64,000 bases of DNA, from the NCBI GenBank assembly GCA_030680835.1, contig JAUXUD010000104.1, positions 25,051 through 89,050 of the forward strand, written 5' to 3'. Below are positions 1-64,000 of this stretch, one piece after another. This DNA is from Bacteroidota bacterium (GTDB taxonomy: Bacteria; Bacteroidota; Bacteroidia; UKL13-3). Positions within the stretch are counted from its first letter, which is position 1. The number at the start of each line of letters is the position of its first letter. The notes under the pieces are model-generated. The model was given only the letters and a program-made list of their open reading frames with translations, made no database searches and had not been told where the DNA came from. The position numbers were made by a program, and so were the translations under genes.

Positions 1-509
1 GGTATCATATTGTCTGGACTCGTGATACAAGCCAAACAGTTTTATATGTCAATAACCAAATTAAAGGAACTGCAACTCTTACTGGAGCTAAAAAATATTC
101 ACAATTCGACATTAGTCCTACCAGTACATACATATTTGGGCTTTCATCTATTCTTGGTCGTTTTGATGATACACGTTATTACAAAAGAGTTTTAAGCACT
201 ACTGAAATAGCAGCCTTATTTAATGAAACTCATGGAGGAGGTACTGGAACAAATGAGCTTTTTAGTAATGATGAAATAGTTTTGTTCCCCAACCCTGCAA
301 AAAGCAATCTAACCATTTCTTACTTGGGGAATACAGATCATAAACAAATTTCAGTTTCAGTTTTCGATATAAATGGTAAAGTGCTATTTACAGACAACGC
401 TTATAAATGGAACGAAAACCTTGATATTTCAAAACTAATCCCCGGGATTTATTTTGTATATATTATTTCGAATGATATAAATGTTAAAAAGAAGTTTATT
501 GTGGAATAA
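1..509 (+). CDS. 5'-partial secreted protein: LamG/concanavalin-like region followed by a T9SS C-terminal sorting domain. The listed 282..509 ORF is only its C-terminus.
   Basis: Frame starting at nt 3 is open from the window edge to the stop at 507-509. Translation gives ...TRYYKRVLSTTEIAALFNETHGG... (LamG-like) and ends ...LFPNPAKSNLTISY...GIYFVYIISNDINVKKKFIVE, typical of a Por_Secre_tail CTD. The M at 282 in the ORF track is a TTG inside this frame. Confidence 0.6.
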   Translation, partial: YHIVWTRDTSQTVLYVNNQIKGTATLTGAKKYSQFDISPTSTYIFGLSSILGRFDDTRYYKRVLSTTEIAALFNETHGGGTGTNELFSNDEIVLFPNPAKSNLTISYLGNTDHKQISVSVFDINGKVLFTDNAYKWNENLDISKLIPGIYFVYIISNDINVKKKFIVE

Positions 510-530
510 ATTTCCTTTATAATTTCAACC

Positions 531-569
531 AAAAAAACCTTCAATTATTCAAATATTGAGGGTTTTTTG
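531..569. terminator. Bidirectional rho-independent terminator between convergent genes
   Basis: aaaaaaaCCTTCAATtattcaaatATTGAGGGtttttt: 8-9 bp imperfect stem, flanked by an A-run on one side and a T-run on the other. Confidence 0.5.
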
Positions 570-1242
570 TATGTAGAATGCTCACTTCTATTAGTTCGTG
601 TTCAATGGCATATATAACCAAACCGGCTAAATTTATGCTTCCTGTTCTATATAGTAAATCCTGTCTGTGGCGGTTAACAGTATTTGATGAAATATGTAAC
701 TTTTGAGCAATATCTTCTGTTGAGTTTTGTTGACAAAGCAAAATCAGTACTTCTTTTTGTGCTTTAGTAATTTTATTGCTTGTATCAAATTTTGGCAATT
801 CTTTGTCATAATCCCTGTAAACTTTTACCAATATTGATTGAACCTTTGAACTATAATACTCCTGATTTGTCAAAACCATATTAATAGCCTTACAAATTTC
901 AGACGTTGGTGAATCCTTTAATAGATATCCTTTTGCCCCTTTTTTGCATAACTCATAAACATATTTTGGTTCACAATACATGGTTAGGGCTATTATTTTT
1001 ATTGATGGTTTTATTTTTAAAATTTTTGCTGTTGCCTCTACACCATTCATCTCAGGCATATCAATATCCATCATCACCAAGTCAATTGCTTCTTTTTTTA
1101 TAAGCTCAATTGCTTCTAAACCATTACCAGCTTCAAAAATTCGGGCAACCAAATGGGTTTTTATAAGCACATTTTTAAGACCCTTTCTGAAAATTGGATG
1201 ATCGTCAACCATAAGTACATTAATTTTACATTGAATTGCCAT
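541..1242 (-). CDS. Two-component response regulator, NarL/FixJ (LuxR-type HTH) family
   Basis: Receiver domain (VLMVDDHPIFRKGL...MMDIDMPEMNG...KIIALT) plus C-terminal LuxR HTH (TKAQKEVLILLCQQNSTEDIAQKLHISSNTVNRHRQDL). Confidence 0.85.
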   Translation of the reverse strand: MAIQCKINVLMVDDHPIFRKGLKNVLIKTHLVARIFEAGNGLEAIELIKKEAIDLVMMDIDMPEMNGVEATAKILKIKPSIKIIALTMYCEPKYVYELCKKGAKGYLLKDSPTSEICKAINMVLTNQEYYSSKVQSILVKVYRDYDKELPKFDTSNKITKAQKEVLILLCQQNSTEDIAQKLHISSNTVNRHRQDLLYRTGSINLAGLVIYAIEHELIEVSILHTKNPQYLNN

Positions 1243-1245
1243 GTT

Positions 1246-1986
1246 CTAAATGTTAATAATAAATGATGTCCCTTTACTTAATTCACTTTTTATTTCAAGA
1301 GTACCACTTAGAAAATTAATTCTGCTTTCAATATTCTTTAAACCGATTCCTTTTGAACCGATTAAATCTCTTGAAAATCCAATACCATCATCAGAATAAA
1401 TAACTTCAACATTTCTTTTCTTAGAGGTTATATCAATGGTTATATTAGTTGCAGATGCATGCTTCAAAGAATTTTGAATTAACTCTTGAATCACGCAATA
1501 TAAGGCCACTTCATGACTTTTTTCAAATCTATCCGGCCAATGGTGACAACTTAAATTTATATTAACAGAAGTATATTCCTTTACTCTTAATATATAATAC
1601 TCCAATGATCTTAGGAAACCATATTCACTAAAAGTTTTGGGAATTAAATTATGAGCAAGGCTTCTCACATCATTTATAACAATATCTAACTGTTCACCAA
1701 TGTCCACTTTAATTTTCTTGTCTAACTCTGATAAATTAATCTCATCAATGCATTCCAATTGATTTTTAACAATAGATAATAAAGGCCTGATATGGTCGTG
1801 TAAATCCTTTGCAATTCTTTCTTGTTCTGATTCCTGGGTATCTATTATTGATTTCATTAATTCCTGCTGTTTTTTTTGAAGGTTTTTCTGGTACCGGTAA
1901 ACAACAATTACAAAAAAAACGGAAATGGCCAACATCATTCCTGATGTTGCCGCCATTTGGATTAATAAATCGGTTTCTTTAAACAT
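1246..1986 (-). CDS. Sensor histidine kinase (HisKA_3 + HATPase_c), partner of the adjacent response regulator
   Basis: N-terminal TM helix, H-box (RIAKDLHDHIRPLLS) and HATPase motifs (ELIQNSLKHASA, DDGIGFS, GIGLKNIESR). Lies 4 nt upstream of the regulator on the same strand. Confidence 0.8.
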   Translation of the reverse strand: MFKETDLLIQMAATSGMMLAISVFFVIVVYRYQKNLQKKQQELMKSIIDTQESEQERIAKDLHDHIRPLLSIVKNQLECIDEINLSELDKKIKVDIGEQLDIVINDVRSLAHNLIPKTFSEYGFLRSLEYYILRVKEYTSVNINLSCHHWPDRFEKSHEVALYCVIQELIQNSLKHASATNITIDITSKKRNVEVIYSDDGIGFSRDLIGSKGIGLKNIESRINFLSGTLEIKSELSKGTSFIINI

Positions 1987-2585
1987 AAGAAGGCTTTTAA
2001 AAATAGCAAGGCAATTAATAAACTTACAAAAAAGTTGTAAGTAGCAAAGAAGTATAAAATTAGTTGATTATTAGAATTTTTCAAATAATCAACTAATAAA
2101 TAGATCCCAACGGTAGAAAACCCTGAAATAAATAATCCGGAAAAGAGCCAGAAATTATATGATTCTAACATATTATCTTCCCCTTTATTTGATATTTTAA
2201 TAATCATTATTCCTGCAAACACAGCTTGATATGCAAAAATCATTGAATATCCATACTTATTAAAATCCATGAATCCAGATATTAAGAATGTATAAATTAA
2301 GATCAATAATAATAATAAATTAAAGTAAATTGTCTTTCGGTAAAAGTAGGTTGAAAGATAGGAAACAAATAAAAATGTTGCAATTTGAAATAAATTGTAA
2401 CAAAAATGATTTTTGATCTGGAGATGAGAAAGAATCACGGCAACCGTTTCGAAGATTAATGTACAAAACAAGTAAAAATAAAAGGCCTTGATATCATATC
2501 TATCAAGGCGTTTTATCACAATGCGGAATCCAGATAAAATCGGAATAAGGATTATAAAAGATGTTAAATCAGTAATCCAATACAT
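1962..2585 (-). CDS. Polytopic membrane protein (6-7 TM helices); possible detached or frameshifted sensor domain of the kinase
   Basis: Entirely hydrophobic 207-aa ORF overlapping the kinase start by 25 nt in a different frame. Confidence 0.45.
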   Translation of the reverse strand: MYWITDLTSFIILIPILSGFRIVIKRLDRYDIKAFYFYLFCTLIFETVAVILSHLQIKNHFCYNLFQIATFLFVSYLSTYFYRKTIYFNLLLLLILIYTFLISGFMDFNKYGYSMIFAYQAVFAGIMIIKISNKGEDNMLESYNFWLFSGLFISGFSTVGIYLLVDYLKNSNNQLILYFFATYNFFVSLLIALLFLKAFLCLKKPIY

Positions 2586-2590
2586 TTACA

Positions 2591-2908
2591 TCAGCTATTC
2601 AATAAATTTGACGTTGAACAATAAGGTGGGCATAGTTTACCTACTTCCATTATAATACCTTCCGTTAAATCGTCTTCATTTGCATCTGCGCCTACTATCA
2701 CCAACTTTGGAATATTGTCCGAATCTATGCCATAATAAATTCTGATGCCTACACAATCATCTTGGTTAAGTACAGCCAAAAGTGCTGTTTTACCAAAAAA
2801 TTCTCCTTTAATGTAATCTGATCCGCTTTGAGTATCGCGGTAATTTTTTGTTAAATCAGAAGCATCCTGCAAACTGATGTCGTGGTTTTCATTTCCTGTA
2901 AATGCCAT
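2591..2908 (-). CDS. Hypothetical small protein
   Basis: 105-aa ORF in an operon-like position 5 nt upstream of the membrane ORF. No recognisable motif. Confidence 0.4.
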   Translation of the reverse strand: MAFTGNENHDISLQDASDLTKNYRDTQSGSDYIKGEFFGKTALLAVLNQDDCVGIRIYYGIDSDNIPKLVIVGADANEDDLTEGIIMEVGKLCPPYCSTSNLLNS

Positions 2909-3142
2909 AATTATTTATATATTTTATCGACGCATGATAAATATTCATAAATCAAATAGGTAATTTCATTGATATTAAAATATTAAAAATTTCACAATCA
3001 ATATATTGTGATTTTTACAAAGATAGAATTTTGGTTAGAAATAACCATAGTCAAACCAAGTATAACCATGATTTAAATTGGTGATTTATGATTATATCTT
3101 TTAATTATTATTTCTCCATGTTTGTAAGTATCAAGTTTAATA

Positions 3143-4207
3143 TTGATAATCCCTATGACACCTCTTCCTATCCTTGATCTCATTGCCGGAATGATATTCA
3201 TCTATTTCCTGATGAGCATTATTAGTAACTCAATTGTAGAAGGATTAGCGTCTCTTACTCGTTTAAGGGCTAATATGCTTACAAAGTGGATAGGAGAAAA
3301 TCTACCGGAATTAACGTCTTATTTTGTTAGCCATACTTTGCTAGATGGTCCCAATAAAGGAAAAAGTACTACTTCATATATTTCTTCTGCTAATTTTGCT
3401 TTTGTTCTTATTGATTCCATCTGTAAAGCGGTGGATAGGATTCCAAGAACATTATCAGATATTGAAGATACAATACATCAATTAGAAAAAGATAATAATC
3501 CTCTTTTACCAAAAGATTTTGCTCGTATATTATTGATTTTCGTTTCTGAAGCCAGGGAAAAAGCAAAACTTGAAAATCAAACAAAAACCGAATTAGAATT
3601 GTTTCGTTTGAGTATTGAAAACTGGTTTGACAGTATGATGGAAAGGTTAGGAGGAAAATTTAAACGATGGGCCTCAAAATGGACATTACTTTTTTCATCC
3701 ATTGCAGTTTTAATATTAAACATTGACAGCATTCAATTAGCCAAATACCTTTATGCGGATGACAATGCGAGAAATAAATTAGCTATGGCTGCTTATGAAG
3801 CTCCAGACAATCCTGAATTGAAAGCTGCGGCACGATCTGCTTCAACTATTATTGATACTATTTATAAAGTTCCTGTGGTAAATTTAAATGGCGATACCCT
3901 TATCAGTAAAATTACAAAATCATACCAAGATATAGATACAACCGTAAATAAAATAGCCTCTTTTATACCTATTGGTTGGAAATTGGATGCTGAAAAAGCT
4001 ATATACAAAAGTAGTCTGGCAAAATCTATGAAATTCAATTGCTGGGATTCATTTGGATTTTGGCTGCAAAAAATTTGCGGTTTGCTTATCACCATTTTGG
4101 CCGTATCGTTAGGAGCACCATTTTGGTTTGAGGTACTCGGAAAGGTTGCCAATTTAAGAAATAGTATAAAACCTTCCGCCCAAAAGGAAAATGCCGTAAT
4201 CAAATGA
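3143..4207 (+). CDS. Hypothetical membrane protein
   Basis: 354-aa ORF with N-terminal and C-terminal TM helices. First gene of a tightly packed same-strand block 3143-8858. Confidence 0.5.
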   Translation: MIIPMTPLPILDLIAGMIFIYFLMSIISNSIVEGLASLTRLRANMLTKWIGENLPELTSYFVSHTLLDGPNKGKSTTSYISSANFAFVLIDSICKAVDRIPRTLSDIEDTIHQLEKDNNPLLPKDFARILLIFVSEAREKAKLENQTKTELELFRLSIENWFDSMMERLGGKFKRWASKWTLLFSSIAVLILNIDSIQLAKYLYADDNARNKLAMAAYEAPDNPELKAAARSASTIIDTIYKVPVVNLNGDTLISKITKSYQDIDTTVNKIASFIPIGWKLDAEKAIYKSSLAKSMKFNCWDSFGFWLQKICGLLITILAVSLGAPFWFEVLGKVANLRNSIKPSAQKENAVIK

Positions 4208-4671
4208 GTACAGAAACAACATTAGTTTACGACAGTTTAATTTTTACAATTAAAGAACAAATTACGCATAATCGGGAATTTATTTCTGGGGTATCTGATC
4301 TTTCAGTGAATTTAAATGATACCACTCTAAAATTATTGGCAGGTAGTATACTGGTCATTTTAGGGTCGGGTTATGTAAAGCCAATAGATGGTAAAGCCAA
4401 ATTAATGTATCTATTATTTATACCTGCCTGGATCTTTTTAGGTCTTTCCTTTTATTATGGAAATTTAATCAATGAAAAAATGGTAGCCACTGGGCTTTTT
4501 CGGAATCTTGAAATGATAAAAGCTGTAATAAATGATGATGAAACAGGCATAAGAAGCCTTTATGGACAGCAAAGTAATTTTCTATTAATTGGTGTGGGAA
4601 TTCTTACAATTTGGCTACTTATCTATTTGAGCTGGTGGATTTATACTAAGTCTGAAATAAAATCTAATTAA
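4204..4671 (+). CDS. Hypothetical membrane protein
   Basis: 155 aa with 3-4 TM helices. Start overlaps the upstream stop (ATGA). Confidence 0.5.
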   Translation: MSTETTLVYDSLIFTIKEQITHNREFISGVSDLSVNLNDTTLKLLAGSILVILGSGYVKPIDGKAKLMYLLFIPAWIFLGLSFYYGNLINEKMVATGLFRNLEMIKAVINDDETGIRSLYGQQSNFLLIGVGILTIWLLIYLSWWIYTKSEIKSN

Positions 4672-4678
4672 TAATAAT

Positions 4679-4984
4679 ATGAAACATATATTTCTAATTT
4701 TAGTAATACTGATGTTAACCATTAAAGGTTATTCTCAATGTAAACCTAGTGATTGTGCCAAAATAATAATTGAAAAGAAATGCAAAGAATATTGTGAGAA
4801 AATGATTTTATTGAAAATTCCAGAAGCTGAATTAAAAACGATTATAGACGATGCAGAATCTACAAATAAAATTATTGCTTTCAGAAAATTAGTCAAAAAC
4901 GATGAAAAAGATACTGTGACGCTTAAAGATGTTTTGGGTAAAACAAAATATAAAGCTTTACAATTAAAAAAATTTAAAAACTGA
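4679..4984 (+). CDS. Small secreted Cys-containing protein
   Basis: Signal peptide MKHIFLILVILMLTIKGYSQ, lysine-rich, several Cys. Confidence 0.4.
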   Translation: MKHIFLILVILMLTIKGYSQCKPSDCAKIIIEKKCKEYCEKMILLKIPEAELKTIIDDAESTNKIIAFRKLVKNDEKDTVTLKDVLGKTKYKALQLKKFKN

Positions 4985-5017
4985 TTGATTCATTTATAAC
5001 TAATTTATTAATAAACC

Positions 5018-5458
5018 ATGTCATTAATTAAAGTCGAACGTTACCTTCACCATCCTGATTGTGAAATTTCAAGAGTTTCAATTAATGGTGAATTTTTCTG
5101 CTATAGCATTGAAGATGAATTCCGGACCACAAAAATTAAAGGAGAAACCTGCATCCCTTATGGTATTTATCCTTTAACTACAAGATGGTCACCTAAGTTT
5201 TCTCCTACCTATAAACATGATATGATATGGGTACAAAATGTACCTGGCTTTGAGTACATACTCATACATTGGGGAAATACCGTAAGTGACACTGAAGGTT
5301 GTCTGATTTTAGGTGATAAAATAGGTGTAATAAACCAAAAAGATGCTGTATTAAATTCAAGAGCTACCTATTTAAAGTTCTATGCAAAAGCTATAAACCA
5401 GATTAAAGCAGGTGGGCAACAAATTGAATATGTAAAACTTGATAATTTAATTGTTTAA
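5018..5458 (+). CDS. DUF5675-family protein (phage/MGE-associated, YkuD-like fold)
   Basis: Motif string CIPYGIYPL...RWSPKFSPTY...ILIHWGNTVSDTEGCLILG matches the DUF5675 signature as I recall it (IPxGxY...SPKF...HxGN...GCIL). Confidence 0.55.
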   Translation: MSLIKVERYLHHPDCEISRVSINGEFFCYSIEDEFRTTKIKGETCIPYGIYPLTTRWSPKFSPTYKHDMIWVQNVPGFEYILIHWGNTVSDTEGCLILGDKIGVINQKDAVLNSRATYLKFYAKAINQIKAGGQQIEYVKLDNLIV

Positions 5459-5468
5459 TAAATAAACT

Positions 5469-6368
5469 ATGGCTTATGATTTTTTATTATCCAGCGAAAC
5501 TCTAAACACTGGAAGAAAAGTGCATTATGCACAGTTGGCTGGTAGCAATCAGCCAAAGTTTGTAATTGGATATCCAACACTTTATTTAGGCAATAAGGGA
5601 CTTTTTAATACTACCCTTGAAGCTGCATTTGCATACAAACCTCAAGATTATATAACAGAACATGATTTTTGGGCTTACTTTATCCAACCTACTGCCCAGG
5701 CAGAAAGTAGAGGTTCTTATTTCTGCCTAAATACGTATGATAGGGCCAAATTCACTTTTACTTTTATGCAGTTTGCGGCACATGTTCCTAATGGGGACTT
5801 TATTAATTTTTTCAAAAAATTATTAGCACTTCCAATTGCGAAAGAATATTTTCCCAAATTAATTCTTCAAAATAACCGGATATTTTATCGCTATGATAAT
5901 GGCACTTTGAAGCAATTAGAGGATGACAAGAGCACTGTCGAATTTATGGATTATTTAAATCCGTCCTTGAATGAAATTGAGAATCAAGAATTGATTTGTT
6001 GCGCCAGAATGGTGCATTGGGTAAAAAATGATCCGTTGCATAAACAAATCCAAGTAAATTCTGCCATAGAATTATACAAGAAAAACATGATAGTATATGA
6101 CCGTAGATTTAACCTTGATAATACTCCTGCAAAAGTATGCCAGGTTATTTGTGATATCAGGCATCAAGGTCGTGGCACAAATGACCGGATTGCGGCTGCT
6201 ATAAATACAAATGGAGATTATGATAAAGCTTATCAAAATCTTCTTTTAATTGGAGATACAAATTATTCGGAAAGAATTAAAACAGTCAAAAACACGATTG
6301 ATAAGTTGTTTACTCAGGGTATATTTAATAAAAAGTATAGCCGGGCTAATAATTCTTTTATAGATTAA
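5469..6368 (+). CDS. Hypothetical protein; weak resemblance to glucosaminidase/peptidoglycan hydrolase motif (PTAQAESRGSYF)
   Basis: 299-aa ORF. TAQAESRG is reminiscent of the TAQAxLESGWG glucosaminidase motif but is shortened. Confidence 0.4.
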   Translation: MAYDFLLSSETLNTGRKVHYAQLAGSNQPKFVIGYPTLYLGNKGLFNTTLEAAFAYKPQDYITEHDFWAYFIQPTAQAESRGSYFCLNTYDRAKFTFTFMQFAAHVPNGDFINFFKKLLALPIAKEYFPKLILQNNRIFYRYDNGTLKQLEDDKSTVEFMDYLNPSLNEIENQELICCARMVHWVKNDPLHKQIQVNSAIELYKKNMIVYDRRFNLDNTPAKVCQVICDIRHQGRGTNDRIAAAINTNGDYDKAYQNLLLIGDTNYSERIKTVKNTIDKLFTQGIFNKKYSRANNSFID

Positions 6369-6379
6369 TCTAAATAAAT

Positions 6380-6772
6380 ATGACGGATAAACATACCAAG
6401 GTCCTACTGTATTTAATACTGACAGGCATTATTGCATTTGCAGTCTGGAACTTTTTTGGTGGGAAAGACAAAAATTTGCAAGACGCAATTGTCAAAATGG
6501 AATTGGCACGCAAGAGTATTGATTCAGCGAATCAAAAATTAAATATAGTAATTTCTAATGGTGATACAGTTTTAAAACGTAATCAAGATTTTAAAGCATA
6601 TATAAACTCAGTTGAAAACTTAATAAAATTATCAGATTTGGAGGCAATAAAGCGCGAAAAAGCATATTTCAATAGTCTTGGCAGCTTAAATAAGAGTATT
6701 GACGCTTTGAAAAAGGATTTGGCTAAAACGAATAATAAATTACCTGAACTGGAAAATGGAGTGCTAAAATAA
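6380..6772 (+). CDS. Membrane-anchored coiled-coil protein
   Basis: N-terminal TM helix (VLLYLILTGIIAFAVWNFF) followed by a heptad-rich sequence. Confidence 0.45.
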   Translation: MTDKHTKVLLYLILTGIIAFAVWNFFGGKDKNLQDAIVKMELARKSIDSANQKLNIVISNGDTVLKRNQDFKAYINSVENLIKLSDLEAIKREKAYFNSLGSLNKSIDALKKDLAKTNNKLPELENGVLK

Positions 6773-6794
6773 GAGAATTCTAACTATAATAAAA

Positions 6795-7349
6795 ATGAAG
6801 CTTTACATATTTATTACCATAGTCTTTATGCCAATTACGCAGGCTTGGGCTCAAAATGATAAAATCATATATTATAAAGCCTGTACCGAGGCTAAAAACT
6901 TTTATGCCTTTTCTGGTGATACAGTAGTTTTTAATTGTGACAGTATTCGACTGCTCAACGCCAAGGCATATGGAATATTAGAAGAATCATATAGCAGATT
7001 ATATAAGATATCAAATGAACTAATAAATAAAACAGATTCAGCAGGTCTTATCTATAAAAATCTTTACGAAGAAAAAACTCGAGATTATAATATCCTTAAA
7101 GCGAACTTTGGAGATTTTAGAATAAATACAGAAAACCACATATTGGCAACTGATTCAAATGTCCTAGCCATTAAGAAAAATGCCATAGATGCAAAGACTC
7201 AATTATTTAAAGCTGAGAGCAGTATAACCAAAGGTATTGAGGATATCAGAGCATATGAAAGCGGAAAAATTTGGGTGTATTTAAAAGCAGGAACAATTGG
7301 ATTTCTTGCAGCCACAGCAATAATGTTACCGGTAATTTTAACAAAATAA
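6795..7349 (+). CDS. Secreted protein with C-terminal TM anchor
   Basis: Signal peptide MKLYIFITIVFMPITQAWAQ and C-terminal hydrophobic segment GFLAATAIMLPVIL. Confidence 0.45.
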   Translation: MKLYIFITIVFMPITQAWAQNDKIIYYKACTEAKNFYAFSGDTVVFNCDSIRLLNAKAYGILEESYSRLYKISNELINKTDSAGLIYKNLYEEKTRDYNILKANFGDFRINTENHILATDSNVLAIKKNAIDAKTQLFKAESSITKGIEDIRAYESGKIWVYLKAGTIGFLAATAIMLPVILTK

Positions 7350-7376
7350 ATAAATAAGAAAGTAATTCAAACACTC

Positions 7377-7961
7377 ATGGAATTATTTAATTTAGAAAAT
7401 ATTGGATTGTTTATCTGCTTTTTCCTTCCCGGGTTTATTGCAGTAAAAACATTTCATCTTTTGGTACCAACGGATAGAATTGACGTAACAAATTCGGTGT
7501 TAGAAATTATTGGATTTAGTTGTTTAAATTTATTTCTTTTTTCTTGGATTATTCTGATAAATATACATTTTGGTTGGATTTACATGTATAATTTTTATTT
7601 CATAATAAGTGTATTTGTTGTGCTTTTTATCGGTCCAATTTTATTAGCATATTCATATTTTAAAATTTCCAGATCCAAATACTTTAGCAAAATTGCAATA
7701 GATAAATCTGGGACACCTTGGGATAATTTTTTTGAATTACGAAAAAATTGTTTTGTTGTTGTTACTTATAATAATAATACTCAAGTCGGAGGATATTATG
7801 GCACCCTTTCAAGAGCTTCAGTTTATCCAAAACCGCATCAATTATACCTTGAGCAAGTCTGGATATTAGGTGAAAAAAATTCATTCATAAAGAGAAAATC
7901 CCAAACTTTTGGATGTATATTAAATCTTACTGAGGTGAAAATTATTGAATTTTATAGATAA
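7377..7961 (+). CDS. Hypothetical membrane protein
   Basis: 194 aa with three N-terminal TM helices. Confidence 0.45.
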   Translation: MELFNLENIGLFICFFLPGFIAVKTFHLLVPTDRIDVTNSVLEIIGFSCLNLFLFSWIILINIHFGWIYMYNFYFIISVFVVLFIGPILLAYSYFKISRSKYFSKIAIDKSGTPWDNFFELRKNCFVVVTYNNNTQVGGYYGTLSRASVYPKPHQLYLEQVWILGEKNSFIKRKSQTFGCILNLTEVKIIEFYR

Positions 7962-7979
7962 ACTTTTAAATAAATAATT

Positions 7980-8177
7980 ATGACAAACAAGAGCAAAAAA
8001 TCCGAACAAGAAAAACCAAAACTTAAAGAAGAGTTAGTTAAAAGCCATAAACCCGATATTGAAAAAGGCCGGGATTTAGGTAAATCCGAATGGGTTAATG
8101 AGAATACACAAGACAATTCATACAGACCTAATGTTGATGATGCGATTACACCTCCAAAGGGTGATGATAGTGAATAA
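7980..8177 (+). CDS. Small highly charged hypothetical protein
   Basis: 65-aa Lys/Glu/Asp-rich ORF in the same-strand array. Confidence 0.3.
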   Translation: MTNKSKKSEQEKPKLKEELVKSHKPDIEKGRDLGKSEWVNENTQDNSYRPNVDDAITPPKGDDSE

Positions 8178-8230
8178 TTTAATATAACCTTAATGTTACA
8201 AATAAAATGTTCAATTATAACAAATAATAT

Positions 8231-8620
8231 ATGAAAATCCACATCAAAAAGGACAAGGAAGAAAGTAAAGGTTTATTTGGACTTGGTCAAATAAAAATCT
8301 GGTTTACTGTTCATGCTCATTATGAATTGAATGATGAAGAGAAACAACTTCTTGAAAAGAACAAACATGTTTTGAAGATGGTTGCATTTAATTTCCCATT
8401 CAGAGGATATGATGGTAAGGTTTGGGAAAACAACCTGCCGTTAGTATCTACATTAGTGGATGAAAAGCATTTTAAAAATAAGGGAGAAGGGCATGTTATT
8501 GGATGTGTTTTTTCTAATGGTGAATTACAGGAATTAGAAGACCTTATCAATCAAGGGGCAAAGAATCTGAAAGCTGAATTGTATGGAGGTAGTCAAGGTA
8601 CCTCGGTAAATGAAATTTAA
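8231..8620 (+). CDS. Hypothetical protein
   Basis: 129-aa ORF overlapping the next gene by 11 nt. Confidence 0.45.
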   Translation: MKIHIKKDKEESKGLFGLGQIKIWFTVHAHYELNDEEKQLLEKNKHVLKMVAFNFPFRGYDGKVWENNLPLVSTLVDEKHFKNKGEGHVIGCVFSNGELQELEDLINQGAKNLKAELYGGSQGTSVNEI

Positions 8621-8858
8621 AATAAAAATGGAAAGAAATGACAGTTTGAAACTTCAGTTGTCAAAATTAGATCCGTTGACAATTCTTGATTACCCAATTA
8701 CGCCGGACGAAATACTTATGGGTAGCCGTGTTTGCGATAATTGTGGCAAGAATAAAGATACTTATGGAGGTTATTCATGTTCTAAAGGACACTTCATCTG
8801 CCATTCTTGTGGTAGTAATCATGTCCATTGCCCCCTATGTGGGCATACTTTGAGGTAA
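8610..8858 (+). CDS. Small C3HC4-type (RING/zinc-ribbon-like) zinc-binding protein
   Basis: C-x2-C-x11-C-x3-H-x2-C-x2-C-x6-C-x2-C in CDNCGKNKDTYGGYSCSKGHFICHSCGSNHVHCPLCGH. The spacing falls inside the RING-finger consensus ranges. Confidence 0.5.
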   Translation: MKFKIKMERNDSLKLQLSKLDPLTILDYPITPDEILMGSRVCDNCGKNKDTYGGYSCSKGHFICHSCGSNHVHCPLCGHTLR

Positions 8859-8937
8859 ATGTTTAGTATTTAGCAATTTCGTATCAACTCCCTGTTAACT
8901 AAGAATTTTTTTAATTGCTAATTCTAAAGAAACTATT

Positions 8938-9624
8938 CTATTTCTGTATTTTTAATCCTTTAATTTCTACTAAACCTTGAATGTAAGAATTGTGTAAATT
9001 TTTTGCCATTATTGTATCCCCTTCAATTGATGTATCTTTATGTATTCTATACTCCTTCAAACCACCATCTTCATTGGGCTTATTTGGGACTAAACCTATA
9101 TCTGATGTAGCATAAGTAATTACACCAGTTTTATTGTCTCCATAAAAAGCACTAAATCTACTCATTGGCTCATTATTGGCACGACTTTGACCATAATGAA
9201 AATACCCTTCTTCATTATTGACAACATAATATCTATTTAAAAGATTATGCGCACCGGGTGCAATATTATCTGTTTTAAATTCCGTATTATAATGAATTCC
9301 ATTTTCAACAGTATCAACAATGACAGATCTTTTCATTGTGTCATTTACCTCTTGAAAGAGGATAGTTTTTTTGTTTTCTTTTGCAAAATTAATTAAATCA
9401 TTGATTTGTTGCGTATCTGCTGAATCAATCTTTTCAAGAGTGCGGTTTTTATCTAAAAGTTCTTTTAATTTTTCTGATGAAGGAGGGGTATTATTACAAG
9501 CAGACAATAAAGCAGATAATGTAATCATAGTTCCTAATTTAACCTTTTGTTCAATTTTATTCCCAAATTTTTCAAACATAAATATATTGACAATTATTAA
9601 TAATAAATCCAAGTTCAACTTCAA
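8938..9624 (-). CDS. Lipoprotein, hypothetical (real start probably at the internal MITLSALLSACNN near 9528)
   Basis: Lipobox LSALLSAC. Confidence 0.5.
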   Translation of the reverse strand: MKLNLDLLLIIVNIFMFEKFGNKIEQKVKLGTMITLSALLSACNNTPPSSEKLKELLDKNRTLEKIDSADTQQINDLINFAKENKKTILFQEVNDTMKRSVIVDTVENGIHYNTEFKTDNIAPGAHNLLNRYYVVNNEEGYFHYGQSRANNEPMSRFSAFYGDNKTGVITYATSDIGLVPNKPNEDGGLKEYRIHKDTSIEGDTIMAKNLHNSYIQGLVEIKGLKIQK

Positions 9625-10142
9625 GGATTAATTACAATAATCATATCATGCAAGTACATCAATTACAATACCTATTGATTGAAATTGAGTGAATTTGGTG
9701 TTTATGTTATGAGCTTAATATTCCAGTTCCAACTGTAACATTCTTCTGGAATAATCGGTGAGCTATTATTTAGTTTTATAAATTAAGATAGTTTTATGAG
9801 TAATATTATTCAAGCTTTAGTACGGAATGAGTGGGTTAGTTTGCGTGTATTATCCATTCAAGTTTTAGAACGCTTTATATCCCGGTGTTACCGGCAACCG
9901 AATATGAAGCATTTCTACTTGCCGATTTTACGACATATTTATTTGCCGGTTACACCAGGTCTTCAAATGTTGAAAACGGAATACTTCAACTCTTTTTCAA
10001 TAATTGGATATCCATCTTATTGATTCCAAAGGAACGGATCAAATGATTAACGTTGTTTTATACAATATTAATATTTATTGAAGGTGCATGGCTTAGTGAA
10101 GCGTTACAGGAGCAATGAATCCAACCAAAATTTAAAAATATT

Positions 10143-10772
10143 CTATATAAATTGTTCCCTCCAATTTCCGTTTGGGCTTTCAGAAATAAAGAAACCATTA
10201 GGTAAATTAAAAGATTTTGTAAAAGTTACTTCAGCCAAATTATTTATTCCTTTATCATATTTTTCAATTGACAAGAATGTATCTGGGCCTCTTAATGGTG
10301 CTATTCCTCCAAGTAAATATTGAGGGACAGTTGCTCCCGAATTAAGATGGCATAATTCAGCATTAGAATTTAGTTCCAATGCCTTTTTTAATTCAATTTT
10401 AAAAATAACTGGGTTTTCATTTTTGTATCTTTCAAAATGAGTTTTTAATCGTTTCAAATTTGGCCAAAAAAATACTCGACAATTTAATGTATAAATAAAT
10501 TGCTCACTTGACCATCCACCAGTTAAACATTTTTCAAGTGCTGCATTTAAGGGTCTTTGATCCCTAATCCAAATTTCATTTTCGTTAACTATAAAAGTGC
10601 AATGCACTGGACGTCTCTTTTTTATTATTTGATCTTTATTTTCTACATTAGATTTGTTCACCAATTCCTTTGTGCTAAAAAAGGATTTTGTTTCTAAAAT
10701 AAATTTTAAATTACGCCTATCAGTCAAATGATAAATAAAAGGTACATTTTCAATTAATTTTTGCCTATCCAT
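10143..10772 (-). CDS. Hypothetical protein (209 aa), immediately downstream of the isochorismatase-family gene
   Basis: ORF with N-terminal FIYHLTDRRNLKFILE. Faint resemblance to DarT/DUF4433 (YHFTH motif) is not strong enough to call. Confidence 0.45.
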   Translation of the reverse strand: MDRQKLIENVPFIYHLTDRRNLKFILETKSFFSTKELVNKSNVENKDQIIKKRRPVHCTFIVNENEIWIRDQRPLNAALEKCLTGGWSSEQFIYTLNCRVFFWPNLKRLKTHFERYKNENPVIFKIELKKALELNSNAELCHLNSGATVPQYLLGGIAPLRGPDTFLSIEKYDKGINNLAEVTFTKSFNLPNGFFISESPNGNWREQFI

Positions 10773-10858
10773 AAGCTTTTTTCTTTGCCATTTATTTGCG
10801 ACTTTAAAATTTAGATGTATTGGTTATTTTATGATACGTCCCAAGAGTTATGTTATAC

Positions 10859-11386
10859 TTACCTGAAACTTACTTTAGCCCCAAGGCGATTTTTATAATA
10901 ATTTATAAATTCATTTTGAACTTTAGAATCAAGGGGTAAAACACCTTTGGATGAAATAAAAACATTGTACCCTCTTATTCTTAACTCAAAAACAGCAAAA
11001 AGATCACAAATTTCAGTGCATACTCCTGTTACTTCAATTTCTGTCGGTTTTAATTTTTTTAAAATTTCTTCCAATCCTGTATTCAAAAATATACTTAATG
11101 TATTTTTATATAATACAGTTGATTTTGTTGCGTAGGATTCAAGTTCATCCACAATTTCAGATTCTGTGCTTCCATGCATGCAATGGGGTGGGTAAGGATT
11201 ATTAATTTCTGGATCTGATATTGAATGATTGTCACAAACAAAAATTACTTTATCAGAAGCTGCAAAGTATTTTTCAATTCTATTAATAATATAATTTTCC
11301 ATAACTAATGTTGAATCAGCCAATGACAATGGATAACCTTTCCTACAAAACCCCTTTAATAAATCGATTACTAAAAGTACTTTCAT
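10859..11386 (-). CDS. Isochorismatase-family cysteine hydrolase (nicotinamidase/pyrazinamidase-like)
   Basis: VLLVIDLLKGF (Asp), Lys in the middle, and VTGVCTEICD (nucleophile Cys). Confidence 0.7.
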   Translation of the reverse strand: MKVLLVIDLLKGFCRKGYPLSLADSTLVMENYIINRIEKYFAASDKVIFVCDNHSISDPEINNPYPPHCMHGSTESEIVDELESYATKSTVLYKNTLSIFLNTGLEEILKKLKPTEIEVTGVCTEICDLFAVFELRIRGYNVFISSKGVLPLDSKVQNEFINYYKNRLGAKVSFR

Positions 11387-11390
11387 TTAA

Positions 11391-12728
11391 CTAATTAAAA
11401 AATGTTTTATCCACCACTTTAATAGGAATCTTTGCATCTCCTTTTTCAAAGTTTATATCGAGGTTAAGATCAACTTCTGCTGCCTTCCACCGCTCATCAA
11501 AAGAAATAGTATCCTTTTTGCCTAAATTAATAGTTTGAACTAATTTTTTAAGAGTATGCGTGATGAAATTTTTAATAACATCATCATTATTCATATCAAT
11601 TTGAATATCCTTGTAATCCGGAACACAAGTATGCCATTCGTAGTGTAAAAGGATATTTTTTATAGGTTCTTGCCAATTCCTAATACTAAGGGTGGAAGTT
11701 GCCAAAATAATTCCTTGCAATTTTACTTTTTGCAATGCTTTAAAAACATTGTCTATGCCATTGCCATAATGGGCTATAAAAATAACTTGTCTTTTGGCCT
11801 CGGGTATATTATTCTTAATATTCTTTTCGATACTTTCAGCTATCTCATCTACATCGCTTTCGTAATTTATTCTAATTCCTTGGGCAATAGTACCATTCCA
11901 GTATTTCTTAAATTCTTCCAATGCCCCTATGCCATATTGATCATTTACTACAATATAAGTGGCAGTAGAAAAATTCGCACCATTGGCAAATTGGGCTAAT
12001 TGTTTTCCCTCTTCCTGACTTCGAATATAAAATCGGTATACCAAATTCGGTTTCAAAACTAATTTAGGGGAAGAAGTTACAGTACAAATTAATATTGGCT
12101 TTTGTCCCATAAATTTACATTGTGATAAAATATCTTCAAAATTTGCAGTTAAATCCTCATTAACCTTACTCATAGTAGAAATAAAATATTTTGTGCCTCG
12201 ATTTACCTCTTTTATTATTATTTCCTTTGCAGTTTTATAATCCATTAAGTGATCAATGGGAACAAATTCAAAATCATCAGTCGAGGCTGAATTATTTGAT
12301 TTTAGAAATTCTACATATCCATACATTTGTCTCATCCCATCCTTGTATTGAATTTGTTCTCCAAATGGCAACATCATTACAATTCTGATTTTCCTTTGAA
12401 TATTTGTTTCAGATGCTTTTGACTTATTCCCTAACGCATACCCTAAATTTATTAGTGACATTAAAGCGAATACAATGTAAACCACATAAATAATTTTGAA
12501 AGAGATTGGTTTTTCGTTTCGCTCTTTTCTTAATTTTTTATATTTTAAAAAAAGTATGACCCCAGTTATGATGGCAAGGCATATTGCAACTATTGATAAA
12601 TCAATATACGGTAATTTATATGTTTGATATAAACCAAAACAAGATTGTAAAAAACTAAAAAAGATGGTAATAAATGTGATTAAAGATGTTCCATTACCTA
12701 CATATTTCCAGAAATTGTTTGGTAACAT
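11391..12728 (-). CDS. Membrane-anchored protein with periplasmic ligand-binding-like domain
   Basis: Three N-terminal TM helices then an approximately 330-aa soluble region. 2 nt from the ABC permease gene. Confidence 0.45.
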   Translation of the reverse strand: MLPNNFWKYVGNGTSLITFITIFFSFLQSCFGLYQTYKLPYIDLSIVAICLAIITGVILFLKYKKLRKERNEKPISFKIIYVVYIVFALMSLINLGYALGNKSKASETNIQRKIRIVMMLPFGEQIQYKDGMRQMYGYVEFLKSNNSASTDDFEFVPIDHLMDYKTAKEIIIKEVNRGTKYFISTMSKVNEDLTANFEDILSQCKFMGQKPILICTVTSSPKLVLKPNLVYRFYIRSQEEGKQLAQFANGANFSTATYIVVNDQYGIGALEEFKKYWNGTIAQGIRINYESDVDEIAESIEKNIKNNIPEAKRQVIFIAHYGNGIDNVFKALQKVKLQGIILATSTLSIRNWQEPIKNILLHYEWHTCVPDYKDIQIDMNNDDVIKNFITHTLKKLVQTINLGKKDTISFDERWKAAEVDLNLDINFEKGDAKIPIKVVDKTFFN

Positions 12729-12730
12729 AA

Positions 12731-13537
12731 TTAGTTTTCTATTTCAGTTGACCAGTGTACTACTCGATATTGAATTATTTCAATAATTTTGTTAAGAAGA
12801 AATCCAAAAATTCCCACAATAAAAGTTAAGGCATAAACCCTTACATAATTTTGATTATTCATTTCATCATAAATCATTCCACCTATGCCGGACTTGTTAC
12901 CTATTAACATAAATTCCAAAACCGTAACTACTACAATAGAATAGGAAAGGGCGATTCTGAAACCAGAAAAAATTTCGGGCAATATTTCATACAAAGTAAC
13001 TTTAAAAAATCGTTTTGTCTTATTTATAGAACCATTAATTATATAGAATGAATGTACTCTTTGAAGGACTTGTTTCTCTATTCCAGTCCTAATATTAAAT
13101 ATAACAATAAGGATACATGGATAGGTTGCGAGTATCCACACAATATTTGATGATTTCGAACCAATTAATAATGCAACACCAGGAAGTAAAAAGGTTACAG
13201 GAATAGATCTAAAAAAATCAATAGTAGGTTGAGAAAAACTCCATATAACCTTTGTAGAACCAAGAAATAGTCCAATTATTCCTCCAAAAATTAATGAAAA
13301 CAAAAGTACTTTAGATATTACAAAAATTGTATTCCCAATTGCATAAATAAAAGACTTTTCTCCGAATGATCTAATTATGTCTTCAAATATTATTTGGGGT
13401 TTAGGAAAGGTTGGCGCAAAAAAATTGGCTATCATACACAAAACAAATAGAATTATGGGTAAAATTACAAATCCTATTGCGTTGCTAATTTTTGGATTAG
13501 TTATTAATTTAGTCATTGATTGCTGTTTTAAATTCAT
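12731..13537 (-). CDS. ABC transporter permease (NitT/TauT-type)
   Basis: Six TM helices and an EAA-like loop. Sits between the ATPase and the membrane protein. Confidence 0.7.
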   Translation of the reverse strand: MNLKQQSMTKLITNPKISNAIGFVILPIILFVLCMIANFFAPTFPKPQIIFEDIIRSFGEKSFIYAIGNTIFVISKVLLFSLIFGGIIGLFLGSTKVIWSFSQPTIDFFRSIPVTFLLPGVALLIGSKSSNIVWILATYPCILIVIFNIRTGIEKQVLQRVHSFYIINGSINKTKRFFKVTLYEILPEIFSGFRIALSYSIVVVTVLEFMLIGNKSGIGGMIYDEMNNQNYVRVYALTFIVGIFGFLLNKIIEIIQYRVVHWSTEIEN

Positions 13538-14300
13538 CTAGAAGATAATCTTTATATTCCTTTACCTTTTCATGTTTTAAAAGTTCGTGCCTTGGAAATG
13601 TCTCAACCTTTTCATAATAGAAAAAATCTCTTTTTGGTTGCCAAATTGATTTAAATTTTTCCTTGAAATAAACCACTCGATCAGCTAGAATTGATGCTTC
13701 ATCCAAACTATGAGTTACAAACAAAACTGTTGGATTTCTAATTTGAAAATCCTCATATAAGAAATCCCATAATTCCTGTGTAAGTTTGAAATCAATTCCT
13801 GTCAATGGTTCATCCATTAAAATAATATTTGGTTTATAACTTAAAGCAACCGCTATTGACAATCTTTTTCTTTCGCCACCTGATATTTTGTTAGGATAGT
13901 TTTTCCTTTTATGTGATATTTTAAGATCATCCAATATTTTATCACAATGGTCTTTCCAACCGTCACATTTTAATCTATTTCTTAGGTTATTGGGATAGTA
14001 CAAATTTTCTTCAACTGTCAACCAAGGAAAAAGCATTTTATCTGAATCTTGGGTAACGTATGCGAGATTTTGCATTATTTGATTATTATCTTGCTTTTTA
14101 TCATTTATGTAAAAATTAATTATACCTTTTGTTGGTTTAATAAGGGTAGATATGATTTGAAGTAAGGTTGATTTACCACAGCCACTATTTCCCATTAAGG
14201 CTACCACTTCACCACTATTTATTTTCAAGTTGACATTTTCAAGAACAGTGGTTGCAGGATAAGAATAATTAAAATAAAGATTATTAATTTCTATATTCAT
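13509..14300 (-). CDS. ABC transporter ATP-binding protein
   Basis: Walker A GNSGCGKST, signature LSGGERKRLSIAVAL, Walker B ILMDEPLTGID, H-loop VTHS. Confidence 0.85.
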   Translation of the reverse strand: MNIEINNLYFNYSYPATTVLENVNLKINSGEVVALMGNSGCGKSTLLQIISTLIKPTKGIINFYINDKKQDNNQIMQNLAYVTQDSDKMLFPWLTVEENLYYPNNLRNRLKCDGWKDHCDKILDDLKISHKRKNYPNKISGGERKRLSIAVALSYKPNIILMDEPLTGIDFKLTQELWDFLYEDFQIRNPTVLFVTHSLDEASILADRVVYFKEKFKSIWQPKRDFFYYEKVETFPRHELLKHEKVKEYKDYLLDEFKTAIND

Positions 14301-14305
14301 GATTT

Positions 14306-15322
14306 TTATTGTTTAATGCAAATGTCCTGAGGCAAGGGTACTTTCTTGATTTCATCCATACTTTTTAACTTTTCTAAATATCCTTTGAGATTATTGAAAT
14401 CAATTTGTGTAGAAAGTGAAAGAGGCATTATATTCATAGTATCTGCTACATTTTTGTTTAGTTTTGTAGCTTTGGCTAATATTTGTCTGGCTTCTATCGG
14501 GTTCTTAAGAATAAATTCTACTGATTTATCTATGGCATTAAAAAACGCCTTCGCAATTTTAGGATTTTCTTCCAACCAACGAGCATTAATAGCAGCTACA
14601 CCAATAGGATTTGGGGAATACTGGATTGCATAAACCGAAGTTGAAATCTTTTTGAATCCATAATTTACTATTCCTAAACTCAATGTTGGTTCATAAGTGA
14701 ATAAAGCATCTATTTCGCCATTTTCTAAGGTTTGAATGTGTAATGGAGGATCTAATTCAACAAAAATTGGAATTTCAAGGTCCGGATAATTTGATTTAAA
14801 AATTTCAGCAATAGATTTTTTCGCCGTTGTCCCAGGAAATACTCCAACCTTTTTACCAGACAAGTCCTCAAGTTTTGTCAGGATCGAATTTGATTTCACC
14901 AAAATACCATCAAATCCATTGGCACTTGTTATTGAACTAATTGAGAAAATCTTTGCTGAATTTGGGGTAGTTTCAAGTTGTTTTAATAGGGGTACAATAG
15001 AAAGTTCAATTCCCGCATCAATGTGCCCCGCCACTAAATCTTGTGCGATCAGATTACTTGTTTTAATAGGATTAGCCTCTATATCATCTTCACCAAATCC
15101 TTCTTCTTTGTAATAACCCTTTTCCAAAGCAACAAAATGGGTCAAACTCGAAACCATAGGTAAATACCCTATCTTAATTTTATTTGAATGAATTTGGTTA
15201 TTGCAGCATATTTCAATTGACGAAATAGTTCCTACCCCTAAAATAAGAATAATCAGTTTTAGGTATTTTTTCATTATCCACTTTTTAGTGATGTTCAAAA
15301 TCAATAAATTCTTAGCTTTCAT
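14306..15322 (-). CDS. ABC transporter substrate-binding protein (NMT1/THI5-like, nitrate/sulfonate/bicarbonate family)
   Basis: Signal peptide plus approximately 300-aa periplasmic binding fold. First gene of the transporter operon. Confidence 0.65.
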   Translation of the reverse strand: MKAKNLLILNITKKWIMKKYLKLIILILGVGTISSIEICCNNQIHSNKIKIGYLPMVSSLTHFVALEKGYYKEEGFGEDDIEANPIKTSNLIAQDLVAGHIDAGIELSIVPLLKQLETTPNSAKIFSISSITSANGFDGILVKSNSILTKLEDLSGKKVGVFPGTTAKKSIAEIFKSNYPDLEIPIFVELDPPLHIQTLENGEIDALFTYEPTLSLGIVNYGFKKISTSVYAIQYSPNPIGVAAINARWLEENPKIAKAFFNAIDKSVEFILKNPIEARQILAKATKLNKNVADTMNIMPLSLSTQIDFNNLKGYLEKLKSMDEIKKVPLPQDICIKQ

Positions 15323-15563
15323 ATTTTATTTAAATAATTATTCAGGCCCATAGTCATTTTATATGGTAGTTAATTTTCTGTGTTGTAAAGCTTACATTAT
15401 TTTTTTTAGTATAAATCACTATTTATAACCAAATTTTATTATGGTTATAAATAACTATATTTTAATTATGAATAAAAATATTAAAAGAGATTTTAAAATA
15501 AAAAAGCTATCCAAGTTTGATGTGTACCCTATAAAGTAGACACGTTAAAAGCATTCTGGGCGG

Positions 15564-16415
15564 CTAAACAAAAGACAAAAGATGATTTCTGTATTGTACA
15601 GGAGTCATCTTTTTTATATTCCATTGTGGTCTCTCGTTATTATAATACTCGATATATTTTTCTGTAGCAAATTTTAATTCTTCAAGCGTCTTGCAGTCGT
15701 TGTAATCAATATCATCTTTTAAGTGTCCAAAAAATGATTCCATCGGGGCATTGTCAGTACAATTTCCTTTTCTCGACATTGATTGAATCATTTTTAATTC
15801 TTTAATCCTATCTATATATTCAGGATTTGTGTAATGAAATCCTTGATCGGAATGTATCATCACATTTTTCAAAGATGGTATTTGTGGATTATTTTTCAAG
15901 TAGTCAATTGTGTTTAAAACCACACTCATTCCCAGATGAGGGGAAATATCCCATGCTACAATTTCTCGACTGGCAATATCTTTAACAGCCGACAAGTACA
16001 CCATTCGGTTATTAAAGGGCAGGTAGGTAATATCAGTACAAAAAGTTTTGTGAGGGATTTCTTGCTTAAAATTTCTATTCAATGTATTCCCAAACGTCCG
16101 GTGCAACTGTGTTTTTCTGATGATGGCTTTGTATGGATTAATTCTTCTTATTTTAGTCACCAAGTTGTACTTATTTTTAATCCTAATGATCTTCTTGTGA
16201 TTCATCACGATGCCCTGATTCGCCTTTAGCTTCATTTGTATGGTTCTCCATCCATATTTAGCCCTACCTTTATCAAACACATCCTTGATGAGTATATAGT
16301 CATTGTAATCTTTCTCTGGTTTGTGTGACTGTTTGAGCCACTTGTAGTATCCGCTTTTTGATACTCCTGCAATTTCACAAAGTATTTCTACATTACCTCC
16401 AATCTCCCATATCAT
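15564..16415 (-). CDS. IS3-family transposase OrfB (DDE integrase core). The OrfAB fusion is made by a -1 frameshift, so the true OrfB frame extends upstream to about 16490.
   Basis: rve-like motifs HSDQGFHYT and NCTDNAPMESFFGHLK. Reading the -1 frame from the slippery site gives RGHFFSQTPGQTSGVKLWPKAKFEMIWEIGG, joining OrfA to OrfB. Confidence 0.85.
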   Translation of the reverse strand: MIWEIGGNVEILCEIAGVSKSGYYKWLKQSHKPEKDYNDYILIKDVFDKGRAKYGWRTIQMKLKANQGIVMNHKKIIRIKNKYNLVTKIRRINPYKAIIRKTQLHRTFGNTLNRNFKQEIPHKTFCTDITYLPFNNRMVYLSAVKDIASREIVAWDISPHLGMSVVLNTIDYLKNNPQIPSLKNVMIHSDQGFHYTNPEYIDRIKELKMIQSMSRKGNCTDNAPMESFFGHLKDDIDYNDCKTLEELKFATEKYIEYYNNERPQWNIKKMTPVQYRNHLLSFV

Positions 16416-16441
16416 TTCAAACTTTGCTTTTGGCCATAGTT

Positions 16442-16858
16442 TTACTCCGCTCGTTTGGCCCGGAGTTTGGCTAAAAAAATGTCCTCTTTTTTAAGGTACA
16501 ATACTTCCAATTTCAATCGCTTAATTTTTTCTTCGTCAGTTAGATTTTCCTTTATTTTCTTTCGTCTTCCTCCGCCACGACCCCTCATTTCAATTTTAAA
16601 ACCGTTAATTCCCTTATCTTTAAATACAATCCTCCAATCATGCAGGAGGTACTTGGGTTTGACCTCTCCAATTGTATTTAAATTAAATCCCGCTTGTTTA
16701 AAGATTTCTTTAGGTGACATCCTTTTGTTTAGATATTGATCGACCGCTTTAATTTTAAACTCCGGGTTGTATGTGATATATGTTCCTCTAAATTTTAATA
16801 CATTTTTATTTTTTAACAATTCCTTTATTTGATTTTTAGTGAATGATTGTTGTTTCAT
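16442..16858 (-). CDS. IS3-family transposase OrfA (HTH)
   Basis: HTH/leucine-zipper N-terminus. Ends ...EVLYLKKEDIFLAKLRAKRAE. Confidence 0.8.
   Translation of the reverse strand: MKQQSFTKNQIKELLKNKNVLKFRGTYITYNPEFKIKAVDQYLNKRMSPKEIFKQAGFNLNTIGEVKPKYLLHDWRIVFKDKGINGFKIEMRGRGGGRRKKIKENLTDEEKIKRLKLEVLYLKKEDIFLAKLRAKRAE
16486..16495 (-). promoter_or_regulatory. Programmed -1 ribosomal frameshift site A AAA AAG of the IS3 element
   Basis: Minus-strand ctt aaa aaa gag near the end of orfA. The -1 frame is continuous into orfB. Confidence 0.55.
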
Positions 16859-16969
16859 ATTTATTGATGATCTAATAATATCCCATTTCTGGGTACAAAA
16901 AAAGTGGGCACATTACGTGTCCACTTTAAGGGGTACAGATCAGTTTAGTGAATAGCCTTTTATTTTTTA

Positions 16970-17644
16970 TCAATATATCAACCCATCATCTGCAAAACTA
17001 TAATACTTATTCCCTCCAATAATCACATGATCTCCAATGGATATTTCAAGCAATCTAGCGCCTTCTATTAATTTTCGAGTAAGCGTAATATCTTGGTTAC
17101 TTGCGACAGTGCTCCCGGAAGGGTGATTATGACATAACGCTATTGATACGGCCCGATGTTCAAGTGCAAGCCTGAAAATCTGTTTCGGGTCGGCAACTGT
17201 TCCATTAACTCCTCCAATACTAACCTGAACAGCACCAATCACAGAGTTATTCCTTCGCAAGCACATAATCCAGAACTCTTCATGAGGAAGGTCAGCCAGA
17301 AGAGGATAAAAATAATTAAATACTTCCAGACTGCTGGAAATCTTTTGAATATCCCTTATTGGTTCACTGTGTCTTCGTTTACCAAGTTCAATAGTTGCCA
17401 TAATTCGGAGTGCTTTGTTCATACCAATACCTTTCAACTTCATTAGGTCATACATATTTTTGTGACCTAATTGAATCAAGCTATTGTTGGAAGAATTAAG
17501 CACATCGCGGCTTTTAGGGCCAATAATGAGTTGAAGTAATTGAGTGTTGGTATATGTTCGCATATCAACACTCAATGGAGAATAAATCTGGGTAGGTTCG
17601 ATAGCTTCAGACTGTGCTTGGATATCACTCCTGCGTTGGTTCAT
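16970..17644 (-). CDS. radC: RadC-family JAB/MPN domain protein
   Basis: HNHPSG motif (ALCHNHPSGSTVASNQDITLTRKL) and helix-hairpin-helix N-terminus. Typical accessory gene of integrative elements. Confidence 0.85.
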   Translation of the reverse strand: MNQRRSDIQAQSEAIEPTQIYSPLSVDMRTYTNTQLLQLIIGPKSRDVLNSSNNSLIQLGHKNMYDLMKLKGIGMNKALRIMATIELGKRRHSEPIRDIQKISSSLEVFNYFYPLLADLPHEEFWIMCLRRNNSVIGAVQVSIGGVNGTVADPKQIFRLALEHRAVSIALCHNHPSGSTVASNQDITLTRKLIEGARLLEISIGDHVIIGGNKYYSFADDGLIY

Positions 17645-18527
17645 CTTCTATCTGATCTTTTTCTGGTGGCGGAATGTTTAAAATGTAATCCACTGCTTTT
17701 TGAGCAAGGCCACAAGCATAAATGATAAGGCGTTTGTCAGTTTTCAATTTTGAAATCCAGCCGTTAATATACTCAGTATTAGCTGTGAGATCAATTAACT
17801 TTATTCCGCAATATGCTGCCAGATAACTGGCCCCAATGCTGGCAATCAGTTCTTCAATTGAAAACTTTTCTCCACCCATAGCTTCTTGATGTACCATTTC
17901 CTTTCTGTTCAACCGCAATTTATGTCCTGTTGAATGAATCATTTGCCGGAATAATATTTCAAAATACACTTCTTCATTTTTAATTGAGGAAAGTTCCGGC
18001 ATATTGATATAATCAAAGAGAGGGAGATAGTAGGCCATATTTTCGACATTCCGAATTTCAGGTCGCAACGGCATTTCTTCCACAATTCGGGCACAGATTT
18101 TTAGTGCAGCCGCTTTTGTAATCCGTTTTTTTGGAACTGGGATTAAATGTTCAGGTAGGTTCTCCAATTGTTCAATGTTGAATACCCGATAGTAATTCAT
18201 TATGGCTTGAGCTTTGCCTCCTTCAGGCATATCGAGCCAATCTAAATACATTACAGGCCAAGATTTTTCTCCTTTTTTAACATTGTACCCTGCTTTGGAT
18301 AGTTGTTTGAAGGTGAGGAAATAATTTTGCTTGAAGCCAAGAGATGCTAAAAGCCATACATTGATCCCCCGATAGGAACGATTAGTAATTAAGTTACATG
18401 GGAAATTGGTACCCTCGAAGAGTTGTCTCCAGGGAATGATTCCTTTTTCAAGTAAGTTAATAATTAGTGCAGATATCATTTCTTGCACATTCAGCTTTTC
18501 TGCTGAGGTTTGATTTTGGTCATTCAT
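17625..18527 (-). CDS. ArdC-like protein (ssDNA-binding N-domain + zincin-like domain with a degenerate metal site), copy 1
   Basis: PWRQLFEG...YRGINVWLL...VKKGEKS N-domain. The metalloprotease motif reads FRQMIHSTGH instead of FHELIHSTGH. Confidence 0.7.
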   Translation of the reverse strand: MNDQNQTSAEKLNVQEMISALIINLLEKGIIPWRQLFEGTNFPCNLITNRSYRGINVWLLASLGFKQNYFLTFKQLSKAGYNVKKGEKSWPVMYLDWLDMPEGGKAQAIMNYYRVFNIEQLENLPEHLIPVPKKRITKAAALKICARIVEEMPLRPEIRNVENMAYYLPLFDYINMPELSSIKNEEVYFEILFRQMIHSTGHKLRLNRKEMVHQEAMGGEKFSIEELIASIGASYLAAYCGIKLIDLTANTEYINGWISKLKTDKRLIIYACGLAQKAVDYILNIPPPEKDQIEDEPTQE

Positions 18528-18723
18528 TTTTTTGTTATTTAATTGTGAAAGAATTTATTTGGTTCAATTACAGTGTAGCTAAATGAATGGAAGTTCATAA
18601 GATGAATAAAGGAGTGCAGAAGCACTACAAATTCTAACAATAAAAAAGCAACCCATTTTTGAAGGATTGCTCTTTTTTTAATAAAACCAATGATTTGTTT
18701 CCCTATCGTAATGTAATTGAAAA
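18528..18723. repeat. Intergenic cassette, copy 1 of 2 (about 75-80% identical to 19648-19802)
   Basis: Shares TTTAATTGTGAAAGAATTTATTTG, ATAAGATGAATAAAGGAGTGCA and a hairpin plus T-run terminator (18643-18680) with the second copy. Confidence 0.7.
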
Positions 18724-19647
18724 TCAATCATGAACTGGCTCATATTCAATGTGCTCTTTTACTTTTGGCATTTCAAATGGATCAGCTTTTTGATTGAGAA
18801 TAAAATCAGTGGATAGTTGAGCTTTGGCACTGGCATGGATGATAAAGCGTTTATCGTTTTTAAGAACCTTTAACCAGTTCTGCAAGTAGGCAACATTGTT
18901 TGAAAACTGGCTTTCGGTAACAGTACCTGCAACTGAATTAAGATAACAAGCTCCAATTTCAGCTACCAGTTCTTCCTGGGAATATGGTTCACTGCCGAAA
19001 CTTGTTGACTGAGCAATTTCCTTTCGATTTAACCGGCTTTGATGACCAGTACTATGAATTAACTCATGGAAGAGAGTATTGTAGTAATCAATGCTCTGTT
19101 TGAAGCTATTAGGCTTTGGCATGTTGATATAATCATGTAGAGGAACATAATACGCTTCATTCACTTCATGTTTGATTACTGGCTTTTGAGGCATTTTGGC
19201 TACAATTTCCTCACATATTTGAATCGGTACACCATCCCATATTTCATTATTTGTAACAGGAATACTACTTTCCGGTATCCCTTCACATTGAGTAATATTG
19301 AATATATTATAATACCGGAGCATGTAGGTATACTTCTTCTCCTTTGTTGCTTCATCTTCCTTTTCAAATCGTTTCCAGAATACCACTGGACAAGCCTTTT
19401 CACCTTTCTTAACCTTGCCACCTAATGTCAGTGCCTGGTTGTAGGAAAGGAAATAATTGCTGTCATACTTTAAAGAGAGTAGAAGCCAAATGTTAATGCC
19501 ACGATAGGGTCGTTTGGTTATTAGATTCTGAGGAATTCCGGTTTGTGCCCAAGATTGTTTCCATGGCACAATACCTTTTTCAAGTTCTGCAATGATGCGA
19601 TCTGTGACCATCTGGTACACATCAGGCTTTGGTTTTGCTGTTTCCAT
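18724..19647 (-). CDS. ArdC-like antirestriction protein (ssDNA-binding N-domain + intact HExxH zincin domain), copy 2
   Basis: PWKQSWAQ...YRGINIWLL...VKKGEKA and LFHELIHSTGHQSRLNRKE. Confidence 0.8.
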   Translation of the reverse strand: METAKPKPDVYQMVTDRIIAELEKGIVPWKQSWAQTGIPQNLITKRPYRGINIWLLLSLKYDSNYFLSYNQALTLGGKVKKGEKACPVVFWKRFEKEDEATKEKKYTYMLRYYNIFNITQCEGIPESSIPVTNNEIWDGVPIQICEEIVAKMPQKPVIKHEVNEAYYVPLHDYINMPKPNSFKQSIDYYNTLFHELIHSTGHQSRLNRKEIAQSTSFGSEPYSQEELVAEIGACYLNSVAGTVTESQFSNNVAYLQNWLKVLKNDKRFIIHASAKAQLSTDFILNQKADPFEMPKVKEHIEYEPVHD

Positions 19648-19802
19648 TTGTACACTGTTTAATTGTGAAAGAATTTATTTGATTTGCTTTCAGTGTAACT
19701 GAATGAAGAAGAATAGATAAGATGAATAAAGGAGTGCAAAAACACTACTCTTCCTGTACATCAAAAAAGGCAACTCATTTCTGAATTGCCTTTTAATAAA
19801 TG
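19648..19802. repeat. Intergenic cassette, copy 2 of 2
   Basis: Paralogous to 18528-18723. Contains the terminator-like hairpin ggcaactcatttctgaattgcc followed by a T-run (19763-19797). Confidence 0.7.
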
Positions 19803-20507
19803 TTACCTTAATGATTGCATTACTGCTTTTTTGGTTTGTAAATACAGCTGATAATGATCCCAAGCCCGTGAATTTTTCGGATCAAGATTGCGAACTATTC
19901 CCATTGGTAGAATTGAGATATGATAGCTTTCCTTAAAAGCCTTGTCATTACTTTGGTCAATCCAAAGCACCTCTGACTTGTTGTGGAAATTAAAGAACAG
20001 ATTGAGAGTTGCCATCATAATAAAATCAAAGTCATACTCAACTCCCAAAAACTCATATCTCATATTATTTTTACCTGCTGTAGCAAGCATAATCCGCCCA
20101 CTCCTGCAACCAACATCAAGCACTGCAATGGGCCAATGCTTTGCAATAATTTCCTTGTCGGGTTTAAGGAGTTCAATTGTTTTCAAACTCTCTTTCCATG
20201 ACAAAATTTTCTTTTCGTCATTTGTTGGAATGTGAGCTTCATAAAACTCACCCAATACATCATTGCCATTTTCACTTCCATGCCGTTCAGTAATTTCAAT
20301 CATAAGCCGGTGCAATAATTCCGGAAATATTTTTTTGATTTCCGAATCCGAATACCGGGAATAGGTTTCCATTGTCAATGGAATTGACTGATTGTGCATG
20401 AAAGCTGATAGGGTTACGATTAGATAATCACGAAATAACTGGTGAACATTACGATTTGTGGCAAATTCAAGCATTAAGCTTTCAAAGGTTTCTTTTTTAG
20501 TTGTCAT
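19803..20507 (-). CDS. Class-I SAM-methyltransferase-fold-like protein, hypothetical
   Basis: Motif-I-like VLDVGCRSGRIMLATAG. No DPPY/NPPF motif seen. Confidence 0.4.
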   Translation of the reverse strand: MTTKKETFESLMLEFATNRNVHQLFRDYLIVTLSAFMHNQSIPLTMETYSRYSDSEIKKIFPELLHRLMIEITERHGSENGNDVLGEFYEAHIPTNDEKKILSWKESLKTIELLKPDKEIIAKHWPIAVLDVGCRSGRIMLATAGKNNMRYEFLGVEYDFDFIMMATLNLFFNFHNKSEVLWIDQSNDKAFKESYHISILPMGIVRNLDPKNSRAWDHYQLYLQTKKAVMQSLR

Positions 20508-20560
20508 GGTACATATTTGGTTTTTTTAAAATTATACCAAACAGATCCATCCTTTCTCAA

Positions 20561-20597
20561 GTAACACAAAGGAGTGCTTTTGCACTCCTTTGTGTTA
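20561..20597. terminator. Perfect 17-bp-stem hairpin overlapping the stop codon of 20595-21086
   Basis: gtaacacaaaggagtgc tttt gcactcctttgtgttac. Confidence 0.5.
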
Positions 20598-21086
20598 CTC
20601 CATATTATCATGAAACATCCGGGCTATTACGATGGCTTCAAATATTTTTATATAATACGAATTATTAATCCCCTGTTCCTTTTGATATTCCCGATAAAGT
20701 TCAGGGTGCTTTTGAAGCACATATTCTACGATAACCCTTTTATTTCTCTTCTTCTCCAAAGAGCAATGTGCTTTGATGTCATTTACGGTACAAGAATGCA
20801 AAGTTATATTTTGACTATTTGCAATATCCATAATGCCAGTATTAAGCCCATGTAAGCCTTCCGAACATCGCGCCGGGTGCATAATCTTTACAGCTATATC
20901 TGTGATACATTGTTTAACAACAATGTCCTGTATTGCCGTAAGCATTTTACCCAGCTTCACTTGTGACCAACATTCATTAAACACTTTCATTCTCCACTCA
21001 ACCAATTCTTTTCCCTGTATCAATGCAAGACCCATCGTGTGAGTTCCCGGACTAATCCCGAGAATGTTTTTTCTTTGGTTTTGCAT
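20595..21086 (-). CDS. Hypothetical protein with RuvC/YqgF-like (RNase H fold) N-terminal motif
   Basis: ILGISPGTHTMGLALI resembles the RuvC GIDPG... / YqgF GLDLG... motif, but has Ser where the catalytic Asp is expected. Confidence 0.35.
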   Translation of the reverse strand: MQNQRKNILGISPGTHTMGLALIQGKELVEWRMKVFNECWSQVKLGKMLTAIQDIVVKQCITDIAVKIMHPARCSEGLHGLNTGIMDIANSQNITLHSCTVNDIKAHCSLEKKRNKRVIVEYVLQKHPELYREYQKEQGINNSYYIKIFEAIVIARMFHDNME

Positions 21087-21300
21087 TGTTATGAATGAGC
21101 CAAATATAAAAGGCAGCCCGGCTATTTGTAATTTTTTCCCGTGGGAGATTCATCACATAGTTCAGAGTTTCTCTTAAATATGATTCTGCATACTGACCAA
21201 CCAATTTCTCATGGTGTGCCAATGATCTCATATCATCCAGGGCTATAGCAATTTCATATGCTAACTGTTTTTGATGGTTTGTAATCTCCATACTTTTCAA
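21052..21300 (-). CDS. Hypothetical small protein
   Basis: 82-aa ORF overlapping the downstream gene start. Confidence 0.35.
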   Translation of the reverse strand: MKSMEITNHQKQLAYEIAIALDDMRSLAHHEKLVGQYAESYLRETLNYVMNLPREKITNSRAAFYIWLIHNNAKPKKKHSRD

Positions 21301-21371
21301 TGAACAACTGACCGTCGTTCGTTATTTATTTGATATAAATAAATCGTTATCGTCGTTTCGTTATACTTTTT

Positions 21372-21659
21372 CTACTTTTTACCCCTTGCCCTTTTATCCA
21401 TAACCACCTTCATATTAACACCAAGATCCCCTTTAATATCCTTTAGGTAATCAGAATATAATTCTTTGGCAAGCGTGGAATAAAGGATACTCAATTGAAG
21501 TAAATTTTTCGCACTGGGCATACAGATTCCCTGTTCCCAACGTGCAATCCTGTTTCTATCATGAACATCAAGTATGAATGCAACTTCACTTTGCGTATAA
21601 CCCATGATACGGCGATATTTACGAAGTCTATTTGGAATATGTCGACCTGCATGTCCCAT
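21372..21659 (-). CDS. XRE-family helix-turn-helix transcriptional regulator
   Basis: MGYTQSEVAFILDVHDRNRIARWEQGICMPSAKNLLQLSILY. Divergent from the OLD operon across a 320 bp intergenic region. Confidence 0.65.
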   Translation of the reverse strand: MGHAGRHIPNRLRKYRRIMGYTQSEVAFILDVHDRNRIARWEQGICMPSAKNLLQLSILYSTLAKELYSDYLKDIKGDLGVNMKVVMDKRARGKK

Positions 21660-21980
21660 ATATTAAAAATATCAACGAACCATAATAATAAAAAGAGAAA
21701 CAAATGAGTGACAAAAGCACACCTTTGATGAATAGCTTAAAAAGAAAAACACGACTCATGTGTTGTGTTTTTCTTTCAGACGGAGGCTGATGAGAGAGCG
21801 GCGTGGCTAGTCAGTACTCAATTTAGTATACCAAAAAGACAAAAAATGTCTAATCAGGAGGCCATAATTAACCTGCTTTATTTGCTTCAACACGCTAAAT
21901 TTGGTATGTTTGAAGTATACTTCCTTGAGCCCCCAACATGCTAGCCTAATCAAGTATGTAAATTTTGAATATTAAATGCC

Positions 21981-24233
21981 ATGAAAATAGAATTTGTAGA
22001 AATCCAAAATTTCAGAAAGCTGAATTCATGTAGGGTTAATTTTGACGAGAAAGAAACAATTTTTGTCGGTGCAAATAATAGTGGAAAAACTTCTGCTATG
22101 GACGCACTCATGTATTTCCTTAAAGATAAATCTAGGTTTACAACAAGAGATATAACTTTATCCAATTGGAAAGAGCTTAATGAAATTGGTAATTCTTGGA
22201 TTAGCGAAAGTGGATCAAGTTCCATGGATTTTCATATCAAAGAACTAACGCAATTACTACCCCATCTGGATATTTGGCTCAGTGTTGACAATTCAGAAAT
22301 TCACTACATCAGCCACATAATACCCACACTCGATTGGGCCGGTGGATTATTGGGTGTTCGGTTGAAATTTGAACCAAAGAACATTGGGGATTTATATAAG
22401 GATTTTCTTACAACATATAATGCTTCAAAAAATGCAACGACAGAGGCAGATAAAAAGGGTAAGGGTGCAAAAATACCTTTAAATCTTTGGCCTCATTCGT
22501 TATGGGATTTCCTAGAAAAAAGACTCCAAAATCATTTTGAAATTACGTGTTATATTCTTGACCCCAAAGCACTGATTGAACCTGTGGATGGCTATGCAAT
22601 GACCCAAAACATAACGCCAGGGACATTACCCTTAGATAGTAATCCATTCATTGGCTTAATAAAAATAGATATTATCAATGCACAACGTGGATTTAGTGAT
22701 ACAAATACGGACAATTCTAATTCCCCAAAAGTTGGGGGGAATCTTTCGGCTCAATTACGCGAGTACTACGCTAAACATCTTGACCCTTTTGATCAACCGG
22801 ATGATTCCGATATTGATGCACTGCAATCAATTGAAAATGCAAAAACCACATTTGATGAAAAATTGAAAATAAGTTTCGAAGCATCGTTAAGTGAATTAGA
22901 ATCGTTAAATTATCCTGGCTTCGGCGGCCCAAGCATTACTATATCAAGTAAAATTAGCGCAATTGATGGATTAAATCATGATTCCGCCATAAAATATGAC
23001 ATTTTCAAAGACAGCACATCAAGCGCCGAAAATAAACTAAGCCTGCCCGAAAAATCAAACGGATTAGGCTACCAGAACCTTATCTCCATGGTATTTAAAT
23101 TGATACGTTTTCGAGACGAGTGGATGCAAGTAGGAAAACGCCTGAAACAACAATCATCAGATGATAAAGTTGCAAAATTTGAACCATTACATTTGATATT
23201 AATAGAAGAACCAGAGGCTCATTTACATGCCCAAGTTCAACAAGTGTTTATTCGCAGAGCATACCAAGTGCTTCGCAACAACCTACTATTGGGAGATAAA
23301 AAACAATTTACAACACAACTTATCGTAAGTACGCATTCCAATCACATCGCGCATGAAATTGATTTTAATTCTTTAAGATATTTCAGACGAAAAGCTGCTG
23401 AGAAAGGAAACGTACCAACAACCACGGTCATAAATTTATCGAAAACATTTGGCAATGAAAAAGACACGACTAAATTTGCCATTCGCTATCTTAAAACAAC
23501 ACACTGTGACCTCTTCTTTGCTGATGCCGTTATTCTGATCGAAGGCCCGGCAGAACGTATGTTATTACCACATTTTATAAAGAACCACTACCCAACACTC
23601 GATACATGCTATATTTCAATATTGGAAATTGGTGGAAGTCATGCACACAAACTTAAACCGCTCATTGAGGACTTAGGTATAATAACTTTGATAATTACTG
23701 ATATAGATTCCGTAGATCCAACATTGAAACGGAAGCCAGTTCCACCAGAACGAGCTAAAGGTTTTGAAACTGGCAATTTCACTTTAAAAGACTGGCTGCC
23801 AAAAAAGGTGAATATTGATGATCTTTTTGCTTTAGACAAAAAAGATAAACACTCAACTCAATTTCCGCAACGGGTTGCCTATCAATTTCCTTTAAACACA
23901 ACCTACCAAGATGATAAAGGAGTGGACAAGATTGAAGAAGCATTTCCGTACACATTTGAAGATGCCTTGGCCTTTGAAAATTTGGGCATATTCAAAAGTC
24001 TTACTGGAAATGGAATGATTAAAAAGTTTAATGTTGCCGCAAATAAATCAAATGCAAAAGAATCTGGTAAAGCTATGTTTGAAGCGTTGGAAAGTGGTAA
24101 GAAAGCCGAATTTGCACTAGAATTATTGTATTTAGAAGAACCAAATAAATTGAAAGTTCCGGGATACATTGCAGAGGGCCTCGACTGGTTAAACGAGCAA
24201 CTAAATATCAAACTAGATGCCAACAAAATATGA
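21981..24233 (+). CDS. OLD-family ATP-dependent endonuclease (ABC-type ATPase + TOPRIM), Class-2/GajA-like
   Basis: Walker A VGANNSGKTS, Walker B/D-loop LILIEEPEAHLH, TOPRIM Glu motif AVILIEGPAERMLLPHF and DxD motif LIITDIDSVD. Confidence 0.85.
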   Translation: MKIEFVEIQNFRKLNSCRVNFDEKETIFVGANNSGKTSAMDALMYFLKDKSRFTTRDITLSNWKELNEIGNSWISESGSSSMDFHIKELTQLLPHLDIWLSVDNSEIHYISHIIPTLDWAGGLLGVRLKFEPKNIGDLYKDFLTTYNASKNATTEADKKGKGAKIPLNLWPHSLWDFLEKRLQNHFEITCYILDPKALIEPVDGYAMTQNITPGTLPLDSNPFIGLIKIDIINAQRGFSDTNTDNSNSPKVGGNLSAQLREYYAKHLDPFDQPDDSDIDALQSIENAKTTFDEKLKISFEASLSELESLNYPGFGGPSITISSKISAIDGLNHDSAIKYDIFKDSTSSAENKLSLPEKSNGLGYQNLISMVFKLIRFRDEWMQVGKRLKQQSSDDKVAKFEPLHLILIEEPEAHLHAQVQQVFIRRAYQVLRNNLLLGDKKQFTTQLIVSTHSNHIAHEIDFNSLRYFRRKAAEKGNVPTTTVINLSKTFGNEKDTTKFAIRYLKTTHCDLFFADAVILIEGPAERMLLPHFIKNHYPTLDTCYISILEIGGSHAHKLKPLIEDLGIITLIITDIDSVDPTLKRKPVPPERAKGFETGNFTLKDWLPKKVNIDDLFALDKKDKHSTQFPQRVAYQFPLNTTYQDDKGVDKIEEAFPYTFEDALAFENLGIFKSLTGNGMIKKFNVAANKSNAKESGKAMFEALESGKKAEFALELLYLEEPNKLKVPGYIAEGLDWLNEQLNIKLDANKI

Positions 24234-26137
24234 TGAATATAGACAACCCAACAGCAGATATTCAAGAAAACAATATTGACGATAACGTTGATAACGAAAT
24301 TTTTAGTTGTCTAAATATTAGCGACCCTAAAAGTTTTTTTCTCTTTGCCGGTGCAGGGTCCGGCAAAACTAGATCACTTGTTAATGTATTAAGGAAAGTA
24401 CGAGCCGAAAGCGGGTCAATCTTAACCAGGAACCGGCAAAAAATCGCGGTAATAACATATACTAATGCCGCTTGCAATGAAATCAAAAATAGACTTGATC
24501 AAGATCCACTTTTTTCGGTCTCAACTATACATAGTTTCATTTGGGAATTAATTCGAAACTATCAAGAGGATATTCGTGCATGGGTAAAAAATGATATTTC
24601 AAAAGACATTTTGGACTTACAAGATAAGCAGCAAAGAGGTCGAACTGGTAAAGCCTCAACAGATCGAGCACGGGAGATAGAAACAAAAACTTCAAAACTT
24701 GAAAATTTAAACGAAATAAGGCAGTTCACCTATAATCCAAATGGTGACAATAGAACAAGAGAATCTTTAAATCATTCCGAGGTCATTAATATTGGCGCTT
24801 ATTTTTTAACGAGTAAGCCATTAATGCAAAACATTCTGGTAAGAAAGTTCCCCATGTTGCTAATTGACGAAAGTCAAGATACTAAAAAAGAACTTATCGA
24901 TGCTTTCTTTGCCGTACAAAAGGAGAATTCAAAAATCTTTTCATTGGGACTCTTTGGAGATACAATGCAACGAATATATAGTGACGGAAAACAAAATTTA
25001 GGGCAAGAATTACCTGCTGACTGGATAAAACCGGTTAAAAAAATGAATCATCGCTCACCGAAACGCATAATTGAATTAATAAATAAAATACGATCAAGTG
25101 TCGACAACCAAGATCAATTACCAAATACCTCAAAAGTTGAGGGCATTGTTCGCCTTTTTATTGTTCCCTCCCTTTCTGAAGATAAGGCAAGCATTGAAAC
25201 AAGGATATCAAACAAAATGGCTCAAGTCACCGGTGATAAATCATGGAATGAGAGTGCCGAAATAAAGATATTAACCCTGGAACATCATATGGCCGCAAGG
25301 CGAATGGGCTTTCTTGAGCTATTTTTACCATTATATAGTTTAGACCGATTTAAGACGGGCCTTATGGATGGATCACTTCCGGGAATTCGTCTATTTACCC
25401 AAATGGTTTTACCTTTAGTAAATGCTAAGTTTTCTAATAATGAATTCGAAGTCGCACGGATAGTTAAACAGCATTCACCATTGTTTGATAAAGAAACATT
25501 TCAAAAAAGTACCGATCAAATCGAAATTATTCGAAAATCTAACGAGGGGGTTAATTCGTTAATTTCGTTGTGGAAAGAAGAAACTCCACCTACGTTGATC
25601 GAAATATTAAAAAATTTAAATGAAACCGGGTTATTTTCTATTCCTGACCAATTAAGTGCAATTGCTAAGAGGTCGAATCAAGAGCAAGAAATTGCCGAAT
25701 TCCAAATGGATAATATTGAAGGTGACGAACCCGATGAGTCAATTGATGTTTGGGACAAAGCACTATCAGCACCATTTACTCAAATAGAAGCGTATTATGA
25801 ATATATTTCAGATAAGGCAAGATTTAGCACCCATCAAGGAGTAAAGGGACTTGAATTTCACAGGATAATAGTCATTTTAGACGATGAAGAAGCTCGTGGC
25901 TTCATGTTCAGCTATGAAAAGCTGTTTGGGGCTAAAGACCAATCTGATGGCGATATAAAGAATATACAAGAAGGTAAAGAGACCAGTAATGATAGAACCC
26001 TTCGTCTTTTTTATGTAGCATGTAGTCGAGCTGAAAAAAGTTTGGCTATCATTGTCTATACAAAAAATCCTGCATTAGTCGAAAAACATGTTTTAAAAGA
26101 GGGCTGGTTTCAAAAAGAGGAAATTGAAATTATATGA
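24230..26137 (+). CDS. UvrD/PcrA/Rep-like SF1 helicase (GajB-like)
   Basis: Motif I FAGAGSGKT, Ia VITYTNAACNEI, II LLIDESQDT, III GDTMQRIYS, VI VACSRAEKSLAII. Start overlaps the OLD stop (ATGA). Confidence 0.85.
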   Translation: MMNIDNPTADIQENNIDDNVDNEIFSCLNISDPKSFFLFAGAGSGKTRSLVNVLRKVRAESGSILTRNRQKIAVITYTNAACNEIKNRLDQDPLFSVSTIHSFIWELIRNYQEDIRAWVKNDISKDILDLQDKQQRGRTGKASTDRAREIETKTSKLENLNEIRQFTYNPNGDNRTRESLNHSEVINIGAYFLTSKPLMQNILVRKFPMLLIDESQDTKKELIDAFFAVQKENSKIFSLGLFGDTMQRIYSDGKQNLGQELPADWIKPVKKMNHRSPKRIIELINKIRSSVDNQDQLPNTSKVEGIVRLFIVPSLSEDKASIETRISNKMAQVTGDKSWNESAEIKILTLEHHMAARRMGFLELFLPLYSLDRFKTGLMDGSLPGIRLFTQMVLPLVNAKFSNNEFEVARIVKQHSPLFDKETFQKSTDQIEIIRKSNEGVNSLISLWKEETPPTLIEILKNLNETGLFSIPDQLSAIAKRSNQEQEIAEFQMDNIEGDEPDESIDVWDKALSAPFTQIEAYYEYISDKARFSTHQGVKGLEFHRIIVILDDEEARGFMFSYEKLFGAKDQSDGDIKNIQEGKETSNDRTLRLFYVACSRAEKSLAIIVYTKNPALVEKHVLKEGWFQKEEIEII

Positions 26138-27384
26138 ATACCGTTCCAACAATTACATTAGACACAAACTGCATTATTAATCTTATTGATTTTACCACTA
26201 AGTCTCCAATTTCCGTGGAAGCCTTATCTGAAATAATTAGGTACGGGCTCTTAAATGTAGCGCAAATATCTATTATTACTCGCGTAGAATCTGACTTGTT
26301 AAAGGATAAAAACTCGGAACGTAAAGCTGAAATGTTACGCAAAATTAGTATGTTCCCAATTGTAGGGGCTGTAACAGACGGAGATGATCTGAAAAATGAA
26401 TTACAAAAAATATTATTTCCAGGGCTTACCGATAATGACCCACGTTTTCACAACAAAATTACCGACATAGAACACCTAGTTGGACATAAGATTAATGGCC
26501 GAGATATATTCGTGACTGATGATAAATCAATTCTTAAAAAAAGCGATATTCTTAAAAAAAGCCCTGGCATAATTGTTTTATCACCCGAAGATTGCTTAAA
26601 GTACATTGAAGAAATAGAGGATAAAAAAAGGAAAGTTGTATTGCGAAGTAAAAAGAATAATCCGGACTATGAATCGACTAAATTATCGGGAATTGTTACT
26701 TTTGATTATTCAAATAACGAACATCAATTCAATATTGGGGAGGGATATTTTCTTTTTGAAACATTGTGGAGCAAGGGTAGCAATTCTTCAATTCATTCGT
26801 ATAGGAATCCGCCGAGTATAAGTGCAATAGCCTTAGTCAAAGACAAGTCCGAAATTCAGCAAATTAAAGATGCCGTAACTTATGATTATTCTTCGCGGAG
26901 TAGAACAGTACTGAAGGGTCAAATTCTTTTATTAAAAAATAAAAATGGATTTTATGCGGCCATAAAAATTCTAAAAGTTAAAAGTGATACCCATGGTTTT
27001 GACAGAGATGAATTGACTTTCGAGTATTTTATTCAATCTGATAATACTTCAAGTTTTAACGATGCTCCAAAATCATCGGTAGAAATTAAATCGTTTGCGG
27101 CACATGTTGTACAAATAGGCGGCATTGATTCTCGCAACACAACGAAAACATGCTGGTCAACTGAAGGACAGGAATATTTTGACTTCGACGAACTAGCTTC
27201 AATAAGCTTCAATCGGGGTGGAGATATTATGGGGCTGGCACCAAAAGAAGGCTATAAAATATCTGACTGTTCAAGTCCATCTGGCAATCCTATAATAAAT
27301 GAAGAAGGATATCCACTTGGATGCAGAATTATGTTAGAAGATAAATTGAAAAACGAAATCATTATTTATTGTGAAAAAATCTAG
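26134..27384 (+). CDS. PIN-domain protein with about 260-aa uncharacterised C-terminal domain; third gene of the OLD-UvrD operon
   Basis: ITLDTNCIINLID (first PIN Asp) and IFVTDDKSILKK (C-terminal PIN Asp pair). Start overlaps the helicase stop (ATGA). Confidence 0.55.
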   Translation: MNTVPTITLDTNCIINLIDFTTKSPISVEALSEIIRYGLLNVAQISIITRVESDLLKDKNSERKAEMLRKISMFPIVGAVTDGDDLKNELQKILFPGLTDNDPRFHNKITDIEHLVGHKINGRDIFVTDDKSILKKSDILKKSPGIIVLSPEDCLKYIEEIEDKKRKVVLRSKKNNPDYESTKLSGIVTFDYSNNEHQFNIGEGYFLFETLWSKGSNSSIHSYRNPPSISAIALVKDKSEIQQIKDAVTYDYSSRSRTVLKGQILLLKNKNGFYAAIKILKVKSDTHGFDRDELTFEYFIQSDNTSSFNDAPKSSVEIKSFAAHVVQIGGIDSRNTTKTCWSTEGQEYFDFDELASISFNRGGDIMGLAPKEGYKISDCSSPSGNPIINEEGYPLGCRIMLEDKLKNEIIIYCEKI

Positions 27385-27600
27385 TAACATCACTCTTCTG
27401 CATCATGTGTCATTTTTCTAATTGTTTATTTGCACTCACAACATTCAAATTACGAATATTCCCACATGGGTGAATTTGCCGAAGTTTTGCGGTTCTATGA
27501 TTTCCATTGGCGATGAAAAGATGTATACAATGAAATTTATTTATAAGAACAGTTTAAAAGAATTTTCTTCATTCCTTTTTAATTAAACGGAACAGGCATT

Positions 27601-28194
27601 TTATATAAAAGGAGTTTGCCCCTTGTGCTGATCAATTAAACTCAGAGTTCTCAATAATTCATCAGAATAATTTGATGTGCCGATATTTCTCATGAGGGTG
27701 GTTAACACTTCATCCCGAAATAAAAGTATTTCAAAATTCTGTGGATCTAATCCAAATTCACGTCCCATATCCTCCTTCCAATTGTCAACATTTGCCTGAT
27801 CCAAAAAAGAGAGAGACCATGTGCACCAAACACGCTTGATCAAATTAAAATCCATACCAAGCGAATTATAGGTTCTTTTAATAGCATCGAGGTATGATTT
27901 TCCTTTAGCAAAATCAGTATTAGGGTTTCCGGGTCGCTTATTTTTAGGTACTCCAAAAAACTTTGCCCGCATCTCTGCACTGATGCTGTCAAAGGGTCGA
28001 ACAAATCTTAAATCGTGTGTGACGTTCACTTCAATGTGATAATATTGAGAGGCTTTATTATCTATTGTTAAAATATCAAACTGCCTATTATTGCCATCTT
28101 TAACCATCGCATCAGTTATTGTAAAATGCCCTTTTTGCCGGTAATACGATTCTACCAGCCGTTCTGTTGTATTCATAGATTGTACTTTCTTCAA
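27601..28194 (-). CDS. Hypothetical protein; possible PD-(D/E)xK-like core (QFDILTID...HIEVNV)
   Basis: 197-aa ORF convergent with the defence operon. The nuclease motif is weak. Confidence 0.4.
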   Translation of the reverse strand: MKKVQSMNTTERLVESYYRQKGHFTITDAMVKDGNNRQFDILTIDNKASQYYHIEVNVTHDLRFVRPFDSISAEMRAKFFGVPKNKRPGNPNTDFAKGKSYLDAIKRTYNSLGMDFNLIKRVWCTWSLSFLDQANVDNWKEDMGREFGLDPQNFEILLFRDEVLTTLMRNIGTSNYSDELLRTLSLIDQHKGQTPFI

Positions 28195-28435
28195 AATTAC
28201 TGAAATTGTTCATAATATATTGGCAGACAAAATAATTAAGTTGCTTAATGGTACTGATGAAAAGCGAACAGGCAGTGATGGCTGGGTCGAATTTCATAAT
28301 TTTGAAGACGATTCGGGAACCATTTATGTTCAAGGTGAAAGGATGGGAGACCACTCACTAGGTGAAGGGTAAACTTATTAGTTCACTATTTAATATTAAG
28401 ACCGAATGGTCTAATCTTACATGATTTTATAGCAA

Positions 28436-28633
28436 TTACATTGTGATCTTTATGCCTGGGAGGATTTTTTTGTTGTATTGTTCAACAAGGTCACGCTGGT
28501 CTTTATTTGATTCCCGGATTACCTTGCGAATGATCCGATTTTGTTCTCGTGCGGATGTATTTTGAAAAAAGTCATACAGACCTTTATTTGAAGAGCCCTT
28601 CGCGCTTAATATGTTATTGAGGAAAGTTTTCAT
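28436..28633 (-). CDS. Small basic protein downstream of the zeta-toxin-like gene
   Basis: 65-aa ORF 6 nt from the zeta gene. Confidence 0.3.
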   Translation of the reverse strand: MKTFLNNILSAKGSSNKGLYDFFQNTSAREQNRIIRKVIRESNKDQRDLVEQYNKKILPGIKITM

Positions 28634-28639
28634 AATAAT

Positions 28640-29350
28640 TTATTGTAACAAATCTTGTAATACCAATTCAGTATACTCTATTTTTAGATGCAAATCAACC
28701 TGATCTATATCCAGCCATATGTGCTCAATATCATTTTCAAAATTTTTAACTATCAAGTTTACTTGAATCAGGTTTTTAAATGTGCTTTTAAGCCTATTCA
28801 CATTTTCTTTTGATTTAAAGAAAGACTTAATGAAAAACTCCTTGGGAATACATCTATTTTCAATTGCTTCACGCTTTTTGGTGAAGTCCCAAGCCAATAT
28901 TGGTTCTTGATAAATGTAGTAGATTTTAACAAGCCTGTTATGGTTTAAGGATCGCTGTATATTCGTTACTGCTTTTTCATAATCTATGAGAGTGCCATCA
29001 AGAATAAGATCCTGGTTGTTGTGCAAAGCGTAATCATATACCTTTTCAACTCCTAAGGCAGCGGCACGTTGCATCAAGGTAGCATTTCTATCGTACTGAG
29101 GAAGCATGTCCCGAATTTCATCAGGATCAATACGCACAATGGGCTTTCCTAAATCTTTGATAAATCGCTTAGAAAATTCAGTTTTACCGGCACCAGGAGA
29201 ACCGGCCATAAAAATTGAAACCGGCTTATTGACAGACGAAAATTTCTCAATATCAGCAAAGTGCCTTTGAATAATCCTAGCATGTTCTTTTATAAACAAA
29301 ATTGCAGCCTGTTCGACTTTTAAATCCTGTTCAGATAAATTCTTATCCAT
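28640..29350 (-). CDS. Zeta-toxin-family P-loop kinase
   Basis: Walker A FMAGSPGAGKTEF followed by RIDPDEIRDMLPQY, which resembles the zeta/PezT ...IDxDxFRxxHP region. Confidence 0.65.
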   Translation of the reverse strand: MDKNLSEQDLKVEQAAILFIKEHARIIQRHFADIEKFSSVNKPVSIFMAGSPGAGKTEFSKRFIKDLGKPIVRIDPDEIRDMLPQYDRNATLMQRAAALGVEKVYDYALHNNQDLILDGTLIDYEKAVTNIQRSLNHNRLVKIYYIYQEPILAWDFTKKREAIENRCIPKEFFIKSFFKSKENVNRLKSTFKNLIQVNLIVKNFENDIEHIWLDIDQVDLHLKIEYTELVLQDLLQ

Positions 29351-29399
29351 GAAGATATTATATCAGATCGAGCTAGGGATTTGTAGCTCTTTACTATCT

Positions 29400-31115
29400 T
29401 TATTTATTTCCAAAGAGCTTTTGTGGAGTAGGTATCTGGATAGTCAGCTTGAACGGTATATTGTTGCCAATTTCTCTAATATTTGAAGGTCTATTTGTGC
29501 TCATGCCATTCCTATCGCCAGAGAAGAATGAGACATTGTTTTCGGTTGTTATTGGTATATAACCACATATTTGTAATTCTTGTTGTGTTCCAACAATTTT
29601 TTCTATAACGTTCATCATTATGCCTCTTTTGACCTCAAAACTCAAGTCCATTAGCTTTTCCTTTACGTTTTTAACAAAGACTTCAATTTGATCCATGTCA
29701 GGTATTTTTATTTCTTCACTATTTCGTTCCTGTTCCCTTGCTCTTTCAATTTGAGATTCTAACATGGTTATTTTTTCTTTAATAGGTATTAGAAACTCTC
29801 TTAATTGCTCCAAAGTGAGCATCCCCGCACCGTATGCTCTGTTGAAACGAATCTCTTCCATTTTTGAGTTCATTAATTCATCTTCTATTTGCCTAATCTC
29901 ATCCGGCTGAAATGTATTTTTAGTACTTTTAATATTTTTCCATCTGGTTGCGTGTTCTAATATAATCTGCGGTGAAGTCATCAGCATCGAGATACTTTGC
30001 CAGACCATATTATCTATGATTCTGGCATTGATTCCACCTTGTAAGCACGTCTTAGGCAATGGGAAATTATTTATCCGATCATTGCATCTATAGTACAAGT
30101 ATTTACCATGTTTAGGGCCTTCACCTGACCTTCTCCTACCGCAAGAACAAAAAATTAATCCGATCAATAAATAGTCATATTTTTTATTTCGTATACTTTG
30201 CTTGAAATTTCTTTCAACCCTTTCACGAACGCGATAAAACAATTCTTTATCAATAATTGGAGGTACAGGAATTTTATACCATTCTTCCTCCGGCTTCATC
30301 CTTCTACTACTTTTTTTTACTTTCCTATATTTTGTTGTGCTTTTGGGATTTTCTGGAACAACAGCGTATGAGCTACCCCAATGAGCCTCTCCAATGTAAG
30401 CCTTATGTTTAAGAAGAGTTGTTAAGGTACTGGTACTCCAAACCCCTCTTTTGCTTTTTCTAGGTTTAATTCCGAGCTGATACAATCTTGTTACTATCTT
30501 CCTTTGCGTTAGCCCTTCTTCATCTATCCATTTAAAGATCATCTGGATCACCTTAGACTCTTCTTGATTAACCTTATAGTAACCATGAATTTTGTCCTCT
30601 TTTTTTATATATGTATACCCATACAATGGTTCGCTAACAAGAAGATTACCTTCGCGGACTTTACGAACTTTCCCTAATCTGAATCTTTCCTTTATTTTCA
30701 TTCTTTCATATTCAGTAAAGACACCCCGCATCTTATACATAATTATTTCTTCATCGGTTTTCGGTTGAGGTATCGTTACGAAAAGAACATCAATTTCCAA
30801 TTCTTTTAATTCCTCCATGACTACTTCTTGCCATGCCCCTCGTCTTGCCAATCGGTCCGGGTCATAAATGAGAACAGCCTCCCAATTCCTTTTCTTGGCA
30901 TCCATTCGGAGCTGATCCAAACCTGGCCTTATTAGATTATCACCACTCCACCCTTCATCTAAATATTCTTTTACTATCGTGTAGCCATGCAATTTTGCAA
31001 ATTCAGATACTGCCAAAAGCTGAGTCTCTATTGTACCCTCACTTTCTTGATTTGAGGTAGAAACTCTCCCATAAATTGCGATTAATTTAGTTTTCTTTAT
31101 CAATAAGTTTTCCAT
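29400..31115 (-). CDS. Large serine recombinase (resolvase domain + recombinase domain + zinc ribbon + coiled coil)
   Basis: LIAIYGRVSTSNQESEGTIETQ catalytic region, 571 aa, Cys cluster CSCGRR...YYRCNDR. Confidence 0.85.
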   Translation of the reverse strand: MENLLIKKTKLIAIYGRVSTSNQESEGTIETQLLAVSEFAKLHGYTIVKEYLDEGWSGDNLIRPGLDQLRMDAKKRNWEAVLIYDPDRLARRGAWQEVVMEELKELEIDVLFVTIPQPKTDEEIIMYKMRGVFTEYERMKIKERFRLGKVRKVREGNLLVSEPLYGYTYIKKEDKIHGYYKVNQEESKVIQMIFKWIDEEGLTQRKIVTRLYQLGIKPRKSKRGVWSTSTLTTLLKHKAYIGEAHWGSSYAVVPENPKSTTKYRKVKKSSRRMKPEEEWYKIPVPPIIDKELFYRVRERVERNFKQSIRNKKYDYLLIGLIFCSCGRRRSGEGPKHGKYLYYRCNDRINNFPLPKTCLQGGINARIIDNMVWQSISMLMTSPQIILEHATRWKNIKSTKNTFQPDEIRQIEDELMNSKMEEIRFNRAYGAGMLTLEQLREFLIPIKEKITMLESQIERAREQERNSEEIKIPDMDQIEVFVKNVKEKLMDLSFEVKRGIMMNVIEKIVGTQQELQICGYIPITTENNVSFFSGDRNGMSTNRPSNIREIGNNIPFKLTIQIPTPQKLFGNK

Positions 31116-31377
31116 TTAATTTCATTACTTCTTCAAATAATAAGTCAAAAGCCTTATTGACTTTATCACCTGAAGATTCAACATATTTATATTCTAAAGA
31201 AGGGCAACGACTAATACCCTCGTTGCAACACGAAAGGATTCGTTGCCCTTCACTAGACTCAATATTTTTTTCTTTGGTATTTTCCTTTTCGTGTTGCTCT
31301 TCCATTGTATCAAATATTCAGATGACTGTTAATACCATAATTGTGGCTTAATACCCTGATTTTTATAAGATGAACAA

Positions 31378-32781
31378 ATGTGTTCAAACCCAAGCCCCAC
31401 AACTGCACACCTTTATTCCCCTTATATCCCCAGCTTTATTTTCATATTATTAAGGTATATGAATAATGAAATTAATTATCAAAACGAAATCACCCCCTTA
31501 GGAAAAGTAAATTTCAGAAGTGATAACCGGGAATTCGGAATTAAGGACAAAGACAGACTCTATCACATCTGGGCTATTGGAAAGACCGGAACCGGTAAAA
31601 GCACCCTATTACAAAACATGGCAATAAGTGATATTCAAAAAGGAAAAGGTTGTGCCATCATTGACCCACACGGAGAAATCGCAGATAACATACTCAAATA
31701 CATTCCACATGACCGCATCGAAGATGTGATCTACTTCAACCCGACTGACATGGAATTCCCAATTGCATTTAATCCATTAAAGAATGTCCATCCAGAATAT
31801 CACCACCTGGTGGCATCAGGATTACTCTCAACTTTTCAAAAGTTATGGTTGGATAATTGGGGTCCCCGTCTCTCTCACATCTTAAAGCACTCTCTTTTAA
31901 CTCTACTTGAATACCGGGAATCTTCCCTGTTAGATATTCAACCATTGCTAACTGATATTGAATATAGGCACAAGGTTCTATCAAGAATTAAAAGCCAATA
32001 TCTATTGGCCTTCTGGTACAATGAATTTGATAAATATTCTAATGCCTTTCGAGCAGAAGCAATTGCTCCAATCCTAAACAAGCTTGGATTATTTTCATCA
32101 AGTGTCCCGATCAGAAATATAGTCGGACAAAAGAAACGAGGTTTCCAATTTCAGAAAATCATGGAAGGCAAGATATTCATTGCCAATCTTAGTAAAGGAA
32201 TAATTGGAGAGGATGCCTCAATTCTTCTTGGTTGTATGCTATTAACTTCATTTCAACTTGCTGCTCTTTATCGAGCCTCTCAACCAGAACATACCCGTAA
32301 ACCATTCTATTTATATGTAGACGAAGCCCATTCGTATATGACCACATCATTTGTCGATATTCTTTCAGAAGCTCGTAAATACGGCCTATCACTCTTTTTA
32401 ACCCATCAATACGTTGAACAATTAAAGCCGGAAATTAGATCTGCTGTGATGGGTAATGCAGGTACAATCATTTCATTTCGTATAGGCCCAAATGATGCAC
32501 GATACCTAGCGGAAGAATTCTATCCAGTTTTCAATCACCATGATATGATAAACCTACCGAGATATTGCATGTACCTCAAATTAATGATTGATAATGAAGC
32601 ATCACAGCCATTTAGTGCGACTTCCTTACCATTGATGGTAAAAGAAAAATCATTCAGACGCGAAATTATCGAACATTCAAGAAAGCAATATGGTAAGCCC
32701 CGTAGAGAGGTTGAAAAAATAGTGTACACAGTAGAGCCCCAGCAAACACAACAAACACTTTTCCAGTCATCTATAATCTAA
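31378..32781 (+). CDS. TraD/VirD4-like P-loop ATPase (type IV coupling protein family)
   Basis: Walker A IGKTGTGKST, AIIDPHGE motif, Walker B LYVDEAHSYM. Confidence 0.55.
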   Translation: MCSNPSPTTAHLYSPYIPSFIFILLRYMNNEINYQNEITPLGKVNFRSDNREFGIKDKDRLYHIWAIGKTGTGKSTLLQNMAISDIQKGKGCAIIDPHGEIADNILKYIPHDRIEDVIYFNPTDMEFPIAFNPLKNVHPEYHHLVASGLLSTFQKLWLDNWGPRLSHILKHSLLTLLEYRESSLLDIQPLLTDIEYRHKVLSRIKSQYLLAFWYNEFDKYSNAFRAEAIAPILNKLGLFSSSVPIRNIVGQKKRGFQFQKIMEGKIFIANLSKGIIGEDASILLGCMLLTSFQLAALYRASQPEHTRKPFYLYVDEAHSYMTTSFVDILSEARKYGLSLFLTHQYVEQLKPEIRSAVMGNAGTIISFRIGPNDARYLAEEFYPVFNHHDMINLPRYCMYLKLMIDNEASQPFSATSLPLMVKEKSFRREIIEHSRKQYGKPRREVEKIVYTVEPQQTQQTLFQSSII

Positions 32782-33150
32782 TCGACAAAGTTATTCTGAC
32801 CGTTACCTGTACGAAGTAAGGGTACCGTTGGAAACACTAAAGAGGGTCATTAACAAAGAGACCTTTATATCGAGCACATTCCGATTTAAAGGCTTCTTTG
32901 TTGAGTAAATTACAAATAAAATTGCTTTGCCAAACCGTTTTTGAAAATGATCTTGATAAGTGATGTAAGAGCGAATGAATGTCATTAAGTATATGGTATG
33001 AAGCAATCCAATGAGATGGAGGCAAAACATGGAACAATATGGCTGAAAGCTGTGTTGTTCCATGCAGTGCCTCCGAGACTAATGTTGTGTATTATCTCGC
33101 AAGGTTTATTATAATTATTCGGCAGAATAATTTCAGTGCTTAACATTCCA

Positions 33151-33181
33151 AAAAAAGCTCCCGAAACCGGGAGCTTTTTAG
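33151..33181. terminator. Bidirectional rho-independent terminator
   Basis: aaaaaaGCTCCCGaaacCGGGAGCttttta: perfect 7 bp GC-rich stem with flanking A- and T-runs. Confidence 0.65.
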
Positions 33182-33248
33182 CCTATGAAACAAACCCACA
33201 ATTCTACCCCTAGTTTGCGGGCCAACACAAATATATAAAAAATTACTT

Positions 33249-33587
33249 TTATTTTATATTAATCGGTTTTATATCCTCAGAGGTATCTCCCGGTGCTCCA
33301 ATTGCTTGTAGAACAATTAAATAAAGTCCGGAATTATAATAGGTATTTGTAACTGTCGTATATGAAGAATTTGATTTCGTTCCATCATCAAAATCCCAGA
33401 TAAATGAATTAGCATTTTTTGATGTATTGGTAAACGACACGGTGACAGGTGCAGACTTTCCATCATAATTTACCGTAAAGGAAGCCTGAGCCTTTGTACT
33501 GCTTGTATTTGAAGTGCCTTGATCTTTTTTACAGGCAATAAATGCTGTAGCTAAAAAGACTAAAAACGGGATAAATTTTCTTTTCAT
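33249..33587 (-). CDS. PKD-domain lipoprotein
   Basis: Lipobox FLATAFIACKKD and PKD motif FIWDFDDGTKS...TNTYYNSGLYLIVL. Confidence 0.55.
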   Translation of the reverse strand: MKRKFIPFLVFLATAFIACKKDQGTSNTSSTKAQASFTVNYDGKSAPVTVSFTNTSKNANSFIWDFDDGTKSNSSYTTVTNTYYNSGLYLIVLQAIGAPGDTSEDIKPINIK

Positions 33588-33588
33588 A

Positions 33589-34812
33589 TTATTGTTTAAC
33601 TAATTTTTGAGTATATACACCTGTATTGTCAGTTATCTTGGCTGTATAAATACCATTGACTAACTGGCTAATATCAATTTCAGAACCATTCAATTCCTGG
33701 CTTAATACCAATTGTCCATTTAAGTTATAAATTGAAATGGTCGAATTCGGGTTTATACCATTAACACTTAATTTTTCAGTAGCAGGGTTCGGATACATTT
33801 CAATATTATTACCGGCTTTAATTTCATCTGTGCCTGTTGCGTTTGGATTGAACCTTACCAATCCATAATTTGTCAACCACATAATACCACCGGCATCTTT
33901 TACTATACAACCTACTCCGTTACCTGGAATACCGCTATTTGTGGTAGTAAAATTTGTCCAAGTAGTTCCATCAAATTTAGTTAACGCATTATTTGTACCA
34001 AACCATTTATTATTTTGTGCATCTACTAATATTGCATGGACACTTCCACCAACAGGATATTCAAATGTACTATAATGAGTCCAGGTTGTCCCTGAGAGAG
34101 AAGATACACCTGTTTCTGCTCCAAACCATGCAGTGCCATGTGCATTATCTAAACATATTGAAATAATATACACATCCATATAACCTACTGCTGTATATGT
34201 TGTATTTCCAACAATTTTGTATAAGCCTTCTCCGTATAATGTAAACCAGACATTATCATTGGTTTGATCAATTGCAATACTATTAACATTATAATGTCCC
34301 CAAGACATAGCACTGAGTGTCCAATTTGTTCCATCAAATTTAGAAATCATGCTCATATCATGACCAAACCATATATTACCTTTTGAATCCATTGCCATGG
34401 ATAAAACAGTAGAACGTGCTATTCCTGAGTTTGGTAAAAAAGTCGTCCATACATTAGTTGTAGGATTGAACCTATAAGCACCATTATGCGTAGCAACCCA
34501 AACATTACCTGCCTTATCAATTAAAATTGCAGTACATAAATTGGATGCAAGGCCGCTATTATGCCTGTCATAAACAGTAAAAGTAGTTCCATTAAACTTC
34601 GCAATTCCTAAAAAGGTAGCTACCCACTTGTTTCCCTGTGCATCAATAGCAATATCTGTAACTCCATTATCAGGAATATTACTATTGGTTGTATTATACG
34701 AAATCCATTTTTGAGCTTTCAAATTCCCTGAACTTAAAAGCATCGTTGTTATTATAATTATTATTGTTTTCATCGTTAAAATTTTATTTTTTAGTATTTT
34801 TATTATCTTCAA
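33589..34812 (-). CDS. Beta-propeller (two-component-regulator-propeller-like repeats) protein with T9SS C-terminal sorting domain
   Basis: Repeated ...GNVWVAT/NKWFGT... blades and C-terminal MYPNPATEKLSVNGI...NGIYTAKITDNTGVYTQKLVKQ. Confidence 0.6.
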   Translation of the reverse strand: MKIIKILKNKILTMKTIIIIITTMLLSSGNLKAQKWISYNTTNSNIPDNGVTDIAIDAQGNKWVATFLGIAKFNGTTFTVYDRHNSGLASNLCTAILIDKAGNVWVATHNGAYRFNPTTNVWTTFLPNSGIARSTVLSMAMDSKGNIWFGHDMSMISKFDGTNWTLSAMSWGHYNVNSIAIDQTNDNVWFTLYGEGLYKIVGNTTYTAVGYMDVYIISICLDNAHGTAWFGAETGVSSLSGTTWTHYSTFEYPVGGSVHAILVDAQNNKWFGTNNALTKFDGTTWTNFTTTNSGIPGNGVGCIVKDAGGIMWLTNYGLVRFNPNATGTDEIKAGNNIEMYPNPATEKLSVNGINPNSTISIYNLNGQLVLSQELNGSEIDISQLVNGIYTAKITDNTGVYTQKLVKQ

Positions 34813-34813
34813 A

Positions 34814-35611
34814 CTAAAACATCAAACCCAATTTCAGTCCACTCTGAAAATACACAGGATTAGTTCCTACAATTGCATAATTGTAACCTACCAAATCAGT
34901 ATTATCCCTTGTTGCTGTGCCAATGCCCATCCCAAAATAATAGTCAATGGCAAGCATATCACCGATGGTCCATTGCTTACCGATATTAAACATCACACAA
35001 GCAAAGGACACGGTTCTTCTGGTATAGGTATATGGGTCAAACCATGGATTGTTGTACCAATCATATGTTTTTCGTTCTTCCGAAAATCCACCAAAGACCA
35101 GCTCCGGTTTAAAATAGGAACCTTTTAATAAATGTGATGATTTACCTAAATTGGAATAGTATTCTGGTGAGCGTTTAAATTTGAATCCAAAACGAATAAA
35201 GGCACCGTTTAATTTAGTAATATCATCATCCTTTTGACCCGTACCAATATGTCCAAGCTGAATTTCCCACGTTTTAGTCGGACTGATACTCCTTTCATAT
35301 CCAATTACGAATTTGGAAGAGGCATAAGCGAACACATCAACCTTGATGACATTCTTATCATCCAAAGAAGTATTAATTCCCTGATCCATATACATCTCTT
35401 TTCCTTTTGCCGTCTTTATCTTCACAACCTCCGATTTAGAAATAATTTTAGCTGGACCTGTTTGAGAATTATTATCCCTGTATACAATATTTTCAGGCCC
35501 AATAGCTACTATACTGACATTTAAAACCGTTTTGTCTTTTTTATAAATCAAATCCTGGGCTGTACAAATCTTTGAAAGGCAACAAATTATGAGCACAATT
35601 ATATATTTCAT
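34814..35611 (-). CDS. Outer-membrane beta-barrel protein, hypothetical
   Basis: Signal peptide, alternating hydrophobic pattern, C-terminal Phe (LKLGLMF). Confidence 0.45.
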   Translation of the reverse strand: MKYIIVLIICCLSKICTAQDLIYKKDKTVLNVSIVAIGPENIVYRDNNSQTGPAKIISKSEVVKIKTAKGKEMYMDQGINTSLDDKNVIKVDVFAYASSKFVIGYERSISPTKTWEIQLGHIGTGQKDDDITKLNGAFIRFGFKFKRSPEYYSNLGKSSHLLKGSYFKPELVFGGFSEERKTYDWYNNPWFDPYTYTRRTVSFACVMFNIGKQWTIGDMLAIDYYFGMGIGTATRDNTDLVGYNYAIVGTNPVYFQSGLKLGLMF

Positions 35612-35622
35612 AGCTATGTTGT

Positions 35623-36522
35623 TTAATAGATTCCAAAATCAAACACCTTATCATTTGAATACATAGACGGTGTGGCACCGGTATAGATAAAGCAATACTC
35701 TCCGGCAGATAAACTTCCGGTAATGATAATCTTGTAAATATTTTCTGCGATTTCCTCATAACCAAAAGACACTTTTTGTTTTTCATCAATACCAATGGAA
35801 CTACCATAGCTATTTGATTTACCGATAACAAACTCCCTACAATCCTTCTTTTCTTTCATTTTAACTAATGCAAATTCATTAGGTGAAGTAGCAGAAGCAA
35901 ACCACCAATTAGCTGCCTGATTTAAACTGTTATTGCTGTGATCAAAGTAGAAATAAAACACTATCTGCTTACTTTGTATTTGTTTCCTTGAATTCGCACC
36001 CGACAGTATTGAGGTAGTTTTAGCATTAGCCAATCCATAAGTGTAATGACTGGCAAGAGCCTGGCCAAATCCTCCTGATTTTCCCGAACTCACAACCGTT
36101 GGATCAATTCGTGATAACTGCCTTTCAATATCAGCAGGATTATAATAATAGATACCGGAGTTGTGCATCACCTTAGGATCATTCAAATCAACTATTTCCA
36201 CCTTATTCTTCTCAGTAGATTCAATCATAGCTGATACTATTTCATCAGGAATACCATCATTTTTGAGTTTAACCAATGCATCTGTGGATACATCAAAGGT
36301 GTTCTTCGTAGTTTTAATCTTGTTAATAATGATACCGGTACCCAATCCCTTTTGGAATAGTACGGTAACAGATTCATTGGATAGAATGTCTTGTTTAGGT
36401 TGTGCTGTAACCGTAAATACGGCAAGCAGAATCAGAAACATGGAGAGATAAAAATGTTTTTTTGTTTTCATATGATAAAAAATTAGAAATCGAAGGTATG
36501 ATAAAAAAACAAAAATATCCAC
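35623..36522 (-). CDS. Secreted hypothetical protein (likely start at the internal MKTKKHFYLSMFLILLAVFTVTAQ, about 36471)
   Basis: Signal peptide after an internal Met. Confidence 0.45.
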   Translation of the reverse strand: MDIFVFLSYLRFLIFYHMKTKKHFYLSMFLILLAVFTVTAQPKQDILSNESVTVLFQKGLGTGIIINKIKTTKNTFDVSTDALVKLKNDGIPDEIVSAMIESTEKNKVEIVDLNDPKVMHNSGIYYYNPADIERQLSRIDPTVVSSGKSGGFGQALASHYTYGLANAKTTSILSGANSRKQIQSKQIVFYFYFDHSNNSLNQAANWWFASATSPNEFALVKMKEKKDCREFVIGKSNSYGSSIGIDEKQKVSFGYEEIAENIYKIIITGSLSAGEYCFIYTGATPSMYSNDKVFDFGIY

Positions 36523-36542
36523 TATTTAGGTGTTCCTAATTA

Positions 36543-36851
36543 GTGGTAACTAAAGAAGGGTTTTCAAAGTTGCTTTGCATTATGGCAACTCAAAATAAAA
36601 CTGATACTACTCAGATACTTAAACTCGCAGATCGTATAAAAGAACTACGAATCAAAAAAGGTTATACCAGCTACGAATATTTTGCTTATGACCACGGTTT
36701 GTCCCGTTCCCAATACGGCAGATATGAAAAAGGAACTGACATCCGGTTCAGCAGTTTAATGAAAGTAATCGAAGCATTCGAAATGACCCCGGCTGAATTC
36801 TTCTTTAATTGGATTCCAGATGAACCTAAAAAAACAAAAAAGAAACCTTAG
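36543..36851 (+). CDS. XRE-family HTH regulator
   Basis: IKELRIKKGYTSYEYFAYDHGLSRSQYGRYEKG (Cro/C1-type HTH). Confidence 0.6.
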   Translation: MVTKEGFSKLLCIMATQNKTDTTQILKLADRIKELRIKKGYTSYEYFAYDHGLSRSQYGRYEKGTDIRFSSLMKVIEAFEMTPAEFFFNWIPDEPKKTKKKP

Positions 36852-37252
36852 CGTTTCGGAGGAGAGATTTGAACCTTTATCTATTCGCCAGAAGTGGTAA
36901 AGGAACAAATCCCGGAGGAGACCAATTTATAAAGAGGCCATTGAAAACAATTGTGACTACCGGAAACATTTTGTTTTTTGTGGCTACTTTCATTTAACCC
37001 TCATAAAAGAGACTGGTTCCACGTTCAAAAATGAATGAGTATGCGAATGATTTTTGGGGCGTGGTACAGACGCAAACTCATCATTCCAGATTAAAGTTTG
37101 TAGTGTGAAAGCTATATGCTTTGCCGGTATAAACTTTAAAAGATTGGAATGGTGAACATTTCATTACCCAATAAATTGGCCTAAAAAAATGTTTCAAGAG
37201 TTGATTCTATATAAAGATAACCACTTATATTTGCCTGAATATTTATCTACCA

Positions 37253-38158
37253 ATGGAAGATTTCAGAACCCCTCACGAAAACCTAACCCCTGCTTTAAAC
37301 CATTTTGTTCAAGGAATAGAAAATTTAGTCAATTTTGGTGTACAGATTGTAGGATGGGATTTAGATCAAGAAGGTAAAAGCGATGAGCATTTGCCACCAA
37401 TTTTATTTTTACGAAACTATATCGAGGTGATTGATGCTATTTCTATTCTTGTTAGGCATTCATCAATTGATCCTTGTAAAAATTTACTGAGAACAGCCTT
37501 AGAGAATTTGGCAAACATTGAATATCTTTTAGAAAAAGATACAAATCAAAGATCTTTGTCTTTTCTTGTTTGGAACTTCGTGAATGGTCACATGTCAGCT
37601 CTTAAAGTTGATGGAAAGTCACTTGAATACAAACAATTACGAGACGCATATAATAAAGATAGGTTTCTAAAAACCTCTACTCCTTCAATTCATCCTGATG
37701 CAGAGCAGGCCAAGGCAAATAGCGTGGCGTTATTAGCACATGACAAGTATAAGGCTGTCCATTTGGAATATAGAAGAACAGCAAAAAGGATACAAAACCC
37801 AAACTGGTATTCATTATTCAACGGACCTCGAACCATGAAAAAATTATGTGAACATTTAGAAATAAATGTTCTTTATGAATTGGTGTATCGAACATTTTCA
37901 GAGTCAATTCATGGAACCGACATCATTCAGGGAATGATATACAGTGCAGGACCCGGGCGATCGGCAATTGCCCAAATTAGACACCCAGTAGCAGTACATA
38001 ATGTTACAACACTTTGCACAAACCTTACCCTGGTACTATATACCGACTACATTCAAAAAAGACTTCCGGATAAACATGCTGATTTTTTGAAATGGAAAGA
38101 TGAAATTATGCCGTTCCAAAAAAGCTTGTATGAGCAAGAATTCATTAATTTCGTTTAA
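37253..38158 (+). CDS. Hypothetical protein with HEPN-like Rx6H motif (Abi-like?)
   Basis: ELVYRTFSESIHGTD fits R-x(4-6)-H. All-helical composition. Confidence 0.35.
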   Translation: MEDFRTPHENLTPALNHFVQGIENLVNFGVQIVGWDLDQEGKSDEHLPPILFLRNYIEVIDAISILVRHSSIDPCKNLLRTALENLANIEYLLEKDTNQRSLSFLVWNFVNGHMSALKVDGKSLEYKQLRDAYNKDRFLKTSTPSIHPDAEQAKANSVALLAHDKYKAVHLEYRRTAKRIQNPNWYSLFNGPRTMKKLCEHLEINVLYELVYRTFSESIHGTDIIQGMIYSAGPGRSAIAQIRHPVAVHNVTTLCTNLTLVLYTDYIQKRLPDKHADFLKWKDEIMPFQKSLYEQEFINFV

Positions 38159-38209
38159 TGCCTGCTATCCTGAATCCCTTCTTATCTCAAAACTAGCTAA
38201 GTCAATCCA

Positions 38210-39703
38210 ATGAATTTTGCGATAGATACAGATGGAATCAAAATTAAACCGGAACCAAATAAAAAAGGATTCTGCCAACTTTGCGGTGGGCCTCTCATTG
38301 CCCATTGCGGTCAAATATACTCTTGGCATTGGAAGCATCAAGCGGATCGTGACTGCGATCCCTGGCACGAAAACGAAACAAAGTGGCATAGAGATTGGAA
38401 ATCTCGATTCCCCGAAAACTGGCAAGAAGTAATTCTTGAAAATGAATTTGGCGAAAAACACATTGCAGATATAAAAACAGTAACTAATACCGTAATTGAA
38501 TTTCAGAATTCGCCAATTTCATCTGCAACTATCGAAGTAAGAGAAGCCTTCTATGGGCAAATGATTTGGGTCGTTAACGCGACACCTTTCGTGGAAAGGC
38601 TGGATATTCGGAGCATAGTCACAACCAAATTGCGCGATATTGATTCTCAGTATTCCTATGCTTCGAGTCTTGAGCCTGACCCGTATGACAGTGAAATCAA
38701 ACTCGCTCAAAAGGCGATTACCGACACAAACAGGAATATAAGTAATATTGAGAAGGCTATAGAAAAGGTTCATTCCGAAATTAATCTATTCACCAAGACT
38801 CTTCAACAAATTGATTCCACCATAGAACTACTAATAAACAAGTGGAATCAAAGATACAAAGGAAGTAATTTCTACAACGAACCTCCGGTTACACGCATTA
38901 TTGGGGCATTGGAAAACACTTATAAATTAGAAATTAATTCAATTCTCAACCAAAAACTTGAGCTTAATAATAATCGAAAAGTTAAAGAGGAACTGCTACG
39001 ATTCATTGAAAGTCATAAGGACATACTTATCGAGGGTGAAATGCACAAAGTCATTAAATACAATGGGTTTACCAAGGAAAGCTTTCGTAATATTAAAGTA
39101 ATTTCCAAATTAGAAAAGGATAGTCTGTTTCCGAAAATTTTAAGAATAAACAGTGAAGGAGAATACCTGCAATATGGATATAATCAGGATAAATACATTT
39201 TTGCCGGAGATGTTAGCCAACTTGTACTCAAAACGAAATTAGAAATTCAGAATATTGAAACAGACCATCAGAAGTTAAACGAGGAATTTTCAAAGCTGAA
39301 ACCCCGAATAGGAGAAGAACTGCAAAAAATTCTATCCGAAGGAATTGACCAATCCATAGCGAATATTAAAAAATTAGAGATAGACCTAAATAATCTTTAT
39401 TCTGAACTTGCGAAAAATATTTCTGATGAACATCATTTTTCAAGGCTTCAGACTCAAGAAACTGCGAAGATACAGACAGAATCTGAACACGAAAAACAAA
39501 ATAAAAAGCTTGAAATAATGAAGTCCTTTAAAGGCCGTTACACATATGATTGGAAACATAAAAGACCATCATGGCGGGTAGCGAAGGCTCCCATTTTCAT
39601 AGATATCGGCGAAGATTACTTATTCCACATCTACAGAAAAGGCTACTTAAAAAAAATAACTATTGATACTTTCTTAAGGCATTATCAACGAAGCAAATTC
39701 TAA
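38210..39703 (+). CDS. CoiA-like nuclease-domain protein fused to an approximately 330-aa coiled-coil region
   Basis: N-terminus CQLCGGPLIAHCGQIYSWHWKHQ...KWHRDWK...GEKHIADIKT...VIEFQNSPIS matches the CoiA-family signature. The remainder is heptad-rich. Confidence 0.55.
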   Translation: MNFAIDTDGIKIKPEPNKKGFCQLCGGPLIAHCGQIYSWHWKHQADRDCDPWHENETKWHRDWKSRFPENWQEVILENEFGEKHIADIKTVTNTVIEFQNSPISSATIEVREAFYGQMIWVVNATPFVERLDIRSIVTTKLRDIDSQYSYASSLEPDPYDSEIKLAQKAITDTNRNISNIEKAIEKVHSEINLFTKTLQQIDSTIELLINKWNQRYKGSNFYNEPPVTRIIGALENTYKLEINSILNQKLELNNNRKVKEELLRFIESHKDILIEGEMHKVIKYNGFTKESFRNIKVISKLEKDSLFPKILRINSEGEYLQYGYNQDKYIFAGDVSQLVLKTKLEIQNIETDHQKLNEEFSKLKPRIGEELQKILSEGIDQSIANIKKLEIDLNNLYSELAKNISDEHHFSRLQTQETAKIQTESEHEKQNKKLEIMKSFKGRYTYDWKHKRPSWRVAKAPIFIDIGEDYLFHIYRKGYLKKITIDTFLRHYQRSKF

Positions 39704-39719
39704 CTTTGTCCAGGGGGTA

Positions 39720-39790
39720 CGGGGTAGGATGCCCCGCAAGATACAGTGTTCCGAACAAGATGATTTCTGTTCTTGGAGGAACACTGTATC
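39720..39790. terminator. Compound stem-loop: small GC hairpin plus a perfect 13-bp inverted repeat directly after the CoiA-like gene
   Basis: cggggtaggatgccccg then GATACAGTGTTCC-N25-GGAACACTGTATC. No T-run, so it may be a recombination or operator site rather than a terminator. Confidence 0.4.
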
Positions 39791-39840
39791 TTGCTACCCA
39801 ATCCCATATTCGAATTTTATCTTTCAAATTTCTTCAACAT

Positions 39841-40212
39841 AATTTGTTCCGCAGGAACAGCAAATAGCATCTTTTACATCCATTTTGTTCCGGGGTAACA
39901 GCATTTACTGTTTTCCAAAACAGCTTTTTAAAATAAAAAGCATCCAATAAAAAACAATTCCGATGGAATTCATTTTGGATAACTTTCTTACAAATCATTT
40001 CCCAATATACTGACTATATTATTATGCATTTTAGTCATGCTGTTCACTAGCTGAACAGGCTCATTATCAGCATGAGCCATAATGTCCAAAACTTCTTAAA
40101 CGGCACTTTAGTTGACGAATTCATTTCGAATCTGAATATAAATTATTTAACCAATATGAGACTCATCTCATGTTAAACCCAATAACTATGAATTTAATTA
40201 AACTCTATTTTA
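39841..40212 (+). repeat. About 375 bp direct repeat, copy 1 (paralogous to 45468-45838)
   Basis: About 85-90% identity by eye. Contains palindromes TTGTTCC-gca-GGAACAA, CTGTTCA-ctagc-TGAACAG and GGCTCAT-N7-ATGAGCC. Confidence 0.8.
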
Positions 40213-40313
40213 CTATTTATTTTTATACCCAACACCATGAAGAAGAATTTCAACCGACTTGACAAGTTACCAAGGCTGATATAAGATTATTATAAATTCT
40301 TAAAATCCTACAT

Positions 40314-40772
40314 ATGAAAACACAAATTTTTGAAAAATTTATCACAATCAATTGTGATATAATTCCTGAAATTCCAGAAGTAATGTATGTTAAAAATCAT
40401 CAGAAAAGAGGCCTTATTGAATGGCCACCAAATGATGGTATGAAACTACTTCAACCAAATGATAAACCTACTAATGGCTTAGTGGATGGTGAAGATATAT
40501 GCAAGCACATTTCAAATTTAAAACTGAATGTTCTTAATGCTTGTGTTTTAGATTTTTTGATTATCAATCAAAAGTTAATTCCTAAAAATTGGAAAAAGAA
40601 AATACAAGGAGAATCAATAAGAATATTCTTTCCTGGTACAATATTTCGAAATACAGTTGGACATACTTTTATTAGATACATTTTTTTTGACAAAAAAGGG
40701 AAATGGCAAAAATGCTCCTTTGAAACTGGATCACTGTGGACTAAAAGAGATCACTTAATAGTGGTTAACTAG
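40314..40772 (+). CDS. Hypothetical protein
   Basis: 152-aa ORF downstream of repeat copy 1. Confidence 0.4.
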   Translation: MKTQIFEKFITINCDIIPEIPEVMYVKNHQKRGLIEWPPNDGMKLLQPNDKPTNGLVDGEDICKHISNLKLNVLNACVLDFLIINQKLIPKNWKKKIQGESIRIFFPGTIFRNTVGHTFIRYIFFDKKGKWQKCSFETGSLWTKRDHLIVVN

Positions 40773-40824
40773 TCCATTTTGTACCCATCTTTTACAGAGG
40801 GCTGAATAATTATTTCGGCCCTTT

Positions 40825-41433
40825 TTAATTTTTCTGAGGAACCGATTTGCTGAGAATAATCGTTACAAAAATAAAAGTAATTATTAATTGAATCATAGCA
40901 ATTGAGTTCCCAAAACTTGTCAATGGTTTAACTTCATCATAATTGGCAGCTAATGAATTGGATATGCTATACCAAATTGCATTTAATGAAGATGCGGAAT
41001 CCGGCCATGTAAAATCATTTGTATATGACACCCTATATAAATACGCAAATGTGAAATTTGAATACGCAATTGCAAGTAATAACATAATAAATCGTCTTCG
41101 AAGTCTATCATTTTCGAAAACACTGCTATTTAGTGACTCGTCCTTCCACAAATGATAAAAGAAGTATGTAAAAAGATTCATTATTATAAGATACCAAATT
41201 ATAATTATAGTAAACGTATTCGAAACATTAGAGTGCCATAGAATAATTACGAATAACCATTTGCAGAAGATATAAGTATCTGTTGCTGTTCTTGAATAAG
41301 TATTTATTGAATTTCGATTATTTTTATTAGGATTCAACTTTAGGCCAGCGCTTTTAAAACATTCGACCAAGTTAATTTTGTCCATGATATTAATAATCAA
41401 GTCAATAAACCAATATATAAACCCATTTCTCAT
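40825..41433 (-). CDS. Hypothetical membrane protein (5-6 TM)
   Basis: Hydrophobic 202-aa ORF 19 nt downstream of the 1136-aa gene. Confidence 0.45.
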   Translation of the reverse strand: MRNGFIYWFIDLIINIMDKINLVECFKSAGLKLNPNKNNRNSINTYSRTATDTYIFCKWLFVIILWHSNVSNTFTIIIIWYLIIMNLFTYFFYHLWKDESLNSSVFENDRLRRRFIMLLLAIAYSNFTFAYLYRVSYTNDFTWPDSASSLNAIWYSISNSLAANYDEVKPLTSFGNSIAMIQLIITFIFVTIILSKSVPQKN

Positions 41434-41451
41434 TTATTTAGTTATTATATT

Positions 41452-44400
41452 TTAAGTCAATCTTTTTTTCTTAATATGTTCTGATAAAACTTTAGCATCT
41501 CTTCTTGTTGCGATAGAGAATCGATCTTTCTGTCTTATGAATTCACTAATTGCTTCCTTAAATTCACCCTTTATTTGACCATTCGTATCAATAATATCAT
41601 CAATAAATTCACCTAGTTTTAAATCATACCCGGAAATTCTCTCATCACAAATGTGAACTATACTTTCCGCAACTTTATATGTCAGGTTTTTTAAGTCATC
41701 AAAACATGAATCATTTGTAATAAATAATACTACCCACTCATTATCAAATTTAAAACACCGTTCCTTCAATAGTTTATGAATCATAAATACTTCCCATAAA
41801 CATATTAAGGATCTGAAAGACTCATTAGAATATTCAATTAGGAATAGACCGTAAGTATTAATAACCTTCTTTATTTCATTCAATAAATTTAGTCTTAAGA
41901 TATATTGCTGTTGATCTTTTAATTTATTTTTATAAAAATAACATTCCAATTTTATTTCTGAAGATAATTTATTAATAATAAAGTCAAATATGCCCTCCCC
42001 GTTTAAATCAGTTGCGGATAGAAAGGATACTATTTCCTTTTCATTGTTAGCACATTTATGGAAGTTCAAAACATCTTTCTGTTTAATGAATTTAGAAAAA
42101 TAGGATAGTTTCATTGCATTACCTAAGGCCCATAAATCTCTCATCAACGTGGTAGTGTGTCTAAAGTGTTTTCTTCTTATCCAAGGTTTAAAAGTAAACA
42201 GCCCACCTCGTGGATCAAAAAAATAATCAATGTCGAAATCCTCAGAGGACTTTACGGGCTTGCCTGTTATTTCATCTCGAATTAGGACATTCAATTTACT
42301 ATTCTTCAAGTGGTCACAAAAGATTCGTTTAGTACAAACATGACTGAGATAATTTATCGCGTCATAATGAACCGACCTCTTATTTTTCACATATCCAGAA
42401 AGAATATCCTCAAACTTTTCTACATCATCATTTAACCCAATTTGGTCAACAATTCTTAAGGTACTGCTTAACGATTCCCAAAGGTTATTGATCATTTCGA
42501 TTCTCTGTTGTTCCATAGAATTATAAAATACATCTATGTGCAAAGTATATTTGTCTAAATTAATTCCCTTTATATAGTTGTTCAAACTTAATTGGAATTC
42601 TGATGATATTCCGTTCAAGTCAAGTATTAGAGCGACGTTTCTCATCCTAATATAGTGAAACTCAATTACTGAATGATTCAATTGCCTTGGGGTCGAATAG
42701 CTATCGTTAATTTGAAAAGTGTTATGAAAATGCCATTTGATAAATGATTCAAAATCTCTTCGATAACCTGTTATAAATGTAAGCATGTCTACGATAAAAT
42801 ATCGGTAAATGTCACTTGCCTGTTCTTTGTCAATTATTTTGGAAAGATTTAAATCATCGTTAATTTGTATATGACGAAGTGCCCGATATAAGTCTGATGA
42901 GGAACTGAATCTACTTACATATTGATTCGCGGCTTCATGTGCAAGAATTGAAAAGAATATTTCAGGTTGATAAAGATGATTGTAATTAAGCCTTACTGCA
43001 TATTGAGTTGACGTTACATTTGAGTCAACTGAAACATATGTAAACCCTCCTGGTCCACCAATTACATTAGAATATATCTTATATGCTGCATCATATGAAC
43101 TAACTAACTGATGAATGCCTCCTTTGAATTCCAGATTGTGATCTGTAATCTCAAATAAAGAATGACTTTGTTGAAATCGATTAATATAAGCCATCTGAAG
43201 TTCATCAGTATTGAGGTAGAGGATATTTTGAAATGCCTTTAGAGTAATTGGTTTTGCTTTGCAATTTGAATAATCGATGATATAGTTATATAATTTTTCA
43301 AATCCGGGGCGCAATTCTATAAAATAAGAATACATAATGTGATCTCTTATACTCTCATTAAAATTTGCGAATAGATTATGAATTTTTGATGTGAGTATTT
43401 TGGAAACTCCAATTTTTTTGAAATGTGCCCGCAAGTTGTCAAATTCATCTTGCGTGAATTGCATGTAGTTCAATCTATGATGGATACGTTTATAGCCCTT
43501 GGCCACAACTCCAATGTTGTCAGAATTACTGTCAAATTCTATTTCAGGAATAGAGAATGTATTCTCGGTGTAAAATTGATCCTTATTTATTTGTTTATTT
43601 AATATTATGGAATGAATTACTCTAGCTACAGTTTTTCTACTACTTAGTTTCCGGTAAATTTTTGAAAATTCTCCAGGACCGTAAGTATGACTTTTAATTT
43701 GAGATCCTTTGCCTTTATTTAAAAGATTAATTACAGTTTTTGAATGCCCAGGTTTAACAAACCAACGTTGGAGCAATTTTATTCCTTCGTCTGAATCGAG
43801 TATGCTGGAATTTAGGTTATTCAATACCTGATTATATGTTTTACAACCCTCAATCTGCATATTCTTCAATAATTGACAGTCAAATCCAAGATTAAAAACG
43901 GCTTTTGAAAATATATTTATTCCGTTAATATCTCTCATTCCACATTTGTACCATAATGTTTCTCGGTACATTTTTTTGTCCACCTTAATTTCTGAAATAT
44001 CAAATATATCCTTCAATGTTAGGTTCTTAACCCTTTGTAAAATATTAGCGATAGACTTGTAACTATCACTAAATAGAACTAATTGTAGTTCATGCCAAGA
44101 GGTCGTTTCTAATAGCATAAATCTTGTTGATTTATCGCTCTGCCCCTTATAGTGATCGCAGTACTTTTCGATCGCAAATTGAATTAATTTAAATAATTCG
44201 AAGGAATTACCAATTTTCAACAAGTTATTAATTTTTAATGATGCCAATCCGATTAATGGATTATCTAATGGATGAATAGCACTGTTTTCTTTAAATAAAT
44301 TAACACCTTGAATATTTTTATATATTTTCTCTTCCGGGTCTTCCACTAAAAAACTATATAAGTTATAATCTCTCTCTTCCTTTTTTTTATCGTCCTCTTC

Positions 44401-44862
44401 TCTTAGATGAGGCATTATTCCAGTCAAAATTTGATACCGAAAAGATTTCTCAATATAGGGAGTAATGTCTTCATCTGATTTTGCTTTTGGTGAGAATGGA
44501 TGAAAATAATGGTCCGCAAATTCAAAATCTTCAATCAAAGACAATACTACAATATCCCATTTCCCCATGAGGCAAAAAGCTCTTGGAACGTAAAAGCCAT
44601 TTATAAATTGCCTTTTTAAAGTTTTATAATCACAACCATCAGGTAAATCTGCACTTTCAAAATAATTTCTATGTATACCATCTTCATCCCAATCATATAA
44701 ATGATTACTCAATTCTGTTTTATAATTCTTAAAGGTTTTTACAATTTCGTTTTCGAATAATTCCACAGCGTTCTCATAAGAAGTGCTAATGAAACCAAAA
44801 AAAAGTCCTAAATTTTCATGAGTGTATATTATTTTTGCCATGGGTAGATAAATTGTGTGCAA
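41452..44862 (-). CDS. Large orphan protein (1136 aa), no recognisable motif
   Basis: Uninterrupted 3.4 kb ORF. No P-loop, no HExxH, no obvious repeats. Confidence 0.55.
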   Translation of the reverse strand: MHTIYLPMAKIIYTHENLGLFFGFISTSYENAVELFENEIVKTFKNYKTELSNHLYDWDEDGIHRNYFESADLPDGCDYKTLKRQFINGFYVPRAFCLMGKWDIVVLSLIEDFEFADHYFHPFSPKAKSDEDITPYIEKSFRYQILTGIMPHLREEDDKKKEERDYNLYSFLVEDPEEKIYKNIQGVNLFKENSAIHPLDNPLIGLASLKINNLLKIGNSFELFKLIQFAIEKYCDHYKGQSDKSTRFMLLETTSWHELQLVLFSDSYKSIANILQRVKNLTLKDIFDISEIKVDKKMYRETLWYKCGMRDINGINIFSKAVFNLGFDCQLLKNMQIEGCKTYNQVLNNLNSSILDSDEGIKLLQRWFVKPGHSKTVINLLNKGKGSQIKSHTYGPGEFSKIYRKLSSRKTVARVIHSIILNKQINKDQFYTENTFSIPEIEFDSNSDNIGVVAKGYKRIHHRLNYMQFTQDEFDNLRAHFKKIGVSKILTSKIHNLFANFNESIRDHIMYSYFIELRPGFEKLYNYIIDYSNCKAKPITLKAFQNILYLNTDELQMAYINRFQQSHSLFEITDHNLEFKGGIHQLVSSYDAAYKIYSNVIGGPGGFTYVSVDSNVTSTQYAVRLNYNHLYQPEIFFSILAHEAANQYVSRFSSSSDLYRALRHIQINDDLNLSKIIDKEQASDIYRYFIVDMLTFITGYRRDFESFIKWHFHNTFQINDSYSTPRQLNHSVIEFHYIRMRNVALILDLNGISSEFQLSLNNYIKGINLDKYTLHIDVFYNSMEQQRIEMINNLWESLSSTLRIVDQIGLNDDVEKFEDILSGYVKNKRSVHYDAINYLSHVCTKRIFCDHLKNSKLNVLIRDEITGKPVKSSEDFDIDYFFDPRGGLFTFKPWIRRKHFRHTTTLMRDLWALGNAMKLSYFSKFIKQKDVLNFHKCANNEKEIVSFLSATDLNGEGIFDFIINKLSSEIKLECYFYKNKLKDQQQYILRLNLLNEIKKVINTYGLFLIEYSNESFRSLICLWEVFMIHKLLKERCFKFDNEWVVLFITNDSCFDDLKNLTYKVAESIVHICDERISGYDLKLGEFIDDIIDTNGQIKGEFKEAISEFIRQKDRFSIATRRDAKVLSEHIKKKRLT

Positions 44863-45002
44863 TAAAATATTTGTAAAGTCATTGCAATTATATAAAATTT
44901 ATTAATTTTACACTTCATTTAATAATAAAATGGTGATTTACTGCGTTTTATCGATATTTAATAACTATTTTGACCCGCTAAATTTCAAAAATCAAATTTT
45001 TT

Positions 45003-45425
45003 ATGCAAAAATTAATAGAATCCATACAAATTGGTGACATTCGTGTTAAAACTAAGGATTTACGACAATCACCAATTGTAAGTGTTAAAGAAAACCTTAC
45101 TGATTTATTAACAATAATGGAATTTTTGTATTCAAAAGCAAAAGAAAAAAAGAAAAAGAACCCAGAAATAAGAACATTATCCATGCTACATAATTTATTT
45201 TCATGGCCATTGAGTGATCTCAAGAATAATGTAAAGGATAGCAGTGGACTAGATGTATTTCCAAAATATCTAAATTATCGTAATAAAATTACGAATACTG
45301 AAATGAAAGAACAAAGCACAATACTAAACTCTATCAAAATAAAAAGGCCAAATGACAGACTGATTTCTGGTAAAGATTCAAAATATCTTTCTAGGCGATT
45401 CGGCTTTCAGCCAGACTTTGATTAG
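45003..45425 (+). CDS. Hypothetical protein
   Basis: 140-aa ORF upstream of repeat copy 2. Confidence 0.35.
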   Translation: MQKLIESIQIGDIRVKTKDLRQSPIVSVKENLTDLLTIMEFLYSKAKEKKKKNPEIRTLSMLHNLFSWPLSDLKNNVKDSSGLDVFPKYLNYRNKITNTEMKEQSTILNSIKIKRPNDRLISGKDSKYLSRRFGFQPDFD

Positions 45426-45467
45426 CGGTATTCCGATTCTAGCTTTAACCATTTATTAATTGGTCTT

Positions 45468-45838
45468 ATTTTGTTCCGCAGGAACAACAAACTACATTTA
45501 TTACATCCATTTTGTTCCGGAGTAATTGCATTAACTGTTTTACAAAACAGCTTTTTAAAATAAGCTACATCCAATAAAAAATAATTCCAACGGAATTCAT
45601 TTTAGATAACTCTTTTACAGATAATTTACCGATATACTGACAATATTATTATACACTTCTGTCATGCTGTTCACTAGCTGAACAGGCTCATAATCAGCAT
45701 TAGCCATAATGTCCAAAACTTTTTAAATGGCACTTTAGTTGAAGAATTTATTTCGATTCTGAATACAAATTTTTTAACCAATCATGAGCTTCATCTCGTG
45801 TTAAACCCAATAACTATGAATTTAATTAAACTATTTTT
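45468..45838 (+). repeat. About 375 bp direct repeat, copy 2, candidate oriT/operator region upstream of the mobilisation genes
   Basis: Same palindromes as copy 1 (TTGTTCCGCAGGAACAA at 45471-45487, CTGTTCACTAGCTGAACAG at 45667-45685). Ends about 115 bp before the coupling-protein gene. Confidence 0.8.
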
Positions 45839-45952
45839 TAAGTACCTATTTCTAATCGCATTTACTGCCTTTGAGATGTTAGGCGAAATTTTCTTGTTCA
45901 TTGTTAAGGCAATTAAAACAGGCCTTGAAAAAACTAATAAATAAACAGCGAT

Positions 45953-47428
45953 ATGAATAACCTCACATTATTTTTTCAGGGATTCGGTAGAATCACCTGG
46001 ATCTGCATTACATATTTTGCAAATGGAGTGTTCTGGATACTCACCTCTATTTTTGAAGCAATAGAAAACGGTTTAAATAGTTCAATACCTAAAAAAGAAG
46101 GTTTCGATGCAGATTTTTTATCTCAAGGCGAATTATTGAGTTCATTTAATAAAGGGTTTACCGTAACCGGTGCTAAATCTTTAACTGAAAAGGATAGCCA
46201 TCAACATGTTTTAGTAATTGGGGGTTCAGGATCAGGTAAAAGTACCGTTGTAATTATTCCTTCAATTTTTTCACTCGCAAAACACGGGCATAGTCAATGC
46301 ATCCATGATCCATCGGGTGAACTTTATAATGCTACAGCTGGCTATTTAAGAAGTCTGGAATATGATGTACTGGTATTGGATTATAATAGGCCTGAAATGT
46401 CAGATGGATATAATCCACTTGAAAGAATTAAAACCGGATCGGACATTTTCAAAACTGCAACAACCTTGGTGCAAAACAGTATGGGCAAATCTGGAACAGA
46501 TGCCTTTTGGAATTCACAAGCGGTAAGCTTCATTTCCCTAATGATTACCATTCTTAAAAAACAGAGTGCTAAATACCAAACATTAACTAATGTACGACAC
46601 CTGGTGAATTCCTTTTTAAGCGAACCGGAAATGATGGATAGATTGGTAGCCGGTTGCTGTGATCCGGCCATTCTTAAGGAATACAAATCATTTCTAACAA
46701 CCGAAAAGAAAGTGATGGCGAATGTCATCAGCACCTGCCGGAGTTCATTACAATTGTTCGCTGACGAATCAATTCAACTGGTTACTTCCGAGGACTCCAT
46801 CAATTTTAACAAATTCCGTGAGAAGAAAACCGCATTGTTCATAATGAACAAAACGGCTGATCTCTCATATTACGCACCCCTCAGTTCAACTTTTTTCCTT
46901 CAATTCTTCAATTTCATCATGTCCCAGCCGGTACCTGACAAAAAAACTCGCAGCATTTTCTTCCTTATCGATGAAATGTCCAGCCTATTCCTCCCAACGA
47001 CCATGCAAATCGCTTTATCAAATTTACGTAAGTACCGTTGCGGGATAATGGGAATTATCCAGGACTGTAACCAGTTGGAGCACCTCTACGGCAAAAATGA
47101 AGCCGGTGCCATCCTCTCTAACTGCTACTGCAAGGTTTACTTCCCCGGACAGCCAATTGATACAGCCCGTGAGCTTGAATCCATGCTCGGTAAACGTGAA
47201 TACGAAGATGATGATGGCAAAAAACGCACCAGAGCCCTTTTAACAGCGGATGAAATTAGGGTAATTGATAAGGAGCATGCTTTGATATTTTGTGGCCCAA
47301 ATAGAGCCATATACGCATATATGAAGCCCTTTTACAAAAACTATCGGTATAACGGCCATGCTAAGTTACCAATTGCAAATATGAACCGGAATATCCTTCA
47401 AACTAATGTCCACCTTATCGGCTCATAA
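45953..47428 (+). CDS. Type IV coupling protein (VirD4/TraG/MobC-like) ATPase
   Basis: Walker A VLVIGGSGSGKST, Walker B FFLIDEMSSLF. Size and position next to the relaxase. Confidence 0.7.
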   Translation: MNNLTLFFQGFGRITWICITYFANGVFWILTSIFEAIENGLNSSIPKKEGFDADFLSQGELLSSFNKGFTVTGAKSLTEKDSHQHVLVIGGSGSGKSTVVIIPSIFSLAKHGHSQCIHDPSGELYNATAGYLRSLEYDVLVLDYNRPEMSDGYNPLERIKTGSDIFKTATTLVQNSMGKSGTDAFWNSQAVSFISLMITILKKQSAKYQTLTNVRHLVNSFLSEPEMMDRLVAGCCDPAILKEYKSFLTTEKKVMANVISTCRSSLQLFADESIQLVTSEDSINFNKFREKKTALFIMNKTADLSYYAPLSSTFFLQFFNFIMSQPVPDKKTRSIFFLIDEMSSLFLPTTMQIALSNLRKYRCGIMGIIQDCNQLEHLYGKNEAGAILSNCYCKVYFPGQPIDTARELESMLGKREYEDDDGKKRTRALLTADEIRVIDKEHALIFCGPNRAIYAYMKPFYKNYRYNGHAKLPIANMNRNILQTNVHLIGS

Positions 47429-47433
47429 AAATT

Positions 47434-47862
47434 ATGGCAAAACCTAAGAGCAAGGCATTGTATGAGTATCTGTTATATGCCGGAGTACTAAACAGTACTC
47501 CGGATGAAATTGCTTTGGCTAAGGTTGCCTACCGGAAAGCATACCTATTAAATTGGAAAGAAAAGAAGGCTCCACTGATTAAAGAAATTAGAATTGTTTG
47601 TTCACTGAAAGAATACAAAGACGTTAAAGTTTTCTCAAATAACCTCGGTAAATCTCCAACAGCATTTACCAAATCCCTACTTCTTTCATTTATCACCCAA
47701 CATTCCATGTTACCGAATCAGCAACAACTGGAATCCATTTATCAAAAGATTGGATTGATTATCAATCAAAGTCTGAAAGATAAATCAAATCTTAACCTGA
47801 TCGAAAAACTGATAACGATTGAGGAGGAGTTGAAAGAATATCTTAAATCCAATTCAAAATGA
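47434..47862 (+). CDS. Small mobilisation accessory protein, hypothetical
   Basis: 142-aa ORF between coupling protein and relaxase. Its end overlaps the relaxase start by 4 nt. Confidence 0.4.
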   Translation: MAKPKSKALYEYLLYAGVLNSTPDEIALAKVAYRKAYLLNWKEKKAPLIKEIRIVCSLKEYKDVKVFSNNLGKSPTAFTKSLLLSFITQHSMLPNQQQLESIYQKIGLIINQSLKDKSNLNLIEKLITIEEELKEYLKSNSK

Positions 47863-48707
47863 TATACAAAGTAATGACACGCAGTACACCAACATATAAA
47901 GGACTTATTGAGTATATTCTAAATGAATCCAAAACTCCTGATAGTCATATTTTCACTCATAACCTGCGTTCAAAGAAGCGGGACGTAAAGAATATAACCA
48001 AAGAGTTCATTGAAAACGAATCATACCGAAAATATTCCCGCAGTGATCAGGTGTTTTTAAACCATGAGATTATAAGCTTTAGTAACATGGATTCTGTAAA
48101 GATTCAACCTGCCATGATCCAAGATATTATGAATCGGTATATTTCATTAAGAGGTGAAAATGGTGTTTACCTGGCCAGTGTCCACCAAGATACCAGCCAA
48201 ATACACGTACACATCATGGTATCTGGTTTACAGTACCGGTCAGGCCGTTCCTTTTATATCCCGAAAGACAAATTATTTAAACTTAAGAAAGATTTACAGG
48301 AATATCAAAAAGAGAAATACCCTGAAATTTCTTATAGCCTGCCGAATCATGGTTCCAAAAGAGAATATGTAACCGACCGGAAATGGTTTGCTAAACACAA
48401 AGAAGATAGAAGTATTGAAAAGGTAATTCTGCAGAAAACCATTAAAGAAGCGTTTGAAATATCCTCAACCCAAAAGGAATTTTTAAACCTGCTGGCTAAA
48501 CAAAACCTCCATTACTATGAAAGGAGTGGAAGTCCTGCCGGTATAATTTCCGGCAATTCCAAATTTCGCTTTTCAAGATTGGGTATATCAAAAGAACTAT
48601 TCAACGACCTACCGTTTGATTTTACCGAAGAAAGCCAGGCTTTAAAAGAAATTGAATTGATCAGGAAATCAAGAAATGTCAATACAAATATTGAAATGGA
48701 ACGATAA
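47859..48707 (+). CDS. Relaxase/mobilisation nuclease (MobB-like)
   Basis: Relaxase motif III HxDxxxxHxH in LASVHQDTSQIHVHIMVSG. N-terminal Tyr-containing region. Confidence 0.75.
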   Translation: MIYKVMTRSTPTYKGLIEYILNESKTPDSHIFTHNLRSKKRDVKNITKEFIENESYRKYSRSDQVFLNHEIISFSNMDSVKIQPAMIQDIMNRYISLRGENGVYLASVHQDTSQIHVHIMVSGLQYRSGRSFYIPKDKLFKLKKDLQEYQKEKYPEISYSLPNHGSKREYVTDRKWFAKHKEDRSIEKVILQKTIKEAFEISSTQKEFLNLLAKQNLHYYERSGSPAGIISGNSKFRFSRLGISKELFNDLPFDFTEESQALKEIELIRKSRNVNTNIEMER

Positions 48708-49299
48708 CAAAAAAATAATTAATCCAAATACAACAATGAATAACAACACAAATGTTGAAACCACCCAGGCTGTGGCTGACAACAAATCAAAAACAACTCC
48801 GATCATTGAACCGGATGTAAAATCAACTCCCTCACCTGATGCACCAGTCGTTAAGAAAAGACCGATTGAGATTGCCAGGGATTTACTTAAAGCACAATCA
48901 GTAGTAGTAAGAAGCCAGGTTGAATCTGGCCAGTTTGAAACTATTAATGATGCAATTATTGAAACCAAATATAAGGATGGAAAAAATCAGGAATTCAAAA
49001 GTTACCGGCAATGGAAAAAAGAAGGGTATCAAGTCAGAAAGGGCGAAAAAGCCTTCCTGTTATGGGGTAAACCTAAAGAAAATACTAATTCCAAAATTGA
49101 ATCGGAACAAAAAAATACCGGCAAGGATAGTCCAGACGAGCATGATCCATTCTTCCCGATTGCATTTGTCTTCTCCAACGCCCAGGTTAACCCTAAGGAA
49201 ATCCAGTTGGAACCAGAAGTAAATGCAACAGTTAATGAGCTTGTCAATATCCGGCACAAGAAACAGGATAGAGATTTACAAAACGAAATGACAAGATAA
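48676..49299 (+). CDS. Protein with ArdC-N-like ssDNA-binding motif
   Basis: SYRQWKKEGYQVRKGEKAFLLWGKP parallels the ...G..VKKGEK... motif of the two ArdC-like genes. Confidence 0.4.
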   Translation: MSIQILKWNDNKKIINPNTTMNNNTNVETTQAVADNKSKTTPIIEPDVKSTPSPDAPVVKKRPIEIARDLLKAQSVVVRSQVESGQFETINDAIIETKYKDGKNQEFKSYRQWKKEGYQVRKGEKAFLLWGKPKENTNSKIESEQKNTGKDSPDEHDPFFPIAFVFSNAQVNPKEIQLEPEVNATVNELVNIRHKKQDRDLQNEMTR

Positions 49300-49311
49300 A
49301 TAATAAAGAAT

Positions 49312-50175
49312 ATGGAAATGCAAAACACTGAGGAGGCAGATAAAATCTTCAATGACATTCAATCTCTACGCGATTCATTGAACCCTAACAATCCAGTTAG
49401 GGTTCAAAAGCAGCCTGGAGAAAATAAAATTCTTGAAAACATATTTGCCATTGAGGCAATTAATAAACGAATGAAGGTACTGGAAGAACAGATCAGGACA
49501 CACCCATTGGATTTTATGAGTATTTTAGTATGGGAAGTTCAACTAGAAAAGCTGGGCAATGATGCGGAACACTTACAGAAGCAAAACCAAAAGCTATCTA
49601 AATCATTTAGTCAAAGCTTTCCAGCATCACCACATACAATACCTAAACAATCCAGAAAAGTGAACCCCTTAACAGGATACGCTCCTATTTCTATGTCATC
49701 ACTTGCTCCAAACATCAAAACTGATTTTGAATTAAAGGAAATCCAAAACAAATTAAATGAAGTCTACGAACGGAAAGATTTTCTTTTCATGGAAATCCAA
49801 AATAGTGCAACCGGAATAGCTGATCCTTTGATTCAAAAAGAACTTGACGAAATTACCCAGCTGGAAGCTTCAATTGTCTCAAAACTGGAAGAAATTCAAC
49901 TTTCAAAAGAAGCTAATGTGTTAATGAATACAAATCAAGTGACTGAACCATATTCTGAAATTAAATTTTCGCAGGTTAAAATACCAGATTCAATCACTGA
50001 ACAAGATAATAATAATACGATTAACTCAAACTCTCCCAACTTTTCTGAAAATGAAATCAAAGGGATAACTTACAATAACGAAGATGAACGCAATAATGAA
50101 TTAAATGAAATTCAAAGTGTTCGTGAGGAAATGGAGGAAATAGATAATCCCGATATAGATGATCCGGATATTTAG
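49312..50175 (+). CDS. Coiled-coil protein with acidic tail, hypothetical
   Basis: 287-aa ORF, heptad-rich, ends in Asp/Glu/Asn-rich repeats. Confidence 0.4.
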   Translation: MEMQNTEEADKIFNDIQSLRDSLNPNNPVRVQKQPGENKILENIFAIEAINKRMKVLEEQIRTHPLDFMSILVWEVQLEKLGNDAEHLQKQNQKLSKSFSQSFPASPHTIPKQSRKVNPLTGYAPISMSSLAPNIKTDFELKEIQNKLNEVYERKDFLFMEIQNSATGIADPLIQKELDEITQLEASIVSKLEEIQLSKEANVLMNTNQVTEPYSEIKFSQVKIPDSITEQDNNNTINSNSPNFSENEIKGITYNNEDERNNELNEIQSVREEMEEIDNPDIDDPDI

Positions 50176-50242
50176 AGACCTTGAAAAATAAAAAACTGCC
50201 AAATCATAATGACTCAGCAGTTCAATAATTTTAGCAACCTTT

Positions 50243-50827
50243 TTAAATTAAGGGCTGCAGTTTTTTGGGAAATTTAACTTTAGGCCACCCTTTTTTTAAG
50301 GTTTCAATCACCAAAAAGTAAGTATCTTCCCAGGTACCTTTGAAATGGTAAAGTTCAGGAAATTCCTCAAGGTCAGTTAAAGTGGTTAAAACAAACCGGG
50401 CTGTTCCATCAGCTTTCAAATAAATACCAATGGATTTGTCTGCACCCAGATGAGCGACTGAAGGAAAGAAGTATGATTCTATTATCACATTCTCTTTAAT
50501 CGCCTCTGGATTGTCATCAGTCATTTCTTCATGAATAACTGCCTGAATATAACCATTTTGATCAGGGAAATTACTGAACAATTTCCTCCATTTTTCTAAA
50601 TGGGGCCAAATTGTTTTAAGGTTCCAAACCTGAATTTCAAACGACATGTCAATTGGAGTCTTTTCAACTAACTTCTTTGATATTAGCTCGTTCGAGGCAG
50701 GTAATGAAGATAAGAATGATTTAATGGTTTCAAGTTGACTCCGGTTAAGGTTTAAACCCATTCCAATCCTGTCCTTGATTTCTGTGAGAGATTCAAGATC
50801 TCTGATTTTTAAAATTGCATCGTTCAT
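50243..50827 (-). CDS. Hypothetical protein
   Basis: 194-aa ORF, no motif. Confidence 0.4.
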   Translation of the reverse strand: MNDAILKIRDLESLTEIKDRIGMGLNLNRSQLETIKSFLSSLPASNELISKKLVEKTPIDMSFEIQVWNLKTIWPHLEKWRKLFSNFPDQNGYIQAVIHEEMTDDNPEAIKENVIIESYFFPSVAHLGADKSIGIYLKADGTARFVLTTLTDLEEFPELYHFKGTWEDTYFLVIETLKKGWPKVKFPKKLQPLI

Positions 50828-51004
50828 GTTTTTGTTTGTTAGTGGTTTCTAAAACGACCATTGCAAAACAGACGCTTAAGAAACCACACAACTTCCACAT
50901 GAATATCTTACTTGTATTATATACTATTATTGGATTTTGTCAATACCTGTTAAGGGTTTCCATAAATTCATTTTTAGCCTTTAAACACAGAACAAATCCA
51001 GTAT

Positions 51005-52126
51005 TTAGGGTATTAGTTGCCTATATTTATTCAGATACTTTTGTGCCACATTATCCCAACTCCATGACGAACCTAACTGATGATTATGTAACATAATTTC
51101 ACTCCAATGTTCCCTTTTATCCATAATTGCTAAAATGGCATCTGAAAAATCAGAAGCCTGGAAGGAATTTGAAAGCACCCCTGATTTATTATTAATTATT
51201 GAGGAAGCAAATTGAAAAGGGGTTGATACAATTGGTCGACCAGAAGCAAGCATTAAAGCTAACACTCCACTTGAACTTTGCTCCTTTCTGGTATACGGTA
51301 CCAGGCATACATCCGCTAATTGAATTAACTTTATTAATTCATCTTGAGTTTGGTATTCGCCAATAACTTTTACATTATCCACTAAACTCAAATCATTAAT
51401 TTGATTCAATATTTCTTTACGATAATCTTGGGCTGTTTCATTTCTTGGATGGTTTGATCCAACTATTAAATACTGAAACTTTGGAATCACTGACTTTATT
51501 TTCGTCAATGCTTGTAATGCAATCTCATAACCTTTTGTATTACGCATATATCCGGTAGAAATAAATACTATTTCTGGGAAGCCAGTGCGCTCGGAATTTT
51601 GAATGGGTTCAGTAAAATCAATTTCTGGAACCCCATGAGGTATTACCTCAATTTTTAAAGCTGTAATTTTATATTTTGAGATTAAATATTCTTTTGATTC
51701 ACTACTAAAGACAAAAATAGCATCACTCCGATTCACCAATTTACTAAAAACAACTTCTCTTTTTTCGGGTAATTCAGGGTTTACTGTATGTAGCGTTGAA
51801 ACAATTGGTTTCGAAATATTATCTAATAAGGTATTTAGATTCTCTCCATCAGGTTTGCCGTATATTTTAAATTCGTGTTGAATATCCACTATATCTACCG
51901 CATTTGAATTTAAATAACCGCATATATTCAAGAAGCTTTCTTTATCAGCTTCCTCAATTACCTTCCTTTTGGGACTTATTTTATCATTCTCAGAAATATT
52001 TAATTCTATTTCTTGGATATCAAAATCAGATGAGTTTTTTAAAAGGCAGTTGATTAGACCATGTGAATAACTGGCAATCCCACATTTTGTTGGGAGATAT
52101 GTGCTTATCAATGCAACTTTATTCAT
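51005..52126 (-). CDS. Glycosyltransferase family 4 (GT-B, group-1 glycosyl transferase)
   Basis: C-terminal EQSSSGVLALMLASGRPIVSTPF (E-x7-E-like donor-binding motif). Confidence 0.75.
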   Translation of the reverse strand: MNKVALISTYLPTKCGIASYSHGLINCLLKNSSDFDIQEIELNISENDKISPKRKVIEEADKESFLNICGYLNSNAVDIVDIQHEFKIYGKPDGENLNTLLDNISKPIVSTLHTVNPELPEKREVVFSKLVNRSDAIFVFSSESKEYLISKYKITALKIEVIPHGVPEIDFTEPIQNSERTGFPEIVFISTGYMRNTKGYEIALQALTKIKSVIPKFQYLIVGSNHPRNETAQDYRKEILNQINDLSLVDNVKVIGEYQTQDELIKLIQLADVCLVPYTRKEQSSSGVLALMLASGRPIVSTPFQFASSIINNKSGVLSNSFQASDFSDAILAIMDKREHWSEIMLHNHQLGSSWSWDNVAQKYLNKYRQLIP

Positions 52127-53006
52127 TGCACGATTCTATCTTAATATCTTTCACTTCTATTTTAAAATCGTTTCCATCAGCCCAGGCAAGCATGTAAACT
52201 TTCTGCCTGCTTTCTCTATTTAACAAGGTTTTAATTACTTCAATATTATTAATGGTGAAATGCAAAAATCCTTCATTATCAAAGGTCATTCCAATATCCA
52301 ACCAATTCTTTGATGCTAAAAGTTTAAGATATTTATCTCTATTTTCTAAAATGCCATTTCGATAAGTGGTTACAAATAATTCTTTGATTAAAAAGTTTTT
52401 TGCAATATGTATAACAAAATTATTATCCAAAGATTGAATGCTTCCGTCACCAAATAAACGGCCATCAGTTCGAAATAATTTAAATCCTAACCGGAAATAT
52501 TCAGAATCAGTTTTTACCTGGCAATTAATTTGCTTCACCAATTTTCCTTCTAAAGGCATTTCCAAAAAATCAGCCCACTGAGGTGTTGTTTTATTGCCCT
52601 TGGTTACCCATTTTTTTATAATTGTTGAAGCACTCGCTTGAACACGGCCCTCATTAATATTTTCTTCCAAATCACCATTTTCCAAAGCTAAAAACTTGGT
52701 GTAGTGGAGATCTTGTTTCTTAACATCTTTAGTGTGAATAATTGAACCGTAAGTAAATGGCAAGTTAAAACTTTTGCCGATTAAAGATAAGAAGTCATTT
52801 GAACCCGCCCGTTTTTGATTAAAAATAGCATGCATGTTTCTCCGATGGCTGATATTGTCGGTGAATATATTAAAATGAGTCGCACTGGTTAGAAAGAAAT
52901 CAAAATTATCAAACCCGGTGATTGTTTTATAATCTACGTAATTTTCTATATACCACTTTACAAATCGCATATACTTTTTTCGCTTTAAACTTTCTGGAAG
53001 TAGCAT
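52119..53006 (-). CDS. Hypothetical protein co-transcribed with the GT4 gene
   Basis: 295-aa ORF overlapping the GT4 start by 8 nt. Confidence 0.45.
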   Translation of the reverse strand: MLLPESLKRKKYMRFVKWYIENYVDYKTITGFDNFDFFLTSATHFNIFTDNISHRRNMHAIFNQKRAGSNDFLSLIGKSFNLPFTYGSIIHTKDVKKQDLHYTKFLALENGDLEENINEGRVQASASTIIKKWVTKGNKTTPQWADFLEMPLEGKLVKQINCQVKTDSEYFRLGFKLFRTDGRLFGDGSIQSLDNNFVIHIAKNFLIKELFVTTYRNGILENRDKYLKLLASKNWLDIGMTFDNEGFLHFTINNIEVIKTLLNRESRQKVYMLAWADGNDFKIEVKDIKIESCNE

Positions 53007-53398
53007 AGATATTGGGATTTATTAGATTTTATAGGTTTAATAGGACTTCATAATATTAGAGAAAATCCTGCTTTTATTTTTGAAACCACAATGAGGAACA
53101 TAAACAGAAAATCTCTAACAATAAATACCGAAAGTATGAAAAATCAAGAACAAATCAAATTTCAATTTTTTAACCCTTTAAACCCAATAACAAATGGCAC
53201 AAACATTTAAAAGGTCTCAGGACCAAAAATCAGACAATGAAAACATAAAATTCACCCGCTTCTTCAAAAGCCTTAATAAAGAAAACCAGGCTTTTTTTAG
53301 CAAAGCTGATCCGGCAGTTAAAAATCTGGTTGGTAAAAAACTGTTAGCAAATTTCAAACACATAAAAAAATAACACACTCTTAAACCAATAAATACAA

Positions 53399-54490
53399 AT
53401 GAAAACACAAGAATTCAAAAGGTTCTCTGACCCAGAGTTGGAGGCCAATTTAAAAACAGCCAAATCAGACGAATTGGAGCTAATCAAATTAGAATCCAGG
53501 AAAATGGCAACCCGACCTCTTCACCTTCCTTTATTATGTGGAGACCACATGTCTTCATATTTTGAAGATTTCCACCTTTTCTATCAATCCCTGATAGAAT
53601 CCATCAACAAAAGGCTTCAAAAAGCTACTACTGTAAATTCTGTCATTCAAAAAAGAGAGGCCACCTCCAAAAAAACACTCGCCTTGTCCAATATCATTAA
53701 TGAGACGGACAAGAAATTACTGGTTGTTAATAAAGAGTTGGAGAGCAAGCCTAAGCCTCCTAACCAGAATAATCATAAATGGGTTATGATTATCATCGGA
53801 TTTTTAAGCCTGTTCGATGGTTTTTTCAGCATCCCAATTTTCGAAAGTTACGGTTATTCATATTTCGAATCATGTATAGCTGGTTTAATGTTCTCTATTA
53901 TCCTGGCCTTTTTCGCTCACATGTTTCCGAAAATAATTGCTTTCGGGAAAAACAGAATACAGAGAATTTTAATCACATTAGTGTTAACGATTTTAAGTAT
54001 TGGATTGTTCATCTGGATGTCCATGAGCCGAGTTGCCTACTTGGAAGGAAATGCCCTTGCTAATGGTGCCACCATCAGTTACAACCCTATTCCGTTCATC
54101 TTAACTTCTATATTGATAATCGGAGTTTCAATCTTCGTATCATTTATCTACTACCCGACAAAAGAAGAATTCAAAGCCATCCGGGAATACAATAAACTGG
54201 AGGACGAGAAAGCGGAGCTTCTCAACACAAAAAAGGCATCAGAAGATGAAATTGAGACCTTGGAAAAAGAACAGGATGAATTTATATCGGCTCATGGATC
54301 ACTAATTGTTTACGCCTCAAACCTTGAGAAGAATGTAATAGCCGATGCAAAATCTGCTTACGCGGTTTATAAAAAAAACAATCTGATGAACCGGTCTGAT
54401 GGTAAGCCGGACTGTTTCGACCAGCCATACCCTTTCGATTTTGTTTTGTATTTCATCACCATTAAATTATTACGCAATGAAAACGACTAA
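53399..54490 (+). CDS. Membrane protein with N-terminal coiled coil, hypothetical
   Basis: Four TM helices in the central region. 363 aa. Confidence 0.45.
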   Translation: MKTQEFKRFSDPELEANLKTAKSDELELIKLESRKMATRPLHLPLLCGDHMSSYFEDFHLFYQSLIESINKRLQKATTVNSVIQKREATSKKTLALSNIINETDKKLLVVNKELESKPKPPNQNNHKWVMIIIGFLSLFDGFFSIPIFESYGYSYFESCIAGLMFSIILAFFAHMFPKIIAFGKNRIQRILITLVLTILSIGLFIWMSMSRVAYLEGNALANGATISYNPIPFILTSILIIGVSIFVSFIYYPTKEEFKAIREYNKLEDEKAELLNTKKASEDEIETLEKEQDEFISAHGSLIVYASNLEKNVIADAKSAYAVYKKNNLMNRSDGKPDCFDQPYPFDFVLYFITIKLLRNEND

Positions 54491-55193
54491 AATATTAACC
54501 ACATTCTTTTTAGTATGCTTCTGCATTGCATGTTCAAAAGAAGAGAATATCCCATTCGATACAGAAATTATCGACTTGGTCGACAGGACGAACATTATGC
54601 CATTACGGCCTGATTCAACTTCATTAATCACTTTAGCCGGGTTGGAGCAATCTAAATGGTCGGGAGTTAAAGTGGAGGTAAGCCTAATATCTGATCGAGA
54701 TGTCAACTTCACCTATACGGCCAAAATTGCTAAAGAGAACGCATGGTATGGAAACAAAACCATGCGTTCCATTCAGATTCAGAAATTCAAACGAGAGCTG
54801 AATAACATAATTGAAAAAATTTATGCCGACACATTTTCAGAATTACCGAGGTCAATTATATACCGCACAGTCGCCATTAAACTGAACCAGTTGGCCAAAA
54901 GTTCAGCAAGACGTAAAATCTGCTGTATTTATTCGGACTTGTTAGAAAAGTCAAACATAGATTTTTACTCGCCGGTATACCGCAAATGGATTCTGGAAGA
55001 TCCTGGCTTAGTCATTACCGAATTTACAAAAGAAATGCCTTTAAGCAACCTGGCCGGTATTGAAGTCCATTTTATGTACTTCCCCAAAGGATATGATGAC
55101 AACAATTTTTATATGGCAATAGTTAAGATTTACCGGAGCATGATTGAAAAAGCTGGCGGACATGTTTTTGTAGAAAGTAATATCAACTACTAA
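54477..55193 (+). CDS. Lipoprotein, hypothetical (start at the internal Met of listed ORF 54399-55193)
   Basis: MKTTKILTTFFLVCFCIACSKEEN lipobox. Overlaps the upstream stop by 14 nt. Confidence 0.5.
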   Translation: MKTTKILTTFFLVCFCIACSKEENIPFDTEIIDLVDRTNIMPLRPDSTSLITLAGLEQSKWSGVKVEVSLISDRDVNFTYTAKIAKENAWYGNKTMRSIQIQKFKRELNNIIEKIYADTFSELPRSIIYRTVAIKLNQLAKSSARRKICCIYSDLLEKSNIDFYSPVYRKWILEDPGLVITEFTKEMPLSNLAGIEVHFMYFPKGYDDNNFYMAIVKIYRSMIEKAGGHVFVESNINY

Positions 55194-55208
55194 ACCCTAT
55201 ATCCTAAT

Positions 55209-55469
55209 ATGCAGATAGACTTTATAACCCGTGCTGATCTACTTGAGTTCCGCAACCAACTCCTGACAGAACTGAAAGCTATTATTATCAGTAATGAAAA
55301 GCCTGAGCCCGGACAGTATCTTAAGAGTGGGCAGGTTCGGAAAATACTTAACATTTCTGCTGGCACCCTGCAAAACCTTCGAATTACCGGCAAACTACAC
55401 CCAACCAAAATAGCCGGTACACTGTATTATTCTTTGGATGAGATTCAATCCCTTTTAAGCGGAAAATAA
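55209..55469 (+). CDS. Excisionase-like HTH_17 (MerR-superfamily) DNA-binding protein
   Basis: LKSGQVRKILNISAGTLQNLRITGKLHPTKIAGTLYYSLDEIQSLL. Confidence 0.6.
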   Translation: MQIDFITRADLLEFRNQLLTELKAIIISNEKPEPGQYLKSGQVRKILNISAGTLQNLRITGKLHPTKIAGTLYYSLDEIQSLLSGK

Positions 55470-55472
55470 CAC

Positions 55473-55772
55473 ATGAACCTGTCTAGCGCAATAGTGTTGT
55501 TTTATCAGTTAGCTGAGAAGGACGCCAATATCAGTCCTTCTCATATAGCTATCTATAACGCCCTGTTGTTTGTTTGGTCAGAACAGAAAATTATGCCATT
55601 GTCGATCACCAGGTCGAGACTGATGCGCCTAGCTAAAATCCGTGGCACGGCTACTTTTTCGAAAGTTATTCGTGATCTTAATAAGATGGGCTATTTGAGT
55701 TATATACCCTCATTTGATCCTGCCGGTAAAACTCAAATATTTTTACAGCTCGGAACCGAACCAATAATTTAA
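55473..55772 (+). CDS. Hypothetical small protein, possible DNA-binding partner of the excisionase-like gene
   Basis: 99-aa ORF 4 nt downstream. Confidence 0.4.
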   Translation: MNLSSAIVLFYQLAEKDANISPSHIAIYNALLFVWSEQKIMPLSITRSRLMRLAKIRGTATFSKVIRDLNKMGYLSYIPSFDPAGKTQIFLQLGTEPII

Positions 55773-55776
55773 TTTT

Positions 55777-55918
55777 ATATATTTGCACAACGAATTAAAG
55801 TAAGCAAAACGAGCCGGTGAGTATTTCGGTGAGTTTTGATTTTTGCTTCATTTAAAGTATTGGGAATAAGATCAGGCCGGCTGTTATTCGAATCTCTCCA
55901 GCTCCAAACTTAATAACC
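55777..55918 (+). repeat. Repeat A (about 140 bp) with tRNA-3'-end-like tail, left flank of the ROCO-TIR gene
   Basis: ATATATTTGC...AATTAAAGTAAGCAAAAC...GGTGAGTATTTCGGTGAGTTTTGATTT...AAAGTATTG...TTATTCGAATCTCTCCAGCTCCA. Paralogous to 60143-60275 and 60354-60447. Confidence 0.7.
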
Positions 55919-55972
55919 TAATATCTGATTAACCCCGAATGTTGAAATGGGTATTTAAATTCCAAATATAGT

Positions 55973-58900
55973 TTATATTGATTCAAACAATTTTTTTTCT
56001 CGGAACTCTTTAATAATATTAGTCCAAAACAAAGCCTTTTCCTCATCATTTAACCCACTAATTTTACCATTATTACGTAAGTCATTGTCAATAGATAAAA
56101 TTTTTCCCCTTTGTGCAGCCTGATATTTTCCTAACTTAGAACTTTCCCAATCACAAGCTTTAATAATAATTGGAATGATAATTTTGTTCTGTTCAATTGC
56201 ATATTCAATTTCTATCTGTTTGATGTAATCTGTGTTAAGAAATTTAACGCTAACTAAACAAATCAAAATATCAGACGAAGTAATTTGCCTTTTAATTTCT
56301 TCATCCCACTCTAGGCCAAATTCAATTTTTCTACAATTAAATGTTATTAGTCCTTCATCCTTCAAAGTTACTAAATGATCCTCAAAGTCCTGCAAATAGT
56401 TCTCATCGAATTTAGAGTATGAAATAAATAGCTTTTTTATTTTTTTTATTTTACTCTGCGTAAAAGAAGAAAAGTCGTATGCTAATATCTCGTTATAATT
56501 CATATTATCAATCCTGCCATTTAAAATTTTATATGCCTTTATTTTATAATTATCATTAATATTAAATAGTTCAGAATATCTTACATAATTCATATCGTCT
56601 ATTGAAATATATGCATCCAATGGTATGTAATCTTTTTCGGTTTGTAATGATTTCCATCCACTATATTGTCCAGAATTAGAATACTCAGTCGATTCTTCAA
56701 AAGACAAAGATTTAAATGCAATAAAATCTTCAAATTGAGGAATTCTAAAATGCTTTAAATCCCAGTAAAGTGCTAAAATACTATAAAACAAATATTCACA
56801 AATTAGCGCATCGGTTGATCTGGAGGAATCCAATCTTTCAAAGATTACATTTATTTTCAATTGCTCAAAATCCAAACTTATTAGAACTTTTGCTTCTTGG
56901 TGAAGCGTAAACAAAAGCTGATTTCGCCAGAACTTCTTAACATCTGGTTGAATGCCATAAAAACAAATCACCTGATTAATAAAACCAAATGGGATAAAAT
57001 CATTGAATTTTATAACAAAATTAGGTTTGTTTAAACCAAATACTGATAAGGTATAATCTGGATCATTATTTAATGCGAGAGGCAAAAAATTAGGAACAAT
57101 ATATTCCTCATTTAATCCATCCCTTGCGGGCTGATTTAAAAAAATTATTTTCTGCTCCCTTAAGAGAGTTAATAATATTTTATCATTAATTAGATCTTCA
57201 AACCTTTCTTTGGGGATAATTCCTTTTCCTAAAGTAATCAAATCTTTAATCAAAATATTTTCATGAATATACCTTACTAAATCAGATGGGCTTAACCAAA
57301 CCACATTTTCTAAGCCTTGAATATGTGGGTAATATAAAACCATACCATGACGATGTAAAATTGTTAAATTCGTAACTAAAGATTGGAGTTTTTTATTAGC
57401 ATCCACTTCAGTCAAATTGTAGTTTGGAAGTATTTCATTTAAGTATACATATTTATTTGTTCCATCATTCTGATTAAAAATGTAATCCAAAAAATCTATG
57501 TACCATTGTGGTTCTAGATTACTTCTATCATTATTAAAATTTGTAATTAATCTTTTTAAAAATGCAATAAAATGTCTTCTCCCAGATTCAAAATACTCAT
57601 CCTCCACAATGTCTGTGAATTTTTTAAACGATAAGTTAAAAGCACCTTTAAATCCAGGATATTTCTCATAATCTAAAATATCACTCGAATTTCCAGCCAT
57701 GTCAGCATATCCTTGAATTATTATATATGGATCAGCACCTAGGGATCTTTCCATATATATTTTTTGACCGAGCCAGTAATAGCGATTAAAATTCATTATT
57801 GGCAAAAAATCAGAGTCTACTGTAATTTCATTTTTATCCTTATCCTTATCAAATAGAATAATTTGTAAAGAATCATTGCTTAAGAATGCTCTATATAGAC
57901 CATGATAAAAATCCTGTCCACCAAAGTCAAAAAAAATTGCATTGGGAAGATTCAAACTTGTATTATCTTCGGAAATATAAAATTTCCTTATTCGTAAAAC
58001 GTGTGTACTTCCCTCTGTATATTGATTAATTATATAATCAAGTAATGATGATTTTCCACAAGCATGGTTACCTAATAAAATTATTTTTACTGGTAATCGG
58101 CATTCTAAATTATCTGCACCTAAATTTCTGCCAATTAATTCCTTTAGATAAGGTAAGTGGTTTTCATCCTTTTCTAAAATTAAATTGAATTTATTTAGAA
58201 ATGGATTATTCGCAATCTTTACTTCAGTACAAGTATTTTGATCAATGATATAGTTTAATTCACTTAAGTTTTCAATTGAATTATAATTTAAATTTATTTT
58301 TTTTAATGATTTTAAATTTCGCAATCCTCCAATAGTACAAATTTGATTATTTGAAAAGTTAATTTCTAATAAGTCACTGAGTTGTGGGAAATTATTTATT
58401 TCTGATAAGTTGTTTTTTTGTAAGCTTAGAGATGTAAGTGAATTTAATTTCTCTAAACCATTAGCTTGTGATATTTCATTATCATTTAAATTTAGCAACC
58501 TTAATCGACTTTGATTATTTAAACCCCGAATAACTTGAATATTATTTTCTCCTAATTTTAATTCCAGCAAGTTTATCAGCGACTCTAACTCTTTTATTTC
58601 ACTAATTTTATTCTTTTCCAAATTCAAAAATTCTAATTTATCCAAATAATTTAGCCCCTTTATTTCGATTATTTGATTTCGATCAAGTTTAAGATCACGC
58701 AATAAAATACAATTTTGTAACCCTTTAATTTCACTAATTTGATTATTGCTTAAATCAAGATAGCACACCTTGCGCAAATTTTCTAAGCCATTTATTTCAG
58801 TAATATTATTATCATTTAAAGATAGTGTCTTTAAATTTTCAAAGGCACTAATATCAATAATTCCATTTAATCTTCTATTACTTAAATCTAAGTTTATTAT

Positions 58901-59938
58901 TTGCCCTTCTTCATCCGTCTCATATTTAAATTCATGAATATTTATTTTTAATTTTTCTTCTAGTTCAAGTATTTGCTTTGGTTTAGAATTTGTTCGATTT
59001 TTTTTAAAAGATTCAATAAGAATATGGGCAGCCACTTCTTCCATTGGATTTTTCCTGTCTAATAATGGGTTTGTCTCCGTAATGTCTATACCAATGAATT
59101 TAGTATTTGTAATAAGATTACCCAATAAATATATTGATTCATTTATAGTAAGGCCCTCTGGCACTGGAGTGCCTGTACCATATGAAATGGTAGGGTCCAT
59201 CGTATCCACATCAAAAGAAACAAATATTAAATCAACATACTTAAGATGTTCTAAAGTCTTTTGAAGAATACTTTCAATACCAAAAGACTTTATGTCTTTT
59301 GGAGTAAAGTATTTAATATTCAATTCATGTAGTAATTTAGTCTCTTCCGAATCCAAGTCTCTAACATCAATTAATACAACATCTTCAGGTAACACCTTCG
59401 GTTTGATTTTCTTCTCACCTAACTCTAATAAATTTAACCATTTCCCCAAAGTATTGTCATCCACAGAATTGATCTTATTATTAGCGTTGTTTTGTCCTAA
59501 AGCTATTGATAGCGCCATTCCGTGCATATTTCCAGATGGAGTAGTAAATGGAGTATGCAAATCAGAATGAGCATCAATCCATACAACTCCCAGTTTCTTA
59601 TTTTCATATCTGTCTTTAATTGCACTTATTACCGCTGCACTAGAACTATGATCGCCTGATAAGACTACTAAATATTTATCATCTTTAAGTAGGTTTGAAA
59701 TCGAATCATATGATCTTTGGAAAACTTGTTCAATTGATTCAATATTATTGCAATAAGAATCGAAATTATTTTCACTTTCCAAATCATTTGTAATAATTTT
59801 GGTTAGCTCTGATGATTTTAAAATATCAGAACCAGACTTACTTATAACTTTATAAATTGCATGAGGGCCAAGTTTAGCCCCTCTTGTTCCAGCCCCGAAA
59901 TCTGAGTCAATTAGTATAATATTTATTTCAGGGTTCAT
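55973..59938 (-). CDS. 1321-aa multidomain protein: arginase/ureohydrolase-fold domain, leucine-rich repeats, Roc-type GTPase, COR-like region, C-terminal TIR domain
   Basis: Arginase motifs LSGDHSSS, IDAHSDLH, SFDVDTMDP (aa 1 to about 330). About 11 LRRs LxxLxLxxNxIxxI (aa about 335-600). G1 LLGNHACGKSS and G3 DFGGQ. C-terminal about 155 aa begin with the TIR motif KKLFISYSKFD and contain ...ILICLVSVKFLNTDYIKQIEIEYAIE. Confidence 0.8.
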   Translation of the reverse strand: MNPEINIILIDSDFGAGTRGAKLGPHAIYKVISKSGSDILKSSELTKIITNDLESENNFDSYCNNIESIEQVFQRSYDSISNLLKDDKYLVVLSGDHSSSAAVISAIKDRYENKKLGVVWIDAHSDLHTPFTTPSGNMHGMALSIALGQNNANNKINSVDDNTLGKWLNLLELGEKKIKPKVLPEDVVLIDVRDLDSEETKLLHELNIKYFTPKDIKSFGIESILQKTLEHLKYVDLIFVSFDVDTMDPTISYGTGTPVPEGLTINESIYLLGNLITNTKFIGIDITETNPLLDRKNPMEEVAAHILIESFKKNRTNSKPKQILELEEKLKINIHEFKYETDEEGQIINLDLSNRRLNGIIDISAFENLKTLSLNDNNITEINGLENLRKVCYLDLSNNQISEIKGLQNCILLRDLKLDRNQIIEIKGLNYLDKLEFLNLEKNKISEIKELESLINLLELKLGENNIQVIRGLNNQSRLRLLNLNDNEISQANGLEKLNSLTSLSLQKNNLSEINNFPQLSDLLEINFSNNQICTIGGLRNLKSLKKINLNYNSIENLSELNYIIDQNTCTEVKIANNPFLNKFNLILEKDENHLPYLKELIGRNLGADNLECRLPVKIILLGNHACGKSSLLDYIINQYTEGSTHVLRIRKFYISEDNTSLNLPNAIFFDFGGQDFYHGLYRAFLSNDSLQIILFDKDKDKNEITVDSDFLPIMNFNRYYWLGQKIYMERSLGADPYIIIQGYADMAGNSSDILDYEKYPGFKGAFNLSFKKFTDIVEDEYFESGRRHFIAFLKRLITNFNNDRSNLEPQWYIDFLDYIFNQNDGTNKYVYLNEILPNYNLTEVDANKKLQSLVTNLTILHRHGMVLYYPHIQGLENVVWLSPSDLVRYIHENILIKDLITLGKGIIPKERFEDLINDKILLTLLREQKIIFLNQPARDGLNEEYIVPNFLPLALNNDPDYTLSVFGLNKPNFVIKFNDFIPFGFINQVICFYGIQPDVKKFWRNQLLFTLHQEAKVLISLDFEQLKINVIFERLDSSRSTDALICEYLFYSILALYWDLKHFRIPQFEDFIAFKSLSFEESTEYSNSGQYSGWKSLQTEKDYIPLDAYISIDDMNYVRYSELFNINDNYKIKAYKILNGRIDNMNYNEILAYDFSSFTQSKIKKIKKLFISYSKFDENYLQDFEDHLVTLKDEGLITFNCRKIEFGLEWDEEIKRQITSSDILICLVSVKFLNTDYIKQIEIEYAIEQNKIIIPIIIKACDWESSKLGKYQAAQRGKILSIDNDLRNNGKISGLNDEEKALFWTNIIKEFREKKLFESI

Positions 59939-60142
59939 TTGAGAATAGGCTAATTTTTAAGCTCAAGGCTAATTCAGCTGATGTAAATTTTCATATTTGA
60001 CGAATTTAATTAAATGGATCAAAATTTCAATGTTTTCCTACTTATAATTTGAATATCAGCCCAAAAGGGTTATAGAACTATATTTTAACTGATGGTAAAT
60101 TATTTTATTTTTAATGTAGTTTAAAATTAAAACCTTAAATTA

Positions 60143-60275
60143 TATATTTGCTTTCAGAATTAAAGTAAGCAAAACAAACTGGTGAGTTTTTAGGTGAGTT
60201 TTGATTTCTGGTTCTCATAAAGTATTGATATTACCTTAGGTACATGTTGGGTTCGGTACTCTCCACCTCCACTGA
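60143..60275 (+). repeat. Repeat B, right flank of the ROCO-TIR gene
   Basis: TATATATTTGC...AATTAAAGTAAGCAAAAC...GGTGAGTTTTTAGGTGAGTTTTGATTT...AAAGTATTG...GGTTCGGTACTCTCCACCTCCA. Confidence 0.7.
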
Positions 60276-60353
60276 GTCAATACTAAATTGAATCAAAGTT
60301 AAAACTGGCCTTACGAGCAGTTTTGTTCAACCTAAATTCTCATCAAAAAAATG

Positions 60354-60447
60354 TGGTGAGTATTTAGGTGAGTTTTGATTTCAGGTTTATATAAAGTATT
60401 GATAATAAGTCGCTCCGGAGGGCAGTTCGAATCCCTGCACCTCCACA
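60354..60447 (+). repeat. Repeat C (5'-truncated copy) with the best tRNA-3'-end-like motif
   Basis: GGTGAGTATTTAGGTGAGTTTTGATTT...AAAGTATTG...GGAGGGCAGTTCGAATCCCTGCACCTCCACA (T-loop-like GTTCGAATC). Confidence 0.7.
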
Positions 60448-60466
60448 AGCAGAAAAAAGAGAAAGG

Positions 60467-60501
60467 GAAAGAGAAAGAGTAAAAAATCCTCTTTCTCTTT
60501 C
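60467..60501 (-). terminator. Terminator of the delta-60-repeat gene
   Basis: Perfect 13 bp inverted repeat GAAAGAGAAAGAG-N9-CTCTTTCTCTTTC followed on the minus strand by a T-rich tract. Confidence 0.55.
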
Positions 60502-60559
60502 AATTTCTGTTTCTAAAAAATCATTCGTTTAAAGCGTATGTCAACCAGTTAAAATTTAT

Positions 60560-61987
60560 TTATTGAACAATAATTTTCTGATTATACACTTTTGCTTCAT
60601 AATAAACTTTTACAAAATAGATTCCTTTTGCCAGGGCAGAAAGGTCTATTTGCATTTGCCGATTATTGTTTGATGCCGTATATACTTTTTCGCCGGACAC
60701 ATTGTAAATTTCTAATTCTCCATTTGATGATTGCATATTGTCAAAGGTCAATTGAAAAATTCCATTTGATGGATTTGGATAAGCACTAAAATTGTGTTTA
60801 TCAAGATTGCTTTCATTTATACCAACTCCGGCACCTCCATTTATGCGGGCAATGTAGTTTCTTGCCGTTCCATTATATGAAGTGAACCAGCCACCGATAA
60901 TAATTTTTCCATCGCTTTGTATAGCGGTTGTATAGACCGAAGTGTTTGCTCCGGTTCCCGGATTAAAAGTTGCATCAAGGCTGCTATTTGCATTTAGTCG
61001 GGCAATACGGTTTCTTGCTGTTCCGTTATAGGAAGTGAACCCACCACCGACAATAATTTTCCCATCACTTTGTAAAACGGTTGTATATACAGTACCGTCT
61101 GTTCCGGTTCCCGGATTAAAAGTAGCGTCAAGACTGCCATCGGCATTAAGGCGGGCAATTCGGTTTCTTGCCGTTCCGTTATAGGAAATGAAAATGCCAC
61201 CGATAATAATTTTCCCATCGCCTTGTATAGCGGTTGTTTTTACAGAAGTGTTTGCTCCGGTTCCCGGGTTAAAAGTTGCGTCAAGGCTACCATCAGCATT
61301 CAGACGCATAATGTAGTTTCTTGCAGTTCCGTTATAAGTAGTGAAGGCACCACCGATAATAATTTTCCCATCACTTTGTATAGCGGTGGTATAAACAGTA
61401 CCGTCTACTCCGGTTCCCGGATTAAAAGTTGCATCAAGGCTGCCATTAGCATTCAGGCGTGCAATTCCCTTTCTTGCAGTTCCATTATAGGCATAAAAAC
61501 TGCCACCGATAATAATTTTCCCATCGCTTTGTATAGCGGTAGTTACGACCTTGTCGCCTGCTCCGGTTCCGGTACCCTGATTAAAAGTTGCGTCAAGGGT
61601 GCCATTAGCATTCAGGCGGGCAATACGGTATTTTGTCGTTCCATTATAGGTATTGAAATCGCCACCGATAACAATTTTTCCATCACTTTGTATAGCAGTT
61701 GTATATATAGAAAGGTTTGCTCCGGTTCCCGGGTTAAAAGTTGTGTCAAGGGAGCCATTAGCATTAATACGAGCAATACGGTTTCTTGTCGTTCCATTAT
61801 AGGAATTGAAACCACCACCGATTATAATTTTCCCATCGCTTTGTATAGCTGTTGTTTCGACCAAATCGTTTGCTCCGTCTCCCGGATTAAAAGTTGCGTC
61901 AAGGCTGCCGCTGCCGGGTTGGGCTTTGACATAAAAACTAAAAGCTGTAAATAACAGCATTGATAAAAATAAGGTGATGTTTTTCAT
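60560..61987 (-). CDS. Delta-60-repeat protein with T9SS C-terminal sorting domain
   Basis: Eight tandem approximately 47-aa repeats (SLDATFNPGTG...TTAIQSDGKIIIGG.F.SYNGTARNRIARLNA.G) and C-terminal FSAYPNPSNGIFQLTFDN...GIYFVKVYYEAKVYNQKIIVQ. Nucleotide-level tandem repeats of about 141 bp. Confidence 0.7.
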   Translation of the reverse strand: MKNITLFLSMLLFTAFSFYVKAQPGSGSLDATFNPGDGANDLVETTAIQSDGKIIIGGGFNSYNGTTRNRIARINANGSLDTTFNPGTGANLSIYTTAIQSDGKIVIGGDFNTYNGTTKYRIARLNANGTLDATFNQGTGTGAGDKVVTTAIQSDGKIIIGGSFYAYNGTARKGIARLNANGSLDATFNPGTGVDGTVYTTAIQSDGKIIIGGAFTTYNGTARNYIMRLNADGSLDATFNPGTGANTSVKTTAIQGDGKIIIGGIFISYNGTARNRIARLNADGSLDATFNPGTGTDGTVYTTVLQSDGKIIVGGGFTSYNGTARNRIARLNANSSLDATFNPGTGANTSVYTTAIQSDGKIIIGGWFTSYNGTARNYIARINGGAGVGINESNLDKHNFSAYPNPSNGIFQLTFDNMQSSNGELEIYNVSGEKVYTASNNNRQMQIDLSALAKGIYFVKVYYEAKVYNQKIIVQ

Positions 61988-62254
61988 AGTTTAAAATGTT
62001 TGCTATTCTATATTTTGGTTTGATTACTCATTTGGGGTTTCAATACAACCCTCTTTTTATGGGGTGGTAGGTCTCTACTTTTTTTCAATAGTACAACATT
62101 TTAAAACAATCCTAGACATGTCATAAAATATTATTGCCAGTTCTTGTTTCTATCTGCTGTGTTTCTTTTTCTCTATCTATAAGAACCGTTTCACTTTTTT
62201 AATTGACTATTAGTTTTAACTCCTTCGGCAATTTGAGATCATTAATAAAAAGCC

Positions 62255-64000
62255 ATGAAAAACAAATTGTTATTTGTATTCCTGATTTTACTTTTAAGTA
62301 ATAGGAGTATTGCCCAAAACTACCAATGGGCAAATAGTTTTAGTGGCTCCGGGATAGATGCATCGGTTAAAGGGATAAGCATCGCTGTTGATTCATCCGG
62401 TAATGTATTCAGTATGGGTTCATTTAAAGGAAGCATTGATTTCGATCCCGGCGAAGGAAATTCTATTTTGACATCAGGCGTTCCGGAAGATTTTTACATT
62501 TTAAAAACAGATGCCTCAGGAAATTTTATTTGGGTGAAAAGCATTGCTGGAAACAGTTTCTTTACCGCTAATTCAATGGCGTTAGAAAATAATGGCGTTG
62601 TATATATAACCGGTTATTTTTTGGGAAAAATTATTTTTGACAAGGACTCAACAAATGCGCTGCTTAATACAAAAGATGATATTGAATTATTCATTTTAAA
62701 GATATATTCAAACGGAAAATTTGCATGGTTCAAAAAGTTGGATGACACTGCTGCTGTTTATGCAAATTCAATAAGCACCGACCTCTTTGGAAATATATTA
62801 ACCACAGGTGGTTTTATAGGTAGTACTGATTTTGATCCGGGAGCGGGCACATTTATGATGACACCAACAGGCGATGATGATATTTTTATTTCAAAGCTCG
62901 ATAGCAATGGCAATTTTATCTGGACCAAAAGCATTGGAAGTAAATATGATGAACAGGGGAAAATGATTCAGACAGACATTTATGGGAATATTTATATCAG
63001 TGGGATTTTTCGCGACACAATAGACTTTAACCCTGGTTTGGGAGTATATAATCTAATGGCAACAGACTATGATTCTTATATTGTTAAATTAGACGCAGCA
63101 GGGAATTTTGTCTGGGCAAGAAGTTTTGATGTCCCTACAATATTTTCTTTAAATATCGATAAGCTTGGAAATGTTTTAAGCACCGGATTATTTAAAGGAA
63201 CCGTTGACTTTGATCCGGGAAGTGGGATATTTAATCTGATTGCAATTAGCTCAAATGTTTTCATCGCAAAACTTGATAGTTCCGGAAATTTTGTTTGGGC
63301 TAAATCAATAGGCGGAAATATTTATACGGATGCAGGAACAGCTATTACTGCTGATGATTCAGGAAATGTTATCACTACCGGTTATTTTCAAGACAATTAT
63401 TATGGACCTATAGATTTCGACCCGGGAGTGGGAACATTTTTTCTAAAAGGTTCGGTCAATGAAGATATTTTTATCTTAAAACTCAATCCATCAGGCAATT
63501 TTATCTGGGCAAAAGTTATAGCAGGAAATAAAACCGACATGCCTGCTTCAATTGCACATGACCGCTCAGGAAATATTTATATTACAGGCTATTTTTCGGG
63601 CGCAGTTGATTTTGATCCGGGTACTGGTACAAAAACCCTAATAAGTGGATTGAACACAAATGCATTTACATTAAAATTGGGAAGCTGCCAATTAACAATT
63701 AATTGTCAACCTAAAAATGCCCATATTATTTTAGGAGAAGACGCTCGCTTTTATATAAATACTTCAAATACTTCAGCAACCTATCGATGGCAACTCAACA
63801 TAGGGACAGGTTTTAATGATATTGCTGAACTTGCTCCTTATTCAGGAGTGCATAACGACACTTTAACAATAAGTCACATTGGATTTTATGCAAATAATGA
63901 ATACAGATGTATCATTAGCGACGGAAACTGTTCAGTTACCAGCAATACTGCAAAGTTAAATATAGATTGTGATTTTTCAATAAGCCGGCAACCGGAAGAT
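62255..64000 (+). CDS. 3'-partial SBBP/beta-propeller-repeat secreted protein (not in the ORF track because no stop lies within the window)
   Basis: ATG at 62255 and signal peptide MKNKLLFVFLILLLSNRSIAQ. Repeated ...SGN(F/V)IW(A/V)KSIGG...DFDPG... blades. Frame open to the window end. Confidence 0.6.
   Translation, partial: MKNKLLFVFLILLLSNRSIAQNYQWANSFSGSGIDASVKGISIAVDSSGNVFSMGSFKGSIDFDPGEGNSILTSGVPEDFYILKTDASGNFIWVKSIAGNSFFTANSMALENNGVVYITGYFLGKIIFDKDSTNALLNTKDDIELFILKIYSNGKFAWFKKLDDTAAVYANSISTDLFGNILTTGGFIGSTDFDPGAGTFMMTPTGDDDIFISKLDSNGNFIWTKSIGSKYDEQGKMIQTDIYGNIYISGIFRDTIDFNPGLGVYNLMATDYDSYIVKLDAAGNFVWARSFDVPTIFSLNIDKLGNVLSTGLFKGTVDFDPGSGIFNLIAISSNVFIAKLDSSGNFVWAKSIGGNIYTDAGTAITADDSGNVITTGYFQDNYYGPIDFDPGVGTFFLKGSVNEDIFILKLNPSGNFIWAKVIAGNKTDMPASIAHDRSGNIYITGYFSGAVDFDPGTGTKTLISGLNTNAFTLKLGSCQLTINCQPKNAHIILGEDARFYINTSNTSATYRWQLNIGTGFNDIAELAPYSGVHNDTLTISHIGFYANNEYRCIISDGNCSVTSNTAKLNIDCDFSISRQPED

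Follow-up and report, generated by a model that had tools for sequence, protein, structure and literature searches.

The closest described relatives of the larger protein considered here are the CoiA nucleases. Pneumococcal CoiA cuts 5'-tailed single-strand/double-strand junctions and resolves D-loops (10.1101/2024.02.06.579203, preprint), its catalytic residues being D95 and E105 (10.1101/2024.02.06.579203), and a PD-ExQ variant of the PD-(D/E)xK site has been described for CoiA (PMC1189080). CoiA is reported to be confined to Bacillota, with YraN having the role elsewhere (Hardy et al.), and the sole validated defence system reported with a CoiA-related domain is PD-lambda-4 (Vassallo et al. 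2022). The smaller protein belongs to DUF5677, a family without known function that is enriched close to serine recombinases in Bacillota; when a Bacillota DUF5677 gene was tested against six Enterococcus phages, it was absent from the genes reported as protective.

The window, i.e. the whole stretch of 64,000 nucleotides of Bacteroidota DNA that was analysed, carries side by side a gene for a DUF5677 protein (ORF A) and a gene for a CoiA-like protein (ORF B). Both reading frames, and all sequence motifs that a first-pass annotation of the window had named in them, were found to be correctly positioned. The features of the locus are the following:

36543..36851, + strand: XRE-type HTH_3 regulator gene (context), 400 bp upstream of ORF A
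37226..37233, + strand: promoter-like motif TATATTTG, a match to TAnnTTTG found by pattern scan, 20 nt ahead of where ORF A starts
37253..38158, + strand: ORF A, 301 aa, all-helical, DUF5677 (PF18928)
38210..39703, + strand: ORF B, 497 aa, CoiA-like predicted nuclease bearing an inserted coiled coil (member of the long-form family)
38264..38356, + strand: predicted C2H2-type zinc finger of the CoiA_N type (ORF B residues 19-49)
38372..38614, + strand: predicted PD-(D/E)xK core, alpha-beta-beta-beta-alpha-beta (residues 55-135)
38615..39010, + strand: predicted ascending arm helices (residues 136-267), poorly conserved in sequence
39020..39208, + strand: predicted small alpha/beta domain (residues 271-333), moderately conserved, F307 nearly invariant
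39215..39526, + strand: predicted descending arm helix, single, 104 residues (residues 336-439)
39530..39688, + strand: conserved beta-rich C-terminal module (residues 441-493), KG.Y.F.WKHERKSW...FDIGE.YLF
39721..39794, + strand: compound hairpin, in which a GC-rich stem of 6 bp (39721-39735) is directly followed by an inverted repeat of 17 bp without mismatches
39840..40212, + strand: ~375-bp direct repeat, first copy (context), starting 45 bp past the hairpin
45467-45840: ~375-bp direct repeat, second copy, ~86% identical to the first

The element on which the two genes reside also encodes Gabija, a zeta toxin, ArdC/RadC, a serine recombinase, coupling proteins and a relaxase. TAnnTTTG is the -7 promoter motif of Bacteroidetes, and TATATTTG is its sole occurrence on the + strand from the HTH gene to the ORF B stop codon, barring one that overlaps the stop at 39701; judged by its sequence and position, it is a putative promoter of ORF A. 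Since only 51 bp separate ORF A from ORF B on the same strand, and no TAnnTTTG motif lies inside this gap, the two genes in the window probably share one promoter and are co-transcribed, their transcript probably stopping at the strong local hairpin. An HTH-then-DUF5677 order similar to that of the window is also present in another locus (L163). The two ~375-bp direct repeats, both of which start with the palindrome TGTTCCGCAGGAACA, bracket the following 5.6-kb cargo segment, and the first copy marks the boundary to that segment.

From its sequence, ORF B is predicted to be a nuclease of the CoiA type, equipped with a zinc finger (C2H2) and with PD-ExQ as its active site. Its N-terminal region carries the motifs CQLCGG (residues 22-27), HWKHQ (residues 40-44) and VIEFQNS (residues 95-101), and the putative zinc-finger residues C22, C25, H40, H43 and C49 are invariant in long and short forms of the family. 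Residues D87, E97 and Q99 are invariant among 69 homologues. E73, H84 and E112 do not vary either, and R111 is conserved at 90% or more. The AlphaFold2 model places D87 in strand 2 (residues 83-89) and E97-F98-Q99 in strand 3 (residues 95-99), the arrangement of a PD-ExQ site, and the D-to-E spacing of ten residues is the same as that between the pneumococcal D95 and E105. In Pfam searches, ORF B scored 18.2 bits against CoiA_N (PF25164), or 20.4 bits as an isolated N-terminus, the gathering score being 26.3, while its N-terminus reached 15.0 bits (E=0.028) against CoiA_nuc (PF06054), under the gathering score of 20.3. CoiA_N was matched by 23 of the 27 full-length ORF B relatives (E<=0.01) and CoiA_nuc by nine of them. 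Furthermore, P0086, P0096, P0114 and P0118 (36-51% identical to the ORF B N-terminus) pass both gathering scores, and P0070 (51% identical) passes that of CoiA_nuc; bit scores against CoiA_nuc were 25.4 (P0070), 28.7 (P0086), 29.9 (P0096) and 32.7 (P0118). As the window protein itself lies under the CoiA_nuc gathering score and these relatives pass, its membership rests on transitive homology. ORF B is a genuine CoiA relative, although sub-threshold in Pfam by itself. The nuclease assignment made at first pass is supported by Pfam matches at the level of the family, by the invariance of the PD-ExQ residues and by the structure that AlphaFold2 predicts. No solved relative was found in the PDB by sequence, full-length-alignment or N-terminal-alignment searches. 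Short plasmid-borne relatives are named 'competence protein CoiA family protein' by PGAP, and some sources label ORF B homologues 'competence CoiA-like predicted nuclease'.

In the AlphaFold2 model (pLDDT 89.3, pTM 0.57), the N- and C-terminal modules of ORF B are predicted to be split by an antiparallel coiled-coil arm of ~300 aa, which bears an alpha/beta domain at its apex. Both helical stretches display heptad periodicity above that of shuffled sequences. The model bears out the earlier claim of a long coiled coil atypical for competence CoiA; the ~330 aa of coiled coil described there do form a long helical arm, but not a plain one, being interrupted by the alpha/beta domain at residues 271-333 and followed by the beta-rich module at residues 441-493. 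Judged by the order of elements, the arm would carry this alpha/beta domain at its tip. Fold searches matched SMC, Smc5/6 and MukB arms, the Lamassu LmuAB complex, prefoldin and the SMC hinge; they were dominated by the coiled coil, and the matches are uninformative on the head domain. The short relatives (~275-330 aa) align at ORF B residues 1-140 and then at residues 435-492, the part in between remaining unaligned, and the end modules of ORF B (residues 1-140 and 441-493) recur in "CoiA family" proteins with a length of ~280 aa. The SMC-like character of the arm is suggested by the order of secondary-structure elements, the fold matches and the ~70-100-aa linker that joins the N- and C-terminal modules in the short forms. 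As the arm separates the end modules, the two ends of the protein would meet at the arm base, as in SMC/Rad50; this contact and the arm geometry are expected from secondary-structure order and fold matches in a model with a pTM of 0.57. No Pfam match to P-loop, SMC_N or AAA families was found in ORF B at E<=1, and an ABC-type ATPase head was thus not found; the predicted head is made up of the zinc finger and the PD-ExQ nuclease. Residues 431-497 had no Pfam match at E<=0.1, and no C-terminal CoiA family was among the Pfam matches of the 27 relatives, a CoiA-type C-terminal extension likewise not being found. The C-terminal module of ORF B is common only to the short non-Bacillota forms.

A total of 3,589 relatives of ORF B were found at E<=0.001. 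When the 150 top-ranking clusters (50% identity) are considered, about 90-100 have a full-length long form as their representative. The window ORF B matches a Bacteroidota MAG protein and its homologues are mainly from Bacteroidota, the Bacillota distribution of CoiA not being shared. Short forms were located on 44 plasmids (24 conjugative or mobilisable) and in 67 IMG/VR contigs; no long form turned up when 72,556 plasmids, 50,697 phage records and the IMG/VR contigs were searched, and GenBank phages contained no relative of ORF B. A search of PADLOC-DB v2.0.0, PD-lambda-4 models included, returned no match to ORF B at E<=1. Restriction-modification, Gabija, Schlafen/AlbA_2, KAP NTPase and integrase or conjugation genes lie close to ORF B homologues. 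In a census of 100 neighbouring proteins from 17 such loci, the commonest families appeared only two to three times each and several neighbours were housekeeping proteins (aconitase, cytochrome b, UbiD). In neighbour clustering, ORF B itself was the only family to recur beside ORF B. The link of the family to restriction-modification, Gabija and conjugative-element genes, close to which its members often lie, is only moderate, applying to some loci and not amounting to strong statistical enrichment. The long-form family is uncharacterised, with a sporadic and accessory distribution.

ORF A is an ordinary DUF5677 member with nothing to set it apart from its own subfamily. Its match to PF18928 is full-length and above threshold, covering residues 48-222 with 72.5 bits (gathering score 27.1; E = 5.7e-20), and it also matches phrog_31162 (9.2e-18). 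All 68 relatives match DUF5677 too. A profile search aimed at remote DUF5677 members returned solely the ~300-aa subfamily of ORF A, and a profile search of the PDB found no sequence relative of the DUF5677 alignment. R80, E84, E172, W185, Y208, S216, H220 and R243 are invariant. The first-pass annotation had called the protein HEPN-like from YRTFSESIHG (residues 212-221), in which R213-x6-H220 does fit the HEPN Rx4-6H motif; H220 is invariant (68/68), and the R213 position is occupied by R in 59 of 68 members (87%), Q in six and K in three. Such a motif is short and by itself not diagnostic of HEPN. None of the 68 subfamily members matched a HEPN Pfam family at E<=1, and hhalign of DUF5677 against the adjacent HEPN_AbiV protein of one locus (L088) gave a probability of only 0.3%. 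The motif is present, but at the level of sequence profiles the assignment of ORF A as a HEPN RNase is rejected. In PADLOC-DB v2.0.0, ORF A only weakly matches PD-Lambda-3_A (14.4 bits, E = 0.0064). Genes for TIR, YobI-ATPase, AbiV, type I restriction and TPR-CHAT proteins are located near its homologues.

Downstream of ORF B, the GC hairpin and inverted repeat without a T-run that had been reported at first pass are real, but the perfect repeat spans 17 bp rather than 13, its arms (39736-39752 and 39778-39794) being separated by 25 nt, and no T-run follows the compound hairpin. The hairpin exceeds chance: its RNA has a minimum free energy of -51.3 kcal/mol (z = -6.2), and none of 200 shuffled sequences folds equally well. 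Only a single further inverted repeat in the window is perfect over 17 bp or more. The hairpin matched nothing in Rfam, and its 24-mer had no exact match in metagenome contigs. A strong 3' hairpin as a feature of the ORF B family is rejected, as 24 homologous loci gave z values of -2.8 to +1.0; the structure is probably a transcript end or cassette boundary specific to the window locus.

On the model put forward at first pass, a HEPN-like RNase (ORF A) and a CoiA/coiled-coil sensor-nuclease (ORF B) would form one abortive-infection module in which neither acts without the other; the spacing and strand of the genes, the promoter-like motif found only upstream of ORF A, the strong hairpin after ORF B and the conserved R213-x6-H220 of ORF A would all suit such a module. 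Additionally, genes for DUF5677 homologues often overlap with, or lie only 17-51 bp from, large genes of various kinds, mostly of defence type, the partners being YobI-ATPase, AbiV, Hypoth_Ymh with pPIWI nucleases and a protein of 1087 aa without annotation, and DUF5677 could thus be a modular accessory subunit. However, adjacency of the two genes is absent from all other loci covered, i.e. about 25 with long-form ORF B genes, about 130 with short forms and 18 with DUF5677 genes, which were searched by tblastn (85 loci), with the DUF5677 profile (164 loci) and with a CoiA-like profile (the 18 DUF5677 loci); the clustering of neighbours agreed with this. With tblastn and the DUF5677 profile, a DUF5677 gene was found near ORF B-like genes in none of about 155 CoiA-like loci except L086, and no CoiA-like gene was found in the 18 DUF5677 loci, several of which are of the same contig or partial. 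In L086, the single co-occurrence, the two genes lie 6.6 kb apart on opposite strands. The missing HEPN matches and the absence of a recurrent neighbour for ORF B homologues likewise speak against a module, which we consider quite improbable. A conserved operon of both genes is rejected, there being no second adjacency in the loci examined, and the two-gene module put forward at first pass is not supported, by the refuting condition named there (a pair not conserved together elsewhere), as no other locus examined has the two as neighbours. On related elements with a RadC-ArdC backbone, the slot beside RadC is filled by ORF B in L002 and by ORF A in L086, and the two genes are alternatives for this one cargo slot. 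From their distribution, they appear to be unrelated cargo rather than a conserved pair; in this one element, given the tight spacing and the apparent single promoter, a functional link may exist. A different account of the hairpin, namely that it is a recombination or cassette-junction site (used, for example, by the serine recombinase that the element encodes or by a system resembling integrons) and not a terminator, draws on its position 45 bp ahead of the repeat that brackets the next 5.6-kb segment, on the half-site TGTTCC/GGAACA common to the hairpin and the palindrome opening the repeats, and on the missing T-run and its absence from the 24 homologous loci. Yet the 17-bp arm has no second copy in the window (the only other match, with two mismatches, is within chance expectation), the 24-mer does not recur exactly in metagenome contigs, the place directly after a stop codon suits a terminator and no recombinase gene is adjacent; we regard a junction site as unlikely.

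With respect to the role of ORF B, the protein could serve the mobile element itself instead of host immunity, as a structure-specific nuclease that processes the element's transfer, replication or recombination intermediates or that excludes competing elements. Elements with RadC, ArdC, integrases, coupling proteins, TraM and RteC repeatedly carry homologues of it, the short forms are found on plasmids and IMG/VR contigs as given above, and CoiA itself works on recombination intermediates; conversely, ORF B lies outside the conserved backbone in a variable, cargo-like place (after Gabija in L086, beside RadC in L002 and after the DUF5677 gene in the window), and several homologues are chromosomal with no conjugation genes within 5-7 kb. 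Such service to the element has, in our estimation, a low probability. Far less probable still is that ORF B is the Bacteroidota orthologue of competence CoiA acting in natural transformation. The two share a zinc finger and a PD-ExQ nuclease domain, and the competence label that some sources attach to homologues points the same way, but the reported confinement of CoiA to Bacillota, with YraN elsewhere, argues against orthology, as do the sporadic, accessory occurrence of ORF B on mobile elements, the lack of a Pfam match in its C-terminal region, the absence of a ~300-aa coiled-coil insertion from competence CoiA and the apparently monomeric state of the pneumococcal protein. Such orthology is rejected.

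The reading favoured here, which we hold with moderate confidence, is that ORF A and ORF B are independent single-gene cargo, side by side by chance, on a Bacteroidota conjugative or mobilisable element, ORF B being a candidate stand-alone defence nuclease. Its genomic context suggests a role in defence or abortive infection, acting alone against mobile DNA. ORF B may nick or cleave DNA at particular structures; as CoiA cuts tailed junctions and D-loops, replication or recombination intermediates or incoming phage/plasmid DNA are plausible targets, and the arm and apical domain may serve dimerisation, target sensing or autoinhibition. Going further, we tentatively propose, as a rather doubtful extension, that the long-form family (roughly 100 clusters, mainly Bacteroidota) might represent a new class of single-protein immune nucleases, SMC/Rad50-like in build and without an ATPase. 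A CoiA-type structure-specific endonuclease head, made from both chain ends, would sit at the base of a ~15-nm arm; dimerisation of its apical domain, or the detection there of DNA or protein from the invader, would gate the cleavage of phage/plasmid replication or recombination intermediates. If it is a true defence nuclease, this subfamily would add a compact single-gene system and an ATPase-independent 'head, arm and hinge' design, and could yield a structure-specific nuclease tool. The analysis found CoiA-like relatives by the thousand outside Bacillota, borne by plasmids, prophages and integrative elements, and among these relatives a subfamily that has gained a predicted SMC-like arm. 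For annotation, 'Competence protein CoiA' is misleading as a name for genes of this type, and adjacency in a cargo region is no basis for calling a functional module.

Compared with known systems, ORF B shares with PD-lambda-4 a CoiA-related N-terminus, in the latter the zinc-ribbon region of a phage-defence protein; however, the HHpred match of PD-lambda-4B covers residues 1-66 only, its partner PD-lambda-4A is a P-loop NTPase and ORF B matches no PD-lambda-4 model. RmuC, CoCoNuTs and PD-T4-4 (DUF4041 + nuclease) likewise combine a coiled coil with a nuclease, in some cases of PD-(D/E)xK type, CoCoNuTs and PD-T4-4 being linked to defence and RmuC to DNA recombination. No sequence similarity to ORF B was detected in any of the three; their nucleases are of other families and their domain order is different, with the coiled coil N-terminal or in a separate subunit, whereas that of ORF B is predicted to be inserted inside the nuclease. 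The SMC/Rad50/MukB-type proteins, including Lamassu LmuB, Wadjet JetC and RloC of defence systems, have the head-arm-apical (hinge or hook) topology predicted for ORF B, and SMC, Smc5/6 and MukB arms and the LmuAB complex are its best fold matches. Unlike them, ORF B has no ABC ATPase/P-loop Pfam match, its head is the predicted nuclease itself, its arm is shorter (a ~100-residue helix) and it shares no sequence homology with them. CoiA (S. pneumoniae CoiA/B. subtilis YjbF; PF25164 + PF06054) starts with a zinc finger of C2H2 type, and its PD-ExQ site has D on strand 2 and, ten residues further on, E on strand 3, as predicted for ORF B, and a chain of significant sequence similarity links ORF B to Pfam-validated CoiA-domain proteins. 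CoiA belongs to the Bacillota competence regulon and acts with RadA in transformation, whereas ORF B is accessory and sporadic on a Bacteroidota element, carries the ~300-aa arm and apical domain after the nuclease core and has a C-terminal module without a Pfam match, the window protein lying under both gathering scores. The direct relatives of ORF B are the short, uncharacterised proteins (~275-330 aa) of Proteobacteria, Cyanobacteria, plasmids and prophages named as CoiA family proteins, whose N-terminal zinc finger and nuclease correspond to those of ORF B (40-57% identity over ~125 aa), whose C-terminal WK..RK.W...FD.G module is likewise that of ORF B, and which carry a linker of ~70-100 aa in place of the predicted arm and apical domain of ORF B.

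Two neighbouring genes on the forward strand, ORF A and ORF B, were read in the first-pass annotation as a HEPN-like gene and a CoiA/coiled-coil gene that may form a two-gene abortive-infection-type module that terminates in an inverted repeat. The sequence observations behind that reading are real, with the corrections described below, and both genes and their motifs lie where it placed them:

37253-38158 (+), ORF A, 301 aa, with the Rx6H-type motif YRTFSESIHG at residues 212-221
38210-39703 (+), ORF B, 497 aa, with the CoiA-type Cys/His and nuclease motifs CQLCGG, HWKHQ and VIEFQNS

Taken alone, ORF B scores below the Pfam gathering thresholds of both CoiA domains (18.2-20.4 bits against 26.3 for CoiA_N, and 15.0 bits against 20.3 for CoiA_nuc). 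Despite these sub-threshold scores, comparison across its homologues provides firm evidence, at family level, for ORF B as a CoiA relative. CoiA_N was matched in 23 of 27 full-length relatives and CoiA_nuc in nine; relatives P0086, P0096, P0114 and P0118 exceed both gathering scores and P0070 exceeds that of CoiA_nuc, these proteins being 36-51% identical to the first ~125-175 residues of ORF B. Plasmid-borne relatives are named 'competence protein CoiA family protein' by PGAP. Residues C22, C25, H40 and H43, which are invariant in the homologues, form the same C2H2 pattern as that described for CoiA by Hardy et al. (10.1101/2024.02.06.579203). Furthermore, D87 and E97-x-Q99 do not vary among 69 homologues, are located in strands two and three of an alpha-beta-beta-beta-alpha-beta core in the AlphaFold2 model, and represent the PD-ExQ active-site variant assigned to CoiA by Feder and Bujnicki (PMC1189080), with a D-to-E spacing of ten residues equal to that of D95 and E105, the catalytic residues of pneumococcal CoiA (10.1101/2024.02.06.579203).

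The feature that makes ORF B unusual, and the interesting part of the locus, is its architecture. Short relatives (275-330 aa) align to residues 1-140 and, separately, to residues 435-492, and as they align to both ends, ORF B corresponds to a short CoiA-like protein in which the linker between the modules has been exchanged for approximately 300 residues. In the AlphaFold2 model (pLDDT 89.3, pTM 0.57) the following elements succeed one another:

136-267, helices
271-333, a small alpha/beta domain
336-439, a single helix of 104 residues
thereafter, the conserved beta-rich C-terminal module

Both helical stretches show stronger heptad periodicity than shuffled sequences. The CoiA and coiled-coil reading is upheld by the family-level Pfam matches, the invariant PD-ExQ residues and the AlphaFold2 model, and ORF B is very probably a CoiA-type nuclease carrying a coiled-coil insertion.

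The proposed HEPN identity of ORF A did not find support. ORF A scores 72.5 bits with DUF5677 (PF18928), whose gathering score is 27.1, and in PHROGs it matches phrog_31162 (function unknown). Its subfamily is compact, comprising 70 to 139 clusters at 90% identity of ~300-320 aa, mostly from Bacteroidota, and its AlphaFold2 model (pLDDT 95.3) is helical nearly throughout. Among 68 aligned members, H220 is invariant and the R213 position is occupied by R in 59, Q in six and K in three; the strictly invariant residues are R80, E84, E172, W185, Y208, S216, H220 and R243. None of the 68 matches a HEPN Pfam family, even at E<=1, hhalign against a HEPN_AbiV protein adjoining a homologue (locus L088) returned a probability of 0.3%, and no PDB relative was found by sequence search. 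HEPN could at most be a very remote fold relative, a reading that none of the tests favoured. ORF A is a typical representative of an uncharacterised domain family.

The neighbours of ORF A homologues include YobI-ATPase, TIR/SEFIR, type I restriction-modification, AbiV, an MmeI-type enzyme, an SMC-like ATPase with TIR, Gp49/HTH, TPR-CHAT and Hypoth_Ymh with pPIWI nucleases. Often, a DUF5677 homologue overlaps a large gene or lies only 17-29 bp from it, the large gene differing between loci, as at the following comparison loci:

L160, 2217-6921
L172, 2684-6867
L088, 7199-8906
L166, 68-2695

The large partners are a YobI-ATPase (1253 aa), an unannotated 1087-aa protein, AbiV and Hypoth_Ymh with pPIWI-associated nucleases. 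In Bacillota, DUF5677 was enriched near serine recombinases, but the member that was tested is absent from the genes reported as protective. DUF5677 might be a modular accessory working with varied effectors.

Within the window, ORF A and ORF B are separated by 51 bp. A pattern scan located a promoter-like TAnnTTTG motif 20 nt before ORF A and no such motif between the genes, so that they are probably co-transcribed here. As a conserved module the pair is unsupported, since it was not found adjacent at any other locus searched. tblastn detected no ORF A in 85 CoiA-like loci; when a DUF5677 profile was run over 164 loci (~155 of them CoiA-like), the only CoiA-like locus to give a match was L086, where DUF5677 lies on the opposite strand and 6.6 kb from the ORF B homologue; and 18 DUF5677 loci gave no match to a CoiA-like profile. 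When neighbours were clustered for 24 long-form loci, i.e. those whose CoiA-like protein carries the coiled-coil arm, no recurrent partner emerged, RadC being the commonest neighbour (five of 24). The window shares a backbone of RadC, ArdC, a 234-aa gene and a 163-aa gene with the elements of L002 and L086, at 34-58% identity:

16970-21086 (-), shared backbone in the window, with two tandem ArdC paralogues at 17625-18527 and 18724-19647
7708-10665, shared backbone in L002
11119-14096, shared backbone in L086

The slot beside RadC holds an ORF B homologue in L002, an ORF A homologue in L086, and a 138-aa ORF with an IS3-type transposase (15564-16415) in the window. As pairing is not conserved and the same slot is filled by either gene, ORF A and ORF B behave as alternative, independent cargo, and they are likely to be functionally independent.

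The inverted repeat following ORF B exists and lacks a T-run, as annotated, although its perfect arms are longer than reported, at 17 bp. The features of this region are:

39721-39735, GC-rich 6-bp hairpin, directly preceding the inverted repeat
39736-39752 / 39778-39794, perfect 17-bp inverted repeat with a 25-nt loop
39840-40212 and 45467-45840, direct repeat of ~375 bp, ~86% identity
39845-39859, 39886-39900 and 45472-45486, palindrome TGTTCCGCAGGAACA, two copies exact and one with one mismatch
20560-20599, AGTAACACAAAGGAGTGC, 18-bp perfect inverted repeat with a 4-nt loop, at the end of the 163-aa backbone gene

Besides the 17-bp repeat, the last of these is the sole perfect inverted repeat of similar length in the 64-kb window. 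The hairpin region folds as RNA at -51.3 kcal/mol (z = -6.2), a stability that none of 200 shuffles reached. Rfam has no match to it, and it is not a family feature of ORF B, as the equivalent region of 24 homologous loci gave z values of -2.8 to +1.0 and perfect stems no longer than 10 bp. The hairpin lies 45 bp before a direct repeat that brackets the next 5.6-kb cargo segment, which places it at a cassette boundary. The A-B transcript probably ends at the hairpin, and a terminator or insulator is the favoured reading; a junction or recombination site is less favoured. The half-site TGTTCC/GGAACA of the palindrome also forms the inner end of the hairpin arms. All copies of this palindrome, of which 0.12 are expected by chance, lie near the starts of the direct-repeat copies, and it could be an operator or recombination site.

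The second direct-repeat copy constitutes the upstream region of a coupling-protein gene (45953-47428), and the bracketed segment resembles an insertion or duplication of cargo at this position. It encodes ORFs of 152 aa (+), 202 aa (-), 1136 aa (-) and 140 aa (+), none with a Pfam match at gathering score, two of which may constitute an uncharacterised two-gene cargo:

40825-41433 (-), 202-aa ORF with several hydrophobic stretches, its sole match a weak one to a PHROG Kef-type K+ transporter (E = 4.6e-4)
41452-44862 (-), 1136-aa ORF, no match in Pfam, NCBIfam, PHROGs or PADLOC

More broadly, the window represents a conjugative or mobilisable element that is rich in conflict genes; it additionally carries two coupling-protein genes, a relaxase and ArdC:

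21981-26137 (+), Gabija GajA and GajB
21981-27384 (+), the GajA-like AAA_15 protein with OLD-TOPRIM (750 aa), the GajB-like UvrD helicase (635 aa) and a 416-aa ORF
28640-31115 (-), zeta toxin (236 aa) and large serine recombinase (571 aa)
55973-59938 (-), Arginase-LRR-Roc-COR-TIR protein (1321 aa), arginase-family domain N-terminal (E = 2.5e-54) and TIR C-terminal

The 416-aa ORF, which overlaps GajB by 4 bp and has no Pfam match, may be a third Gabija component. The zeta-toxin gene lies directly downstream of the recombinase gene, in keeping with reports in which serine recombinases were used to mark defence cargo. The 1321-aa protein has a ROCO/NLR-like architecture in which the arginase module is unusual. 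ORF B homologues adjoin Gabija and integrases in L086 and type I restriction-modification in L089 and L091, as well as Schlafen/AlbA_2, DUF3800, DUF4365, EC042_2821, a KAP NTPase and an S8 peptidase with an AAA protein. The picture given by 100 neighbours counted in 17 loci was more mixed, with type I restriction-modification, coupling proteins, RadC and M78 peptidase recurring two to three times each, alongside housekeeping genes.

The family of ORF B is sizeable and uncharacterised. An exhaustive search retrieved 3,589 cluster representatives with E<=0.001, of which 336 reach E<=1e-30; among the best 150, roughly 90-100 represent the long form in full length (465-530 aa). In species-representative genomes the long form is mostly confined to Bacteroidota, with scattered occurrences in Nitrospirae, Brocadiaceae, Patescibacteria and one cyanobacterium; searches of plasmids, IMG/VR and GenBank phages did not find it. 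Short forms (~280 aa) are widespread in Proteobacteria, Cyanobacteria and other phyla, on 44 plasmids (e.g. of Rhizobium, Pseudomonas and Roseobacter-group bacteria) and in 67 viral or prophage IMG/VR contigs (L093-L159). They share the N- and C-terminal modules of ORF B and bear the CoiA family name despite occurring outside Bacillota. No PADLOC model matches ORF B, and none of the papers searched describes its architecture.

For ORF B the analysis shows CoiA homology, conserved catalytic residues and zinc ligands, a split-head architecture, no recurrent partner in the loci searched and a mobile-element cargo context. Pneumococcal CoiA nicks supercoiled DNA, cuts 5'-tailed duplexes at the junction and reportedly resolves D-loops. 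By analogy, ORF B would be a metal-dependent DNA endonuclease recognising particular DNA structures, its targets perhaps being replication or recombination intermediates, or incoming phage or plasmid DNA. Defence against mobile DNA is a tentative assignment, with somewhat less than an even chance of being correct. Among validated defence proteins, a CoiA-related region is reported only for PD-lambda-4B, where it covers just the first ~66 residues; this protein acts with a P-loop partner. Fold searches with ORF B matched the arms of SMC, Smc5/6 and MukB, the Lamassu LmuAB complex, an SMC hinge with coiled coil, and prefoldin; Pfam identified no ATPase motif. The arm and apical domain may serve in dimerisation, sensing or autoinhibition, the arm geometry and head contacts being deduced from the order of secondary-structure elements and the fold matches. 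In its predicted topology ORF B resembles SMC or Rad50, both chain ends contributing to a head from which an antiparallel arm extends to an apical domain, and differs from them in that its head is a nuclease.

Follow-up and report, generated by a model that had tools for sequence, protein, structure and literature searches.

The sequence of about 375 bp that occurs twice in this 64-kb stretch of DNA (64,000 nucleotides, hereafter the window) is, in our judgement, rather likely to be the promoter/operator region of a mobilisation (mob) operon, duplicated around 5.2 kb of cargo, with a conserved double hairpin beside it being the better oriT candidate. The element that hosts it is an integrative mobilisable element in the genome of an uncultured Bacteroidota member, and represents an ordinary but undescribed family. 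The small ORF, the VirD4-type coupling protein (T4CP), the 142-aa gene, the divergent relaxase and the conserved hairpin together define this uncharacterised family.

A duplicated promoter/operator does not overturn current understanding, and its significance is largely practical. Calling the palindrome-rich repeat “oriT”, by automated annotation or by eye, would on our reading be wrong, the cis element of choice being the conserved hairpin about 40 nt to its left. The transfer operon is apparently under sigma-54-type control, tying mobilisation to an activator that some members of the family lack. Furthermore, the region from the hairpin to the mob promoter holds defence-like cargo, and the bracketed cargo seen in three elements may inform how genes are acquired.

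The direct repeat and its genomic setting

Two direct copies of about 375 bp had been noticed by eye, with an estimated identity of 85-90%; BLASTN bears this out, aligning them at 87.7% identity over 374 nt (E 3e-133), in the same orientation and with a start-to-start distance of 5627 nt (Table 1). Repeat finding divides the pair into two segments (39840-40139 vs 45467-45766, 87%; 40140-40212 vs 45768-45840, 84%), and identity drops to about 50-59% just beyond the edges, so that the boundaries are sharp. BLASTN found no third copy in the 64-kb window; matches to the repeat were absent from 72,556 plasmids, and a scan of 185,579 species genomes returned a single, unrelated one. Independent confirmation of both cargo junctions comes from the Logan assembly of run SRR13727518, in which one sequence (L023) equals window positions 40175-45690 at 100% identity.

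The association of the repeat with the coupling-protein/relaxase module, proposed in the earlier note, is upheld by related elements. Homologues of the repeat elsewhere are single-copy and lie directly upstream of the T4CP gene in L002, L003, L004, L007 and L012, the last two being the only further true homologues in a metagenome pattern scan whose other ten matches were unrelated. The homologous region is intergenic, occurs once in each of nine related elements and precedes a conserved operon (42-aa ORF, T4CP, 142-aa gene, relaxase). A single intergenic region upstream of T4CP in L002, L003 and L004 is homologous to the sequence left of copy 1 (39701-39816) as well as to the core of the repeat (40030-40090). 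Copy 1 has kept its ancestral surroundings on the left, and copy 2 those on the right. The ancestral order would have been HTH gene, double hairpin, regulatory region, small ORF and T4CP, once each. In the window, the HTH gene and the hairpin are separated by a first cargo insertion, made up of a DUF5677 gene (37253-38158) and a 497-aa ORF (38210-39703).

The distance from the end of copy 2 to the T4CP gene is 112 nt, in agreement with the value of about 115 bp given previously. The gap is not a spacer, since it is occupied by the remainder of the conserved 42-aa ORF, which shares 41-54% amino-acid identity with L003, L004, L007, L012, L018 and L020 (tblastn; the L002 and L022 ORFs were read by eye). 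The nearest T4CP is 74% identical. The backbone is mosaic, its T4CP being closest to L002 and its relaxase closest to L003, and the relaxase scores far under the NCBIfam MobP and MobV cut-offs. Integrative mobilisable elements of the kind that encodes its own relaxase and coupling protein are recognised by these two together with a recombinase, without mating-pore genes (PMC5704250); the window has its own relaxase and T4CP together with a large serine recombinase, and no mating-pore (MPF) family was found among the scanned ORFs.

Table 1. Features of the window discussed in the text.
Feature	Position	Strand	Remarks
Large serine recombinase	29400-31115		
XRE-type HTH gene	36543..36851	+	Directly before the hairpin in relatives
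Double hairpin, single-copy	39710..39804	.	Outside the repeat; small GGGG-loop-CCCC stem, then 17-bp stem GCAAGATACAGTGTTCC / GGAACACTGTATCTTGC and extended apical stem
Repeat copy 1	39840..40212	+	Regulatory intergenic region with ancestral left neighbour (hairpin); now upstream of orphan 152-aa ORF
Core palindrome CTGTTCA-ctagc-TGAACAG, copy 1	40040..40058	.	Candidate activator/repressor binding site
CGGCAC-TTTAG-TTGA, copy 1	40101..40115	+	Sigma-54 -24/-12-like; predicted transcription start near 40127
Truncated small-ORF copy, copy 1	40188..40262	+	8 shared codons, then 16 unrelated codons and stop
Orphan 152-aa ORF, cargo	40314..40772	+	Immediately downstream of copy 1
Bidirectional terminator-like hairpin	40796-40824		After 152-aa ORF
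202-aa membrane-like ORF and 1136-aa protein, cargo	40825..44862	-	
140-aa ORF, cargo	45003..45425	+	Ends 42 nt before copy 2
Repeat copy 2	45467..45840	+	Ancestral position, before small ORF, T4CP, 142-aa gene and relaxase
Core palindrome CTGTTCA-ctagc-TGAACAG, copy 2	45667..45685	.	Candidate binding site
TGGCAC-TTTAG-TTGA, copy 2	45728..45742	+	Sigma-54 -24/-12-like; predicted start near 45754, 62 nt before small-ORF ATG
Small ORF, 42 aa	45816..45944	+	Hydrophobic, conserved; first mob-operon gene; repeat ends in its codon 8
VirD4-type coupling protein (T4CP)	45953..47428	+	PF02534, E 1.6e-58
142-aa gene	47434..47862	+	Conserved in mob operon; possibly relaxosome accessory protein; no family match
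Relaxase	47859..48707	+	PF03432; distant from typed MOBP and MOBV families

A promoter-like motif with upstream palindromes

The sole block kept across eight independent intergenic regions, including those of L018 and L022, which are otherwise unalignable, is TGGCA-N6-TTG. The motif TGGCAY-N5-TTG is conserved in 8/9 independent elements, its background frequency being about 1 per 10-15 kb. Sigma-54 in Bacteroidota uses the consensus TGGCAC-N5-7-TTGCT (PMC12316311), and the conserved block resembles a sigma-54 (RpoN) -24/-12 promoter, on which transcription of the operon may depend. As in sigma-54 promoters (TGGCAC-N5-TTGC), a GG/TTG element stands at canonical spacing upstream of an operon, and dyad-symmetric sites lie about 80 nt and farther upstream of the predicted transcription start; besides, genes for PF00158 (Sigma54_activat) activators are found inside three related elements (L003, L004 and L022). 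Unlike in those promoters, TTG is followed in all nine sequences by A, G or T, never by the consensus C of the -12 element, and no sigma-54 activator gene was found in the 64-kb window (tblastn; Pfam) or in L002, the closest relative.

The palindrome TGTTCA-N5-TGAACA keeps a constant distance of -60/-61 from the TGGCA motif in both window copies and in L002, L003, L004, L007 and L012, with distal TGT...ACA palindromes at -113 to -257. These palindromes may represent sites of an enhancer-binding protein driving the TGGCAY-N5-TTG promoter. The “operator” half of the former oriT/operator proposal fits both the conserved palindromes and the promoter-like motif. Its details stand in part: among the three inverted repeats named for each copy, CTGTTCA-ctagc-TGAACAG is perfect in both, TTGTTCC-gca-GGAACAA has its full 7-bp arms in copy 2 only (TGTTCC-gca-GGAACA being present in both), and GGCTCAT-N7-ATGAGCC is perfect in copy 1 only, copy 2 reading ATTAGCC. 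Likewise, the description “palindrome-rich” is justified for copy 1, with 9 palindrome centres vs 1.9 expected (matched by 2/1000 dinucleotide shuffles; none of the other 373-nt tiles of the window exceeds 7), and is modest for copy 2, with 5 vs 2.2 expected (matched by 71/1000 shuffles). Between the copies, the promoter core differs at 5/81 positions vs 40/294 in the rest; this lower divergence is not significant (Fisher p = 0.08), so selection on both copies is unproven.

The conserved hairpin as candidate oriT

The double hairpin is present in 9/9 independent elements, with covariance-model scores of 70-107 bits. Over its 30 pairs, pairing extends to 95% of the cells and compensatory change to 12 pairs, values reached by 0/500 shuffles, and as single-stranded DNA it folds at -26.6 kcal/mol (z -7.1). 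The segment 39710-39804 thus combines, as expected of an oriT, a conserved inverted repeat able to form a hairpin and a conserved single-strand sequence next to it, and cis conservation across the relaxase family is displayed by the hairpin and not by the repeat. Judged from sequence, the hairpin is probably the best oriT candidate of the element.

In IncP/RP4-type oriTs, the nic sequence YATCCTG|Y comes after an inverted repeat. The window hairpin is similar in having a long inverted repeat and an adjacent conserved flank, and also in carrying ATCCTA/ATCCTG on the minus strand of the small-hairpin loop, as do L002, L003 and L018 (4/8 hairpin sequences). It differs in that this motif sits in a variable loop and is missing from L004, L007, L020 and L022, which makes it an unlikely nic site; the invariant part is instead GGGGTWCGGGG (flank) ... 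CCCCGCAAGATA. The nic-site search recommended in the earlier note found neither YATCCTGY nor ATCCT[GA] in either repeat copy, the MOBP consensus alone being scored and the MOB class of the relaxase being uncertain.

Cargo and origin of the duplication

The block between the copies has a GC content of 0.299 vs 0.355-0.368 for the backbone, and looks like a set of foreign genes. No close homologues of the cargo proteins were found, and a search of 5.8 billion clusters gave no homologue of the 152-aa ORF; the 1136-aa protein has 418 homologues in an unannotated family, TIR domains occurring in 5/23 aligned members. Capture of the 1136-aa gene, along with its neighbours, between the two copies agrees with this anatomy, in which one copy retains the ancestral left flank and the other the right one. 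The regulatory region would have been duplicated and the lower-GC cargo genes placed between its copies; as a consequence, the orphan 152-aa gene now follows copy 1, and the mob operon has stayed downstream of copy 2. Recombination rather than transposition is the most likely origin, and may have taken place between two closely related elements or with a related circular molecule (non-allelic or Campbell-type); this mechanism we only infer, no relative being close enough to show a cargo-free, single-copy state.

Cargo bracketed by a backbone duplication occurs in three independent elements, namely the window (375 bp), L004, where the hairpin occurs as two direct copies, one on each side of an RHS cargo block, and L012, where the bracketing 875-bp direct repeat (91%) starts inside the hairpin. 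These similar arrangements raise the possibility, improbable in our estimation, that the double hairpin serves, with the mob promoter next to it, as a site dedicated to cargo capture. Foreign blocks would be inserted there repeatedly, leaving diverged direct backbone duplications on both sides. Recombination would begin at the hairpin, with the relaxase as catalyst or through hairpin-induced template switching during single-strand transfer. Genes captured in this way would fall under the control of the transfer promoter of sigma-54 type, which the activator of a helper element may switch on in trans.

Alternative interpretations

The earlier note considered the repeat itself a candidate oriT, its duplicate being a possible second one; there would then be two oriTs per element, with the inverted repeats as binding sites of the relaxase and accessory proteins. 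Its place immediately upstream of the mob operon and its palindromes speak for this interpretation, and the contiguity of the homologous region with the hairpin in five relatives would allow for one extended oriT region. However, the repeat core was not found in L018, L020 and L022, which keep homologous relaxases (43-55% identity) and have the hairpin kilobases away from the T4CP upstream region; the nic consensus is lacking in both copies; and family-wide conservation inside the repeat is limited to the promoter-like motif, at a fixed distance before the start codon. The oriT reading of the 375-bp repeat is thus not supported, and we regard it as unlikely, the hairpin being conserved instead. 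Far less probable still is an origin of the repeats from an IS or MITE family that has nothing to do with the mob genes, whether as its ends or as its copies; the existence of two copies is all that was found in its favour. Both are direct and they are the only ones in 64 kb, the plasmid and genome scans described above gave no related match, and the true homologues are single-copy at one conserved position upstream of T4CP. Such families are characterised by terminal inverted repeats, a target-site duplication and many dispersed copies, a picture to which two direct copies do not conform, and this identity is refuted on the available data.

A more serious contender, possible although we do not favour it, would keep the promoter/operator identity for copy 2 and make copy 1 a non-functional relic of recombination between two related elements, the 152-aa ORF not being expressed from it or being no gene at all. 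The lack of any homologue of this ORF in the cluster search, the lack of significance of the lower divergence of the core and the -24 element of copy 1 (CGGCAC, not TGGCAC) are compatible with a relic; on the contrary side, copy 1 retains all of the palindromes (more of them perfect than in copy 2), both promoter-like elements (GG and TTG) and the start of the small ORF, the 152-aa ORF has a terminator-like hairpin behind it, and 12% divergence without motif decay suggests constraint. Very unlikely, finally, is a reading of the repeat as a gene, present twice, for a small protein or non-coding RNA. A minus-strand ORF of 30 codons over the core palindrome is open in both, and short peptides such as ...VNSMT... 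can be read by eye in L002 and L003, but neither the length nor the start of the ORF is conserved (about 15, 17, about 20 and 30 aa, by eye), and the amino-acid differences identified by eye between the copies are replacements that show no pattern at third positions. As for an RNA, Rfam gave nothing beyond noise up to an E of 10, and folding of the predicted 5' leader is not significant (z -0.29).

Relation to known mobile elements

Among Bacteroidota regulators, RteB is an NtrC-family activator of the sigma-54 type. The RteB-regulated elements resemble the present one in placing transfer functions under a dedicated regulator (here predicted), and mobilisable elements of the NBU type need a regulator provided in trans, a situation that would also explain the missing activator in the window. 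The window differs from RteB-regulated elements in its unrelated relaxase and T4CP subfamily, in its serine rather than tyrosine recombinase, and in lacking a tetQ-rteA-rteB module.

The canonical Bacteroides integrative mobilisable elements NBU1, NBU2, Tn4399 and Tn4555 combine a MobP relaxase with an oriT next to it (PMC5704250). The present family is like them in being integrated, in carrying a relaxase of its own, in having a cis site that precedes the mob genes, and in the absence of mating-pore genes. In contrast, it also has its own VirD4-type coupling protein and the conserved 42-aa ORF, its relaxase falls far below the cut-offs mentioned above, and its candidate oriT hairpin can sit kilobases from the mob operon.

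As in the cargo hotspots of integrative elements, variable, defence-like cargo occupies a constant place in the backbone, to the left or right of the hairpin and before the mob promoter. Unlike in such hotspots, the cargo of the window, L004 and L012 is bracketed by diverged direct duplications of the backbone, which to our knowledge is not a described hallmark of them. The mosaic backbone of the window also recalls tandem accretion and recombination between related elements.

The repeat as a duplicated, probably regulatory region

The earlier note had described two direct copies of a palindrome-rich sequence, and these are real: copies 1 and 2 of the repeat share 87.7% identity over 374 nt (BLASTN, E = 3e-133), in direct orientation and with a separation of 5627 nt, and no third copy was returned by BLASTN within the 64-kb window. 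Repeat finding resolved the pairs 39840-40139/45467-45766 (87%) and 40140-40212/45768-45840 (84%), with a 1-nt indel between them; the longest runs identical between the copies are of 31 and 34 nt, and outside either end identity is at background (about 50-59%) within 40 nt. The three inverted repeats listed in that note were also recovered, differing slightly from one copy to the other. Counting perfect palindromes whose arms measure 6 nt or more, copy 1 has 9 (1.9 expected; matched by 2/1000 shuffles) and copy 2 has 5 (2.2 expected; matched by 71/1000). The independent Logan assembly of run SRR13727518 holds a contig of 5516 nt that matches window 40175-45690 exactly, and both junctions of the cargo (the gene block between the copies) are regarded as genuine, because the contig ends fall within runs of at least 31 identical bases.

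The neighbourhoods of related genes for the VirD4-type coupling protein (T4CP) were compared in the loci L002, L003, L004, L018/L019, L020/L021 and L022. A word search with the window T4CP returned the identical protein, which belongs to a Bacteroidota MAG. In L002, L003 and L004, a single ~600-bp intergenic region lies between an XRE-type HTH gene and the T4CP gene, and contains, in this order, a counterpart of window 39701-39816 (the stretch immediately to the left of copy 1), a core homologous to positions 40030-40090 of the repeat, a TGGCAY-N5-TTG motif, and a ~40-aa small ORF abutting the T4CP gene. This order implies that the ancestral flanking sequence survives on the left of copy 1 and on the right of copy 2. 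The window's own small ORF encodes 42 hydrophobic residues directly before the T4CP gene, and the repeat ends at its eighth codon. Copy 2 had been placed shortly before the VirD4-like gene; the distance stands, with 112 nt separating them, but this stretch is filled by the remainder of the small ORF. Counterparts of this ORF were found by tblastn in L003, L004, L007, L012, L018 and L020 (41-54% amino acid identity), and are readable in the T4CP upstream sequences of L002 and L022. The ORF is conserved throughout the relatives; it could be assigned to no family, and gene callers easily overlook it. L002, which has one regulatory region only, stems from the run (SRR13727518) that also gave the contig matching the cargo, so two members of the family co-occur in one community.

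Our verdict, drawn from sequence comparison, is that the repeat is a duplicated, putative promoter/operator region for the mob operon (small ORF, T4CP, 142-aa gene and relaxase). The element family is undescribed, the feature itself ordinary in kind. Two points are of broader interest: mobilisation is probably under sigma-54 control, and cargo is repeatedly bracketed by duplicated backbone beside a conserved hairpin.

Features of the window discussed in the text
Feature	Position	Strand	Remarks
Two tandem ArdC-N + zincin-metallopeptidase paralogues	17625-19647	-	Adjoin RadC
Gabija-like pair	21981-27384	+	AAA_15 + OLD-type TOPRIM, then UvrD-type helicase; then 416-aa ORF
Large serine recombinase	29400-31115		
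Double hairpin	39710-39804		Single-copy; left of copy 1
Repeat, copy 1	39840-40212		
Truncated small-ORF copy	40188-40262		In copy 1; same eight codons fused to 16 unrelated
Orphan 152-aa ORF			Cargo; followed by bidirectional terminator-like hairpin
202-aa membrane-like ORF			Cargo; paired with 1136-aa protein
1136-aa protein	41452-44862	-	Cargo
140-aa ORF			Cargo
Repeat, copy 2	45467-45840		
Small ORF	45816-45944		
T4CP, VirD4-type	45953-47428		Downstream of copy 2
142-aa gene			Between T4CP and relaxase, downstream of copy 2
PF03432 relaxase	47859-48707		282 aa; downstream of copy 2
ArdC-N protein	48676-49299		Shorter, third of its kind in window; in mob operon
1321-aa protein	55973-59938	-	Arginase + LRR + Roc/COR + TIR domains

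Probable sigma-54 control

Nine upstream sequences were anchored, ungapped, on the TGGCA motif, and the sole block common to all of them, including the otherwise unalignable L018 and L022, is TGGCA-N6-TTG, situated 43-98 nt before the start of the small ORF. Elsewhere in these loci, a relaxed version of the motif turns up about once per 10-15 kb; given this rare background and the constant position, the motif is not due to chance. Seven sequences carry the palindrome TGTTCA(C)-N-(G)TGAACA, placed -60 or -61 relative to the motif, and additional TGT...ACA palindromes are found at -113 to -257. The architecture is that of a predicted enhancer-dependent sigma-54 promoter, a system used in Bacteroidota, with the consensus TGGCAC-N5-7-TTGCT (PMC12316311). 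The consensus C of the -12 element is present in none of the nine sequences. Genes for PF00158 activators lie within the elements L003, L004 and L022, and none was found in the window or in L002. A scan for sigma-70-type promoters gave 30 sites against 39 expected, hence no enrichment, and no Bacteroidetes -33 TTTG/-7 TAnnTTTG promoter was seen by eye. Overall, sigma-54 control of mobilisation appears probable. NBU elements depend on CTnDOT regulators; if a helper element provided the activator in trans, the situation here would resemble theirs. In a review, RteB is described only as a response regulator.

More -24/-12-like motifs adjoin enhancer-binding-protein genes in L022 (~6103, minus strand), L003 (~16755) and L004 (~16695): TGGCATCCTTGTTGA is found upstream of the 594-aa/HTH_17 genes in L022, and ATATAGGCATGTTTTT(G/A)GG is conserved between L003 and L004 in their divergent region. 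Excision genes may come under this control as well.

Candidate origin of transfer

The proposal that the repeat is the oriT was not supported: L018, L020 and L022 lack its core, although they have homologous relaxases (43-55% identity), and the MOBP nic consensus was found in neither copy. Its link to the coupling-protein/relaxase module was borne out when metagenomes were scanned with the degenerate core GTCATGCTGTTYANNNNNTGAACA: of 12 matches, only those in L007 and L012 are homologous, both lying directly upstream of the T4CP gene. Beyond these, an exact scan of 185,579 species genomes with a 19-mer gave a single match, within an unrelated gene; the core pattern gave one chance match in viral contigs; and plasmid searches with the repeat, a 12-kb region and the hairpin returned no matches. 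No tRNA genes were found. On these data, the repeat was judged not to be a transposable element, and a coding role for it was rejected.

The best oriT candidate is instead the conserved double hairpin left of copy 1, to which we give about an even chance of having this role. It is present in 9/9 elements (70-107 bits with a covariance model), adjoining the promoter region in five, located 2.7 kb upstream in L018, and inverted, 5-8 kb downstream, in L022 and L020. The fold consists of a small GGGG-loop-CCCC hairpin and a ~30-bp stem, with GGGGTWCGGGG and CCGCAAGATA...TATCTTGC invariant. In the alignment, 95% of cells are paired and 12/30 pairs show compensatory changes, values reached by 0/500 shuffles; slid controls were only 33-49% paired. 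As single-stranded DNA it has a dG of -26.6 kcal/mol (z = -7.1). Alternatives to the oriT reading are a single-strand replication or priming signal and an RNA element. No Rfam family was found for the hairpin, and the Rfam search gave no match, whether gathering thresholds or permissive E-values were applied. In viral contigs, the hairpin pattern gave 38 matches, close to a rough estimate of chance expectation, none scored by the covariance model; on visual inspection the sequences are unrelated, and some are repeats resembling phage operators. A string search of the literature with the hairpin sequence returned only primers and other unrelated matches. The relaxase is, by its sequence, only distantly related to typed families (the plasmid search gave one match only, on a Desulfotalea plasmid, at 29% identity), so there is no nic consensus to borrow. 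ATCCTG beside the hairpin, considered as a MOBP nic site, was downgraded to weak evidence because the alignment places it in a variable loop. The nic site is predicted to be on the minus strand, on the 3' side of the large stem and inside GGGG-loop-CCCC-GTACCCC.

Cargo and origin of the duplication

The 5.2-kb cargo has a GC content of 0.299, vs. 0.355-0.368 in the backbone. A word-index search with the 1136-aa and 152-aa proteins returned only each protein itself; an exhaustive HMMER search retrieved 418 homologues of the former (25-37% identity), a family with no Pfam entry and with TIR-domain fusions in 5/23 aligned members, which suggests a defence role for the 1136-aa protein. PADLOC and NCBIfam gave no match for the four ORFs between the repeats, and two sub-threshold matches only for the flanking ORFs at 37253-39703. 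These belong to a first cargo insertion (window 36852-39703) of DUF5677 and a 497-aa ORF with a weak CoiA-N match, which lies between the HTH gene and the hairpin; no such gap exists in relatives, so it is read as a second cargo slot.

Cargo is flanked by duplicated backbone in relatives as well. L004 has an RHS/YD-repeat block bracketed by two direct hairpin copies (3520-3618 and 9474-9568, 81% identity); in L012, a direct repeat of 875 bp (91% identity) starting within the hairpin (reverse-complemented 1621-2494 vs. 8255-9129) brackets cargo, and an older inverted partial copy spans the promoter, small ORF and T4CP 5' end (reverse-complemented 2470-2900). The backbone is moreover a mosaic: the window T4CP is closest to that of L002, its nearest relative (74%, vs. 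67% for L003), the relaxase to that of L003 (62%, vs. 54% for L002), and the left-arm genes (34814-36522) also to L003. Because of this recurrence and mosaicism, the favoured origin of the two copies is either recombination involving related elements or a related circle that integrated by a Campbell-type event. An old in-situ duplication is possible; no close relative with the cargo-free state was found, the nearest T4CP being that of L002.

Gene content of the mobile element

No mating-pore genes were seen among the window ORFs scanned, and the element encodes its own relaxase and coupling protein; it is therefore assigned to the integrative mobilisable elements, among which those encoding both proteins are a described class (PMC5704250). 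Besides the mob operon, RadC, the two tandem ArdC-type metallopeptidase genes, the large serine recombinase, the Gabija-like pair and the 1321-aa protein, the mobile-element region, of higher GC content, holds a zeta toxin and a TrwB-like ATPase, and the 416-aa ORF after the Gabija-like pair has a weak PADLOC match to PDC-M11A. The 1321-aa protein, an unusual domain fusion, is encoded at the element's right edge, within a segment of low GC content.

Follow-up and report, generated by a model that had tools for sequence, protein, structure and literature searches.

In the Islander work of Williams and co-workers the T-loop region was the commonest sublocation within the tDNA, and ssrA was the most favoured target (PMC4383910). 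The end of such an island is marked by a displaced 3' fragment of the tDNA in direct orientation, several of these fragments may follow one another in a row, and the Islander definition requires a regenerated tDNA together with an on-board tyrosine integrase (PMC4383910). The ssrA islands of Dehalococcoides are arranged in tandem and bounded by 20-bp repeats of the ssrA 3' end, and about half of them have no integration module (PMC3146451). These mobilizable islands lie downstream of ssrA, which heads the array; they are associated with cis-mobilizable elements and accretion, and the gene of their large serine recombinase, located on the reverse strand, overlaps with its 3' end the ssrA repeat at attL (PMC3146451). 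For ICEs and IMEs a precedent exists in the CIME/accretion model, where att-type copies beside a mobilizable element surround cargo that carries no genes for integration or transfer (review PMC5704250). The Bacteroidota IMEs NBU1 and NBU2 possess a relaxase and an oriT, insert at the 3' end of tRNA-Leu or tRNA-Ser and depend on a helper ICE for transfer; a tyrosine integrase is among their products, a coupling protein is not (see PMC5704250).

Att-type repeats that enclose a captured defence gene are an already known kind of island architecture. The window, i.e. the whole stretch of 64,000 nucleotides of a Bacteroidota contig that was analysed here, contains three copies of a repeat (A, B and C). 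With a probability of about 0.6 these copies are arms of an island right end joined to 3' fragments of ssrA, C being a live attR and A and B being fossils that enclose a captured gene.

Three direct copies of one repeat

The three copies described in the initial annotation were recovered by nhmmer at essentially the same positions, all in direct orientation (A, 55775-55920; B, 60140-60285; C, 60314-60457; E values 2e-36 to 7e-36), and the window contained no further copy. The core GGTGAGTNTTTNGGTGAGTTTTGATTT occurred exactly 3 times in the window compared to 0.00 times expected from 100 shuffles, and the tRNA-like tail was likewise found 3 times with 0 expected. A high-copy, genome-wide interspersed element is refuted by these three copies and by the absence of any true match to the repeat in genome, metagenome, viral and plasmid collections.

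Copy A, a right-end module on the plus strand (55775-55907, from sequence and nhmmer), exhibits a Bacteroidota-type -7 box within TTATATATTTGC (55775-55786), two GGTGAGT sites (55816-55822 and 55828-55834), AAAGTATTG and the tail TTCGAATCTCTCCAGCTCCA (55887-55906). Sequence comparison placed copy B at 60140-60272 of the plus strand, with a -7 box within TTATATATTTGC at 60140-60151, two GGTGAGT sites (60181 and 60193) and the tail GGGTTCGGTACTCTCCACCTCCAC (60249-60272), which is of the tmRNA type but degenerate. Copy C (plus strand, about 60335-60446), the proposed live attR junction, is without the promoter-like TTATATATTTGC. Its GGTGAGT sites are found at 60355 and 60367, and it contains the imperfect inverted repeat GGAGGGCAG-TTCGAATCC-CTGCACCTCC and a canonical tmRNA-type 3' end from G60425 onward. 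The initial list of sequences common to all three copies had to be corrected for AATTAAAGTAAGCAAAAC, which is present in A and B only; in C the unrelated AAATTCTCATCAAAAAAA is located there.

The spacer between B and C contains a hairpin read from the sequence, AAAACTG-N10-CAGTTTT, which is followed by a T run (60301-60324, plus strand). Directly 3' of C an AG/CT-rich 24-bp hairpin terminator was observed (60456-60512; inverted repeat 88% complementary). This terminator probably belongs to the displaced ssrA end, or else acts in both directions and is shared with the convergent T9SS gene. The related element L132 has a similar hairpin after its right end. The reverse-strand echo of the motif reported earlier is indeed present (about 36853-36885, minus strand), and its GTTCAAATCTCTCC matches the T-loop and T-stem of tmRNA at 13 of 14 positions. 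As an ungapped 24-mer the echo shows 8 mismatches, equal to two unrelated sites of the window, and is therefore not demonstrably above chance.

The unit had been described as a tRNA-3'-like core. This holds for its tail, whereas some 100 nt out of about 130 per unit form an arm of conserved element DNA that showed no similarity to tmRNA. Each arm carries two GGTGAGT sites, 12 bp and thus one helical turn apart, which constitute the sole invariant block across all 8 copies compared. A -7 box, TAnnTTTG, precedes A, B, L136_B and L134 at a constant distance; the C copies and L218_B have none. In A and B this promoter box faces outward.

The related metagenomic elements differ in their number of modules: L134 possesses one copy, L136 cargo followed by B-C, and L218 a B followed by a truncated C. 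The body of B was 95% identical to L136_B and 84% identical to L218_B. The body of A is B-like (80-84% identity), yet the window's own B is not its closest relative. The B and C types are older than the split of the elements, and A did not arise recently from the B of the window. Between the window and L136 the B-C region was 90% identical over 348 bp, the neighbouring genes 74%. The stem of the B-C spacer hairpin is kept in L136, where both differences are located in the loop, and the hairpin is deleted in L218. The proposal that the tandem arose by later insertions at this site was not borne out: two other elements also contain B-C, and its types diverged before the elements did. This comparison indicates that the B-C tandem was inherited and not made in situ by successive insertions.

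tmRNA-type tails and the limit of homology

Each copy ends with a fragment of the 3' end of a tmRNA (ssrA) gene, which is degenerate in B. The tail of A agreed in 20 of 20 positions with the 3' end of the tmRNA genes (tag GENNYALAA) of L142 and L150, and in 20 of 20 also with tRNA-Ala(tgc) genes. For the tail of C, 22 of 25 positions matched tmRNA, and in L141 this end follows a well-formed T stem. Ends of the CACCTCCA type, to which the tails of B and C belong, were tmRNA in 67 of the 72 annotated IMG/VR matches. In the relative L134 the tail is a tRNA-Ser end, and in L218_C it is absent. The tRNA-3'-like tail of the initial annotation can be specified as a tDNA 3' end, here of the tmRNA type. 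The identity to tDNA always begins in the T-loop. A-type tails contain the T-stem strand CTCTC and the acceptor CAGCTCC, C-type tails CCCTG and CACCTCC. The two types cannot both have completed one ssrA 5' half; one or both originated in a different host.

ARAGORN detected 0 tRNA and 0 tmRNA genes in the whole window, and no family was matched in an Rfam gathering search. Neither a complete cloverleaf nor a tRNA-like domain with a tag reading frame was found in the repeats by these programs, in agreement with the earlier remark that no copy folds into a complete tRNA. The copies could also be small-RNA genes (A and B, with C downstream in the transcript of B) encoding a regulator or a partner of the defence gene. 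Each gene would then have its own promoter, a transcript of about 120-290 nt and a tmRNA-like 3' minihelix. The TAnnTTTG box at its fixed upstream distance in four copies, the hairpin with a T run after B and after C, and the GGTGAGT pair unchanged in 8 copies fit this idea, as does the stable stem-loop of the C tail (-14.3 kcal/mol, z = -2.8). However, A (z = -0.07) and B (z = +2.4) folded no better than their shuffles, and the RNAalifold consensus was essentially nil (-0.55 kcal/mol, 5 pairs, 1 of them with a double change), so that no conserved secondary structure with covariation was seen across the copies. Moreover, Rfam matched no family, position 3:70 of the acceptor in the C hairpin is A-U and not G-U, the C copies and L218_B have no promoter box, and the type of tDNA in the tail varies by element, with a degenerate tail in B and none in L218_C. 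Small-RNA genes are hence a very unlikely explanation.

The homology between the window and L136 stops exactly at ...CCTCCAC, the tail of the outermost copy C. In three samples the Logan contigs L130, L136 and L135, assembled with k=31, end exactly 30 nt (k-1) after the start of tDNA identity, taken as the base from which the match to canonical tDNA runs uninterrupted. Their flanks differ despite this equal offset. The last base of L130 is 60454, 30 nt past G60425, and this contig shows no assembly branch at the tails of A or B. Contigs that end at exactly 30 nt would point, indirectly, to a second path or junction that shares the core plus flank, although no such path was itself seen. This second path into the core of C would read (other upstream)+GTTCGAATCCCTGCACCTCCACAAGCAGAA. 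The suggestion that all three repeats are candidate att sites can thus be upheld for C, which lies at the limit of homology and at a k=31 branch, whereas A and B gave no sign of being live.

The units might instead be operator or iteron arrays for the HTH_17 or the 99-aa protein (see below), and have a part in regulating or replicating the excised element, the tails being irrelevant relics. The GGTGAGT pair 12 bp apart is the only invariant block of the 8 copies, 6 of the 8 GGTGAGT occurrences of the window fall within modules, and the units adjoin the HTH_17 and 99-aa genes. Such arrays leave unexplained the homology boundary at the tail, the assembly branches and the fact that the tail of another element matches another tDNA, and no fold can be assigned to the 99-aa protein because its predicted model is too poor (pLDDT 53). 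Binding sites of this kind are compatible with att-arm sites and compete with them only over the role of the tails; as a replacement for the att reading they appear very unlikely.

The enclosed gene and the mobilizable backbone

The gene between A and B (55973-59938, minus strand) encodes a protein of 1321 aa. The initial annotation correctly placed a ROCO-TIR gene within the repeats; its domain set is fuller, comprising Arginase (2.5e-54), LRR_8, Roc, COR-A and TIR_2 according to Pfam. PADLOC identified a ThsB-like TIR (1.7e-20). The gene has a GC content of 28% compared to 33-38% in the flanking backbone, and it is alone in the interval between A and B (55908-60139), which contains no integration or transfer genes.

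Directly left of this segment lies a mobilization backbone that reaches left to at least 32795. The products of its mobilization genes (45953-49299, plus strand) are a coupling protein of the VirD4 type, a protein of 142 aa, a relaxase of the MobA/VirD2 type and an ArdC-N protein. Synteny of this region was observed with L132, at 88% identity of the DNA, and with L134/L215, L217, L218 and L220. Upstream of the mobilization genes a GC hairpin with a 17-bp inverted repeat, GCAAGATACAGTGTTCC...GGAACACTGTATCTTGC (39713-39800, plus strand), is kept in L132, L215 and L220 and is probably the oriT. The last backbone genes 5' of the module are, in every family member, those of an excisionase-type HTH protein (55209-55469, plus strand; Pfam HTH_17, 5.7e-8) and of the 99-aa protein (55473-55772, plus strand), as seen from the homologues P0001-P0003 and from their contexts in L132, L134, L136, L218 and L220. 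Coupling protein, relaxase, ArdC, HTH_17 and 99-aa protein mark an island family shared with four other metagenomic elements. L132, the closest relative by backbone, has a right end without the module.

A second pair of direct repeats, about 373 bp long and 84-87% identical, is located at 39840-40212 (S1) and 45467-45840 (S2). It flanks other cargo, a low-GC block of 5.2 kb at the opposite backbone end, and is not an att sequence. Because of this pair, homologous recombination has to be regarded as a serious alternative for the A-gene-B segment: the arms would be real, but a Campbell-type or unequal exchange between two related elements would have produced the arrangement, with the tails of A and B as passengers. 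Both repeat pairs are alike in divergence (83-87%), S1, S2 and the single copy in L132 are about equidistant, as expected of copies from different elements, and in L136 the promoter box alone is duplicated around cargo. On the other hand, the tail of A is a perfect 20-nt tmRNA end unlike that of B, which fits an att junction made elsewhere. Homologous recombination also does not explain why every copy ends at a tDNA fragment, and no donor arrangement was observed. We therefore consider this origin possible but rather unlikely.

The only site-specific recombinase near the element is a large serine recombinase of 571 aa (29400-31115, minus strand; Pfam Resolvase, Recombinase and Zn_ribbon_recom), a candidate integrase. 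No tyrosine integrase of the PF00589 type was detected among the 60 window ORFs scanned, none by PHROGs among 10 of these ORFs without an informative Pfam match, and none was seen in L132, L215, L217, L218 and L220. No inverted copy of the arm half-site was found. The search for the target and attL covered the window and a further 9.46 kb to the left (L219), out of a contig of 185 kb. ARAGORN reported 0 genes on L219, blastn yielded no 5' part of a tmRNA, and the C core did not recur in the 60 kb leftward within the window or in these 9.46 kb. Because this region lacked both tRNA/tmRNA genes and another C core, the expected attL with a regenerated target was not found within about 70 kb upstream, nor was an intact target gene.

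Comparison with described islands and proposed origin

As in Islander islands (PMC4383910), a direct 3' tmRNA fragment lies at the boundary (20/20 in A, 22/25 in C, where the L136 homology ends), identity starts in the T-loop and the presumed target is ssrA. In contrast to these islands, ARAGORN and blastn revealed no intact tDNA at the other end in the window plus 9.46 kb, no tyrosine integrase was encoded on board (60 window ORFs and five relatives), neither feature being found within about 70 kb, the unit consists mostly of a non-tDNA arm of about 100 nt, and the three fragments represent two incompatible tmRNA types. The mobilizable backbone, the repeated ssrA 3' ends and the large serine recombinase on the reverse strand resemble the Dehalococcoides islands (PMC3146451). 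However, no tail-like repeat adjoins the 3' end of this recombinase gene or its surroundings (29280-29520), no ssrA was seen, and phylum, backbone and cargo are all unlike those of Dehalococcoides. With NBU1 and NBU2 the present family shares the phylum, a relaxase and a probable oriT; unlike them, it possesses a VirD4-type coupling protein, ArdC, HTH_17 and the 99-aa protein and no detectable tyrosine integrase. The att-bounded segment without integration or transfer genes beside a mobilizable element corresponds to a CIME, whereas the parallel non-att duplication (39840/45467) suggests that homologous recombination also shapes the element.

According to the att reading preferred here, the arms would belong to the right end of a family of integrative mobilizable islands of the Bacteroidota, each arm being joined to a tDNA 3' fragment, here of ssrA, at the T-loop position. 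A site-specific recombinase presumably cuts in the T-loop; the acting enzyme may be supplied in trans or may be the serine recombinase at 29.4 kb. The GGTGAGT pairs are predicted protein-binding sites for the HTH_17 protein, the 99-aa protein or an integrase. C would be of the attR type, with element DNA left of G60425 and the displaced ssrA 3' end and its terminator to the right. B may be an old internal copy carried along with the element, and A an arm contributed by another, related element. The cargo gene would occupy the position that follows the final backbone gene and precedes the arm. Its enclosure would date from the merger of two related elements, through accretion at the tDNA core with later deletion or through recombination between the elements. 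A composite element of this kind can move as one unit (PMC5704250), which would explain why the B-C tandem travels with different elements of the family.

Repeat copies and their tails

The initial annotation had described a ROCO-TIR gene bracketed by three direct repeats, none of them a complete tRNA. Both observations were borne out. A ~130-nt unit occurs in three direct copies on the forward strand, at 55775-55907 (A), 60140-60272 (B) and about 60335-60446 (C), and ARAGORN detected neither tRNA nor tmRNA genes in the window. Each copy, here called a module, combines an arm of about 100 nt with a tail resembling a tDNA 3' end. The invariant block GGTGAGTNTTTNGGTGAGTTTTGATTT and the tRNA-like tail each occurred three times in the 64 kb, with zero occurrences expected. 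A and B start with TTATATATTTGC, which contains TAnnTTTG, the Bacteroidota -7 promoter box; in C this box is missing, as are about 35 nt at the start of the unit. The sole block invariant across all copies is a pair of GGTGAGT motifs 12 bp apart. Six of the eight occurrences of GGTGAGT in the window lie within modules, and the pairs are putative protein-binding sites.

The final 20 nt of A, TTCGAATCTCTCCAGCTCCA, are identical to the 3' ends of tmRNA genes (tag GENNYALAA) from two IMG/VR contigs, and also to phage tRNA-Ala(tgc) genes. C agrees with the same tmRNA end at 22 of 25 positions, trailing CAA included, and its end is found exactly, behind a proper T stem (CCAGGGTTCGAATCCCTGCACCTCCA), in the comparison contig L141. 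Ends of the form GGTTCRAATCC-NNN-CACCTCCA lay within tmRNA genes in 67 of 72 annotated cases; therefore B and C are also of the tmRNA type. The module of the related element L134/L215 ends in TCCCGCCCTCTCCG, the 3' end of tRNA-Ser. In every copy the tDNA identity starts in the T-loop, and the ~100 nt upstream of the tail showed no similarity to tmRNA. The T-stem strands are CTCTC in the A-type and CCCTG in the C-type tail. Judged from these strands, the two types cannot both pair with one ssrA 5' half; at least one junction must therefore have formed in another host and then been carried along, as the accretion/CIME model permits (PMC5704250).

Several other readings of the copies were considered. 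Those as a tRNA or tmRNA gene and as a two-piece tmRNA were rejected, as was a short ORF (B has a stop codon in the sole frame open in A). The same applies to a high-copy, genome-wide interspersed repeat. Exact-pattern scans of genome, metagenome and viral contigs with the core GGTGAGT-N-GGTGAGTTTTGA returned chance matches only, none of which extended, and a blastn search of B-C against plasmids gave no match. With Rfam the region yielded nothing at gathering thresholds and nothing at E<10, and searches of the window, the region, the right end of the related element L132 and the conserved non-coding region at 32795-33120 gave nothing meaningful.

It is very improbable that A and B use their own Bacteroidota promoters to produce RNAs of ~130 nt ending in a tmRNA-like acceptor/T-arm mimic, so that the tails would be more than recombination scars. 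RNAalifold of eight copies gave -0.55 kcal/mol with five pairs, and A and B folded no better than shuffled sequence. A significantly stable hairpin was obtained for the window's C tail only, and its sequence can equally be read as an imperfect inverted repeat around the T-loop, which is the form that recombinase core sites usually take. If the RNAs did exist, they would form a mobile-element-encoded family that uses the tmRNA 3' end functionally, possibly in the control of excision or transfer or together with the adjacent Roc-TIR protein.

A reverse-strand echo of the T-loop motif, reported near 36860, is indeed present at 36853-36885 (-), just after an XRE-type HTH gene in a non-coding gap of 370 bp. 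As a whole it was indistinguishable from chance. Near the echo, TCTCCTCCG occurs twice on the reverse strand, ~55 nt apart.

Position of the module in related elements

Left of A lies a mobilization backbone with genes for a VirD4-type coupling protein, a 142-aa protein, a MobA/VirD2 relaxase and an ArdC-N protein, followed by variable genes and then by an HTH_17 protein and a 99-aa protein. The model of the 99-aa protein (pLDDT 53) was too poor for a fold search, and a PDB sequence search with this protein gave no match. Five related elements, one in an NCBI genome assembly and four metagenomic, were found via homologues of the 99-aa protein and the relaxase; neither the 99-aa protein nor the coupling protein gave useful matches as an anchor for IMG/VR scans. 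L134/L215 carries one module after the 99-aa gene. The order in L136 is a 97-aa gene, the promoter box, a 436-aa cargo gene and a B-C tandem, and in L218 a B-type copy directly follows a 100-aa gene and precedes a C-type copy that is truncated. The closest backbone relative, L132 (88% DNA identity), has no module. At the corresponding place (L132 10303-10520) it has the same promoter box, 125 unrelated nt holding a 9-bp inverted repeat (CCTGATAAA/TTTATCAGG), and an AG/CT-rich hairpin ~80% similar to the hairpin after copy C. From its placement in these elements the module is therefore a right-end feature of the element family, and variable cargo occupies the slot that separates it from the 99-aa gene.

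To the right, the window and L218 have only a T9SS tail domain in common. The gene downstream of C (60797-61909, -) contains 153-bp tandem repeats, an ordinary feature, which correspond to DUF5122 beta-propeller blades of a T9SS-secreted protein. In L134, three tandem units of ~180 bp, each with a long terminal hairpin, directly follow the tRNA-Ser-type tail (10440-10930).

The window and L136 are 90% identical over the 348 bp of B, spacer and C (74% in the adjacent genes), and this similarity stops exactly at ...CCTCCAC. In three Logan contigs, uninterrupted identity to canonical tDNA starts exactly 30 nt before the contig end. These are L130 from the window's own sample (SRR13727518; identical to 55751-60454; terminal 30-mer GTTCGAATCC...AAGCAGAA), L136 (SRR24858484; GTTCGAATCC...TTGATGAT) and L135 (ERR3856789; TCCCGCC...ATCAAAC). 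The loop of real tRNA-Ser genes is TTCGAAT, and therefore the identity in L135 does start at that T. Logan assemblies are built at k=31 with an overlap of k-1 between neighbouring contigs (PMC12424806). Terminal 30-mers at the tDNA-identity boundary in three samples with differing flanks are the product expected of two merging paths, which is strong but indirect evidence. Each sample would then contain a second sequence that has the core and one or more additional flank bases in common with the first and differs upstream; around the C tail, GTTCGAATCCCTGCACCTCCACAAGCAGAA would be shared and the part upstream of it would be different. Such a sequence would be either an unoccupied site or, provided the direct repeat spans 31 bp or more, an attL copy.

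The assembly of the window's own sample also breaks at 55559 (contig L131) and resumes at 55751 (L130). The 30-mer 55751-55780 ends inside the promoter box, between TTATAT and ATTTGC. This suggests a second variant which shares the end of the 99-aa gene and has something other than copy A next to it.

Extent of the element and the search for attL

A GC hairpin with a perfect 17-bp inverted repeat (GCAAGATACAGTGTTCC/GGAACACTGTATCTTGC) at 39713-39800 is common to L132 (923-1010), L215 (544-620) and L220 (1672-1772); it precedes the genes of the coupling protein and the relaxase and is probably an oriT rather than an element end. Further left, the non-coding region 32795-33120, downstream of a coupling-protein-like gene, is homologous to L215:140-520 (~330 nt, ~69% identity between elements) and matched nothing in Rfam; it could encode an uncharacterized RNA or regulate the element. 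L220, a second related element from the same sample, has an exact 30-mer in common with 33185-33214. These two similarities therefore place the left limit of the element at about 32.8 kb or further left. Both the coupling-protein-like gene at 31378-32781 and a large serine recombinase of 571 aa (29400-31115, -) may belong to it. This second coupling-protein-like gene, divergent from the first, is transcribed divergently from the recombinase gene, which has a zeta-toxin gene directly downstream (28640-31115, -, for both). If the serine recombinase is the integrase, it would be the second serine recombinase targeting ssrA, after that of Dehalococcoides. Searches of the backbone ORFs against Pfam, NCBIfam and PHROGs revealed no tyrosine integrase anywhere; proteins of 363 and 264 aa were membrane-protein-like and lipoprotein-like.

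No tDNA, second core copy or inverted C-arm half-site was found in the window or in the 9.46 kb further left. The search for attL covered the tmRNA 5' part (blastn, not found), tail copies at up to 8 mismatches, the two ends of the serine recombinase gene and the IS3 junctions at 15.5-16.9 kb, and none of the latter three showed a target gene. The GC profile did not delimit the island. The earlier interpretation of the repeats as nested att sites stands in part: the repeats are confirmed, and attL, a target gene and a tyrosine integrase were not found. The absence of a tDNA, a second core and a tyrosine integrase is the main gap in the att reading, i.e. C as the attR-type right junction of a mobilizable island and A and B as internal fossil copies (probability about 0.6). 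The gap might be explained by an array of more than 70 kb; ssrA-island arrays of Dehalococcoides extend up to 100 kb (PMC3146451). It might also result from a rearrangement or a chimeric MAG-contig join at sequences common to the sample's two related elements, or from a recombinase supplied in trans.

History of the copies, cargo and related islands

B of the window and B of L136 are 95% identical, as are the two C copies, and the B-type copy of L218 is 84-89% identical to both B copies. The B-C duplication must therefore have preceded the divergence of the elements, and it travels with them. Copy A resembles the B type (80-84%), but the copy closest to it is not B of the window, and its tail is different; thus A is an arm of a different lineage. 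A second pair of direct repeats (39840-40212 and 45467-45840; ~373 bp, 84-87% identical) lies at the other end of the backbone, and its sequence is not an att site. It flanks a low-GC cargo block of 5.2 kb which encodes a 1136-aa protein (no match in Pfam, PHROGs or PADLOC) and three small ORFs; L132 has only one copy of the ~373-bp segment. This duplication parallels the arrangement of A, gene and B, which makes recombination between related elements a real alternative as the origin of that arrangement.

The gene between A and B (55973-59938, -) encodes a 1321-aa Arginase-LRR-Roc-COR-TIR protein with a ThsB-like TIR domain, probably a defence or NAD-depleting sensor with an unusual N-terminal enzyme. 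The only exact match recorded for it is with a single Logan contig, which is identical to the window. A complete Gabija system is located at 21981-27384 (+; GajA 6e-286, GajB 5e-257), followed by a 416-aa protein with a weak match to the PADLOC candidate PDC-M11A. An IS3-family insertion sequence (15524-16939; terminal inverted repeats TGTACCC(T/C)(A/T)TAAAGT(A/G)GACACGT) is followed by RadC and two ArdC-metallopeptidase genes at 16970-19647.

Islands which target tDNAs and carry tandem tDNA fragments are known (PMC4383910), and the architecture of the window matches them. The closest match is to the ssrA-specific mobilizable islands of Dehalococcoides, each of which is bounded by a 20-bp repeat of the ssrA 3' end and half of which have no integration module (PMC3146451). 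Two tested features of the Islander definition, a regenerated tDNA and a tyrosine integrase, were not found here. Therefore, we classify the element as one that works like these islands and not as a proven member.

Tandem tDNA fragments around cargo are in themselves a well-known architecture. For an undescribed family of mobilizable islands of Bacteroidota which carry defence genes, the finding sets the right boundary and the slot for cargo, and the region shows how cargo gets enclosed between attachment-site copies. The conserved arm together with the tDNA tail can serve as a marker to locate such islands, and the sites where they insert, in metagenomes.
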